Shown: positions 1 through 64,000 of the stretch, in pieces
Layout: every line of letters begins with the position of its first letter
Numbering within the stretch: position 1 is the first letter of the stretch
Assembly (NCBI GenBank): GCA_017654855.1
Contig: CM030338.1
Location: forward strand, 3,224,001-3,288,000
DNA: 64,000 nucleotides
Direction of reading: 5' to 3'
Source of the DNA: Podospora anserina
Taxonomy: Eukaryota
The notes under the pieces: generated by a model
Told to the model about the DNA's origin: nothing
The model's database searches: none
The model's input: the letters and a program-made list of their open reading frames with translations, nothing else
Position numbers and translations under genes: made by a program

Positions 1-6
1 ACATAC

Positions 7-724
7 CCTTGCACGGCACGCTCCCCGACTTGAAAACCATGTCCTTGAGGGAATACACATGGCTGTAGTTGGCCACAACCACTGGAACAATAGGCACCTG
101 CGCCTGGACAGCCAAGTGGAAGGCGCCCTTCTTGAAGGGGAGCATGGTGGGCTCCTTGGTGTAGCTCCGGGTCCCCTCGGGGAACATGTACACGCTCTGC
201 TTCCTCTTGGTGATCTGCTCGCCGGCTCCCTGCATCGCCTGTCGCGCATCCTTGGAGTTTTTGCGGTCGATGAAGACGGCGCCGCTCAGGGTCATGAACC
301 AGCCCAAGAATGGGATCTTCTTGAGCTGAGTCTTGGCCGTGACGCTGCAGTACTGTGGGAACATGGTGCCCAGCATCAAGAGGTCGACTTCGGTCTGGTG
401 GGGACCGATGAAAACGGCGGGACGGACGGTGCCGAGGTGGTTCTTTGGGTCTTCAATGTCAAACTTGAGGCCTGTGCCGAGCAACATGCACAGCTTGAAG
501 CACCGCCCAACCGCCCATTGTGAGAGACCGCGCTTGCCAATCAAGGAGAGAAAGACAGCAGCGCCGAGTCCGTATGCTGAGGCGATGAGGATCGAGATGT
601 ACATGGCCAGCGAGCGCGCCACGAAGGCGGCTTTGGAGCTGACTAGACCGAGGAGGTGGAAGAACATGATGAGGGCGGCGTAGTAGGCGAAGAAGTAGCC
701 GGTGTATGTTATAATTGCCGCCAT
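7..724 (-). CDS. SLC1: 1-acyl-sn-glycerol-3-phosphate acyltransferase (PlsC family), first exon; gene continues beyond the left edge
   Basis: Hand translation from ATG 724 (MAAIITYTGYFFAYY...) gives acyltransferase motifs PHQTEVD (HX4D), FIDR, FPEGTRS and PFKKGAF. The exon ends at a GTATGT donor at positions 6-1. It is absent from the ORF track because there is no stop in the window. Confidence 0.9.
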
Positions 725-1648
725 AGCTGGTGTTGAGAAGGAACGACGAAGGAGGGGCGGGGTTGAGCCCGAAGGACGGCGAGGGGGAGGAGGGGACTCG
801 GAAGGCCGACACGGGGGGATGCGCAGTCGCAAGGCTTTGAGTCGTTTTTCGGCTTGGATCCTGTGATGATGAATGGGCTTGCCGGACCGGTGCTCAAGCG
901 GCGGGTGGCCGGAAAGTTTTTGGGGAGGACGGGGACTGGCGATGTGGCGTCTGGATGGGGATGCTACAGGGCTAGTGGATGCTGGAGAGACAGGCGATCC
1001 CAGTCCAGGTGGTGTCGTTGTGCGTCGAGGGGTTTCTAAGCCAAACGATGGACGGTTTGTTGGTGATTAAGGATATGGAATACTAAGAAACAAGCAATCA
1101 TGGGCTCCGTGGCACCAAAAAGGTCTTGGTTATTGACTTTCGTTCTTCATGGCCCGGGCCGGCACTCGAAGTTGCAGCCCAATCAAATCAAAGCCAGAAT
1201 GCACTGTGAGAGTGTGGGGTGTCCGAGGTTGAGGAATCGTTGAGGCTAAAATTTGCGGGACGTGGGGCAGGTGCCAGCAACCCTTGCAGCCCCTTGCAAC
1301 CCTTGTGACCAGAAAACTTGGCAATCGCGGGGATATCGTGACAAGACTGAGAAGTCAAGCTTCACTTAAAAAACTCGGGTCTCGCCGCATCATCTGTCGG
1401 TTAGTTGGGCACAAACAAACATCATCCAACATGTGCATGTGTTGCTGAATAGTATCTGGTGTTTCTATCCACTCCTCATCACTGAATTGCTACAAGTCTC
1501 ATCTCATGGCCACAGTGTCGTTTCACCTACCCCCCCCAAGTATCTTTTGTTGGGATCGTGCGGGGACGGGAACGGAGATACAAAAAATTGTTTAAGTTGG
1601 AGAAAAGAAAGCATGTGATAATTCCCACCATATGATCATCCAACATCG

Positions 1649-2974
1649 CTAAACCTGCGACGACACCACCGTTGCGCGTACCTGCCGTTTGATCATCTGG
1701 TCATCGCCGAAATCATGGGAAAGGGTTGTTGTCTGTGTTGACACCTCCCGGACCTTTGTGTCCCGTCTGGACAGAAGGAGGATGGATTCAACCGACTCTC
1801 GAAGTCCAGCCAGCTCATACATGAGGATAATTCGACAGATGGAAACACTAGCCATGTACCGTCCCACGATGGATAGCGCATCCTCCACGCCCACGAAGAT
1901 GGTGCTTGAAAAGATCAGGGTCCCGAAGATGATATGAAGGACGGTGGCCATGGATCCAACCCAGGCCGCGACCAAGAAGAGCTTGCTCTCTTGGAAGGTG
2001 ACGATGCGCACGTCATAGCCTTCCGAGGCACTCGGTATGGGCTCTGTCTTGAGAAGGCCGAGCAAGCGCCTGGGAATGCTCGAAATCCATCCGCCTGCCG
2101 GCGCGAGCCTCTCTCGAATATGAAAGGCCGACTCTTCCTTTCTCTTGGCTGCCTCTTCCTTTCTCTTGACTGCCTCTTTCTTTCTCTTGACTGCCTCGAG
2201 AACCTCTTTCTTTGGACCTCGCCAGCCGCAGACGCGGAGCCGCAGACCTATGGTTCCGAAAATGTGTACGACCAGGCCTAGCAGTGCCCATATCGTTGGC
2301 CCGAAGGTGCGATTCGTCCACAGGGTGCATGTGGCCTTGACGCCGAGCTCCCAGTTGAGAGTAGCAATGTTGGCTATGGCAGCCAGGGCGATGATGTATT
2401 CGGCCATGGAGATGGACAGCTTGTAGTACCACATGCTTGGGCGCCACTGTGGGAGTCTGCTCGGGTGGTCGTGGAGGATCTGGGCGGGATCATGGTATTC
2501 AAAGGCCCGGCTGAAGTACACGCTGGGCGATCCGGCGGCAAGCATGAGTGCGAGGAGAGGTCGCCGTGCTACATTCGCGAGCATGCTCATTTCCTCGGTC
2601 GAAGGACCCATCACGGCGAGGACGGTGGGCATGACGCCGAGGAGAACCTGGGCTGCTGTCATGCCATTTTTGACATACTCGCTCGTGTTGTTCAAGATAC
2701 ATTGGATGACAGGCTGTGTCAACACACTGTTGGCTCCACCCCCACCGAGAATGTCACGTTCGACGGCAGATGTGTTGCCAGTAAGGTATTGTCGGTATTG
2801 GGTCATGCAGTACTTCTGCTTAAGAGCTTCGAATATGTGGCCATGTTGAGGGTACCATTCGCGAAACTGGTTCGTGTTGGTGCCTCTCCACGCTGCGATG
2901 GGTTCGAAGTATATGAAGAGGAGGAAAAGGATACACCGAGACGGTGCGGAGAGTCCACCCATTGTGCGGTTCAT
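1649..2974 (-). CDS. Hypothetical multi-pass membrane protein with N-terminal signal/anchor
   Basis: Uninterrupted 441-aa ORF with several hydrophobic segments (VLLGVMPTVLAV, YIIALAAIANIA, LFLVAAWVGSMATVLHIIFGTLIF). No family recognised. Confidence 0.75.
   Translation of the reverse strand: MNRTMGGLSAPSRCILFLLFIYFEPIAAWRGTNTNQFREWYPQHGHIFEALKQKYCMTQYRQYLTGNTSAVERDILGGGGANSVLTQPVIQCILNNTSEYVKNGMTAAQVLLGVMPTVLAVMGPSTEEMSMLANVARRPLLALMLAAGSPSVYFSRAFEYHDPAQILHDHPSRLPQWRPSMWYYKLSISMAEYIIALAAIANIATLNWELGVKATCTLWTNRTFGPTIWALLGLVVHIFGTIGLRLRVCGWRGPKKEVLEAVKRKKEAVKRKEEAAKRKEESAFHIRERLAPAGGWISSIPRRLLGLLKTEPIPSASEGYDVRIVTFQESKLFLVAAWVGSMATVLHIIFGTLIFSSTIFVGVEDALSIVGRYMASVSICRIILMYELAGLRESVESILLLSRRDTKVREVSTQTTTLSHDFGDDQMIKRQVRATVVSSQV
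2133..2196. repeat. 21-bp coding tandem repeat, 3 copies (EAVKRKK/EAVKRKE/EAAKRKE)
   Basis: Repeated ctcttcctttctcttg(a/g)ctgc units in the DNA, mirrored in the protein. Confidence 0.85.
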
Positions 2975-4118
2975 GATGTTGATGATTTGCTGATGACTGT
3001 AGTGACAAGAGGCTGGCTAGCTTGACAGAACGGAAACTGGAGTTACTTTGTTCCCTCAAGCTATATACCTGACTGAGGGCAAGACGGGGCCAACATTATG
3101 GCGAGGTTCTCGCGGGATTCCATCATGGGTGTTTCAGCCTCTCAGCGCTAGTTGTGCAAACTGTGGGTGGCTTTCAGGATGAATCGCGGTGATCCAACCA
3201 GTTAGTGGCCGTCTGCAGCCACGCGCTTATAAATATCACATTTCCTCGGCTGGTCTTGTTCATACGCACACTGGAAGCAGGCAGGCAAGTTAGGGCTTCT
3301 GTAGAGGTCTAGTGGGCGTTACTCAGCCATGACGGTGATACTCCTTCCTGGTGTTCTTACACCCATATACATGGGTATGGGCGAGGCTCTGGGTTCGGGT
3401 ACGATGTTAATGATGACACATTGAGCTTGGCCAAGGCCTGCCTGAAGCCAACTTCGAATAATACAGCCCCAATGTGGTGTTCTTAAGCGCCCTGTCATCA
3501 TGAAGTTCATGGTTGGCTTTTTGTTAGCCTCAGCCAAGATCATATAATCATCCTTGTGAACACAACAAGGCTCAGATCAGCACGGACGAGGCTCCGAGAC
3601 TTGCCTTTACACAATACAAATATTTACCAAGGTTAGTTTTTGGTCTTGAGAATAGTTCGAAGGTCAATCTCTTTCAATACCTAATATGGAAACACAATAC
3701 ACACTGTACAGGTACGTGTTCATGTCTCGGGAGACTCTACAATGAATGAAAACAAGATGTGGTCGTAGCGCCCCCTGCTGTTCTAGAAGCCCCACTAATT
3801 ATGGCCTAGGCCAAGGGAGCCTAGCGCATTAGCCATGGTTCATCCAACTGCTTGATTCGACGTCCACTGAACACCAACAAAGCTCACCAAAACATTCCGG
3901 ATGGCCGCAGCAACACAGCAGCTTCCCGCCTACTTCACCAGCTACACAGCAGCATAGGTTCGAGCCTCTTGCATCAACAGCCTCCGGTCGCCCCTGGGCG
4001 CCAATGATGCTTCCGGTCCAGCGATAGCCCCTCCAATTCACCCCAAGCGCATGTCTGTCTCGGACAATCGAAGTCCCATCCCAGCTATCCTCACCATCGA
4101 GACATCCCCAAAGTCACA

Positions 4119-6218
4119 ATGGCCGAATCCCGTCGCGGACACCCGAACCTATCCGTACGGCTGCCGCAGCCCGGCGCCTCGGTCGCTCTACCCGATCTCC
4201 CTCCCGTCTCTGCTCTTTTTTTGATCGATTTCGACGTCAAGGCCGGCTACACCATCGTCTGGAAACGGGCCGTTCCCGGTCTCGAGCTCGAGGGCGCTGT
4301 CGAGTACAAGAGCTTGCCGTCGGGCTTGCACACCGTCACCGACGACCTCATCTACTTTGTCCACGATGCCAGCCACGCCGGGCTCAGCGCGTTTATCAAC
4401 ACCCCCACCGATGAGGAGGAAACACGTCATGCGCGCATGATTGCTGTGGGTGTCTTGGTGCCGCTAAGCTATGGCCGTCTGGGGAGGGCATGGCGCCATG
4501 CCGAGGGCTTGAAGGAGATGGCCAGCAAGCTGGTTCAGGATCGCAAGCAGACGCAAATACTGGAGGAGTACTGGGAGAGAAACGGCGCGCGCGAGACGTC
4601 GGCGCCGCAGCCATTGAAGGATGAACCTCTGGCCTCCCCCGCGCTTAGCTTTAGGGCTGTCCGTCCGCCGCTGGGGAGAGGCCATACTAGGAATAGGTCT
4701 GCTTCGGATGGCACCGCCTTGATACCTCCCGGACACAGGCTGTCGCCTTATCATCCGGCGTGGAGTTTGACGTCGTTGCTGGATACGTTTGGGCCGCTGA
4801 TCTTTCCGGTTCATCGCGCCGCCCTGTTGCGCAAGCGCATTTTGATTTCTTGCCATGCACCGGTGCATGAAGTTTGCAATTTTGGTATGTTTACCGGACA
4901 CTCCTTGGTATTTGATAGCTGCTGACGAATCTTAGTGTATGATATTTCTGTCTTGTCCAATATTCCCCTGTCCGTCTGCGACGTGATAGACCCATCAGCA
5001 CCTGTACAGCGTTTACGACCTCTTTTTACCATCGGTGTGCATGATATCTCGTATCTTATGGAACACCAGGCCGCCATGAAAAAGCGCCCTAATCAAGACG
5101 ATCAGCATTCTGATCCGTCCGAGGACTCTACCTCGGGCTGGGTAGCCTGCACCACAGACAGCATTCTCGCTATGAAGGGGGATCTCTGGGACATGCTGAT
5201 CACCCTGCCCCCAGTCTACTCGAGCAACGCCAAGGAAAGGGCATGGCCAACAATCGAATGCCCCAAGGGCGTCCCGGTAAAGGCCACCCAGCGCGACCTC
5301 CGCCGTTTCCGCACTCTCCGAGCAGGCCTGGCGCACCTCGCCGCTGCAGCAGAAGCCTCTCACTCTGGGTCACAACCCCAACCAGAGGTGCAAACCCCAG
5401 ACGAAGCACCCACCCCCTCCACGCCAGCCATCCGCCTATCCAAACCCGCAGCTACCTCCTCCTCCTCGAGACCAGGGACATCAAGTGGCAACTACCCCCG
5501 CCAAGCAATGATCATATCCGACGAAGACGCCGACCAAATCGTCGAACCAACCACCTGGGCTGCGTTGGCCTACAACGGCTTCATGTGGTGGGCTTCGGCC
5601 GGTGAAAAAAGACACTCTGATGAAATCGACGAGCAAAGCCACGACGCCAGTCTGCTTGCTGATTTGGGACCGCCCATGTCGCCTTCCATGACTGCTGTGC
5701 CGCAACGGAGGCCGAGTTTTGGGACGGCGGTTTCGGGGACAATGATTGATAGTTTGTCGTCCTTGACAGCAAGAAAACCGGGGGAGGACGCGGAGGAGGA
5801 TGATGAGAAGGCGGGGGTGGAGCTGGCGATTATTGCGTATTTCCACAGGTTGACGACGGGGATTTTGAGGGTGTTGGCCGAGATTGTGGATTCGGGGGAT
5901 GATGATGATCTGATGAGTCTGGATTTGGATTATGGGGAGACGCCTGGGGGTGGGGGTGGCGGAAGGGAAGGGGAGGGGGAGGATGAGAGGGGACGGTTGC
6001 TTGGGGGTGAGAGTGATGATTATCAGGAAGAGGGGTACGAAGGGAGGGGAGGGGGGTGGGTGAGGGTGGATAGCGATGCGCTTGCGCAGATGGGGTTGGA
6101 TGTGTGGAGTCTGGGTGATGCTGAGTTTGTGAGGGAGGTGGTGGGGAGGTATTTTGAGGGGAAGAGGGCGGCGGTGGTGACGAAGGGGGTGGAGGTTTGT
6201 GGGGTCAAGGTTTGTTGA
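4119..6218 (+). CDS. DUF2347/DUF4484 DENN-like protein (DENND11/Anr2-like); intron 4885-4935
   Basis: The N-terminus ALFLIDFDVKAGYTIVW...VEYKSLPSGLH...DLIYF is typical of this family. A GTATGT...GCTGAC...TAG intron joins ORFs 4119-4925 and 4935-6218 in frame. Confidence 0.8.
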
Positions 6219-6357
6219 CAAGATGAGAAGGGGGGGATGTATATACTTTGCATGGCGTTATGATTCGGGAATTGGGGGAATGGTAATTTAGGGAATATGC
6301 ATAGGGATATTGGTTTGGACTATTCAAATAACGAAGATGGGTGTTGCAAGGTGTGAG

Positions 6358-6459
6358 GCTTATCTCCGGTGATGTGCGAGTGAGATAAGATAACCCTAAC
6401 CCAGCTTATCTCCGGTGATGTTGTGTTGACAGCGCTAACCCTAACCCAGCTTATCTCGG
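6358..6459 (+). promoter_or_regulatory. Reiterated promoter module (TAACCCTAACCC and CTTATC/GATAAG) upstream of RMP1
   Basis: gcttatctc(c)gg occurs three times and taaccctaacccagcttatctc twice within ~100 bp, about 240 bp before the ATG. The function is inferred. Confidence 0.45.
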
Positions 6460-6696
6460 GGAGCTTGGACCTTCAGTTATCACTTTCACCATCAAAAGCC
6501 ATCAAGGTTCATTCATTAGGTTTCTTTCAACGCTAACTTGACCTACACGCTTTTGGAACAACCTCAGCCCTTGCACCACCATTTCTCCCCCCGCAAAATC
6601 TCACCACCCACCAGTTCCAACTATTCAACTGAACTCTCTCTTTAAATCTTGGGAAAAGAATTCACAACTTCCCATCACCCCCAGAACCATTTCACA

Positions 6697-7845
6697 ATGG
6701 CGGAACCAACAGCGATAATCGACCCCCCCTTATTGGAGTCATCACTCGAACGTCTCTATCCGCTGAGGGAAATCCTCCAGCGGCTGCACCACCGCAACAA
6801 GAACCAGCATTTTTCGTCGAAGTGGTGGTCGGCGTTTGATATTTTGAGGAGGAACACGGGGAAACTGATCTTCGAAATCGAGGACTGTCTTGATTATGCC
6901 CCTTCACCACCATCGTCAGGCCAGTTGGCAAAGGGGAAAGGCAAAGGGAAGGGGGAGAAAACGAGGAAGTGGGAGGAGGGGGTGGAGAGGGTGCTGAAAC
7001 GGGTGAGGTTCATGAAGGAGGGGGTTGTGGTGAAGGGGTGGGTGGGGTTTGGGAGGCTGGTGGGGGATAGGCAGTTTGCGCAGGTTGGGTTGGGGTTGGT
7101 GGGGGTTTTGGGGGGGGTGAGTATGGTGCTTGGGGGGTTGGTGCCTGATATGGATGGGGAGATGGAGGGGATGGAGGGGGTGGAGGGGGAAAATGAGGGG
7201 GTAGAATATGGGGAGGGGGAGGTGGATATAGGGGATGTGATTCAGCGGGAGGATTTGGGGGTAAAGGTTCAGAGGGAGGAGGTACTGCAGAGTGTGGAAG
7301 GGGATGTTGATACGGTACAAAAGAGGAAGGTGGTGATGAGAGGAGTGGGTGAGGAAGGGGGGGTGGTGAAAAAGAAAAAGAAAAAGAGGGTTGCTGGTGG
7401 GGATGAATTCGATGATATTTTTGGCTCTTTTGAGAACCAGAAATCCGCCAAGAAAAAAGCAGCCGAAAAGAGAGATACACCATCCAACGAGGTTAACTGC
7501 CCCAACAACGACAGCGATAACACATCCCAACCATCAAAACCAGCCAGCAAAAAGAAGAAGCCAGACGATGAGTTCGACGACATCTTTGGTGGCCTAAGTG
7601 AGGAGACACCCCCCAAGAACAAGAAGAAGAAAGCGGCAGGAGACGAGTTTGATGATATTTTTGGTGATTTGGGGGAGGATAAGCCGAAGAAGAAGAAGAA
7701 GAAGAGAGGGGATGAGTTTGATGATATCTTTGGCGGGTTGGGAGGTGAGAAACCAAGGAAGAGGGTTGGTGGGAGTGGAGTGGTGGAGAAGAAGAAGAAA
7801 AAAAAGAAGGGAGATGAGTTCGATGATATTTTTGCTGGATTTTAG
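6697..7845 (+). CDS. RMP1: RNase MRP protein subunit Rmp1-like, with Lys-rich/DEFDDIF repeat tail
   Basis: LHHRNKNQH...KWW and FGRLVGDRQFAQVGLGL match Rmp1 signature segments. First in-frame ATG at 6697. Confidence 0.75.
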   Translation: MAEPTAIIDPPLLESSLERLYPLREILQRLHHRNKNQHFSSKWWSAFDILRRNTGKLIFEIEDCLDYAPSPPSSGQLAKGKGKGKGEKTRKWEEGVERVLKRVRFMKEGVVVKGWVGFGRLVGDRQFAQVGLGLVGVLGGVSMVLGGLVPDMDGEMEGMEGVEGENEGVEYGEGEVDIGDVIQREDLGVKVQREEVLQSVEGDVDTVQKRKVVMRGVGEEGGVVKKKKKKRVAGGDEFDDIFGSFENQKSAKKKAAEKRDTPSNEVNCPNNDSDNTSQPSKPASKKKKPDDEFDDIFGGLSEETPPKNKKKKAAGDEFDDIFGDLGEDKPKKKKKKRGDEFDDIFGGLGGEKPRKRVGGSGVVEKKKKKKKGDEFDDIFAGF

Positions 7846-8149
7846 GAGTGGGTGTGTAGGGAGGGAGAAGGAGGGAGATCGAGAGACCGAAGGAAATGAT
7901 ACCCCCAACTGCTGGTTGGATGTAGTTTGTAGCTGACGTCTTGCACTGGGCTTGGTGACTGCATAGTTGGCTGTCTAGATATGTGGTAATATTAATTGGG
8001 TTCGATAGTCGGAAATGATCGAAACTGAGTCTTTCATCCTGTTGATAGCTGTATGATGTTGTCTCGGTCAAAGGCACTGTATTTCGCTCCACGCCAACAT
8101 ATTGTGAAGGTATAGGCACTAGTGATATTTGACTTTTTTGTATATATAG

Positions 8150-8800
8150 TTGCAAGGTGAGAGTATATATAGGAGGTCATTAATAAGATTCGATTATATG
8201 ATATACTAAGATATAAACCTCGGAGTTTATTCTTTTTAAATTAATTACTTATAGGAGGACAGTAGTAATATAGAATTATAAAATAAAAGATTTAAACTAG
8301 ATATATAGAGGAAAGGACTTAGTAAACATTAAATACTTTCCCTATTCACGTCTTTATCGTTATATTTTACTACGGTATTTAGCTTTTATCACTTAAATCT
8401 AACGTATTATTTTTAATTATTATTAACCTCCCCCTTCAAGTTTAAATATTTCATTGCCTCTACTCTCCATGAATAATAAAAATACTACCCATCATTATCA
8501 CTAAATTCCTTTATATCTCACAATCGCATATCTAACATAGAGTTTACATCCATGATAGTCGTAATATATAGATAAGTATTTATATTCCAAAGCCAATTGA
8601 GCTTATTACCCATCTTTAAGGCCTTGCAACTATCTTTAAAGGCCCTGTAGCTACCTTCTAGGGCCTATCAATAATATTCAAGGCCTACTCACTATCTTTA
8701 GAGGTATGCTAGCTATCTTTAAAAGCCTTTATTCCTGTCGGTGATCTCTACTTCATTTTATTTTTCCTAGAAACGTAACAGCTTTAAAGGCCCATCCAGT
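8150..8800. mobile_element. AT-rich, RIP-like degenerate repeat relic
   Basis: Abrupt shift to high AT with abundant TpA, stops in all frames (no ORF of 60 aa or more), and a 21-bp periodic ctatcttt motif at ~8600-8730. Confidence 0.5.
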
Positions 8801-9244
8801 CCCCAATTGGCATGGCACCCCACCCAATCAGTCCTCTAACGCTGGACGCTAAGTAGCCAGGTTCGACGATCCAGCTGGAAATTACTCGGACGTGGTTAAC
8901 ATACACCCCTCTGACAAACCACGAAAACTACTCCCAATCATAAAACCCTCCCTCATCACCCCCGTTGTGATCATCATCGTTGGCGTCCGAGGTAAGGTCA
9001 TCATCATCCCTCGCCATCTCCTCCCAATCTTCATCCTCATTCTCCTCCTCCACCACCTCCTCCTCCTTCTTTCTCTCCTCCTCCTTCTTCCTCTCCTCCT
9101 CCTTCTTCCTCTCCTCCTCCTTCTTTTTCTCCTTCTCCTCCCCGGCCGGAGGGGCTTAGCGGCGGGCAAGTCGGCATCGGATGATTCTGTCATCACAAAA
9201 AAGTCAGCCCACCGGTCAGATTCACACAGCAGGAATACAACAAT

Positions 9245-11970
9245 CTACTGACGACGGGAGCGGCGAGTTCCAGCCACATTTTTCTTTTTTTTGAAAAAAA
9301 AAAGGAGGGCGTGAGGGAGGGGGCGAGGGGCGCGAGGGAGCGAGACTGAGGAAGCAGCAAGAAAGGAGGCAGGGCTTGCGGGTGCCGGGGAAGAGGGCCT
9401 GCGAGTGCGAGTAATGGTTGGCTGGCGGTGGTAGTGACGGCCTGCTGGCGGTGCTGTTGCTACTGTTGCTATTATTGTTGAGGGTAAAAGATAGAAGAGA
9501 AGAGCTGGAGGAGATAGATGGATTGAATACATATTAGCTGGGCGGCGCTAGAAACATCATACTCAAAAGAGGGAAACAGCATCAACCGGGACCGACGAGT
9601 AAGTATGAGTGGTAAAGGAACAGACCAATGGGAGGAGGTACGTATACCAAGCACGGTGTGGGAGACGACCGTCGATGGTTGGGTGGTTTTAACGTTGGGA
9701 AGTTGGAAGGCTGGAAGGCTCGCGACGAAGGCAACGATAATATCGAGGTACGATGGGGGGTTGGACTGCTCAAGCATATCGCTCTTATCTTGGGAGGACG
9801 CACACCAAGAACCCACAGGCATATCCATCTCTATGCAACTTCCGACTTATGGTATCGACCGACCAATCGACAATACGATGTGGGGAAGTAGTGTTGATGT
9901 TTGGGTGGTTCCGACCTTCAGAAGTTGAAAAGGCCCGCGATGAAGGTAATGATGATATCGAGGTACGAAGGGAAGGGGACTGGACTTTCCAGGATATCGT
10001 TCTTGACTTCGAGTAACGGACAGGCCGTGCGAAAGAGACATTGGTTATCTTGAGCTGTGGCAGCTTAATGTGCCAGCGGATAGACATGTCGTACCTGACA
10101 TTGAGTAGCAGGATGCGCGATTAGGGAAGGTTAGGTGCATATTGTGGTAGCTGGCTGGTGTAAACAGTCTGCGACGAGGTCCAGGATGCACGAGTCTTGC
10201 CGAGGTTCGCATGCGCAAGCATCCAAAATGCAATAGCAGAAATAACACGACTCTAGTGACCGCGAGAGAAGGAACAGGCTGATTGACAGTGACTGACAGC
10301 GCAAGGACTCAGATGGTGAGGGCTCTAAATGTCCCCCTGAAAGTAAACCAACCCCTTCCGTCTTGACCAAATGGTTGCCATGGTGACCCCTGAATCTGAG
10401 GAGACATGAATAAAGAAAGCGATGATCAATTGGAGTTTGGTGCAACCGAGTAAGATGGTCTTTGAAATTATGACTCTTGCCTACCTTCCAGCCTGTGACA
10501 AAAACTACGTACACCTTCCTCGCCGCAATCTTCCATGTACCGCATTGATCTACCGACGCGGCTGACTTCCATGGGACCGCGTGTCTGGGTTTGGAAAAGC
10601 AGAAGGCACGAGATAATTTGTGTCTATCCAGGTTGAAAAGAGACTGCTCAACCAGCTACTTAGCCACTTAGCTCTTTCATCATGGTTGTCTATACCGCAT
10701 TCTTTCCACAGTTGGGTCCAACGTGTCGCGCATGCGCAACCTCGGCAGAACTTGTCCATCCCAGACCACGTCGTGAACGCGACTTACACCAACCGACCAA
10801 TCATCTTCCATCAGGCTCATCTGGGTCAGGTATGATACTCCTTTGAAAGAACCCAGCCTGGCATGTTTTCAACGGCCCAAGCATCCTTCAGTTTGTTCTT
10901 CCCATTGTCGAGAGTCGCACCACTTAATTTCAGGTACGACATCTCTATCACCTGTCGCCAATGAAGCTGAGCTCTCCGTCAGCTGTCACATATTGCTCAC
11001 CCACGATCTCCATATTCCACGGCCCATCCGTTGCTCAAAGCCAGGACGTATCTCCTAAATCTACAGGCCCCATCCTTTATTCGAAACGCCTCCCTTCGTG
11101 TTCGATGTCGTCGCTGCCCCCTCGTAAGCCTTTATCGCTTCCTAACGTCAAAGCCACCCAACCACGGACACTCTTCAATACCGTACTGGCGAACAGTCCA
11201 TAAGGTAAACAGGAAGCTGCGTAGAGATGGATGTAGAAATGGTTCTTGGTATGCGTCCAGCCAAGTCAAGAACGATATCCTCGACAAGCCTGGCCCCCCT
11301 CCGTGTTTTATGTCGCCGTTTCCTTCGTCGTTACCTTCGTCGTGAATCACCGCAACCACCAACATCTCGACACTTCCCATACTGTGTCAGTAATCTCCTG
11401 CTATCCTGTACCTTCTCGATTATCCTTCGTTGTCTTCGAAATGACGTTTCGTACGCTACAGCTAGTACGTGTTAAATCTCCCCAACTCTTCCAGTTCTTC
11501 TTCTCTTCTCTTCTCTTCTCTTCTCTCTTTAGACACGAGGTCTCAGCAACCAGAACCCCCAACCCAGCCCAGCCGCACCAGCAGCAGCAGCAACAACCAG
11601 CGGTGGCTTCGTCCCCGCTCTCCTCTCCCCCAGACTCCCCACTCTCTTCTCCTCCGGCCTCCCCGATCCCTTCCCCAGCCCCCCGACTTCCCCGGCCCCT
11701 CCTGCGGTTTCCCCGGCCCTTCTCCGGCCTCTCCCCCGGTCTCTCTTTTGGTCTCTCCCCCGGTCCCTCCTCCGGCCTCTCCAGTCCCTCCTCCGGCCTC
11801 TCCGTTAGCCCCTCCGCCAGCCCCGGTCGGCCCCAGCCCCCCCGCTGCCGCCACGCCTGCCCCGGGCGGTTACCTCAGCGGAGCGCGCCCGCCGCAACGC
11901 GCAAAACGCGGCAGCAATTGCTGCTCTTCGGGCCACCCTACCTCCCCCCAGCCGCCAGTCGTCAGCACTG
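9245..11970. repeat. Large diverged inverted repeat (arms ~9245-10260 and ~10690-11970)
   Basis: Multiple colinear inverted anchors, e.g. gatagacatgtcgtacctgac (10079-10099) vs revcomp of 10929-10949 (gatagagatgtcgtacctgaa), and ccgaggttcgcatgcgc (~10200) vs revcomp of 10728-10748. Confidence 0.8.
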
Positions 11971-13319
11971 GCGTCCCTTGTAACTCCCTTCCTGTGTTTT
12001 TTTCTCTTTTTTTATTCTTTTTTTTTCTCTTTTTTCCTTCTTTCTTTTTCTCTTTCTTTCATTCTCTCCCTTTTTTCTTCAGTTAATAGATAAAGCTAAC
12101 TTTTGGGGGTTATTTATAGTTATCACGCTCACTGCCCAGCAAGGGCCTTTCTATTTCGGTCCGGAGCAGACCAAGAAGAGGAAGTGGTGGAGGAGGGATG
12201 ATGAAGAAAAATGTTGTGACCTTCCGGTAGGGGGGTCCTGGAAGTGGCTCGCGGCGTAGACACCGGAGGCGCACGAGGGTGAGGCTTCTCTGGAAGAGTC
12301 TCTGGCGGAGGAGGATGCGGAGTAACTCGAAAGAGCTGGTTTCACTATACGAAAAGTAGCTGGGAGGGTCACCGGGCATACTCTGCTGCCGTAGAAATGA
12401 AGGAAAATATAGACGGAATGAATAATACAATGTAAAAGAAACAATATAAACTAAGGTATAAAGTGAATGAAAAATAAGGAGGCCCTAAGAAGCGTCCCCA
12501 AGGCAAGGCCTTTTAAACTATGGCTAGTGAGGGTCCCAGACCTAGTGTGATCCTCCCAACTGTGGCTCGGAGGCTCACAACAAAGAAGGGGAATGATTCT
12601 TTTTTTCTTCTTTTTATTTGAGGGCGGGGTAGCTGGGGAAGGTGGTTTTGTAGTTGGATTTTTGTTTGGGTTTTTTTTTGGGTTTTTTTTGTTTTTTTTT
12701 TAAAAAAAAAGGGGGTGATGGGGGGTTGCTGGGGTGATTGGGGTGGTTTTTTTTTTTGGTTTTTTGTTTTTAGGACCTGGTTTCTTTTTGGTTGTTTTTT
12801 GAGAGGGGTTTTATAGGTAGTTGGAGGTTGGTTGGATTGGGCCTTGGGCCATGAATTAGGTTTTTGTTTAGTTTTGATTATGCTCTAATCTTTGAAGTCT
12901 GGTGATGCTTACCTGCGGGAAATCGATGGTGGTAAATGCCTTCCTAATTGAAAGAATATTTTACCCAAATTTTGCAAGCTTTGAAAGATAGTTTAAGGTC
13001 TTGGCAACATAGATGGAAGGGTTTTTAAAGATAACTGAGGGGTGTTTAGTGGAGGGGCAAGGGGGGAGAATACAGGGAGGGTATGTCTTTCTGTGACTGG
13101 CGGGGGGTGGTGTTTGGGGTTTGTTCTTGGTTGCTTTTCATGGAATCTTCTCTCGGGTTGTTTTTTTCATGTTACAGAAGGAAGGGGCTGCGTGGTTCGT
13201 GGGCATGCGGTTCTGGATTGATGTTTGTGCAATGGCGCCCCTAGCCCACGAATAATCGGTCCTGCAAGTCAGCAAATGTATAATACCCGTTAAATTATGC
13301 CTTTCAAGATGATAGATAA

Positions 13320-13495
13320 ACAGGCCCATCAACTATCTTTAAAAGTGTAATTATTATTTTTCAAGGGCGTTTAATTGTTTTTAAGGAGTTTTAACTATCT
13401 TTCAAGGGGTCTTGACTATCTTTTGGGGGATCTTGACTGTCTTTTACAATATTTTGACTATCTTTTAAGGTATGTTGGCTATCTTTCACAGTTAA
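13320..13495. repeat. Degenerate 21-bp tandem array (actatcttt core), AT-rich
   Basis: About 6-7 copies of (g/a)ctatcttt at ~21-bp spacing. The same motif occurs at 8600-8730 and, inverted, at 12980-13035. Confidence 0.65.
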
Positions 13496-13506
13496 TTCAG
13501 CTTACT

Positions 13507-15436
13507 TTACAGTAATAGTACTTCCATCAACAGATGAAAGTGCCAAAAACCCCCGAATTTGGGTTTCCAACACAATTCCCTATCCCGAAAGCGTGAGTGT
13601 AACTCGTTGATGAGCTGAAATCTGGACAATCCGCTTAGAATGTCCTTCTTGAGAAGAAGCCAGGGGACCACAGCCACATGGAGGCACGATAGTTGGTAGG
13701 GCCAATCCAGTCCTACACCGACCAAAGGCTTTCTCTCAACTTTAAGCTGGTGGCCGGTATGCGACGTTATAACCTGCCACTTTTGAATCAAATCCGGGCT
13801 CAGCACGAGGTCCTTTTCGGCTGGCCAAGTGCTAGACCACGTTACCATCGGTCCATCCCTCTCGTTGAAGGTGTAGCGAAAAATACAGGCATGTCCCTTT
13901 TCTTCGGTCCACTCCCCGCTATTCCCAATCTCCATTATCTCCAACTTTGGCATCCAGCTGACCGCTTGCATGGGTAGTTCAAGTGACCTGTTCATTGTGC
14001 TATTGAGTTTCTCGGGATGAAGTTCGGCTGTGGTCAGCGCGAGGCGACGGAGATTGGGCCACTGAGGGGACAGTTCTGGTCCATACCGAAGTTTAGGGGG
14101 CTTTTCAAAGAAAGCCTCCGCTTCTATATATCAAGGACCGGCCAGAACTTCAAGTTCGCGGCTTGCTTTGTCGAGGACGCGGCCCAGGGCTAATCTTGGT
14201 GGCCTTGTGAAACTTTCATGTCGTCGGCCAAAGTCTTTGAATATACTTAGCCGCCTAAGCATACTCGGGAAACCAGTCTTAACAAGCCTTTTGAGCTCTG
14301 AAAATAACACCGGATTAGTTTCGGCCTTTTCACATGTATAATTAATGTAAAAGAAGAAGAAGAAGAAGAAGAAGAAGAAGAAGATCCCCAAGATAAGCCC
14401 GAGAGTGGCCCTGCCCAATGTGAGAAGACAAAAGAAAAAAGGCTGGAATGATTTGATACAACACAACATACCTTTTTGATAATTGGAAGATAATGACGTT
14501 AACGAAAGCTTGAACTCACTCCGCATGTCCTCCAAACAGACAAAACTTTCTGTGATGACTTTACTGACGACATTCGGAGATAGTTTTCGGTGACACTGCC
14601 GCCGAAAAGCGAGGCCAGTCACGATCTCGACCCTTGGGAATGTCTTGCGTTTGCGACGGGTTCCATGACGGGGAGCAATCCTGTAATTGAGGTCTAACAA
14701 GTTTCCACACAGCCGTAGTGTCGCCCCATCAGGACAATCCGAGTATCTCAGCGCACCGTTACGAATGCAATGTGTCTCATCAGTGTTATGCTTGATGGAA
14801 AACTGGCTGTCGACAAAACCGAACCAGTCGCCAAATCGTTTCTTGAGCCGCTTCCCTGGGGGAAACGGATTGTAGGGATGACATTCCCGCAGAGAAAATA
14901 GGTGCTGAAACCAGTGTTGGGAATCACTTGGTGACTGTATACTAATCTCCAAACTCATGCCTTCGGTACCTGGTCGTGGTCGAGCGCATCTTTCCTCTCC
15001 CACCGCGTTAGGATATCCAGCAATAACAGCAGAGCTCTGGTTATGACGGCATTGTTGGTGGCTACGGTGATAGCACCCTCTGGCAAGGAGCACGAACTGC
15101 AATCATATGTTGGGTAACAGAATTCGAAGCCAAAGTCCACGAACATAGTTCAGCCTGTAGACATTTCGGCCAGCCATAATGCAATGGTGCATGCCGGCTC
15201 TTTTGAGGCTACGGCAAGGCCCAGGTTGTTTGTGATCGAAAGGGAGGGAGGGGGCTTGCTCTGCCGTATGCAGGTTCAAAAGCTTTCCTTTTCTCTCCGC
15301 CCTTGGGCTGCGATGTCTTGCAGATGGGAAAAACGCATAGCCAAGGGATGAAACGAAACAGACCACCTTGAAGGGAGGGCAACTGATCGGGACCAGCCAA
15401 TCGGCATCGACACGCAGAAAAGCTTTGAATCCTCAT
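13507..15436 (-). pseudogene. DUF6546-like protein, frameshifted
   Basis: Motifs LWLRILLP/TYDCSSC, MSLEISIQSPSDSQHWF, VTGLAFRRQCHR and MPKLEIMEIGN...ACIFRY lie in different frames. There are at least two frameshifts near 15110 and 14970. Confidence 0.7.
14351..14382. repeat. (AAG)n microsatellite within a probable intron of the DUF6546-like pseudogene
   Basis: Direct sequence; gives the poly-F artefact in the ORF track. Confidence 0.9.
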
Positions 15437-16169
15437 GTCTTATGAAGAGTCTATGGTGGATTGGTCCATGATGGAATCACCAGCAAAGAAAGTCGTCACA
15501 ATAGTAGTGTGAATATTCCCCAATCTATTTGTTAAGTCCCTATGCCTACCCTGAAGTAGGCTATGTACACGAAGAAGTTAGGTATTAAAAATGTGTGTGT
15601 TGCCACCCAATCACTCCCACCACTCCTGATCCGGCCGACCAATCATCCCCCTCCCCCTCCCCCCCTTTCCAAGCTATCACGCCCCCAAACCTTTTCCTTT
15701 TTGTAAAAAAGAAGATCCGGGTCTAGGGGTATCAGCTTCGCCTTGGCCCTGCGTTTGCGTCTGTTTGCACCACACCGCATCGAATGGTAGATAAGTCAAA
15801 AAAGCCAAAAGAACTCCGATAAGCCGACCCCTTTTCCGCGCAGTGAAGTGCAGTGTGTCGTATGTCCGATCCGATCCGATCCCATGTGTACCTCCTAGGC
15901 AGAATGTGCTCCGTATATGTGTGCGTGGTGCGCCCTGTATGCGCCTATGTGGTGTGGTGTGTCCAGTGTATCCGGTATGTTCTCTTCGCTGTTCGCGCAA
16001 GTGGTATCTCAAAAATGGAAGAAATCAACAGCCCCGGTGAGCTGAGTCGAGCAAAAAGGTGCTTCGCTTGGAAACCATTGTGAAGTGAAGAAAAGAACCG
16101 AACAGCTCCTCAATCAAAGGATCGATAAGAATGTCAAGCCGAAAACAGAAAATCCCAGTTGCCGAAAGC

Positions 16170-17240
16170 TCAGAGCATGGCAAGAGCACCAAAGAGACCA
16201 GCAATGAAGGCCGCGGCAGGGGCCTTCTTGTTGGCGTTGGCACCGGCAGTCTGAATGGGGGCGGTGCCGTTGTTGGGAGTGGTGGTAGGGATGGGGGCAG
16301 CGGTGACCGAGGTGGGGATGATGATGGTGGTAGGAGGCAGGGGCTCCGAGGTGTAGATGATGTTGCTGGCCGAGACGACAACGGTGGAGTAACCGGTGAC
16401 AGTCTTGCGGTCAGTGACGGGAACAGTCGCAATGTAATCGACCTGCTCCGTGATGGTGACCGGGATGATCTCAGTCACGTAGTGAACATCGGTGACAGCC
16501 TTGGTGATACTGTGCAATATGTTAGAGTCGGGCATAAACAAAAGAACGGAGTGGGCAGCTTACGTGTTGGTCTTGGTGACCTTGACAGTCTCACCCTCGA
16601 TGACAGTGGTGTAGGTGGTCTCGGGGCAGGTGACAGTCTCGTAGACATCAGTAGTCTCATACTCGGTGACCAGGGACGTGGTGTAGACAGTCTCGGTCTG
16701 GGCAACCTTGGTGACAATGGTCGAAGTCGAGGTCCAGGTGATCTCGATGGTGGAGCCATCGACAACAGTGGTCTCGGTGACAGGGCAGAGCTCAGTGAGG
16801 GTGGTAACAACGACAGCAGCGTTGGTCTTGGTCACTGGAGGAGCAGTCTGGGTAACAACAACCTCGGTGGGAGCAACCTTGATGATGGTGGAAGTGGAGG
16901 TCCAGGTCACCTCGACAGTAGAGCCATCGACGACAGTGGTCTCAGTGACAGGGCAGAGGGAAGTGAGGGTGGTGTAGACGACCTCATCGGCAGTCTTGGT
17001 CACGGCAGGGCCAGTCTCGGTAACCACAATTGTTGTGGGCTTGACGGTCTTGACGGTGCTGGTGGTGGTGTAGGTGGTGGTGTATGTGTGACCAGGCTTG
17101 GTGTAGGTCTCGGTGACGGGGCAGACGGTAGTGTAGGTTACGACAACCTCGGTGACCACGGTCTCCCACTTCTTACCGCGGGGGATGTTGGCGCCAAGGG
17201 TGGTGGCCGCGAGGGCGAGGAGGGAAAGAGCTGCTCTCAT
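16170..17240 (-). CDS. Secreted Thr/Val-rich repetitive cell-wall protein, predicted GPI-anchored; intron 16510-16563
   Basis: Signal peptide MRAALSLLALAATTLG, repeated CPVTETTVVDGST units and a hydrophobic C-terminal GPI signal (TAGAN...AAAFIAGLFGALAML). GTAAGC...CTAAC...CAG intron. Confidence 0.85.
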
Positions 17241-20200
17241 GTTGACTGAGTGAGTGGGGATATCAACAGCGACTGACTGGCTTGTAGCGAAGGTCGTAGA
17301 AGACGGAAGCAACGAGGGTCTTATAAGTAACCTTAGCGAACGAGTTACTTGATGGCAGGGAGAAAGAACCTAAGAAATAGCCGGTTGGTATCACGAGTGA
17401 CTGCGAGGAGGCTGGTGATGGAGGTAGAGAAGGAAGCACGAGGGAAACCGGGAGGCAGGATGTTTATACACAACGAGGGCAACACCCCGGTTGAGGTGGT
17501 AGCATGGGAGCGAGGGACGGCGGAGATGCCATGACATCCTGCTGCTGTCCAACAAAGACGCTTGAGACAAGCCCACTGGACTGCGTGGTGCCGGCCATGG
17601 AGGATGGAGAGTGGAGACTTGGAAGGTCGCAAAACTGGACAAATGGATGGAGCCTCTCCTCCCGGGAACTGTGAGGTTGGGCAGATGCCCGCACTTCCGC
17701 CCTAGTTGGAATACTGAAGTCGAAGTACCTGAGCGAGCACCACCCACCACAGCTCTGGTTGGCCAGTAAGGCCACTTACTGGGTCATGCAGGAAGAGACC
17801 GCTCAGTCCAGGAGGAGGCTAGCAGCAAGATTCTTGACACATTGTACCCAAGTACATAGCAGAGTCGCATGTATGTCGGTGCTTGCGCTGCATGTGCAGT
17901 GCTTGTGTCTGTGCCAACCACCCCCCCCTCCTCTGCGCACCACCTAGGAAGAGCATACAAGTAAGTAATCGCGAGAAAAAAAAAAACCGATTTCGGCTGA
18001 CTCGAGCAACCAACGGATAGAGGCGGCCGCAATGGGTGCCCGTAGAGCCCTCAGGCAAGCATAGGGAGAAAAGAAGAAAGCTGCACTTGTGCTTGTTTCA
18101 GAAGACAGAGCTGCAGCGGCACGGCAGCTTACAGCCATTGGGATTCCCACAGCTTTGCCATCTGTGCTTATTCATAATGTTATCGTCCTTTTAGGGTCTG
18201 GGTCACCAACGAGGCCCAACTCTTTGCGTGAGAAACAGAAGCGAGGGTGCTGTGCTCTGCTGTGCTCGGCTTAGCGTGGTAGCGGGTGGTGTAAGTCTGG
18301 AAGTGGCCGTCAAGGCGGTTGACGTTGGGGGGGGGTAACGGGACTCCACCAAGTGATGGCAGGGGTTGCGGCTGACCCCTGACCGTCTGTTGTCTGTGGA
18401 TTTCTTGGGACGATCTCGACCCCTGCCAATGACATCGTTTCCCCTCGGGGCGATGACGGTAGCTCGCCAAGCCCCTGCGTCGAGACTTGGCGCTCTTCTT
18501 GGTCTTCTTGGCCCTGCCTTGACGTGTTTCCGGCCATGACCAGACCTCGCTGTCGACCGGGCCGACAGTTGACCGATTCGGGCGAAGCTTGCGTCTAATC
18601 TGGGAAACAACACATTCTGTCTTGGAGCTATTGACGCTGTTTATGTGCCCTTCAGCTTTTGTTGTCAGAAATCGTGTCTAGGGTGGCTGTCTGCAGCACA
18701 AGCTCTTGCATGCCCAGTCTGTAGTGTAGGGCCCTGCATCTCGTCCATGCTGGAAGGGCGGTGATGGACGGGAAAAGCTGGCGATGGGCAGCCGGTTCTG
18801 ATGGCACAGAGTGCGGGGCATTCGACCGCGCACCGAGCGGATCAGGGCAGAGGGAGGAACGGACCTGTTGCCCTCGTTGACTGTTAACCGTCCTGTGGTG
18901 CAGGTACAGTACTTGTCGTGGCCGACCGCTCGCTGGCTGATTTGTTGCCCGGCCGAATGCTTGTAGATCAGGCGTGTGCTTGTCTGTCATGAACCTGCTT
19001 CTCCAGAGGATGCATGCCGCCACGGCCGCTTCTCTGTTCGTGTTGAGAGAGGCTAGTGCGGGCAGCTCCTCGATCTGCAGGTTCGACAAGTTGACGTGGG
19101 AACGGCTCGCTCTCCCACACGTAATTCACGGCTCGTGCGATATTAATGCGACCAAACCTCCTCCCCTCACTATCGACCCTTTTCGTGCCGAGGGGTCAGA
19201 GGTGTTCATGGCGTCATACCCGGGAAACCAACCAGCTGGACCACGGACGCTGGCTCGGTTTACCGGCACTGGGGCGACAACGGCACGCCATTGGACTGTG
19301 GGGTCAACCCCAGTAAACAGATCCCGATCGCACATGGGTGGGGCTGGACCTAGATGGACTAAGACCTAAGAGCTGTCACAGAGCACATCCCGCCTTTGTG
19401 CAAGTCAGATCCGAGTTGCTTGTGTCCAGGTTGTATGCCCTCGGGAGGGCTCACTTGTGCCATGTTTGCTGCTGCTTTGTCAGATGGTAGTTGCGAGATG
19501 TCCGAATGCTGCATATCAGAACAACAAAATCAAGGACAAGACTCGTCGACTCGAAGTTTCCACTGCATCGTGTCTCCAACTTGCTAGCAATTGGCTGGGC
19601 TTCCTGGGTGCATATGCAAGGTGAGTCCCCATGTCGTATCTCGAGCCCCCAAGCGAAGAGGCGTGTTCGTCGGACCAATTCCGTGGTCAGAACGAGAGAC
19701 AGATATTGCGGGTGGTGGTTGACGAAGTCAGTCCACCTCTGCTTATCTCAAGGTCGGCCATTGTCAACAGGTGCCAGCGAAGATGATACGATCCTTGGCG
19801 GCCAAATAGCGACGACCGGCCTGGCACAGTAGAGTCGGCCACGGGAAGAAGGGAGATAGACGGGGACCACCCTACCTTTCAACTGTTTCCCTTGCCCCTC
19901 GAGGGTGACGGTTCCGGCGACCTGGTGATAAAAGTTTCACGAAGATGCTGGAGTCACACCACAGCATGGTTAGGTTGAAATATGTGCTGGCTGCTTCACG
20001 TGCCGTTCTATGGTGAGGTGCAAAGTAGCTCGAAATAGGTAACCCGTTGAAACATCACACATGTGTAAGTTGAGAGTCGGGTGTTTAGGTAACTGGAGAA
20101 AGCTGCAAGTTCCAGAAGGCTGCCAGAAAGATGGAGTACGAAAAAGGGATCCACACCCCCACCAGCCTCTCTTGACGATAATCTAATCTCAGCCACTTCC

Positions 20201-22246
20201 CCAGCCACCAAGCCACACCACTACCACCATCGCTTCCCCACAGCCTGTGGTCCAAGCTTTCCGTTAATGCAACGCCAGAACAACTTTTGTGAGACCCAAC
20301 ATCAACCTGTGCCCGACCACTTCATCCGACCTCTCTCTTTTTTTTTTCTCTCTGACAGCATCGAGTTATTTTTTGCACCTCCTCCAGCAGGGTCCCCAAC
20401 ATGGCCGTGACAAGAAACCTCTCAGGATTTTAGACGGTGATCCTGAGGCACATGTTCGATTCATGATGCAAGATTTCCAACGGCTGTCCAGGCCCACACA
20501 CACTTGCAGCAAAAACCGGTATTTCTTTGAAAGATCAACAGTGATATCTCACATGAGGAGCCTCAATTCTTCCCGTTCGAGCCGACCTCGTATTTGTCCA
20601 GTTTTTGACAGCAGCTCTATGCAGTCATCCACCCATATTCGATGGCTTGCATATCGGAGAATGTACATTCTGGTCCAATCATTGGTTATTGCAGGTCGGT
20701 TCACGTTCCATTTCTCATATGGCCTATGATGCATTCTCACCCAGCCTCAACAACTCGCTATAATGCTCGGGATCTAGCCACACTCTGATGCCATCAACAT
20801 CTGAAAGATTGTCAAATCAGAGTTCCTGGCGTCGTCCGGTAACAGGATAAGCTTCCAAGAATTCTGAGCTATTATCACCTCTTCGGATTGAAATGATATA
20901 TCTCCCTGAAATTCTTCAAAAGTCAGACAAAAAAAAGGCAAAGACAGATTAGAATTCCCTCGCCAATATGCCGCAAGGCCTACTGTACCATGGGAACCAC
21001 ACCTGGAAAATGTGCGTCCCATTAGCAACTCTGCTTCACCTCCATGCAGAACTGCCTGCTTGAATGGAACTTATAGCTTATACTTGAGGATGATACTGTT
21101 CAAAGGTTACGAGCCCATCCCTAAGCTGCACCCGACCCTGCAAGAGGACTCGTTCATGACCTTGCGAGCCCCGTTCGTACACTTGACACCTTGTTAATTG
21201 TTTAGAAGTGCCAAGCAATACATTTGCGGAGTGCTCATGTATCTGCTGTAATGTACAATTCCGTGGGGCCTCAACCTATAGCACCACAGGCGTTCTCACT
21301 TAACCCTTCAACTATATTAACTGTCAACCCGGTGCTCCGTCCACTTCCAAATCCATTCCTAAACCCACAACGCACAAAGCCCAACAAGCACGTCACAAAC
21401 CAGCAGCATTAGAGACAAAGTGTAGCCATAAACAAATGGTTATAATATTGGGGTCAAGCCCCCTGCCCACCGGGCGAATCACCCAACCTATAAAAACAAT
21501 ACAAAAAACAAACCCACCACCCCCTAAGAAAAAAACAAAATAAAACCTACCCCCAATAAAGCCAGCAAAAAAAACAAAAAAAAAAGAAAAAAAAAACAAA
21601 AAAACACCCAAAACAAAACAATCCCACCGACAGCAACCCCCTTCCCCTTTTCCTACCCCTATTCCAACAACATAAACAAAACAAACAAAATCACAACAAA
21701 AAAAAAGTATTAGTCCTCCGGGTCCTCAGAAATGTAAGTGTTCTTGATCCTATCCTTGGGGTAGTCGGCCGGGTCATGCATTCAAAGCAGAGGCAGCCGC
21801 GCTGGAGGTGTTGGTGGTGCTGGCGGTGGGGGTGCTTAGGACAGGGCAACCTCTCAAACTCGGGCTCCTCGTCTATTTATATTGGACCAAGTTAGACGAG
21901 TACAGACGACAAAGACACACATCAACTAAATGGCTTGGCGCCGCGAGCGGCAGGTTCCCTGGGCGGGCGCTCCTTTGGGAGGCATTTTTTTGATTGGAAA
22001 AAACAGGGGCGCGAGTGAGCAAAGAACCAAAAACCGGGAGTGCGTGCAAGCGAGGAACAATAAAGGAAGGGGGGGCTTGTGAACGATGATGGTGGTGGCT
22101 TGGGAACGGTGGTGGGTGGTACGCGAGGAAGCGAAGTTGAAAATACAACGAGAAAAGGGGCAAGTCTGGCGGGTGCACGGGTGATGGTTTGCTGACGCAA
22201 GGATAGAAGGTTTGCGAGCGCGGGAGGTGGTGAGTAGCACTCTCGA

Positions 22247-23997
22247 TCACTGCAAAGAAGCCCACGTTCGTTGTACTGTTTCCGCATAGATCTGAAATGC
22301 TGAGAGTAAATGGATTATATCCGACCCCAACTCAAGCTCAGTTATAATGGCCGTATTGTTGCGCCAGGCATGACATCCTTCATCAAGTGGAAGGTCATCC
22401 TCGCCTATGAAGGGCGTCTTTCTCCTTGAAGCTGTAGCGAAAGACGCAGGCCTGCGACGTCTCAACCGTCCAGCCCGAGCAGTTCCATATTCCATCATCT
22501 CCAGTTTTGGCATTCTGATGGCAGCGTGGGCGGCCCAAAGGAGCAGCTGATTCTTTCTGATGTGTGAGCTTTCGGGGTGAAGGACCCTTGTTGTCAAAGC
22601 AAGACGCTTGAGGTTCGACCACTGAGGCTCCCACCCCACAAACCCATCTTCTATGCGAAATTCATAACGGTGGTGGTGAAAAAGATCAACGTCGATTGGC
22701 GCAAAGAAATCCTCGGCGTCCGAATCCCACGAACTCGCCAAAGCTTCGAGGTCGTAACTCCCGACATCCAACGCAGCTCCGAAAATGTTAACTGCGTCTG
22801 GAGGCTTATGGAAGCAATCCCACCCGTTAATCAAGAGGTTATAATCCACATAAAAAGAAAGCTTGATGACGCGGGTTTGTTGGGGCCTTCTGAAGACTTG
22901 AAAAAGGACGAGGTCGCACAGCTCTCTGAAGTGCCTTTTGAATTGCGTTAGTTGACATAACTTTTAAAGCTGTGGGAGGGACCAAAGTAGGTAGAGGTAA
23001 CATACCGTAAATTCTGCTCGTGTCATCATAAACTCCGTCCACCAGATTGAGACACCAAAACTCGAGCCTGAGGCGCTGCATACAAACAAAGCTCTCCCCA
23101 AGCAGCCTATAACGAACATATGGGTTCACTGCTCGATGAAACCGCCGGCGGAAGGTAAGTCCTGTGACAATCTCACACCGAGGGAGTCTTGATCGCCTTG
23201 CGTCGGCCACCGCGCAACGGGCTGTTCCTAAAGTTCAAATACAACGGCTCTGTACCCAAAAGTCGCGATCTAGCCTCAGCAGAGACGTGTCTGAGCATCA
23301 GAGCTCCATGCTGATGATGATGAAAGTTGTCGTTGAGGTGTCTGATCTCGAAGTCTTCGTAGTATTTCATGAAAAAGTACTTAAACCGCCTCCGGAAAGC
23401 CCATTGACCAGGTTGCGGCTTGTAGGGGTACGTATCCTTCAAGTAAAACATATGCTTCCCAGACACGCTGCGCGTCACTTACCGAGTGTGCGCTGAGCTC
23501 CAAGGTCATGCCTTTGTTGGGTCCTGGTGTTCCACGAGTGCGTCTTTTCTCTTCCACCGAGACAGAATATCCAGTAATTGAATGAGAGCCCAAGTGAATG
23601 TCGCGTTGTTGTTTTCCTGGGTAGTTGAGTCTTCGTCCTTCTGGCAGACATCGCATCCCTAAGTTGGCAGGAGCACACGCAACCAGAGGTAGCGAGTGCA
23701 GCCCAATCTATGAATGCGTCGGCCAGATACAAGCCGGCCAAAGTCGGGGAGGTCGTGCTGTGAGAGCGCCAGGTGGCGGAAGTTGATGGCTTCAAAGAAG
23801 TGTTGAAACTCTCTGTTAACAGCAGCGTATTTAGAACGATCCTTTGCAGGCTTGATGATTTGCCAGCCGGGTTATTGGATGGATCCCACTGCTATCGGTT
23901 TCGATGGGGTGATTTAGTGAAGCGATTCCAGCACAAGTTGACGTATTTCTGCTGGTAACCGGGCCCAGTAGGGCCATACGCATATGGAGGAGGACAT
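22247..23997 (-). pseudogene. DUF6546-like protein, second copy, with stops and frameshifts
   Basis: WARLPAEIRQLVLE (F-box-like), MTLELSAHSVSD, IVTGLTFRRRFHR and WSNLKRLALTTRVLHP...AAIRMPKLEMME are spread over several frames; clearly paralogous to 13507-15436. Confidence 0.72.
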
Positions 23998-25005
23998 GGT
24001 ATATTCGCAAGCCTTTATCTTTTGGCAGGTCAAGGTGTGTTTCGGGCTGCAGAGTCGGATGTTAAACGTAAAAGGGAATTTATGGTAAATCGGAGGCGGT
24101 GTACGCAGTCCTGACAAAATACAGTTTGGCTGACCAGAGCGGTTGGCTACGAATTTTGTGTTGGCTATGCCGACCATGTGGCTTGCTCTGCCATAACTTG
24201 TATTCTCGCGTTCGAGCGTCAAGACTGCCTACGAAGATGTTTGCGTTCTACTAGCCACAACCGCCGCCCTCTTTGCCTCATGACATCTCGAGCAGCACCA
24301 ACAACAAGCCCTGGTACCCTCGCCTACTGCTACTACTCAAGCCTCAAGCCTATATTGCATGTTGATATTGGCTGCCCCCGGAGCATAATGGTTTTGTACG
24401 GTGCTGAATGCTCTCTTTAATGAGTGTAGACGTTGTTAAACCGGGCTCCAAAGCCGAAAGGCATCCAAGGGAGGCTTTCCACGGCTTGGACGGTGCTAAT
24501 ATCTCAAAAGGCCTCACTACAATGAGAGTAGACACTATTGAACCCATATGGTGTGTAAGGGTGCTGGTGTTGATGAGGTTGTTTTAGATGAAAGATCATG
24601 GTGGTGAAACACATCCCAATAAACCATCGAACAGTAGTAGAATGCTTTCTCTCTATTCCCATCTCCCATTAATCCAAACGAAAATGCAAAAATGCGACGA
24701 TGCCCATGCCTACCCACCGTCAACACATAAGACAGGCCTTGCGAAAATGTAACACTACAAGTACACGAATAAACTTTCAATATTCCGACGAGCTGCCGCC
24801 TTTTCGAGCACGTCCGTTATATCTGTTCTAAAGAACATCGTCTGTTGCTGTTGTTGGTGTTGTTATTGTGGTTGTTGTTGTTGTTGTTGTCCTTTTACCC
24901 CACCTCCCCCTTTCACCACCATCCTTCTTCCCTACTTCATGTCCACATTATATACCACCTTCCCTTCCTCATTACTCTCCCCCCCCCCTACCCAAAAGAG
25001 ATAAT

Positions 25006-26848
25006 CTATTTCCTCCCCCTCACCAACTTAGCCTCCTCCTCACTATCATCATCCTCATCATCACTCGAAAACTTATCCCCATCCTCCCCAACCGCAAAAA
25101 TCGTCTCCCCATCAAACGAGTCCCTCTCCGGACTGGCCTTCCTCTGCTGCTGCTGCTGCCCCTGCCCAGAAGACGAAGAAGCAACCCCACTCTGCTGAGG
25201 TGGATGCAACACACCACCAGCCACACTCGCCCCAGCAAACCCTCTCTCCTGCTGCTGCTGGTTCTTCCCAATCCTCTGCTCCTCATCCTCATCATCGCTC
25301 TCATCCGGATTCCCAATATCAAGATTGGCAATCTCAAACGTCCCGTCGTCCTCCTGCGCAATCTCGTCACTCATGGCGAAGCGCTTGTTGTTTGCCGTCG
25401 GCCTCCAGACATAGGCGATCCAGGCCACGTCGGCAAAGTAAACAATATTAAGCCAGCCGTCGAGAATGAACCACCTGCTCTTCCAGTGGAAGGGCACAAA
25501 ATCCGGGTCGCTGGCCGAGGCAAAGGTGAAGGAGTTGAAGAAGAAGAAGGCAAAGATGACAATGATGGAGATCAGTATGCCCCACCACAGCTTCTTGTAC
25601 ATGGTCTCCTTGACGTGCTGCTTGCGCTCGCGGAGGTCCTTGAGGGTGAAGTTGAGCGAGTTGAGGGTCCAGACGTAGAAGGCTGTGAGAGTGCCGGCCA
25701 GGGGGAAGACAATCAGGAGTACGAAGGGGCCTAATTGGGTTAGCTTGTGAGCTTCGACAAAGGGGTAGGACTCCTGGCTTACCGGCGTTATCGGGTGTTA
25801 TGACTAAACTTGTCACCGCATAGACAATGCCAAAGACAAAGTGCGCAATGGCGAGCCAACGGACATAGATCATGGTCTTGCCGAGTGTGGGCTTGACGAC
25901 ACCATAACCCATGCAGACGATCAGGAGCAGAAAGAACGAAAACGAGTTGCGCGCAGCGTTCAAGACGGCAACCACGACCAGCAAGATCTTGGACCCAAGA
26001 TTTGACCCATGTCTGTTGAGATAGTCTAGGTCTCGTTAGTGAAACAGTCCACCAACAACATCATGACATGCTCACCATAGAATCCCCATGTCATCAACAT
26101 CTCCACGACGAGGAAGATGAGGATTGCTGTAATATAATTCTGCACAGCCAAGATATCGGTGCGATGCTGATAGTAGAGAAAGCCCCAGTACACCAACACC
26201 AGCGCATAGAGGATCGTTATTCCTCCATAAAACGGCAGCTTCGGGATCTGTGTGGCCGGGAGCTCTCCATATGCGTTTCTAAACTCCACGATAGCCTCGT
26301 AATCATTGTCGGTAAACTGATCGGTAATGACGCAGTAGTAACCAGTCTTGGTGATGGGGTAGTTGATCGGGCTCGCTTTCTTGAGGTGGACGGCCTTGGT
26401 GAGGATCAAGTTTTCGGACTTTTCGGTAGCGTTTGGCGCGAGAATGAATTCACCCAGCTGGGCCTCCTTGCAGTATCCCATCTCGACATCCTTCGGCCGG
26501 CAGATGGCTTCCCTACCGCCACCCTCTTGTCCCACGCCGATGTAGTCTGTGTCCTTCCATTCCACAATCAGGAGACTGGTGATCGGATCGGGTCCCGAGT
26601 CCTTGCCGACGTCGGTGAACTTGACGAGGATAAAGGGGTCGACGGGGCCGCCCCAGGCTTGCTTATCGTACATGCCGGCACATCGTTGCCTGTTTTCGTC
26701 TGTCTGGTCCTGTTATTCCGGCGCATTGTTAGCTCATGGCTAGAGAACAAAGCTGGCAGAGCACAGTGCTCACCAATGCGATCTCCAACGCCTTGGCAGT
26801 CCATGCGGACGACGCCAGTAGGAATAAAGTGGATGCCCAACCCCTCAT
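25006..26848 (-). CDS. PTM1: PTM1 / lung seven-transmembrane receptor-like (TMEM87/GPR107 family), multi-exon
   Basis: Signal peptide MRGWASTLFLLASS; CAGMYDKQAWGGPVDPFI, GYYCV, FRNAYGELPA, NSFSFFLLLIVCMGYGVVKP and WRPTANNKRFAMSDEIAQ. GT-AG introns (first 26710-26773). Confidence 0.9.
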
Positions 26849-27407
26849 GGTGGGTGGTGATGTCGTGTGTGTCTGGCTGTCGTCGAATGTCGGTTCGGGT
26901 TGATGTTAGACAGCGAGCGTACGTGTCTCGATGTGGTCTAGAAAGTTGAAGCGGCGAATTGCACCATGGATTCGACCGTCTCGCGCTTCAGTGTCTGGTG
27001 GCTGCTTTCGTCGGGTGAGACTTGAGTTTCGTCTTGATAAGAAAAAAAGAGGTCGATTTTCAAAAAGTTTAAGATGCAGGCCAGGTTGAAGTTGGAGATG
27101 GGCTGCTACTGCACCGATCACTGTCTGGGGTGCGCTGGTCGACGTTGCGCAAGCTCCCTGCTCCAACGGGCACCCACTGTATGAAACGCAGCTGGAGCCA
27201 ATCAGCACACTGTGCCGTGCGAGGCGTCATCGAGCTGAGCCCCTGGCCCCCTGTCAGATTCAGTTAGTGAATTGCCAGCCGATAAGATAAGAGGTGTGCC
27301 TGACAACCTTCTGGAAATCAACAATTGTTTTGTTTGCTCCCGTCCCGCCATCTCTACGTCACACCCCAATCACCAGTGACCACCCTCCAACCAAACCTGT
27401 CGCAAAG

Positions 27408-29162
27408 ATGGGTAAAGGAACGGACAAGCTATATATCACCCATTCCGAGTGGTCATCCGCCGATGCCTACGGCGCCAGTGTCGGCGCAAATGCAGGATCA
27501 CGCGCGCAACGAACTGGAGCGCATGCGAGCTTCAAGCGCCTTCCCTTCAACTTTTGCGCCGCCAGTCTCCAACCCTTCAAGAACCCAGTTTGCACCGCCG
27601 ACGGCACCATCTTCGACATCGAAGTCATCAGCGCCTGGCTCGAAAAGAAAGGAACGAACCCTGTCGACGGCAAACCACTCTCCGCCAAGGACCTGATCAA
27701 GCTCAACTTTGCGCGCAACGCCGACACCAACAACAGCAACGATCGCAATGGCATCCCCACCGACGGCAAAGGCGACTTCATCGACCCCGTCACCTTCAAG
27801 GTCTTCACCGACAACACCCACATCGTTGCGATCCGCCACGGCAACTACGCCAACGTTTTTGCGTGGGAAACCGTCGAGCGGATGAACATCAAGCCCAAAA
27901 TGTGGCGCGACCTCGTCGACGACGCCGAGTTCGGTCGCAAAGACATCATCACCTTGCAAGACCCCCAAAACGCCGCCAGCCGTGACCTCAGCCAGTTTAA
28001 ACATATTCAAGACGGCGAGGAAGCCGCACTCACCCCAGAACAAGCCGAAACCCGCAAGGAAAGCGGCATCAACATCGACGCCCTGGGAAGAATAGGGGAT
28101 AAAGTCCTCCGCGCAAAAGAAGCCGTCGCCCGCGCCCGTGAGGCTCGCCAGTCGGCATCAGACATCAACCAATCCGCCTCTTCCAAAACCCTCACCAAAT
28201 CTTCTTCCTCCACCACCACCCCGCGCCAATCCCTCATCCAAGAAAAACAAAAACCCTCCAACTCGGCAATCTACACCACCGGCGCCGCCGCCGCCTCCTT
28301 CACCTCCACCGGCCTCACCCCGTCCACTTCCGGCTCGCTAGCCCTCCTCTCAGAAGAAGAATACCTCCTCAAACCCCGCCGCCTCTCCAACAGTAAACAC
28401 CCCGCCTACGTCCGCATTTCCACCACCTTGGGGGACCTAACCCTAGAACTCTTCCCCGAATTCGCCCCCAAAGCCGTCTGGAACTTTTTGCGCTTATCCC
28501 AGAAAGGATACTACAATAACACCCTTTTTCATAGAAACATCAAAAATTTCATGATCCAAGGTGGTGATCCCACTGGTACGGGGAGAGGTGGGACGAGTAT
28601 ATGGAAGAAGACGTTTAATGACGAGCTGGAGGGTCCGTTGAAGCATGATAAACGCGGGGTGGTGAGCATGGCGAATAAGGGGAAGAACACGAACAGCAGT
28701 CAGTTTTTTATCACGTATCGGGAGGCGAGGCATTTGGACAGGAAGCACACCGTTTTTGGGAGGGTGGTTGATTCGGAGGGGACACTAGCAAAAATGGAGG
28801 GGGCGAGGGTGGGGGGGGATAGTAGGCCTTTGGAGGAGATCAAGATCAAGGAGGTGGTGGTATTGCTGGATTGTTTTGAGGAGTTTTTGAGGGAGAAAGG
28901 GGAGAAGGAGAGGGAGGAGGAGAAGAAGAAGGAGGTGGAGAGGAAGGGGGGGACGGAGGATGATAGGACTACTTGGACGGGGAAGAGGTTGAGGGGGGAG
29001 GACGGGGGGGGTGGGAAGGGGGGGGTGGGCAAGTATTTGAAGGAGGTGAAGGGACAGAGACAAGAGGGGGAGGGGGAAGGGGAGACGGATACTTGGGAGG
29101 AACCGGTGAAGAAGAAGACGAGGGTGGGGGGAGGGGGGTTTGGGAATTTTGATGGGTGGTGA
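27408..29162 (+). CDS. PPIL2: U-box + cyclophilin peptidyl-prolyl isomerase-like 2 (PPIL2/Cyp60)
   Basis: MGKGTDKLYITHSEW, U-box FKRLPFNFCAASLQPFKNPV, cyclophilin FHRNIKNFMIQGGDPTGTGRGG...SMANKGKNTNSSQFFIT...LDRKHTVFG. Confidence 0.93.
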   Translation: MGKGTDKLYITHSEWSSADAYGASVGANAGSRAQRTGAHASFKRLPFNFCAASLQPFKNPVCTADGTIFDIEVISAWLEKKGTNPVDGKPLSAKDLIKLNFARNADTNNSNDRNGIPTDGKGDFIDPVTFKVFTDNTHIVAIRHGNYANVFAWETVERMNIKPKMWRDLVDDAEFGRKDIITLQDPQNAASRDLSQFKHIQDGEEAALTPEQAETRKESGINIDALGRIGDKVLRAKEAVARAREARQSASDINQSASSKTLTKSSSSTTTPRQSLIQEKQKPSNSAIYTTGAAAASFTSTGLTPSTSGSLALLSEEEYLLKPRRLSNSKHPAYVRISTTLGDLTLELFPEFAPKAVWNFLRLSQKGYYNNTLFHRNIKNFMIQGGDPTGTGRGGTSIWKKTFNDELEGPLKHDKRGVVSMANKGKNTNSSQFFITYREARHLDRKHTVFGRVVDSEGTLAKMEGARVGGDSRPLEEIKIKEVVVLLDCFEEFLREKGEKEREEEKKKEVERKGGTEDDRTTWTGKRLRGEDGGGGKGGVGKYLKEVKGQRQEGEGEGETDTWEEPVKKKTRVGGGGFGNFDGW

Positions 29163-29459
29163 TTATGGGTGGAAAAAGCATTGTTGGCGTTTGGGGGTTA
29201 CCTGAACAATGCGAATGATTCATGTGTATATGTTGGCAGGAAAAGCGGCAATAAAAATAAAAATTTCGTCACACTGCAAGAAGTGGCTTTTGTAATAAAT
29301 CTTTCGAGATTTCATGATTTCAGGTCATCATCACATCTGCCTTTCTCATCAGCGGCAGCGGCCATAATAATATACAAAAAAAACAACAACAAAATGTACA
29401 AGAATTTCACCCCAATCATATAGTCTGGTATCATTCATCATCTTTTCCCCTTCCATTCT

Positions 29460-31634
29460 TCAAACCCAAACCAAATCCCCCCCCCCAACCCCCACCCCCA
29501 AATCATCCCCCATATACTCCATCGGCACCTGCAACGGCGACAACCCCAATCCATACAACCCCCCTCCATTCCCCCACCCATCATGCGATAGCATATCCGG
29601 CGACAACAACAGCCCATCTCCCCCCATTGTCTGCTCCAAAGTAGGATCAATCCAGTCCACCCCGCCAACACCCCCCTCATCAGCAATAAGATTAGCCAGC
29701 GCATCCGCCTGCTTGATCCCCGTCTCCATCGTCACCATTCTCAGTCTTCCCACAACCCAGTGTTTCATTTCTTCGGTGCAAGCAGTGCTCATCCCCACCA
29801 GATACAACGGCCAGACGACGGTGCTGGTTGCTGAGACGAGGAGCATGTACCGCTCTGCTTCGTCGTCTTCGTCGCGGGCTTTTGTCACGTCGAGGATTGT
29901 CAGGCCGGCGAGGTGACGGCGGGGTTCGGAAGGGCTGGTGGAGTCGCACGATCGAGAGGAAGGCGAGGTTGGTGGGCTGGGGGTCTCGCGGACCTCGACG
30001 GTGGCGATGCGGGCGGAGGTGTCGTCTTCGTCTTGGGAGCCGATGGAGCCGTCTACTGGGTCCATTAGTCCTAGGTGTTGGGGGACCGAGGCGCAGATAT
30101 CGTAGACGAGGCGTTTAAGTTTACGGCGGGCGTGGTTGTATTCTTCGATGTAGCGGCTCGAATTGAGACGTGGGTTGAAAGAGGAAAAGTCCTCGGATAT
30201 TTGAGACAGAATGGTCTCCAGTATCAGAATGCGGGTGGTCCGGATGCAATTCCAGATGTTGGCATGGTGGAGGGAGGGGTATAGGTGGCAGTAGCCCTCG
30301 AAGACGGCGTCGTGGTGCTGGGTTACCTTGAACTGACGGTATCGCCATGACGGGGCCATGTTGTCTGTCACTTTTTCGAGGTCGTTCTCGATAGAGAGGA
30401 TTTGCTCGACAATGATCTCTGGATCGGTAAGGACATGATTCTTGATATCGTGACGGAGTTGAAGAACCCGCCACACCAGGGGCATGAGGTGTCTGGTAGG
30501 GTCCTCAGGCTCCAAAGTCTTGGCCATCTCATGCCAGAGCTCCTTCAAGTGTTGTGGCATAGGCATATCTTTCATTGCGCAGCTGATCACAACTCTTTGG
30601 CAGAGCATCGAAAACATTCGTCTTCCGGCTCGGGTCTGGAACTGGGCTGGTCCTCGTATTCTAGCCAAGGCGGCAGCACCGTTGACATGCTCCTGGAAAG
30701 CAGTGACTGTTCGTGCTCGCGCTGGGCTCTCGGCCATCATTTCAAAGACACCGAGGATCAAGATGGAAAGCATGGTGCTGTCCTTGACCGCCTCTGCCGG
30801 ATCTTTCAACGCATCCTTGGTCAGTCCCAACGCTACCCCGTACGACTTCCTCGCAGCATCCATCAGATCGTTCCTCCGTTGTAAACTAGCCATGCCCATC
30901 AGTCCCACCGCTGTCAAGCTGGCGAGGACAGAGTCGACCTGCCGCTCCCGCTTGGTTCGGGAGGGCTTCCAGACTTCTCGGACAAAGTCGAATTTCTGGT
31001 GACAGGCCGTTTCGTGTGCTGTCACAAATCGTGAAAAGAAGAAGGCAAAGCCGTGTTCCTGGCATACCGCCGGAATGTTGTAGAGTGCCATGGCGGGAGG
31101 TGTTGTTGGCCAGCTTCCCGACTCTGGTGACATCAGTAGGCTGTCGTCGAATCCCCATGCATCCGAATCTGCGGGACTGGTTGGGGCTGGCGTGGCGGGA
31201 ACTGCTATCGTTACCGATGGCTTTCCCCGAGGTTCTGGTGTGACTGACAACCTCCCCTCGGATCCAGACGGTGTTGATGGCTCGACGATCAGATTCCCCT
31301 TCTTGCGGGCCCTCGCCTTGGCCTTCTTGATGACGTGGGAGCTCTCATCGCGGAACATGAGATCCACTAGATTTCGATAGCCAGGGCATGTCTGATGCCT
31401 CTTTTCGCACTGGCCGCATCCTGGTGCTCTCTGATCACACTGGGCGCTATGTTAGCCAGGACGGTGGCTTGATAGTGAGGGCAGAAGATGGAGTCGCGGT
31501 GGATTGTCTGCTGATTATACGAGCACCCTTGAGTGGGATCGGTGGCAAATAGGCTGAAGGAAATGGCTACTCACGCGAATCTTTCGATCACGACAGTTGG
31601 AGCATCCTTTACTTGGCTTCCCACAATAGACCAT
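29460..31634 (-). CDS. Zn(II)2Cys6 fungal transcription factor; intron 31440-31574
   Basis: Spliced N-terminus MVYCGKPSKGCSNCRDRKIR|CDQRAPGCGQCEKRHQTCPGY, followed by a fungal-specific TF domain (HVNGAAALARIRGPAQF). Confidence 0.9.
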
Positions 31635-33021
31635 TTTGAAGATTGGAACTGGCCGGTTGATGCCAAACACGGTACAAGACCCGGGTTGAACACAACGCGT
31701 CTGACGGCACAGTCTCACTCGCCGCTGGCATCGACCAAAGAGCCTCAAGTTAGCTCCCGAGCTGGGGTCGGTCGTCCGTCTCAGTGGCCGTCTGCTATGG
31801 CTGCTCACCGGGAGGGAGCTGGCGCTATCCGGAAGGAGGCACAAGGCAGTCGTTGAGGATGTCGAATGAGAACGAGAATGCTGTGTTTGAGTGGCGGCCG
31901 AGGTGTGGGGAGAATGCCTAGGAAGGAGCCTGTCCGGCTGAGGTCTTATAATAAGCAGAGTTGGGGTGTGGAGGATGGAGGAGGTGCACAGGAGGCCGCA
32001 GGTTCAAGTCTGGGGCGGTTGAGGTTGACCAGAGTTGTATCGTGTCTCCCGCGGAACCCTTGAGTCAATTCCTCGGTTCATGGGTTGATTTTCATAGGGC
32101 TATGGGCTGCAACTGGCTGCGAATGTGATGAAGATGGAGAAAACGCCAAGCAGCCCCCGCTGCCCACGACATGATATTGCCCACACAGCCCCTGACAGCG
32201 GCACCACAGCCTCTAGTTAGACGGGTACCTTGGCGCTCGGGGCAACTGGGCATGTTGCTGTCGTGAAGCGAGACCTTCACCATGTGTTTGAACCCTCGAT
32301 TCTCGATGGTGTTGTCACCATCTAACCATTGGTCGGTGCTGGTGTGGAGCAGAGACGAAGACGACAGGGGTCTTTCCTAGTTGGGACACCTGTGCGAAGG
32401 CGTTCTCCCAGCAGAAGGGGACATGATCAGACTTGGCGGTGCTCCCAGACGAGACCGGGGTTCGAAGCTTAAAAAGGTCCCCGCGAGATCTGATTCGTCA
32501 ACGAGATCACCTCAAGCGAGAAGGGGAAGAGCTCGCTATGGGTGGTCATGGCGCCCATGGCTGGCGATGGCTGCATGCTGGATCTGGAGAGCCCTTCTAG
32601 AAACATTCTCTCGCCGGCGTGGCTGCTCACTTATGTGCCGCCAAGTGCGGAATACGGGATGGAAAATGTCGAGAGTGTGCGGAATTGCCAGTCCAGAAGA
32701 CGTTTCGGGGCGTTTGAGATGCTGTGATGCCGTCACCGCCCATACTTAAACGACGTCGAGCTAGCTAGCGAGGGGGTGGATACGGCTGCCTCTGCCTAGA
32801 CAAAGCGTCGACACGTACCATGGCACGATGCTGTTTTATATTATGACTGATTTGCCGGATGGAAGGGCATATGGCTGGCAGACTTGTCTTGACACGGTAT
32901 ATCGAGGATCATCGTTGTTGAAGACATCTTCAGGACCGAGCGGGGAGTTGTGTTCGGTCAGCATGTGACATTGGTCCCCCCACGAACGTCATTGAGCACC
33001 GGGCACCGGATGGAGATGCTC

Positions 33022-33048
33022 TGTGTGTGTGTGTGTGTGTGTGTGTGT
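33022..33048. repeat. (TG)n microsatellite
   Basis: Direct sequence. Confidence 0.9.
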
Positions 33049-34713
33049 AGCAACTGCAGACGCCCGAAGGCAGGTCGGTCTTTGGCGAATAGCGTCTCGG
33101 TGTAACGTCCCAAAGATGGAATCATCTTGAGGCGAGAGACTTTCTCGCAGCAAAGGTTGTAAGTGGCCGAATCTGGACAAAATATCCAAGAGGCGCAGAA
33201 GGGCTTCCCTTCCCTTCCCTTCCCTTCACCAGATGTCAAATCACGCAGATCCTCCAGATGGCGCTAACCCGCACACAGCCCTACACTAGACTCCATCAGG
33301 CAAAGCTGGGGGAAAAGCCCATGCATTGACCACTTCTTACAACAATTAAACATAGCCCCTTGCCAGAGCATCAATCACGATTCCACGAAGCTTATGGCTG
33401 CAGAACGCCATGCAGGGACCGGCAGATGTCAGTTCTGGCCTTCCTATTCTGTCGAGTATTTCGAACACAACCCCAGGCAGAGGCTTAACACCATGCATCT
33501 GTAGCTCAAGTTATTACGAGCGCGCAAATTAGGGGATGGATGCGGCATAAGATGGATGGAGATTATACTCATGGGGCAGTATATGGGATTCCCGACAGTC
33601 AGGAGAGTTGTCGGGCCGCTGTGCTATTGGTACGCTGTGGAACTTTCTCTACCACTGCCGGCGCTTGTGAGGAAGTGGCACTTGTGGCTGTGTTTCAATA
33701 TTTTGTCGACACATTGGCGTCTAGCATCTTGAATCACACTGCGGCATTGTGGCTTCTTGTAGTCATGTGTCGCATATGTCGGCAGTCAGAGTCGAGTGTT
33801 TTGAAGCCAGTAAGTAGACTGCATGTAGAACAGTGGTTGATGAGTGTAGGATGAAGATCAGTGATCAATCAGTGTTTGCGTGGGATCCAATGATGTTCTT
33901 GGCATTATCGGGCCGAGCCCGGATCCCAGATCGGTTCGGGACCCGTTTCCCCCACTTCGGATGAACCCCACTACCCACCTAACCCCTTCTGTCCAATGAG
34001 ACAATTTGGATTGACTTCCTGTAGTGCACAGTAAAGTACCACAACCACCACAGCTCTCGATTGTCCAACATGAACTCATAGGCCAGGATACGCGAAAATT
34101 GCGATATCAAAAATAAGGCTGATCGTCACACGAATCCATATTCAAGATCTTGTTCTACAACCTCTTGGTCGGGGCGGCTTACCCCGCCCGAGCTTATCCT
34201 TGAGTTCCCGGGGCTTTGAGGCTCCTAGGCACACCGCAGACAAGGCTGCGGGCTATACCTACCAACCACAACCAACAACGCCCATCATATGAGCACCGGC
34301 AGTGGGACGTTGGATCTTTGAATCAAAACACCTGAAATCTTCATCGGTTCACAGTAGCTACCTTACGTTTGGGGGATACCCTCCAAGCTGGGCACTTGGG
34401 CAAAATGCTGCATTCATGTTTGTCATCGACCTACCCATGAGCCTTCTTGCTGATGGACATCAAATACTCCGTACACTGGTTGTCACGCGTCCGGTCACGC
34501 AGCCAAAGAGCTACCATCATCTCCGCCCGATTGGCCAAGCCAGCAACCCGCATCAATATTATCGCAGGCCGACGAATCAGCCTGGTAGGGTGAGGCAGCA
34601 ACAAGGCCCCCTCAGGCGTTACACCGATCTTTCCACGGACGTCATTCATGAAAACCTCGTTTACTCCTGAAGGCTTCTGAATTTACTTTCAAATACAAAC
34701 ATTGCGGAGAACT

Positions 34714-36966
34714 ATGAAGAAGGTAATGAATATAATGCAGAGAAAGGGACAGCGGTGCAGTCCACGAGTGGAAGAAGTTGAGGGTAGTAGGCCGATTTCT
34801 ACGTCCCCTACAACCCTTTGCTCAGCTTGCACCAGCCTCATATATCCTCACCCTATGGACCTTAGGGTGAAGCGATATGGGACGTTTAGATTATGCCACC
34901 ATGATCAGCTGTCCTTTCGAGACGCCGTGCAAAACGGCTGCGCGATCTGCTGCATTGTCATGCAAGACGTCAGACTTCGTGGGCTCAGAAAGGGGAAACA
35001 AAAGTCAGGGGTAGAACCAGACTGCCAGTTTCCTGACACTACATCATCTACAATCACCAGTGGACCAGAAGATTGGATCAAACATGGCAAGCACATTTTC
35101 ATTGCTACATACCGGAACGAGCATGAATACACCTTCACCAGCCTCACTTTGGTCCCAGACTTTGGTAAGACCCCGTTCGTTACCAGACACTACTCATCGG
35201 AAAGCTTGTCAGTATTCTGAGTTCATCAAACTACACACAGATAATTTGCGGGCTCATCACATGCACCGCGATATATCGCGGGACAATGATACATCAGCGG
35301 GGACAAGTCCAACCATGCGCCTGGCCATTCATTGGCTTAGACATTGTCAAACATCTCATAAGGAATGCGCATCAACACTGGAACCCTCGGGTCGCAATAC
35401 AGCTAACCTTCCTTCGCGGCTTCTGGATATCGGACCCGAAGCGACTGGAAGCTTGAGACTCGTGTTAACCGGAGAGGACGGGGTGGACGCCCGAGCCCAG
35501 TACATTACTCTGAGCTACATGTGGGGGTAAAGATTCAGCGGGTCATGCTTTTATCTTCAACCTTAGACTCCTTCCGCCAGGGACTGCCGATCAGTGAGCT
35601 TCCTCGAACATTTCAGGATCTGATTGTGCTTGCCCGGGCATTCGGCGTTCGTTACATGTGGATCGATGCCCTCTGCATCATCCAGGACTCTACTGAAGAC
35701 TGGGAGCACGAAGGTGCCGCCATGTGGAAGGTTTACGCGAATTCGCTTTGTACAATTGCAGCTACCGCCTCTATAAGTCCAGAAGATGGCTTGTTTCGGA
35801 AGAGAGACCCCGTACCATTCACTCGACAGATCAAGGCTCCTAGCGGACATCCATGTCGCGACAATCATGATTATCATGTTTTCGATCCAGGCTTCGCAGA
35901 AAGGTGTATTTCCAGTGGGCCATTACAGTCAAGAGGCTGGGCATTCCAGGAGCGAATCATGTCGCCACGGGTTCTTCATTTTTCAGACAGCCAGATGCTG
36001 TGGGAATGTCGCAAAGAGACCCAGTGCGAAGCAGCTCCTTTCTATACGACTCTTCTGTCCCAGAAGAGCACAAAAGGGTCAATCCAACATCAAGGAATGA
36101 GGAACAGACTGGAAGTGACTGCGGACCACGACGCGGAATCGTCTGCCTCCTTATCTTCGTCGACACCTGCGAGAAACCATGTTGGGAAAGAATATGATGT
36201 GTTTCTGGATGGTTGGAAATCAGTTGTCGCGATCTACTCAAACTGTAGCTTGACCTATGACGAGGACAAGCTACCTGCTTTGGCGGGCCTAGCCAAGGCA
36301 TTTCTACGAGACAAACCAGCTCGCACGTATCTTGCAGGCATGTGGAGAGAGAATCTTGAAGGGCAGTTAGGCTGGAAGGTGAACACTCCGGGAAACAGAC
36401 TCTCCACTCCTTACCGCGCACCTTCGTGGTTCTGGGCATCGGTGACCAGTGCTATTGAACCGTCCTTATATTATAAGCTGGAGAAGCTCGGCCACTGTTT
36501 CTATACCATCCCGAGGATTGAAAGCGTCAGCTGTGTAACTAAAGGACCACAGTATTTCGGAAGGGTCTTGAGAGCACACCTTGAGGTCTCCGGTTACCTG
36601 GTTTTCCCAATTGTTCATAGTATTGACGGTGAAAAGGAACCCCAGACCTGCCAGTTGCGGATTGAACACACGTTTATGTCTGCGTGCCTGTGCTGGGATA
36701 CTGTGGATGTCCGTGCTAGTGTCGGGTTCACAATTACATGTCTACCCCTTGGTATAGAGTATGATACTCGTATTATTACTTGTATTATACTGGAGCAGGT
36801 TGGGGGGAATTCACCCATCAAGTATCAGCGAGTTGGTTTATTGAAGGTTACTTTCGGTCATGATCGCAGTGACCAGCTTTGGAGGTTCGGAATAGAAAAG
36901 GGGATAAAAGAAAATCGGTCTGTTGCCAAGTATAACAAGGAGTTTTCTGTCATACATATTGTATGA
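34714..36966 (+). pseudogene. HET-domain (PF06985-type) heterokaryon incompatibility protein with a 1-bp frameshift at ~35525; intron 35165-35240
   Basis: HWLRHC..H, LPSRLLDIG and YITLSYMWG* continue in another frame as ELPRTFQD, RYMWIDALCIIQDS..DW..E...MWKVYANSLCTIAA, LQSRGWAFQERIMSPRVLHF, DKLPALAGLA and YRAPSWFWAS. Confidence 0.8.
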
Positions 36967-37071
36967 AAGAATTCGAGCGGACATTTAGCAGAATGCCAGG
37001 TGATGGACAAAGGGACAGAATAAAATTAATACACATAGCCCGACAATTATATCCATCGTGACCTCTTCCCA

Positions 37072-37905
37072 TCAATAAACCTCAAACTTTCTTTCTCTCC
37101 ACCTCCCAACCGGCACAGCACTCGGCTGCCTGTTTAACGTCAACCCAGCGCCCTCCAATATCAACACAACCATCATCTCCATAATCACTCCCATCCCAAG
37201 AAAATACCACACAAAACTCCCCACCCCGCCATAACTCTTAAACCTCGGATCTGTCCCAAATGTAGCCAACCCTGAGAACACGATCCTGACAATCATAAAC
37301 GGCGACGCCAGCCCAACTCCAAACAACAACCTCTTCTCCCCTGGCTCCACCGCCCCTATCTCCACCATCGTCACCAACGTCCCCAAAACTACAAACCCCA
37401 ACCCAGCCATAGTCAACCCCAACCCAGCCTGGCTCTCATTCGGCACAGTCACCACCTCCGCCTGCTGTCCCGTCGTCCCACTAACCGCATCTCCAATCTC
37501 ACCACTCATCATACTCTGCCCTACAATCGAAAGTATCAACCCTATCAACATCACCACTTGCGCAAGTCTCTGGTGGCGTGGGCTGATGAACGTCTGGGTT
37601 CCTTGTTGTCGGATACCCAGGAGGACTCGGCCTAAAAGGTTGGAGAGGCAGATGACGAGGGCGGAGACGCCGATGGAGTACATTACTTGAGAGGCGACGA
37701 TGAGGTTGGGGTTGGAGGGGGAGGCGATGGTGGCTAGGTTGAGGGAGGAGCCGACGATGCGGGTGGTGGTGAAGATTATGAGGTAGAGCCAGCCGGCGTT
37801 TTTGCGGAAGCCATGGCGGGTGGAGAGGAGGATGGCGATGAGGAGGGCGGGGGTGTAGATTGCTAGCTCGACGATGGAGATGCTGTTGAGGGGGTGGAGG
37901 GCCAT
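37072..37905 (-). CDS. Fungal 7-TM membrane protein (RTA1-like superfamily, uncharacterised)
   Basis: 277 aa from ATG 37905 with about seven hydrophobic helices; RHGF...GWLYLIIF..RIVG and PFMIVRIVF motifs. Confidence 0.75.
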   Translation of the reverse strand: MALHPLNSISIVELAIYTPALLIAILLSTRHGFRKNAGWLYLIIFTTTRIVGSSLNLATIASPSNPNLIVASQVMYSIGVSALVICLSNLLGRVLLGIRQQGTQTFISPRHQRLAQVVMLIGLILSIVGQSMMSGEIGDAVSGTTGQQAEVVTVPNESQAGLGLTMAGLGFVVLGTLVTMVEIGAVEPGEKRLLFGVGLASPFMIVRIVFSGLATFGTDPRFKSYGGVGSFVWYFLGMGVIMEMMVVLILEGAGLTLNRQPSAVPVGRWRERKFEVY

Positions 37906-38751
37906 TTTGAAGTAATTATTTACATTTAGGTACAACTGAGGGAGGACAAGAATACGAAGGGAGGTCATTCCGGACTAGGAATGTGCTGAGGGGCTCACAG
38001 TCAGATGTTGTACTCTCAGTCATGGGTATACGTACTGGATCGTTTGATTCAAGAATGAAGTTTTTTCTTGATAATTCGAAGACGAGCATGAAGCTGAGGA
38101 TACAAATTCCTTCGATTGTCTCTTGGCAGGACATTTCAACCAAGCTCATGTCAGCTTTTGACCGCTAGGCTGGGCTGGAGCTCCCAAACCGTCTTTGTTC
38201 CAACCGTGGGCTGAAGACTGAAAGCTGACATAAACGGACCATTATGGGCGCTAACAGCCGAGTCAGCCTCATGAAGGCGCTTGCGTCTGGCGTGTTTGTC
38301 TTGTTGCGCCACACGTCTTATTGGTTGTCGCTCACCAACGCCGCTCAGGTGGTTTGAAACTGATCTATCGAGGGAAGCCGTTCTCTCCAGCTCAAGGCGA
38401 GTAAGCTAAGGGCTGTCACAAACTGCGCCATATTAAACAAAATTCATGTCGCTTTCATCTTCGAGCCGATGGTGTCAGGTATTCAGGGAGTGGATTTTAT
38501 GTAAACAGATGTTGAACTGGATGGAAGAAGGCTGGCCATCAAGGTTCACCCCTATCATCACAAACAACCCTAACCCACCATGTTTTCCTTCATCGATGGG
38601 TACCATCAAATGGGCCCCACACAGCTCTGCCCCTCCAAGATTCCACGATACCCCGCCATAATTATGTCCCCCAGGTTTTCAAGGTTCTCATTTCTCACCA
38701 CCACCACCACCACGCGCGCGACCCAGTTTGTCTTTATAAACCATCGCAAAC

Positions 38752-39780
38752 ATGCCTGTATGCCCCCTTACAATAAATTACCAATTAGACCACCTAACCA
38801 ACTCTTACCAGCTAATAATCCTCACCGGCCTCCCCACCTCAGGCAAATCCCACCGAGCCGCCCAGCTACAAACCTACCTCGCCGAGCGCATCGCCTCCTC
38901 CAACCCCCCATCCCCCTACCGCCTCCACCTCATCTCAGACGAAACCCAGTCCGTCTCCCGCACCGTCTACGACCTCGACCCCTCCTCCCTCCCCGCCCAC
39001 GTCCGCAGCGCAAACGCCTCCGAAAAGGACGCCCGCGCCTCCATCTACGCCGCCGTCAAGCGAGTCCTATCCCCAAAAGATATCGTCATCCTCGATGGCA
39101 TGAATTACATCAAGGGGTGGCGGTATCAGCTCCATTGTGAAGCAAAAAACCTCGCTACACCGTCGGTGATATTACAGATAGGATGCCCTGTCGACAAGGC
39201 GAGGGAGATTAATGAGGAGAGGTTACGGACTGAGGGTGGGGTGGAAGGTTACTCAACTGGGAACTGGGACAATCTGGTGTTTCGGTATGAGGAGCCGAAT
39301 CCCATGACGAGGTGGGACTCGCCGTTGTTTACGGTTATTTGGGATGATGATGAGGAGCAGGCGAGGAGGGTGTACGAGCAGATATGGGATAGTGTTGCTG
39401 GGGAGGGGGCCAAGAAGAAGGTTAGACCCAATAAGAGTACCGTGCAGAGGGATAAGGATCCCGGGGGGGATTATTTGTATGTGTTGGAGAAGGAGACGCA
39501 GGATATTGTGAAGAGAATATTGGAGAAGCAAAATGAGGCGGGGGAGGGGGGGACGGTGAGGTTGCCGAAGGTGAATGGGGGGGATGATGGGGGCGAGGAG
39601 TTGGTGTTGGAGTTGCCCGGGAGGAAGCTGGGGTTGGCGCAGTTGCAGAGGTATAGGAGGGCGTTTGTGGGGTTGAATAGGGGTGGGATTGGACTGGAGG
39701 AGGTCGGGAAGTTGGCGGCGGGGAGGTTGAGGGAGAGTTTTGTGGGGTATCTGAATGATGCTTTTGAGAAGGATGGGTGA
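38752..39780 (+). CDS. KTI12: Elongator-associated protein Kti12 (P-loop); intron 38758-38811
   Basis: Spliced MP|LIILTGLPTSGKS, IVILDGMNYIKGWRYQLHCEAK and NLVFRYEEPNPMTRWDSPLF. Confidence 0.93.
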   Translation: MPVCPLTINYQLDHLTNSYQLIILTGLPTSGKSHRAAQLQTYLAERIASSNPPSPYRLHLISDETQSVSRTVYDLDPSSLPAHVRSANASEKDARASIYAAVKRVLSPKDIVILDGMNYIKGWRYQLHCEAKNLATPSVILQIGCPVDKAREINEERLRTEGGVEGYSTGNWDNLVFRYEEPNPMTRWDSPLFTVIWDDDEEQARRVYEQIWDSVAGEGAKKKVRPNKSTVQRDKDPGGDYLYVLEKETQDIVKRILEKQNEAGEGGTVRLPKVNGGDDGGEELVLELPGRKLGLAQLQRYRRAFVGLNRGGIGLEEVGKLAAGRLRESFVGYLNDAFEKDG

Positions 39781-40571
39781 GGTGAGACGCGAGGTCATGG
39801 TGGTGTGTCGAGTTGACCTGCGTGGCCGACAGTGTGTGTTTCGCTTGTTCAATCCGAAAATAAACGATCAAACAACCAGTTCGGTATTGCAGCCGCGCGC
39901 ACAGCAATCGATCAAGACGAAGGGCTGTGATGGGACCTGGAGACCTGCTTTGTCCACAGTACAAGTTTCTTTCACCGAGCTTTCTGAAGGCTTTTGGCCC
40001 CCCCCATATTCAGCCTTTGACCACAGTATGAGCATTATCCAGATTTGCTGTCCCGACAGTCTGGTACTAGCCGCCGTCGACACGCATCAAACATTGGATG
40101 GTGCCATGGAGGTGGGACTAGTACCCATCTGGGCGGTTGTTGGTTTTACTTCCCGGGCTCTGATTGGCTGGATCCATTCACGACATCTCCATTTATTGTG
40201 TAACCTCTCCTGTTATCATGTCTCAACATGGCCGATGGGCAAGCGCGGTCATATTCAATGAGATTATTTTTGGGGTTGAGTCCACAGTCAGGTGGTGGGC
40301 CACAAGCAGGGAGGTCGATGTAGTGGCGATCAGGCTGGGGGTTGGGTAGAGTCGGCCACCACTCGCTTGAGGAGCTGTCCAAGTAAGCAAGGAGACGAAA
40401 AGTATACAAACCACGTTGTTTGCCGCGCTATGGAGTCATCATCATCATCAGCACCATCTTCTCTTGTCTCTTTCCTACCTAACCTATCAATAATAGGTAA
40501 CTCGAGCATACTGTGTATGCCCTCTCTGTCATAATCACCAACATAGTATCTCTTTTCAGAAGAACCTAAAC

Positions 40572-41408
40572 ATGCCCACCAAAACCTCCCAACACGCCTT
40601 CGCCGGCTCGGAACGCTGGGTCGTCCCCCGCTACTCCTCCAAACCAGGCACCCTCATCCGACTCGGGTCTGTCCTCACCGACCCAGAAGACTTGGAATCC
40701 TCCCTCAACCTCGACAGCATCCCCCCCATCCCCCCCCACCTCCTCCGCGACGCCACCCCAGAGGTGCGAATGTCTGTCCAGACTGAGCTCAGCAAATCAG
40801 ACTCCACCCTTGCCAAAGCCGCCCCCGCACTGGAGGGCATCCTCACCCTCGGCGGCGGGGTGGAAGCCTCCCGCTCCCAGGGGGTGAGCTCGTCTCTTAA
40901 CATCTCGGGAACTGTCAAGGCGACTGTTTTTCGGGCGGATAAATCTTACATGGATGTGCTGCTTAAGGATAAAAATGTGATTTCTTATGCGAAGAGGGGG
41001 TTGGGAAAGCCGATGTTTGTTGTTGTTGGGGTGGCTACTGCTGGGAGGGTGGAGATGAAAGAGACGAGGCATGTGACGAGGAAGGCTGGGGTGAGTGGGA
41101 AGGTGGGGGTGGAGGTGATTGGGGAGGGGGAGGTAGGGTTGGAGAGGGAGAGGAGCGATAAGAGTTGTAATGAGGTGAGGGGGGAGGGCGGGTTGGATTT
41201 TGCTTATAGGGTGAGGGAGTTTGGTTACTCGAGGGTGAGGGGGACGGTGAAGGATAAGGGGGATTGGACGGGGAAGGTCCTCTTCGCTGGGGGAAAGGGG
41301 CCGGTGGTGGAGAAGGGGGGTGAGGTGGTGCCGGTGTTTAAGGAGTTTAAGGAGGGCGAGGTTAAACTGAGGGCGACGGGGAGTTTTGATGTTGCTGCCA
41401 AGGCGTGA
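40572..41408 (+). CDS. het-Q1: Fungal gasdermin (RCD-1 family), HET-Q1-type pore-forming cell-death protein, 278 aa
   Basis: Fungal gasdermin motifs [22 protein letters not shown] and DFAYRVREF, plus two alternating-polarity beta-hairpin stretches. The 278-aa length and Phe at position 238 (KVLF|AG) agree with my recollection of P. anserina HET-Q1. Confidence 0.9.
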
Positions 41409-41683
41409 GGAAGGTTATAATCGATGTGTGATGGTAGTGGTGACGGGTTGGATGACGGCTTAATTTCTTGTGCTTTGAGGAGTACGGTGTTTTGGATATG
41501 TAGCTGGAATACATGATGGTTCGAATTACAATCACTGGAGGATTCTGTCAACCAAGAGTCCAAGTTGATGTTCGGTAAATTCTTCACAAAGTAATCAGCG
41601 CCTTGGAATTCATCCCATCTACCTCCTTTTACATTCATTTGTTCATTACATAACAGCTACCATCCCGATTTCCATTGTGAAAA

Positions 41684-43486
41684 TTAAAGCATATACTTGA
41701 AATCGGGGTTCAGATCCTATCCATGATTGTCAGTATACCGTCTCGTCGATCAACGGTGTTTACGAGAGCAACTCACCCCAAGCTCCGCCTTTTCCTGCTC
41801 CGTCATGCCCTCAGGGAGAGTCTGGTTCGCCTTCTTCCTGTTTTCAGCCATGATGGATACCGCGTAAATGATACACGACAGAGCGCTCAGGCAGATGAAG
41901 GACACGCAGATGATGTACCCCTTTCTGAAGTCGCCTCCAACAAACGAGTATGTAGCGATGATGCCGCCAATGTTGCCGAAACCTATCCCATGTTCAGTCT
42001 CTTGTTTCCAAATGCAATATCCCAGGAAAACTCACCAATCTGCCACGCACTCCCCACAGCCCTCCGGTGATGCCCACCCAAGTTCATATTAAACCAACAA
42101 ACCTGAATCGGCATCGCCGAGTACATGCCCATGCAAATCAGCACCAAAGCCGCATACTGCACCGGCAAATTATCGTGCACATTCAGCAGAATCGCAAACC
42201 CGCTGATCGAGATACAGATCGGGAGAACCGTGAACAAGAACCTGTGCTTCAGCCAGTCTGACGCCGTGGCGATGACCATGGCGAAGACAAACGCCACTGC
42301 CCAGGGAGGCACAGAGTGAAGCTGGGTCTGGATCTTATCGTAGCCGTAACTCTGGACAATGGTGGGACTGAAGTACGCGTACGAGTAGGCGGGGACAATA
42401 ATGCCAAAGTACATGAAGCCGCCGAGCCAGACCTTGTAGTCGGACATGACCTTGCCGACGTCCTTGAGGGTGATGCTGCGCTCGGCGGCGGAGTGGCCTT
42501 GGTCAGCGTGGAGACGGGCTTTGATGTAGTCTCTTTCGTCGTCGCGGAGCCATTTCTGTTGGTATTGTTAGCTTCCTTTTCCCATCATTTGGATATTTTT
42601 GTTCCGGTGGTTGAAGATTTTCAACCAAAACCCCCTTTCGCCCCCCTGAACAACGGAAAAAAAGAGATCACATACCGCCTCCTCGACAAATCCCGGAAAA
42701 GTAAACAAAAAGATCGCCCCAATCACCACCGTCGCCGCCCCCTCAATCAAGAAAATCCACCTCCACCCCCTATAACCCCTCATATAATCCATACTCCCCA
42801 ACCCGCTCGCCAACAGCCCCCCGAACGCCCCCGCCAAACTCGTGCTCGAGAAAAACAAACTAAACCTCTTCTGTGCCTCCTCTCGTCTGTACCACATCCC
42901 CAGCAAATAAAAACACCCAGGAAACATGCCGCACTCAAACAACCCGAGCAAGAACCTCGTCGTCAAAATCCCGGCGTAGTTCTGCACAAGGCCTTGCATC
43001 ATGGTGATGAACCCGAAGCCGATACAGCACCCGCTGAGCCATATCCTCGGTGAGATTTTCTTCAGGAGGATATTGGAGGGGATTTCAAAGAGGATGTAAG
43101 GGACGAAGAAGATTGTGAGTGCGGTGTTGAATTGTGTTCCCGACAGGCCCAGGTCGGTTTCGAGGCCGAAGGCGCGGGCGTTGGCGATGTTGACGCGGTC
43201 GAGGAAGGCCATGAGGTAGAGGATGATGACGAAGGGGACGAGGTGGAGGTCGATTTTGGTTGTCAGCCTGCGGGGGGTGGTGTGAGAGGGACAGATGACG
43301 GGGGCGGGAGCGGTGGGGGTGATGCCTAGAGAGGAGGAGGAGGAGGAGCCGGTGTGGTGACGGTGAGCGGCCTTTTCTTCATCTTGGTGTGGTGGCCCTG
43401 GTGGAGGGACTGACGAGGTGTTAGTGAGGTTATCGTGAGGAACACGGTGGGTGAGAGGTAAGTGTCACCTTGAGGTTGAGACGCCA
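41684..43486 (-). CDS. MFS transporter, anion:cation symporter (Dal5/Tna1-like), multi-exon
   Basis: KIDLHLVP..LYLMAFLDRVNIANA, FFVPYILFEIPSN, RFLLGLFECGMFPG and GWRWIFLIEG; C-terminal ELG|DLNPDFKYML after a final intron. Confidence 0.9.
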
Positions 43487-46094
43487 TTTTGAACTTTATC
43501 GTCAATGACGATAGAATGAGCACCTCACAGTCGAGTCAAGCGGACTTGATTGAACAGACTAAGTCCTAAACTCCAACCAACGGCGAACCGTTGACTTGCA
43601 CCGACCGAACAGAAACACAAAAAAGGTGACGCAAAAACCAAAACCATGCGAGCAAGCATTCTGTGCGAGGGTCACACACCCGACTTTATATACCACGCCG
43701 ATCTCTCCTCCTCCTCCCAGTACCCGGTCACACACACACACACACACACACGCACATTCCCAAACCCACAACGTTACTCTTAACCTTTTCCCTCCTCCTA
43801 CCTTCGGCGGACTAACCCGAGGTCTTGTCGCCCCCCTTCCTTCCCTGTCAGTCAATGATCGACAGGCGCGCGTGCAAATCCAGAATCTGTCTTGGACCCG
43901 CAACAAACTCCATTTCCCCGGATATTTTTGTTGAACTCCAAACTGCCGCAGGGAAAAGTAAGCTCACTTACATCATCCACCTTCCTGTTTCGTCAACGCT
44001 TTGGGCATGACACATGTGCGGTCTCGCAGCAGCACTTCCTAATATTGACACTGAAAGTGGATATTATCTGACTTGTCTGTTGGGTATTCTTTTCCATGTC
44101 CCCTGGAGAGAGATCTAGATTACGTCTTCATGATCTTCCCTTTCTTGTGCCCCCCCCAATCACCACGTGATTAGCTCCCGTGGATAACCATCTCGATCCT
44201 AATGATGAAACTCATCAGCTCACCTGACCAACTTTGCTCGAGATAAATACTCAATGCATCTATATACCCAAAACAGCATCTTTATACACAACCTTCATCC
44301 AACCCCCCCCCCTCCCCACACCTAGCTCCACCAAATATAACCCACATAGAAATCAAATAGCCTCCCCAATTCCACTCTTCTAATGCCAACACCATTCAAA
44401 CAGCCCTACAGACCAACAAGCCCGGCCCATTTCTTAGTCTCCTCACTAGTTTGGCCGTTCTCGGTCTGGGCTTCACGGACATAACAATTCCGGCATTTTT
44501 TGCTCACCGGCGGTCAACATCGCCGAGCATCGGACGTTGTGGAGAGAGGTTGAAGTGTCACGGGATTCGGCCGGCAGCCGACCTAGCGGCAAGGAAGGTT
44601 TTTGCCATGTGCTCTTGTTCAGTAGAAAAGGTGGCCAGCATCGGTGAGCAACGCGGATCAGTTCCGTCCATATCTGACCGGCGTACTCCGGGTTTTTTTG
44701 TCCAAATATATATATATATATATATAAAATATAAACCCCCAAAAAAATCGCTGTTTTTCTCGCCTCCTCCAAAAACCTCCAACCACTAAACCATGATGAT
44801 GTAATGTAACTCTGCCGAAAAGCTGGGGGGCAAAAGAATCCGATTGTTTAGCACAGCAAGTGTGTACCCCGTAAGCCCATTGCAGAACACTCTCCCCTCA
44901 CGGTGCTACCGAACCGTTGATTACTGAGCCAACAATAATAAACGATTACCTTCATTTCTTCGACATAAACGCAACTTGTCCAACTGCCATCTCATCAAAA
45001 AAAAACATCGTGGCTTGTTCCCACTTTCCTTCAGCAATGCAGGGGTTCCCCGCCCTCTGCCCCTCCCCATTTTCTGACAGGCTTGTTTTTAAGCCCGTTC
45101 CAACTGCGGGGAAAAGAACACTGTCCCCAAAATGCCAAGACGTCATCAGTGTTTGTTTCCCCTCACTTTTATAAACCAGCCGTTGAAGGTCTCATCACAG
45201 ATCAAGAAGAAAAAAGTGTTGATATGAGACTCCATTTGTATTTTACACGTCCCTCTGCCATTCCCTATAGAGCAACCCTCTCATTTGCTATCTTTGTCCA
45301 TTGCTACACACACACACACACACATACACTCACTCCCTCTCCCCACCCACCCAGTTTTATACCCCCCCCCCCCAAACCCCCTTTTAACCCCCCTCTCATA
45401 AAACGAAAAAGACAATTCATCCATCATCATATTCTTTCACCATGATGACAACAACAACAACAACAACAAGAAAAAAATTCGTAAAATATAATCATAAACC
45501 TCTTCAAAAAAAGAAAAAAAACCATGTTCAAAAGGGGTGTGTATGTGTGTTGTCGTGTGTAAAATAAAAATAAAAAAGGGTAAATAACAACAACAACAGC
45601 AACAACAACAACACCAAACAATCATAATAAGCCAACACACTCCTGGGTATCCTGGATCGCAAAACCGTTGCCGCACCAAGACACCTCGCTATCTTCCCAC
45701 CCCCCAATCCCCATCCCCATCCCCGTCAACGAATCCTCCCCCCCACCACACAACACACACAGCTCCACCAAATCTACCACCAAAAGCCAACTGTTTATAC
45801 CACACACACCCCCCGTTCTTCCAACACTTTGTATATAAAACCACCCTCCAATTTTCCCTCTTTACACCACAAATACAACACACACACACACACACACAAA
45901 AAAAAAAAAGTTGTAATAAACAAACAAGAAACCCACCCGGACAAAGACCCAATTCATAAACAATCGTTTGCCGTCATCATCAGAAATGAACCCCATCCCG
46001 ACCAACTAGGTAAGCCGTAACCGAGCCCGTTTGTGTGTGGAGTTGCGCAGATCCCCCGTACCCTTCTTCTCCACCCTTTCTTTAATCATTGTTG

Positions 46095-49023
46095 CTACGT
46101 CTCTTGCGGTTCCGTATTCGTACCCTGCTGTAGTGCCGCCGGCAACGGGGGAACAGCCGGAGGAGGAGCCGGAGCGGGGACGCCGCCGCTGCCAGCCACG
46201 TTGTTACCCTCCTCCTCTGCCCGCTTAAGATCCAGACTCTTCCCTCTCGAAGACGACAAAAGGCTGGAACCAATCGAAACCGTCCTCTCGCCACCAGGCG
46301 GTGACTTGGCCCTGCGCTGCTCGACATTCTCCTTGTGCTCACGGTACTTGTTCTTGATCCAGCTCGAGATCTTATCTTTACCACCACTTCCGCCGCCTTC
46401 GCCTGAAGACACTTCGCCGCTGGCAATGGCCCGATCGAGGGAGTCGCCCGTCATGCTCTGCCTCCCCTTGTAGCCCGAGCTTCCAATCGACGTGGTGCTG
46501 GTTTCGGCGTTGGAATGCGTTCCGAGCAGCCGGGGAGAGGATAGCGGGGGGTAAGACGGGCCCGTGTCCTCCTTTTTCCGTGACAGACGCCATCTCTTCT
46601 TTTGGCTCTTTTCTCCCGACTCAGGACTGGTCACTTCTGACGTCACAGCCGTCAGCTCATCTACCTGGTCCATGTCCGAGCTCTCGTTAAACGAGCTGTT
46701 CAGCGACGTCGGCGGGGACTTTTTCGATTTCAAGGTGTTTTCTGCATCGTTGGGCGTCAAAAGAGTGTGGTGTTGAGTTTCTGCATCGGCAACCGTAGGC
46801 TGAGGCGCTGGAGGTGCTGGCGCCTGTGGCGTCGTGTCAGATGCTGTTTCCGACTTTGGCTCAGCTGGAGCATCTCCGGGAATGGCAAGCTTGGACCCAG
46901 AAGAGATTGTCTCCAGAGGATTGGGTGTTTCGGTGTTTGGTGACGCGGCTGCAGAGTGCGACAGTGATGCTTGTGAGCTGTGTGCGCTGGGGTTGGCGCT
47001 ACCTGGCATCCTTTTCTTCCTCAGCTTGTTTGGCTTTCCACCTTCACCGTCGCTTGTGGCAATCCGTTGGAACAAAATTGGCAGCTTCCGTTCCTTGGAT
47101 GGTGTCGTGACTTCAGGAACAGGGGAGATGGGCTCGAGCAACTTCTCCTGACCTGGCACAGCCAGGTTTGGTAGCGGGACGGCTCGATGTTCGGGTCGTG
47201 GCCCGCTTGGTGCCGTGGTTTCCGGTACCGGTACCGGTACCGGCGCTGGCGGTAATTGCGTGTTTGCTTCCGTCTCTTCCGGCGTAGCAACTTCTTCTAG
47301 CACTGCTGGGGGAGGTATGACTGCGGTGGTAGGAGGAGCCATTGGCGTCAGTGGACTGACAACTGCCTCCCCGCGATTACCAAACCTGCCAGCCTGTAGT
47401 GCTGGGGACTTCTTTGATGGGACAGTGTTGCTCCTGTTGAGTCCACCGGTCGGGGTGGTGGCAACAGCTGGGCTCGCAGGACTCGGGGCGCCGTTGGAGG
47501 CCATGGAACGTCTTGAAGAGGTCGACTTGTTCCTACGAATCGACCCATTCTTTCGGACGCTCTCGGCTCCGGCGCTCGCGGTCGAAGCAGACCGATGAAC
47601 CCCAGACTTCCTGTTGGGAGTATGCGGAGGCTTGGGGTTCTGCACTTGCTGAGCCGTCTTCTCGTCCAATCCTGTGCCTTGCATGCCAATGAGGAAATGA
47701 TCCTGGTTTTCGATGAGGAAAATGATGACGAGTTGGTTCAGCCGGTACTCTTCAGGCGCCATCGCATGGTGAGGATGAGAAAGCATGCCAGGTTGAAAGA
47801 TGGCAGCCAGATTCTGCGAATTCATCCTGTTCTGGTCCGACTTGGCCGCAAAGACCGCAAGCAAATCCAGGATGTACAGCAGAAGCTGGCGGTTGAGGGG
47901 CGGTAATTCCGTAATGAGCTGTTGGTACCTCCTGATGGCGGCGTCCATATCGAACGTCTCGACGAATTGCGGCCCTTCGGCCTCACCGGCGCCCGGCCTC
48001 GTGGCCCCTCTCAGAGGTTCCCGGAATTTCTCGTAAAGATCCAGGGGCACAACCGGCTCGGGGAGATCGTTCAGGTATCGGCGAAGCACGTTGGCGGCGT
48101 CGTGAACCGTGTAGCCGTCCCAGACGAGACCTTTGCCGTACCTATCGGGCGAGTCAAAGATGTTCTTGAGCTCCTTGATTCGCTTCTCAGACCCGCTGAG
48201 GCGAAAGATGCCCTCAATTTCAGTGGCTTCAACGTCATGTTAGTTCTCACACCCAGTCACAAAAGCCCGGCTTTCTTCCATCCCGATTACAGTACACAAC
48301 GGGACACGCACCTCTCTCCTTCAAGAAAATACCACATTTTGCTACCACGATCGGCACATAACCATAGATGTAGCTCTTGCCGTCCTCGTCGACGAGCGAG
48401 ATGGCGACGTTGGCATACGTAATGCTCTGCCGGAGGGGAACACCAAAGATGCCTTGGGGACGGGCTTGGTCTGCGACTATTAGTTTCGGTCCGGCTCGGC
48501 ACAACGGTTTTGGGCACGATCCTCTCGCGAATCTCCTGAGGCGCCAGGTTAGGACGCGGGCGATGGCATCCAACTTGGGCACCTCTGGTCGCTTCGGTCT
48601 TTCGGGTAGCGGCGGGCTCATGTTTGCACTTGCTGAATGAGCTGCTCGCCTCTCTTCTTCTAGCACAATGTTCTGGAGCAGGACTGCGGCGGACGGAAGT
48701 TCTTTATACAATCCCTCCATGTCCTCCGCAAATATGGGTCTCCTTCCGGGCTGTTTGGATCTGGTGTTACAGGACGGGGTGGACAAGGTTGCGTTACCAT
48801 TTGCTTCCTGGTGCTTGGAAGGGAGTTTGAAACCTTTCCACCAAGACTTGAGATCACGCTTGCTGGGCGGAGAAACAGCAGATGACAGCTGGGTGGGAGC
48901 CGCGGGGGTGGAGGGCGTATGCTGGTGGTGGTGCTGATGTTGATGATGATGCTGGGAGGGCTGCTGCTGCTGCTGCTGGGAAGCAACAGGCGGGTGTGGT
49001 GCTGGTAGTGCGGCGGACGTCAT
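46095..49023 (-). CDS. Rho GTPase-activating protein (Sac7/Bag7-like); introns 48471-48797 and 48227-48311
   Basis: GIFGVPL...YGYVPIVVAKCG, arginine finger EGIFRLSGS, LRRYLNDLPEP and NRMNSQNLAAIFQPG. Confidence 0.9.

Positions 49024-64000: not shown

What the first reader, a model, noticed from the sequence alone, without database searches (positions are those of the whole stretch)
39781..41683. Gasdermin without its protease: candidate idiomorphic slot between KTI12 and the MFS gene
Seen: the ~1.9-kb interval holds only the gasdermin, and I found no S8, caspase-like or CHAT protease ORF in the 64 kb. Established: fungal gasdermins often sit beside their activating protease, whereas at het-Q the two genes are alternative idiomorphs. 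Inference: other isolates should carry a non-homologous protease gene between the same flanks, under balancing selection and possibly as a trans-species polymorphism.
Basis: inference. Interest (0 to 1): 0.7.

Follow-up and report, generated by a model that had tools for sequence, protein, structure and literature searches.

The report
Known Podospora het-Q1 gasdermin locus
This is the already published het-Q self/non-self locus of the dung fungus Podospora anserina, where some strains carry a pore-forming cell-death protein and others carry, in the same place, the protease that switches it on.

Summary
The ORF at 40572-41408 (+) is HET-Q1 (278 aa; 230 of 232 residues identical to PDB 9UV9). 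All 6 het-Q1 primers of Clave et al. 2022 match exactly, and the deletion arms measure 1055 and 894 bp as in the paper. No S8, CHAT or caspase gene lies in the window. het-Q2 strains carry a 366-aa S8 protease here that cleaves HET-Q1 after F238. My count from a published table gives Q1:Q2 = 51:55 among 106 Wageningen strains.

Trans-species polymorphism is still open. Q1 sits in the same slot in three sister species and in Cercophora samala (from accession order). One P. pauciseta strain is typed Q2. Two sister-species references have one annotated gene fewer between the flanks. I could not retrieve any het-Q2 sequence, and no second species is shown to carry both idiomorphs. Verdict: already known, low interest, with one testable evolutionary lead.

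The parts
38752..39780 (+). KTI12 gene, the shared left flank (taken to be Pa_7_10770 from its position); a 54-nt GT..AG intron at 38758-38811 is inferred
   Evidence: PF08433 E 1.2e-68; the paper's upstream deletion primer matches at 39516-39539; intron read from the sequence
40031..40057 (+). Approximate left edge of the idiomorphic segment: only the 3' 12 nt of the published het-Q2 forward primer match here
   Evidence: Exact 12-nt match at 40046-40057, the only one in the window; chance in a 1.9-kb interval about 2e-4 (primer). The edge itself is inferred.
40572..41408 (+). het-Q1 (Pa_7_10775), fungal gasdermin HET-Q1, 278 aa, single exon
   Evidence: 98-99% identical to records named HET-Q1 in sister species
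41280..41288 (+). Codons for L237-F238-A239, the HET-Q2 cleavage site (cut after F238, releasing a 40-aa inhibitory tail)
   Evidence: Residues present; function from PMC8851545 and PMC13475620 (passages)
41661..41683 (-). Reverse primer site shared by the published het-Q1 and het-Q2 amplicons; the right edge of the idiomorph lies at or left of this site
   Evidence: Exact 23-nt match; the same primer is listed for both genes in the methods
41684..43487 (-). MFS transporter gene (Pa_7_10780), the shared right flank, multi-exon; start codon inferred
   Evidence: PF07690 on two exons; its cluster holds PODANS_7_10780 / CDP32599.1; the downstream deletion primer matches at 42281-42300

Best explanation
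The interval is the het-Q1 idiomorph of the het-Q vegetative-incompatibility locus of Podospora anserina. This genome makes full-length HET-Q1, which is kept inactive by its 40-aa C-terminal tail, and has no het-Q2. Other strains carry at the same place het-Q2, a 366-aa S8 subtilisin without a propeptide. When hyphae of the two types fuse, HET-Q2 cuts HET-Q1 after F238. The N-terminal part assembles into 20-subunit membrane pores and the fusion cell dies (barrage). Rare-allele advantage keeps both idiomorphs near 50%. Shown here: identity of the locus, the intact cleavage site, absence of a protease in cis, and the allele counts. Shown in papers only: het-Q2, cleavage, the pore and the barrage. 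Inferred: negative frequency-dependent selection as the cause of the balance, and origin from a split gasdermin/protease cluster (the authors' own proposal).
For: 230 of 232 residues identical to 9UV9. 278 aa, as published. 6 of 6 het-Q1-side primers match exactly; arm lengths are 1055 and 894 bp (paper: 1055 and 894) and the clone is 1848 bp (paper: 1.85 kb). The span from the het-Q2 primer site to the shared primer is about 1.65 kb here, against 2.45 kb for the het-Q2 amplicon, which fits the published 1.6 vs 2.4 kb. The neighbouring MFS gene is Pa_7_10780. No protease in the window. Mechanism: PMC8851545, parts 1-6 of 8 read; pore: PMC13475620 abstract and passages. Q1 in 51 and Q2 in 55 of 106 Wageningen strains (binomial p = 0.77 against 1:1), with both present in all 8 sampling years.
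Against: The protein differs from the 9UV9 chain at 2 positions (H56/N, V168/A). 9UV9 equals the P. pseudopauciseta record over residues 7-238, so the cryo-EM and pore data may concern a slightly different allele. I retrieved no het-Q2 sequence: 0 of 196 S8 proteins had D35/H105/S266, and the primer scan was empty. All 20 runs that hold the stretch hold 88% or more of its sampled words, and the 3 same-species runs I laid carry the Q1 haplotype; the ranking favours Q1 carriers, so this says nothing about Q2. Equal frequencies in one population fit balancing selection but do not prove it.
Confidence: 0.97

Rival explanations
1. The genome belongs to a sister species of the P. anserina complex in which the slot is fixed for a het-Q1 ortholog and has no allorecognition role.
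For: The seven species are less than 2% divergent in genes (PMC10936905, passages), so primers alone do not separate them well. The protein differs from 9UV9 at 2 sites.
Against: 6 of 6 primers match exactly, including intergenic ones, and both arm lengths are identical to the base. The named records of P. comata, P. pseudocomata and P. pseudopauciseta differ from it at 5, 3 and 2 residues. Runs under one species label from several studies match the interval almost letter for letter.
Confidence: 0.02
2. An orphan gasdermin left from a decayed two-gene cluster, activated in trans by another S8 or CHAT protease of the same genome for defence against other organisms, with allorecognition a side use. 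This could hold alongside the main reading.
For: 20% of 1,884 fungal gasdermins have no protease neighbour. The genome has 27 S8 and 3 CHAT matches. The GKVLF|A cleavage site and the pore-interface residues are kept in 8 of 8 members of the ortholog clade, down to 82% identity.
Against: HET-Q1 stays uncut in delta-het-Q extracts, and the deletion strain grows and is fertile like wild type. The paralogs have separate protease specificities. Conservation of the site is equally explained by a long-lived Q1/Q2 system.
Confidence: 0.15
3. The neighbouring HET-domain gene (about 34.7-37.0 kb) is the real partner, so the locus is a pseudo-allelic two-gene system like het-B or het-Z.
For: A HET domain (PF06985, E 1.8e-22) is encoded 3.6 kb upstream.
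Against: Deletion and re-introduction of Pa_7_10775 alone remove and restore the barrage, and Q1 plus Q2 kill yeast and 293T cells without other Podospora genes.
Confidence: 0.01

Closest known systems
het-Q1/het-Q2 of Podospora anserina (Clave et al. 2022, PMC8851545; pore structure PDB 9UV9, PMC13475620)
   Same: The same locus, flanks, protein length, cleavage site and primer sites.
   Different: Two residues (56, 168) differ from the 9UV9 chain; nothing else was found to differ.
Clustered fungal gasdermin / HET-Q2-like protease pairs (for example Q1-5 with an S8 gene, Q1-6 with TPR-CHAT)
   Same: Same protein family and activation by proteolysis. One such pair was seen in this genome: gasdermin C6:1551246-1551869 (-) beside S8 C6:1549913-1550584 (+).
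   Different: At het-Q there is no protease in cis; the partner is a single-domain protease at the same position in other strains.
rcd-1 of Neurospora crassa (PDB 8JYZ)
   Same: A gasdermin-based allorecognition locus and a remote homolog (E 3e-07).
   Different: Two gasdermin alleles activate each other without cleavage and lack the inhibitory tail (passages).
het-B, het-s and het-Z of Podospora (PMC10890737, PMC13449251, passages)
   Same: Balanced incompatibility loci in the same species complex.
   Different: For these, polymorphism shared across species is documented. For het-Q I found no such analysis in searches or in the term look-ups.

Membership tests
het-Q locus, het-Q1 idiomorph | Encodes the 278-aa gasdermin HET-Q1 | tested here: met
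   278 aa; 230 of 232 identical to 9UV9
het-Q locus, het-Q1 idiomorph | Lies between Pa_7_10770 and Pa_7_10780 and carries the published primer sites | tested here: met
   6 of 6 primers exact, arms 1055 and 894 bp; the MFS cluster holds PODANS_7_10780
het-Q locus, het-Q1 idiomorph | L237-F238 cleavage site followed by an inhibitory tail of about 5 kDa | tested here: met
   GKVLF|AG at 234-240 and a 40-aa tail
het-Q locus, het-Q1 idiomorph | No cognate protease gene in cis | tested here: met
het-Q locus, het-Q1 idiomorph | Other strains carry het-Q2 (366-aa S8) in the same slot | tested here: inconclusive
   Published and consistent with the partial het-Q2 primer match and the shared reverse primer; no het-Q2 sequence retrieved here
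het-Q locus, het-Q1 idiomorph | Barrage with a het-Q2 tester; cleavage and pore formation | not testable with these tools
   Shown in PMC8851545 and PMC13475620
het locus under balancing selection | Intermediate allele frequencies that are stable over time | tested here: met
   51:55 of 106; both alleles in 8 of 8 sampling years (counted by hand)
Trans-species polymorphism | Both idiomorphs segregate in at least two species | tested here: inconclusive
   Q1 in 3 sister species and Q2 in 1 P. pauciseta strain; both forms are shown only in P. anserina
Trans-species polymorphism | Sharing is ancestral rather than introgressed (normal interspecies divergence within each allele class) | tested here: inconclusive
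   Sister-species Q1 proteins differ by 2-5 residues, so they are not recent copies; no Q2 sequence is available, and P. pauciseta exchanges DNA with P. anserina (passages)
Clustered gasdermin/protease two-gene unit | S8 or CHAT gene within 10 kb | tested here: not met
   None in 64 kb

The most novel reading that the evidence does not exclude
The het-Q slot is far older than P. anserina and has more than two states. A lone gasdermin with an unchanged cleavage site has sat next to the MFS gene since before the split from Cercophora samala (89% identical; adjacent accessions on one contig), and probably from Triangularia verruculosa and Apiosordaria backusii. The gasdermin/protease idiomorphy would then be a polymorphism kept across genera. 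The P. pseudoanserina and P. bellae-mahoneyi references, each with one annotated gene fewer in the slot, would carry either an unannotated het-Q2 or a third, empty or decayed haplotype that is compatible with both.
Probability: 0.35. Interest if true: 0.4.

Novelty: already known. Interest (0 to 1): 0.12.

Why it matters
As biology the locus matters: it was the case that showed fungal gasdermins are switched on by proteolysis. That is in print, with a pore structure, so this finding adds nothing there. What remains is evolutionary. If a gasdermin and its protease have alternated in one slot across species or genera, that would date the split of an immune gene pair into an allorecognition system and test whether an escape (null) haplotype can persist. 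The public Podospora assemblies make this an easy test.

Tried and rejected
Retrieving HET-Q2. A search with the S8 domain of the genome's own clustered protease gave 113 hits. A search with a 33-sequence S8 alignment gave 936 hits, of which the best 120 were listed. None was named HET-Q2, and 0 of the 196 S8 proteins stored had D35/H105/S266; one (P0067, 374 aa) had similar spacing and was not taken for HET-Q2. The het-Q2 primer found 0 matches in metagenome contigs, and the HET-Q1 alignment found 0 confirmed loci among 161 candidates; records close to this genome may be left out of those collections.

Sequencing runs. The 20 holders had 0.88-1.00 of the words, so no Q2-like half-match was listed. 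Of 24 runs, 4 were laid. X8, X14 and X22 cover the whole Q1 haplotype, and X8 may be a source of this DNA. X21 (organism B, 0.04 of the words) aligns over DUF7702 and KTI12, but its contig ends at 39524, so it says nothing about the slot.

An apparently RIP-mutated het-Q1 copy (P0009) was rejected: full C-to-T conversion of the sense strand explains 171 of 171 residues, against 138 for the native frame, which points to a bisulfite library. No transposon-like repeats mark the interval edges, and the RIP indices are like the rest of the window. The Q1-6 paralog was not found within the two 10-kb stretches around C7 CHAT hits; this was not pursued. No structure prediction was run because the structure is solved. 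Earlier scan notes: 0 by place, 0 by sequence, and 5 by words that concern other loci.

Full report
Observation. KTI12 ends at 39780 (+) and an MFS gene ends at 41684 (-), leaving 1903 bp. The interval holds one gene, a single-exon ORF of 278 aa at 40572-41408 (+). Pfam does not recognise it, but it matches the PDB chain 9UV9 'fGSDM/HET-Q1 pores' at 230 of 232 residues and Neurospora RCD-1-2 at E 3e-07. No protease lies in the window. None of 124 frames of 130 aa or more hit a protease family, and a HET-Q2-like S8 profile hit no window frame of 40 aa or more. None of the 27 S8, 3 CHAT and 4 C14 matches in the genome falls here. The interval is single-copy, has no Rfam match and has no telling repeats.

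Identity. The locus is het-Q of Podospora anserina. Clave et al. 2022 (PMC8851545; parts 1-6 of 8 of the text read, Dataset S1 and S2 rows searched, SI Appendix not readable) describe het-Q1 = Pa_7_10775 as a 278-aa gasdermin between Pa_7_10770 and Pa_7_10780, replaced in het-Q2 strains by a 366-aa S8 protease, with dissimilar segments of 1.6 and 2.4 kb. Their methods list primers. All 6 from the het-Q1 haplotype match the window exactly. The deletion arms measure 1055 and 894 bp, as published, and the het-Q1 clone measures 1848 bp against 1.85 kb. The het-Q2 forward primer matches only by its 3' 12 nt, at 40046-40057, and the reverse primer shared by both clones sits at 41661-41683. The MFS gene clusters with PODANS_7_10780 / CDP32599.1, one accession after the paper's CDP32598.1. 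I name the species, not the strain.

Mechanism. From the papers: full-length HET-Q1 is monomeric and harmless. HET-Q2 (catalytic D35, H105, S266; no propeptide) removes about 5 kDa after F238. L237A and F238A block cleavage and death, HET-Q1(1-238) is toxic alone, and the pair kills yeast and 293T cells. The cleaved protein forms 20-subunit pores (PMC13475620; abstract, passages and one methods section). Here, the cleavage site and the interface residues R15, W16, Y21, D40, E42, R59 and R213 are intact. Keeping toxin and activator in different individuals makes cytoplasmic mixing the trigger. The authors propose an origin from a split gasdermin/protease cluster. One intact cluster of that kind is visible elsewhere in this genome (L002).

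Balancing selection. Supplementary Table 1 of PMC9262711 (passages of the text; table read in full) types het-Q in 106 Wageningen strains. My hand count is 51 Q1 and 55 Q2 (p = 0.77 against 1:1), with both alleles present in each of 8 sampling years from 1991 to 2016. Six further P. anserina strains are 2 Q1 and 4 Q2. It is consistent with negative frequency-dependent selection but does not prove it.

Beyond P. anserina. Proteins 98-99% identical to HET-Q1 are on record for P. comata, P. pseudocomata and P. pseudopauciseta, and orthologs for Cercophora samala (89%), Triangularia verruculosa (82%) and Apiosordaria backusii (81-82%). These 8 sequences form one clade (100/100) on a long branch in a tree of 22 selected homologs, and all keep GKVLF|A (fragments, P0009 and most weaker hits were left out).

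I could not see these loci as DNA, but accession order is informative. The gasdermin directly precedes the MFS gene in P. comata (VBB87077/078), P. pseudopauciseta (KAK4662119/120), P. pseudocomata (KAK4650804/805) and C. samala (KAK0668672/673, contigs of equal length). It shares a contig length with the MFS gene in T. verruculosa and A. backusii, where the numbers are 22 and 16 apart. In P. pseudoanserina (KAK4668813 to 815) and P. bellae-mahoneyi (KAK4639712 to 714) only one protein lies between DUF7702 and the MFS gene, against two in P. comata and P. pseudopauciseta, and neither species is named in the HET-Q1 cluster. T. setosa has the MFS and SEC63 genes but no named gasdermin hit. One P. 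pauciseta strain is typed Q2.

So non-Q1 states probably exist in other species. But accession arithmetic is indirect: annotation gaps or fused gene models could explain it, and a record identical to the window's protein would be hidden. No second species is shown to carry both idiomorphs, and P. pauciseta is known to exchange DNA with P. anserina. I found no analysis of het-Q across species in searches or in term look-ups of PMC12881547, PMC13449251, PMC10197012, PMC10890737 (passages) and the bioRxiv version of the 2022 paper. C. samala, Triangularia and Apiosordaria are absent from the paper's Dataset S1. Subscription journals and the unread supplements may hold such an analysis. PMC8915998 (part 1 of 2) and PMC10936905 (passages) gave background only; other papers were seen only as search listings.

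Results against or short of the reading. No het-Q2 sequence was retrieved. The sequencing runs listed as holders all look like Q1 carriers, which the ranking favours. The window's protein differs from 9UV9 at residues 56 and 168, where 9UV9 equals the P. pseudopauciseta record, although that paper names P. anserina as the source. Either these sites vary within P. anserina or the construct came from a sister-species record; I could not tell which.

Verdict. Interest 0.12. The one open lead, an old and possibly three-state polymorphism across species or genera, has a probability of about 0.35 and would merit about 0.4.

Noticed in passing
window 34681-36966 (+): A HET-domain gene (PF06985, E 1.8e-22) lies 3.6 kb upstream of het-Q1. 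Its cluster names records from P. pseudoanserina and P. pseudopauciseta only. In P. bellae-mahoneyi one protein fewer lies between the cyclophilin and DUF7702 than in P. pseudopauciseta, so this gene or its neighbour may vary in presence.
   Followed up: partly
window 40737-40739 and 41073-41075 (+): Residues H56 and V168 differ from PDB 9UV9, whose 232 residues equal the P. pseudopauciseta HET-Q1 record although the paper names P. anserina.
   Followed up: partly
protein P0009 (relative of window 40572-41408): A database protein that looks like a RIP-mutated het-Q1 is fully explained (171 of 171 residues) by complete C-to-T conversion, so it is most likely a bisulfite-library artefact.
   Followed up: yes
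L002:57-1064 (+) and L002:1333-2283 (-): A convergent S8 protease / gasdermin pair; the protease matches the published Q2-like partner CAP64796.1 of Q1-5. P. comata's second gasdermin is listed without a protease neighbour in Dataset S1.
   Followed up: partly
window 13510-14130 (-) and 22250-22963 (-): Two DUF6546 genes about 8 kb apart, in a stretch with several ORFs lacking Pfam hits.
   Followed up: no
G000:C7:2726848-2731845 (L003): A caspase-like C14 match and a CHAT match lie about 3.4 kb apart on opposite strands; my gasdermin profile found no gasdermin in that 10-kb stretch.
   Followed up: partly
window 38758-38811 (+): The inferred first intron of KTI12 is 54 nt, in frame and free of stops, so the unspliced frame also reads open.
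   Followed up: no

What the first reader, a model, noticed from the sequence alone, without database searches (positions are those of the whole stretch)
40572..41408. Fungal gasdermin (HET-Q1 type): protease-activated pore-forming cell-death and allorecognition gene
Seen: a compact, intronless 278-aa ORF between housekeeping genes. It has an N-terminal [10 protein letters not shown] motif and two long alternating hydrophobic/polar beta stretches ([43 protein letters not shown]...[17 protein letters not shown]), separated by [12 protein letters not shown] and closed by DFAYRVREF. Established: this is the layout of the fungal gasdermin/RCD-1 family. From memory, P. anserina HET-Q1 is 278 aa and kills fused cells when the subtilisin-like protease HET-Q2, encoded by the alternative idiomorph, cleaves it. 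Inference: this is the gasdermin allele of a two-component, pyroptosis-like non-self recognition system. If it is identical to HET-Q1 the system is already described; automated annotation would probably still call it hypothetical.
Basis: partly seen in the sequence, partly recalled or inferred. Interest (0 to 1): 0.95.

Follow-up and report, generated by a model that had tools for sequence, protein, structure and literature searches.

The report
Known fungal gasdermin gene het-Q1

Summary
Residues 7-238 match the solved cryo-EM chain 9UV9_A, 'fGSDM/HET-Q1 pores', at 230 of 232 positions (E = 2.7e-148). The only differences are H56 for N and V168 for A.

The exact protein is already in NCBI and UniRef. 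Versions 98-99% identical in sister Podospora species are named 'Gasdermin-like protein HET-Q1'.

The published cleavage site L237-F238|A239 is intact. All 16 pore-contact and pocket residues named in the structure paper that can be checked are also intact.

A 68-sequence family profile reaches Neurospora RCD-1 and bacterial gasdermins. An AlphaFold2 model finds only gasdermin structures in Foldseek ranks 1-10.

No protease gene lies beside it, as expected for the het-Q1 idiomorph.

The system is fully described: genetics and cleavage in Clavé et al. 2022 (PMC8851545), and the 20-protomer pore structure in Su et al. 2026 (PMC13475620).

Verdict: observation confirmed, interpretation supported, novelty 'already known', interest low.

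The ORF also switches sharply from C-rich to G-rich. This is a window-wide effect and matches a published fungal GC-skew pattern. It is not a sign of chimeric origin.

The parts
40572..41408 (+). het-Q1 coding sequence, 278 codons plus stop, no intron
   Evidence: ORF listing and translation. Exact protein on record in public databases. 230/232 identity to PDB 9UV9_A over aa 7-238.
40572..41285 (+). Codons 1-238: the cytotoxic, pore-forming gasdermin domain, which is the fragment released by HET-Q2
   Evidence: PDB chain 9UV9_A covers aa 7-238. HET-Q1(1-238) is toxic in Podospora and yeast (Clavé 2022, passages). AlphaFold2 model with long beta hairpins at aa 95-120, 147-180 and 184-220. Foldseek ranks 1-10 are all gasdermin structures.
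41277..41291 (+). Codons 236-240 (V-L-F-A-G): the HET-Q2 cleavage site, with the scissile bond F238-A239
   Evidence: Motif VLFAG at aa 236-240. L237A and F238A block cleavage and killing. The F238-A239 bond is named in Su 2026. An 'ALF' majority consensus sits at this place in the 68-sequence family alignment.
41286..41405 (+). Codons 239-278: the C-terminal inhibitory tail, the ~5-kDa fragment removed on activation
   Evidence: A ~5-kDa C-terminal fragment is cleaved off. The tail A239-A277 is modelled as an inhibitory loop in Su 2026. In my model aa 244-261 and 263-277 have pLDDT < 50.
39781..40571 (.). 791-bp upstream intergenic region (promoter and 5' UTR, part of the idiomorphic segment) with no protease remnant
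   Evidence: Only short stop-to-stop frames, none gene-like by eye; they were not scanned in Pfam. The published idiomorphic region is 1.6 kb in het-Q1 strains. The exact idiomorph borders could not be placed without a het-Q2 sequence.
41409..41749 (.). About 340 bp of downstream intergenic region, up to the probable last exon of the MFS gene
   Evidence: The frame 41750..42031 (-) reads like a transmembrane C-terminal exon. That assignment is by eye and was not tested.
38752..39780 (+). Upstream flanking gene, KTI12 family
   Evidence: Pfam PF08433, E = 1.1e-68.
41983..43464 (-). Downstream flanking gene, MFS transporter (two large exon frames)
   Evidence: Pfam PF07690, E = 1.2e-08 and 7.5e-25.

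Best explanation
This is the het-Q1 idiomorph of the het-Q allorecognition locus of a fungus of the Podospora anserina species complex, most probably P. anserina itself. It encodes the gasdermin HET-Q1. The full-length 278-aa protein is held inactive by its 40-residue C-terminal tail. [quoted passage not shown] The released 1-238 domain refolds, extends two beta hairpins, assembles into a 20-protomer membrane pore and kills the fused cell, which shows as the barrage reaction. Gene identity and intact functional residues are shown here. Cleavage, pore formation and killing are shown in the literature for a protein 230/232 identical over the solved region, and are inferred for this allele.
For: The 278-aa ORF is confirmed. 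phmmer against the PDB gave 3 matches at E <= 10: 9UV9_A 'fGSDM/HET-Q1 pores' (E = 2.7e-148, aa 7-238, 230/232 identical), RCD-1-2 8JYZ_B (E = 3e-07), and one chance hit at E = 0.52. The exact sequence is in NCBI and UniRef on 10 contigs, and 3 of the 4 other cluster members carry names: two 'Gasdermin-like protein HET-Q1' and one P. comata 'unknown function'. Those members are 98-99% identical. The cleavage motif V236-L237-F238-A239-G240 is present; L237 and F238 are required for cleavage and 1-238 is the toxic form. H8, F10, E14, R15, W16, V18, Y21, D40, E42, R59, T71, L109, M162, R213, L237 and F238, named in Su 2026, are all present. The paper also lists 'F213', but position 213 is R213, so that one cannot be checked. 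The 68-sequence profile against the PDB gave 12 matches at E <= 1, and the 8 best are all gasdermins: HET-Q1 3.5e-79, four RCD-1 chains from 1.1e-29 to 5.5e-16, and bacterial gasdermins at 3.3e-08, 4.4e-08 and 1e-04. The AlphaFold2 model has mean pLDDT 75.8 and pTM 0.69. Foldseek against the PDB gave 19 matches at E <= 0.001, with ranks 1-10 all gasdermin or gasdermin-like structures and the best, 8JYZ_B, at E = 5.3e-10. No protease domain was found in any of the 26 long ORF translations of the window scanned in Pfam. That fits a het-Q1 haplotype, where a cis-encoded HET-Q2 would be lethal.
Against: The protein differs from the deposited P. anserina chain at two positions, H56 (N in the PDB) and V168 (A in the PDB). 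All 4 other members of its 90% cluster also carry N56 and A168. So this allele is not letter-for-letter the protein used for the structure, and its cleavage and toxicity have not been tested as such. Pfam finds no family at E <= 10, so the Pfam gasdermin models do not see it. I could not obtain a het-Q2 sequence or the rest of the genome, so the partner and the idiomorph borders are not verified here. The species is inferred, because names for the window's own protein are withheld. If the window comes from a sister species, an allorecognition role there is not documented in what I read.
Confidence: 0.96

Rival explanations
1. It is the orthologue of het-Q1 in a sister species of the P. anserina complex. 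There the gene may be fixed, with no het-Q2 idiomorph segregating, and may serve another role, for example as a cell-death executor triggered by a different protease, rather than allorecognition.
For: Nearly identical proteins (98-99%) exist in P. pseudocomata, P. comata and P. pseudopauciseta. The PDB chain labelled P. anserina differs from the window at 2 residues and, over aa 7-238, is identical only to the P. pseudopauciseta member. Most fungal gasdermins work with a neighbouring protease rather than an idiomorphic one.
Against: The exact sequence occurs on 10 contigs. All 21 runs that hold the stretch carry one species label, which fits a species with many sequenced strains. No protease gene is adjacent, which is the het-Q1 idiomorph layout described for P. 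anserina. Even in this case the molecule and its activation chemistry are the same.
Confidence: 0.12
2. The H56/V168 allele is functionally altered, being either resistant to HET-Q2 or of changed specificity, and so is a third functional het-Q allele.
For: Two private substitutions set it apart from all four other cluster members and from the solved chain.
Against: Neither position is among the residues reported as contacts or as needed for cleavage. Only two het-Q genotypes are described. The substitutions are conservative in size.
Confidence: 0.03
3. It is a chance ORF or a pseudogene in G+C-rich DNA.
For: High-GC fungal DNA gives many spurious long frames: 12 ORFs of 60 aa or more overlap the 3 kb around it. 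No run on record as RNA was listed.
Against: Near-identity to a purified protein with a solved structure. 93 relatives at E <= 0.001 in the representative library. Intact start, stop, cleavage site and contact residues.
Confidence: 0.005

Closest known systems
HET-Q1 of Podospora anserina (Pa_7_10775; PDB 9UV9; Clavé et al. 2022, PMC8851545; Su et al. 2026, PMC13475620)
   Same: Same length (278 aa), 230/232 identity over aa 7-238, the same L237-F238|A239 cleavage site and the same named interface residues. The locus layout is also the same: a lone gasdermin gene with no adjacent protease, between two conserved flanking genes.
   Different: Two substitutions, H56 for N and V168 for A.
RCD-1-1 / RCD-1-2 of Neurospora crassa (PDB 8JYZ, 8JYY, 8JYX)
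   Same: Same fungal gasdermin family: E = 3e-07 for the single sequence, and 1.1e-29 and 2.7e-24 with the profile. It is the best structural match, at TM 0.50-0.63. It also acts in allorecognition cell death.
   Different: RCD-1 is activated by heteromeric interaction of two antagonistic alleles without proteolysis, and forms an 11+11 pore. HET-Q1 needs cleavage and forms a 20-mer.
Bacterial gasdermins (PDB 8SL0, 7N51, 7N50, 9A84)
   Same: Detected by the family profile at E = 3.3e-08 to 1e-04 and by fold at E = 2.8e-08 and 4e-08. They too have a short C-terminal inhibitory peptide that is removed by an associated protease.
   Different: Per Su 2026, the Runella bacterial pore is much larger (46-fold symmetry) and its N terminus carries a palmitoyl moiety, whereas the HET-Q1 N terminus binds the neighbouring protomer instead.
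Mammalian gasdermins (GSDMD, GSDMA3, GSDME, GSDMB pores)
   Same: Same pore-forming fold (Foldseek E = 2.9e-06 to 4e-03) and the same logic of protease-triggered release of an N-terminal pore domain.
   Different: Mammalian proteins carry a large folded C-terminal repressor domain and are cut by caspases or granzymes. HET-Q1 has only a 40-residue tail and is cut by an S8 serine protease. There is no detectable Pfam Gasdermin match.

Membership tests
Fungal gasdermin family (HET-Q1 / RCD-1) | Significant sequence similarity to characterised members | tested here: met
   9UV9_A at E = 2.7e-148 (230/232 identical) and RCD-1-2 at E = 3e-07. With the profile: RCD-1-2 at 1.1e-29 and RCD-1-1 at 2.7e-24.
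Fungal gasdermin family (HET-Q1 / RCD-1) | Gasdermin N-terminal pore-forming fold (globular 'palm' plus two beta-hairpin 'fingers') | tested here: met
   AlphaFold2 model with mean pLDDT 75.8 and strands at aa 95-120, 147-180 and 184-220. Foldseek PDB ranks 1-10 are all gasdermin structures, the best at E = 5.3e-10. Aa 7-238 is also near-identical to a solved pore chain.
HET-Q1 proper (protease-activated fungal gasdermin) | Short C-terminal inhibitory tail after a conserved L-F cleavage site (L237-F238|A239) | tested here: met
   VLFAG at aa 236-240, followed by 40 residues. The site is defined by mutagenesis and truncations in Clavé 2022 and named in Su 2026.
HET-Q1 proper (protease-activated fungal gasdermin) | Oligomer-interface and cleavage-supporting residues (R15, W16, Y21, D40, E42, R59, R213, H8, F10 and others) | tested here: met
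   All are present in the translation and invariant among the 5 cluster members. The residue list comes from Su 2026, section 'Insights into fGSDM pyroptotic pore'.
HET-Q1 proper (protease-activated fungal gasdermin) | Idiomorphic locus: a lone gasdermin gene between conserved flanks, with the S8 protease HET-Q2 at the same site in other strains | tested here: inconclusive
   The lone gene is flanked by KTI12 and MFS genes. About 2.0 kb separates the flanking ORFs, against a published idiomorphic segment of 1.6 kb. No protease was found in 26 long ORFs. I had no het-Q2 haplotype to compare and no genome. The passages I read do not give the functions of Pa_7_10770 and Pa_7_10780.
HET-Q1 proper (protease-activated fungal gasdermin) | Cleavage by HET-Q2, toxicity of 1-238, pore formation on liposomes | not testable with these tools
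   Shown experimentally for P. anserina HET-Q1. For this allele it is inferred from 99% identity.
Pfam Gasdermin (N-terminal pore-forming domain models) | Match to the Pfam profile above the gathering score | tested here: not met
   0 families at E <= 10, and no precomputed Pfam domain on any of the 12 homologues. The Pfam models do not reach the fungal branch. The link to other gasdermins rests on the profile and fold results.

The most novel reading that the evidence does not exclude
The window's allele carries two private substitutions, H56 and V168. These are absent from the solved P. anserina chain and from all four other sequences of its 90% cluster. It could be a functionally distinct het-Q1 variant, for example with altered sensitivity to HET-Q2 or to another protease. 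That would add a third specificity to a locus described as having two.
Probability: 0.03. Interest if true: 0.35.

Novelty: already known. Interest (0 to 1): 0.08.

Why it matters
HET-Q1/HET-Q2 is the reference case showing that protease-activated gasdermin cell death predates animals. It is a good model system, but its gene, genetics, cleavage site, heterologous reconstitution and 2.68 Å pore structure are all in print (PMC8851545, PMC13475620). Finding it again in this window adds only a correct annotation and a note of two amino-acid differences from the deposited chain.

Tried and rejected
1. Whole-genome search for paralogues and a HET-Q2-like protease: no genome is held for this window.

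2. Expression and intron check with public runs: no RNA holder was listed. Contigs of three runs guessed to be RNA, plus one probable DNA run, were laid. These are contigs only. They run beyond the stretch, and three of them leave 41100-41333 uncovered. No joint was seen. This says nothing firm about transcription.

3. Protease remnant in the flanks. Recalled subtilisin motif patterns gave 2 loose matches to the Ser pattern alone (2332-2352 and 40155-40175, both minus strand) and none to the His or Asp patterns. The frames there are short and not gene-like by eye. I treat both matches as chance.

4. Chimeric or foreign origin, suggested by the sharp C-rich to G-rich switch inside the ORF. I rejected this because the same switch occurs in 9 of 13 ORFs tested in the window, and it is a published fungal pattern.

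5. Two literature searches for this skew in Podospora returned mitochondrial-genome papers and unrelated titles, none on nuclear gene skew. That judgement rests on the 10 and 12 listed rows of 19 and 15 hits, by title and the start of the abstract.

6. Earlier scan notes by place and by sequence: nothing.

7. Complex prediction was not used, because no HET-Q2 sequence was in hand and the homo-oligomer is already solved.

Full report
**Observation.** The window holds an uninterrupted ATG-to-stop ORF at 40572..41408 on the + strand, encoding 278 aa.

| Motif | Residues |
|---|---|
| [10 protein letters not shown] | 29-38 |
| [23 protein letters not shown] | 91-113 |
| [12 protein letters not shown] | 146-157 |
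| [20 protein letters not shown] | 161-180 |
| [17 protein letters not shown] | 186-202 |
| DFAYRVREF | 209-217 |

The upstream neighbour is a KTI12-family gene (38752..39780 +, Pfam E = 1.1e-68). The downstream neighbour is an MFS transporter on the minus strand (41983..43464; E = 1.2e-08 and 7.5e-25 for its two large frames). A further frame at 41750..42031 (-) looks by eye like the transporter's last exon. That leaves about 791 bp upstream and about 340 bp downstream of the ORF, with no room for a second gene.

**Identity.**
- A phmmer search of all PDB chains gave three matches at E <= 10:
  - 9UV9_A 'fGSDM/HET-Q1 pores', E = 2.7e-148, covering aa 7-238 with 230 of 232 residues identical. 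The differences are H56 against N and V168 against A.
  - 8JYZ_B 'Gasdermin-like protein rcd-1-2', E = 3e-07.
  - A ribosomal protein at E = 0.52, which I take as chance.
- The exact 278-aa sequence is already held by NCBI, UniRef and others, on 10 contigs.
- Its 90% cluster has four other members at 98-99% identity: two named 'Gasdermin-like protein HET-Q1' (P. pseudocomata, P. pseudopauciseta), one 'Putative protein of unknown function' (P. comata) and one unnamed.
- Names for the window's own protein are withheld. I infer that the window comes from the Podospora anserina species complex, most probably P. anserina itself. The reasons are that one identical protein occurs on many contigs, and that all 21 runs holding the stretch carry a single species label.

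**What is in print.**
- Clavé et al. 2022 (PMC8851545; I read the abstract and the passages returned):
  - het-Q1 is Pa_7_10775 on chromosome 7 and encodes a 278-aa protein of the RCD-1 gasdermin family.
  - It lies between Pa_7_10770 and Pa_7_10780. That segment is 1.6 kb in het-Q1 strains and 2.4 kb in het-Q2 strains, and the two versions are unrelated in sequence (idiomorphs).
  - HET-Q2, an S8 serine protease, removes a ~5-kDa C-terminal fragment. L237A and F238A block cleavage and killing. HET-Q1(1-238) alone is toxic in Podospora and yeast. The reaction was rebuilt in yeast and 293T cells.
- Su et al. 2026 (PMC13475620; I read the abstract, the sections 'Architecture of...' and 'Insights into fGSDM pyroptotic pore', and the passages):
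  - They report the 2.68 Å cryo-EM structure 9UV9 of a pore of 20 HET-Q1 protomers.
  - They name the scissile bond as F238-A239.
  - They list interface residues.

**Functional residues in the window's protein.** The motif V236-L237-F238-A239-G240 is intact. H8, F10, E14, R15, W16, V18, Y21, D40, E42, R59, T71, L109, M162, R213, L237 and F238 are all present, and all are invariant among the five cluster members. The paper also lists 'F213', but position 213 is R213, so that one cannot be checked. Neither of the two variant positions (56, 168) is on that list.

**Independent family and fold tests.**
- Pfam gives no family at E <= 10.
- The word-indexed search found 12 proteins at E <= 0.001, the query itself included. 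Seven of them are named 'hypothetical protein', and none has a precomputed Pfam domain.
- The exhaustive representative search found 93 proteins at E <= 0.001, 47 at <= 1e-10 and 16 at <= 1e-30.
- From the 100 distinct family proteins then in hand (P0001 and P0006-P0104), I aligned 68. I dropped most fragments under about 240 aa and the proteins in which the domain is shifted, fused or only partly matched (for example P0064, P0076, P0043, P0044), as well as P0016.
- That profile matched 12 PDB sequences at E <= 1. The eight best are all gasdermins: HET-Q1 at 3.5e-79, four RCD-1 chains from 1.1e-29 to 5.5e-16, and three bacterial gasdermins at 3.3e-08, 4.4e-08 and 1e-04. The other four have E >= 0.039.
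- AlphaFold2 on the same alignment gave mean pLDDT 75.8 and pTM 0.69, with long strands at aa 95-120, 147-180 and 184-220. Residues 1-11, 78-82, 244-261 and 263-277 have low confidence. The model therefore looks like the extended, pore-type conformation rather than the autoinhibited one.
- Foldseek against the PDB gave 19 matches at E <= 0.001. Ranks 1-10 are all gasdermin structures: the RCD-1 pore (E = 5.3e-10, TM 0.50/0.62), bacterial, Trichoplax, GSDME, GSDMA3 and GSDMD pores, and the RCD-1-2 crystal structure at rank 10. Other beta-pore formers (pneumolysin, perforin, complement) follow from E of about 1e-3. That library ends in April 2026 and does not hold 9UV9.

**Partner protease.** None of the 26 long ORF translations I scanned in Pfam carries a protease domain. 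These were 26 of the 34 stop-to-stop frames of 220 aa or more, plus the 194-aa MFS frame, less the het-Q1 frame itself, which was scanned. Recalled subtilisin motif patterns gave only two loose Ser-motif matches and no His or Asp match. This is what a het-Q1 haplotype should look like, since het-Q1 and het-Q2 together are lethal. I had no het-Q2 sequence and no genome, so the idiomorph borders and the partner are not verified here.

**Mechanism.** Shown here:
- the gene's identity;
- its intact cleavage site and interface residues;
- its fold;
- its lone position.

Shown in print for the near-identical protein:
- cleavage by HET-Q2 at F238|A239;
- release of the 1-238 domain;
- refolding into two beta hairpins;
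- assembly into a 20-mer pore;
- lytic death of fused cells.

Inferred: that this H56/V168 allele behaves the same way.

**Composition.** The ORF changes abruptly from C-rich (nt 1-330: 44% C, 22% G) to G-rich (nt 331-837: 9% C, 46% G). This is carried by synonymous sites. Third-position C falls from 0.69 to 0.03-0.09 and third-position G rises from 0.13 to 0.64-0.70 across the quarters of the ORF. The best change point is at codon 102, z = 12.5 against shuffles.

It is not special to het-Q1. Nine of the 13 ORFs tested show the same change, all in the same direction, at z > 7. They include both neighbours (KTI12 at z = 17.2, the MFS frames at 7.1 and 11.5). Three show none, and one is weak at z = 2.4.

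That paper describes exactly this pattern in most fungi it analysed: a C bias at the 5' ends of genes and a G bias at the 3' ends, affecting fourfold-degenerate sites, with an unresolved cause. Podospora is not in its species list as far as my term search shows (0 occurrences), though Neurospora crassa is. So the switch is a genome-wide property and no evidence for a chimeric origin of the idiomorph.

**Verdict.** The object is the described het-Q1 gene, so its novelty is 'already known' and its interest is low. The only open points are the two substitutions relative to the deposited chain and the exact species.

Noticed in passing
window 40572-41408, and at least 8 other ORFs (e.g. 38752-39777, 37072-37974, 27291-29162, 4926-6218): There is a sharp intragenic switch of synonymous codons from C-ending to G-ending along the coding strand. 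In het-Q1 the change point is at codon 102 (z = 12.5). The same direction is seen in 9 of 13 ORFs tested at z > 7, and 500-nt GC skew reaches +/-0.84. It matches the published fungal 5' C / 3' G gene skew (McLean & Tirosh 2011, PMC3315797), whose cause is unresolved. The amplitude here is large, and genes such as the HET-domain ORF and 14131-15102 lack it.
   Followed up: partly
window 35407-36966 (+): An ORF of 519 aa with a HET (heterokaryon incompatibility) domain, Pfam PF06985, E = 1.8e-22, lies 3.6 kb upstream of het-Q1. It is a second incompatibility-type gene close to the het-Q locus, and it shows no C-to-G codon switch.
   Followed up: no
window 41100-41333 and 41018: Contigs of three public runs from three studies all break in the very G-rich part of the ORF (about 41100-41333), while a fourth run spans it. 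The same three runs carry T>C at 41018, a synonymous change in codon F149. This is probably an assembly problem in low-complexity G-rich sequence plus a strain polymorphism.
   Followed up: no
protein P0064 (998 aa) and P0076 (423 aa): Two relatives carry the HET-Q1-like region as part of a longer protein. In P0064 it is aa 729-987 of 998 (E = 6.2e-10). In P0076 there are three matched stretches. They may be fused or repeated gasdermin architectures; I did not examine them.
   Followed up: no
model mfb23426828d9 (aa 1-278): AlphaFold2 with the 68-sequence alignment predicted the full-length protein with long extended beta hairpins, like the pore form, and left the C-terminal tail disordered. 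It did not give the compact autoinhibited form that Su et al. report from AlphaFold 3.
   Followed up: no
window 1649-3016(-), 11237-11983(+), 14131-15102(-), 16089-17249(+), 24832-25734(+), 26020-26949(+), 48247-49056(-), 58606-59547(-), 61877-62560(-): These are long stop-to-stop frames (227-455 aa) without any Pfam family at E <= 0.001. Some may be spurious frames of GC-rich DNA and others lineage-specific genes. A DUF6546 frame sits at 22247-22963 (-).
   Followed up: no
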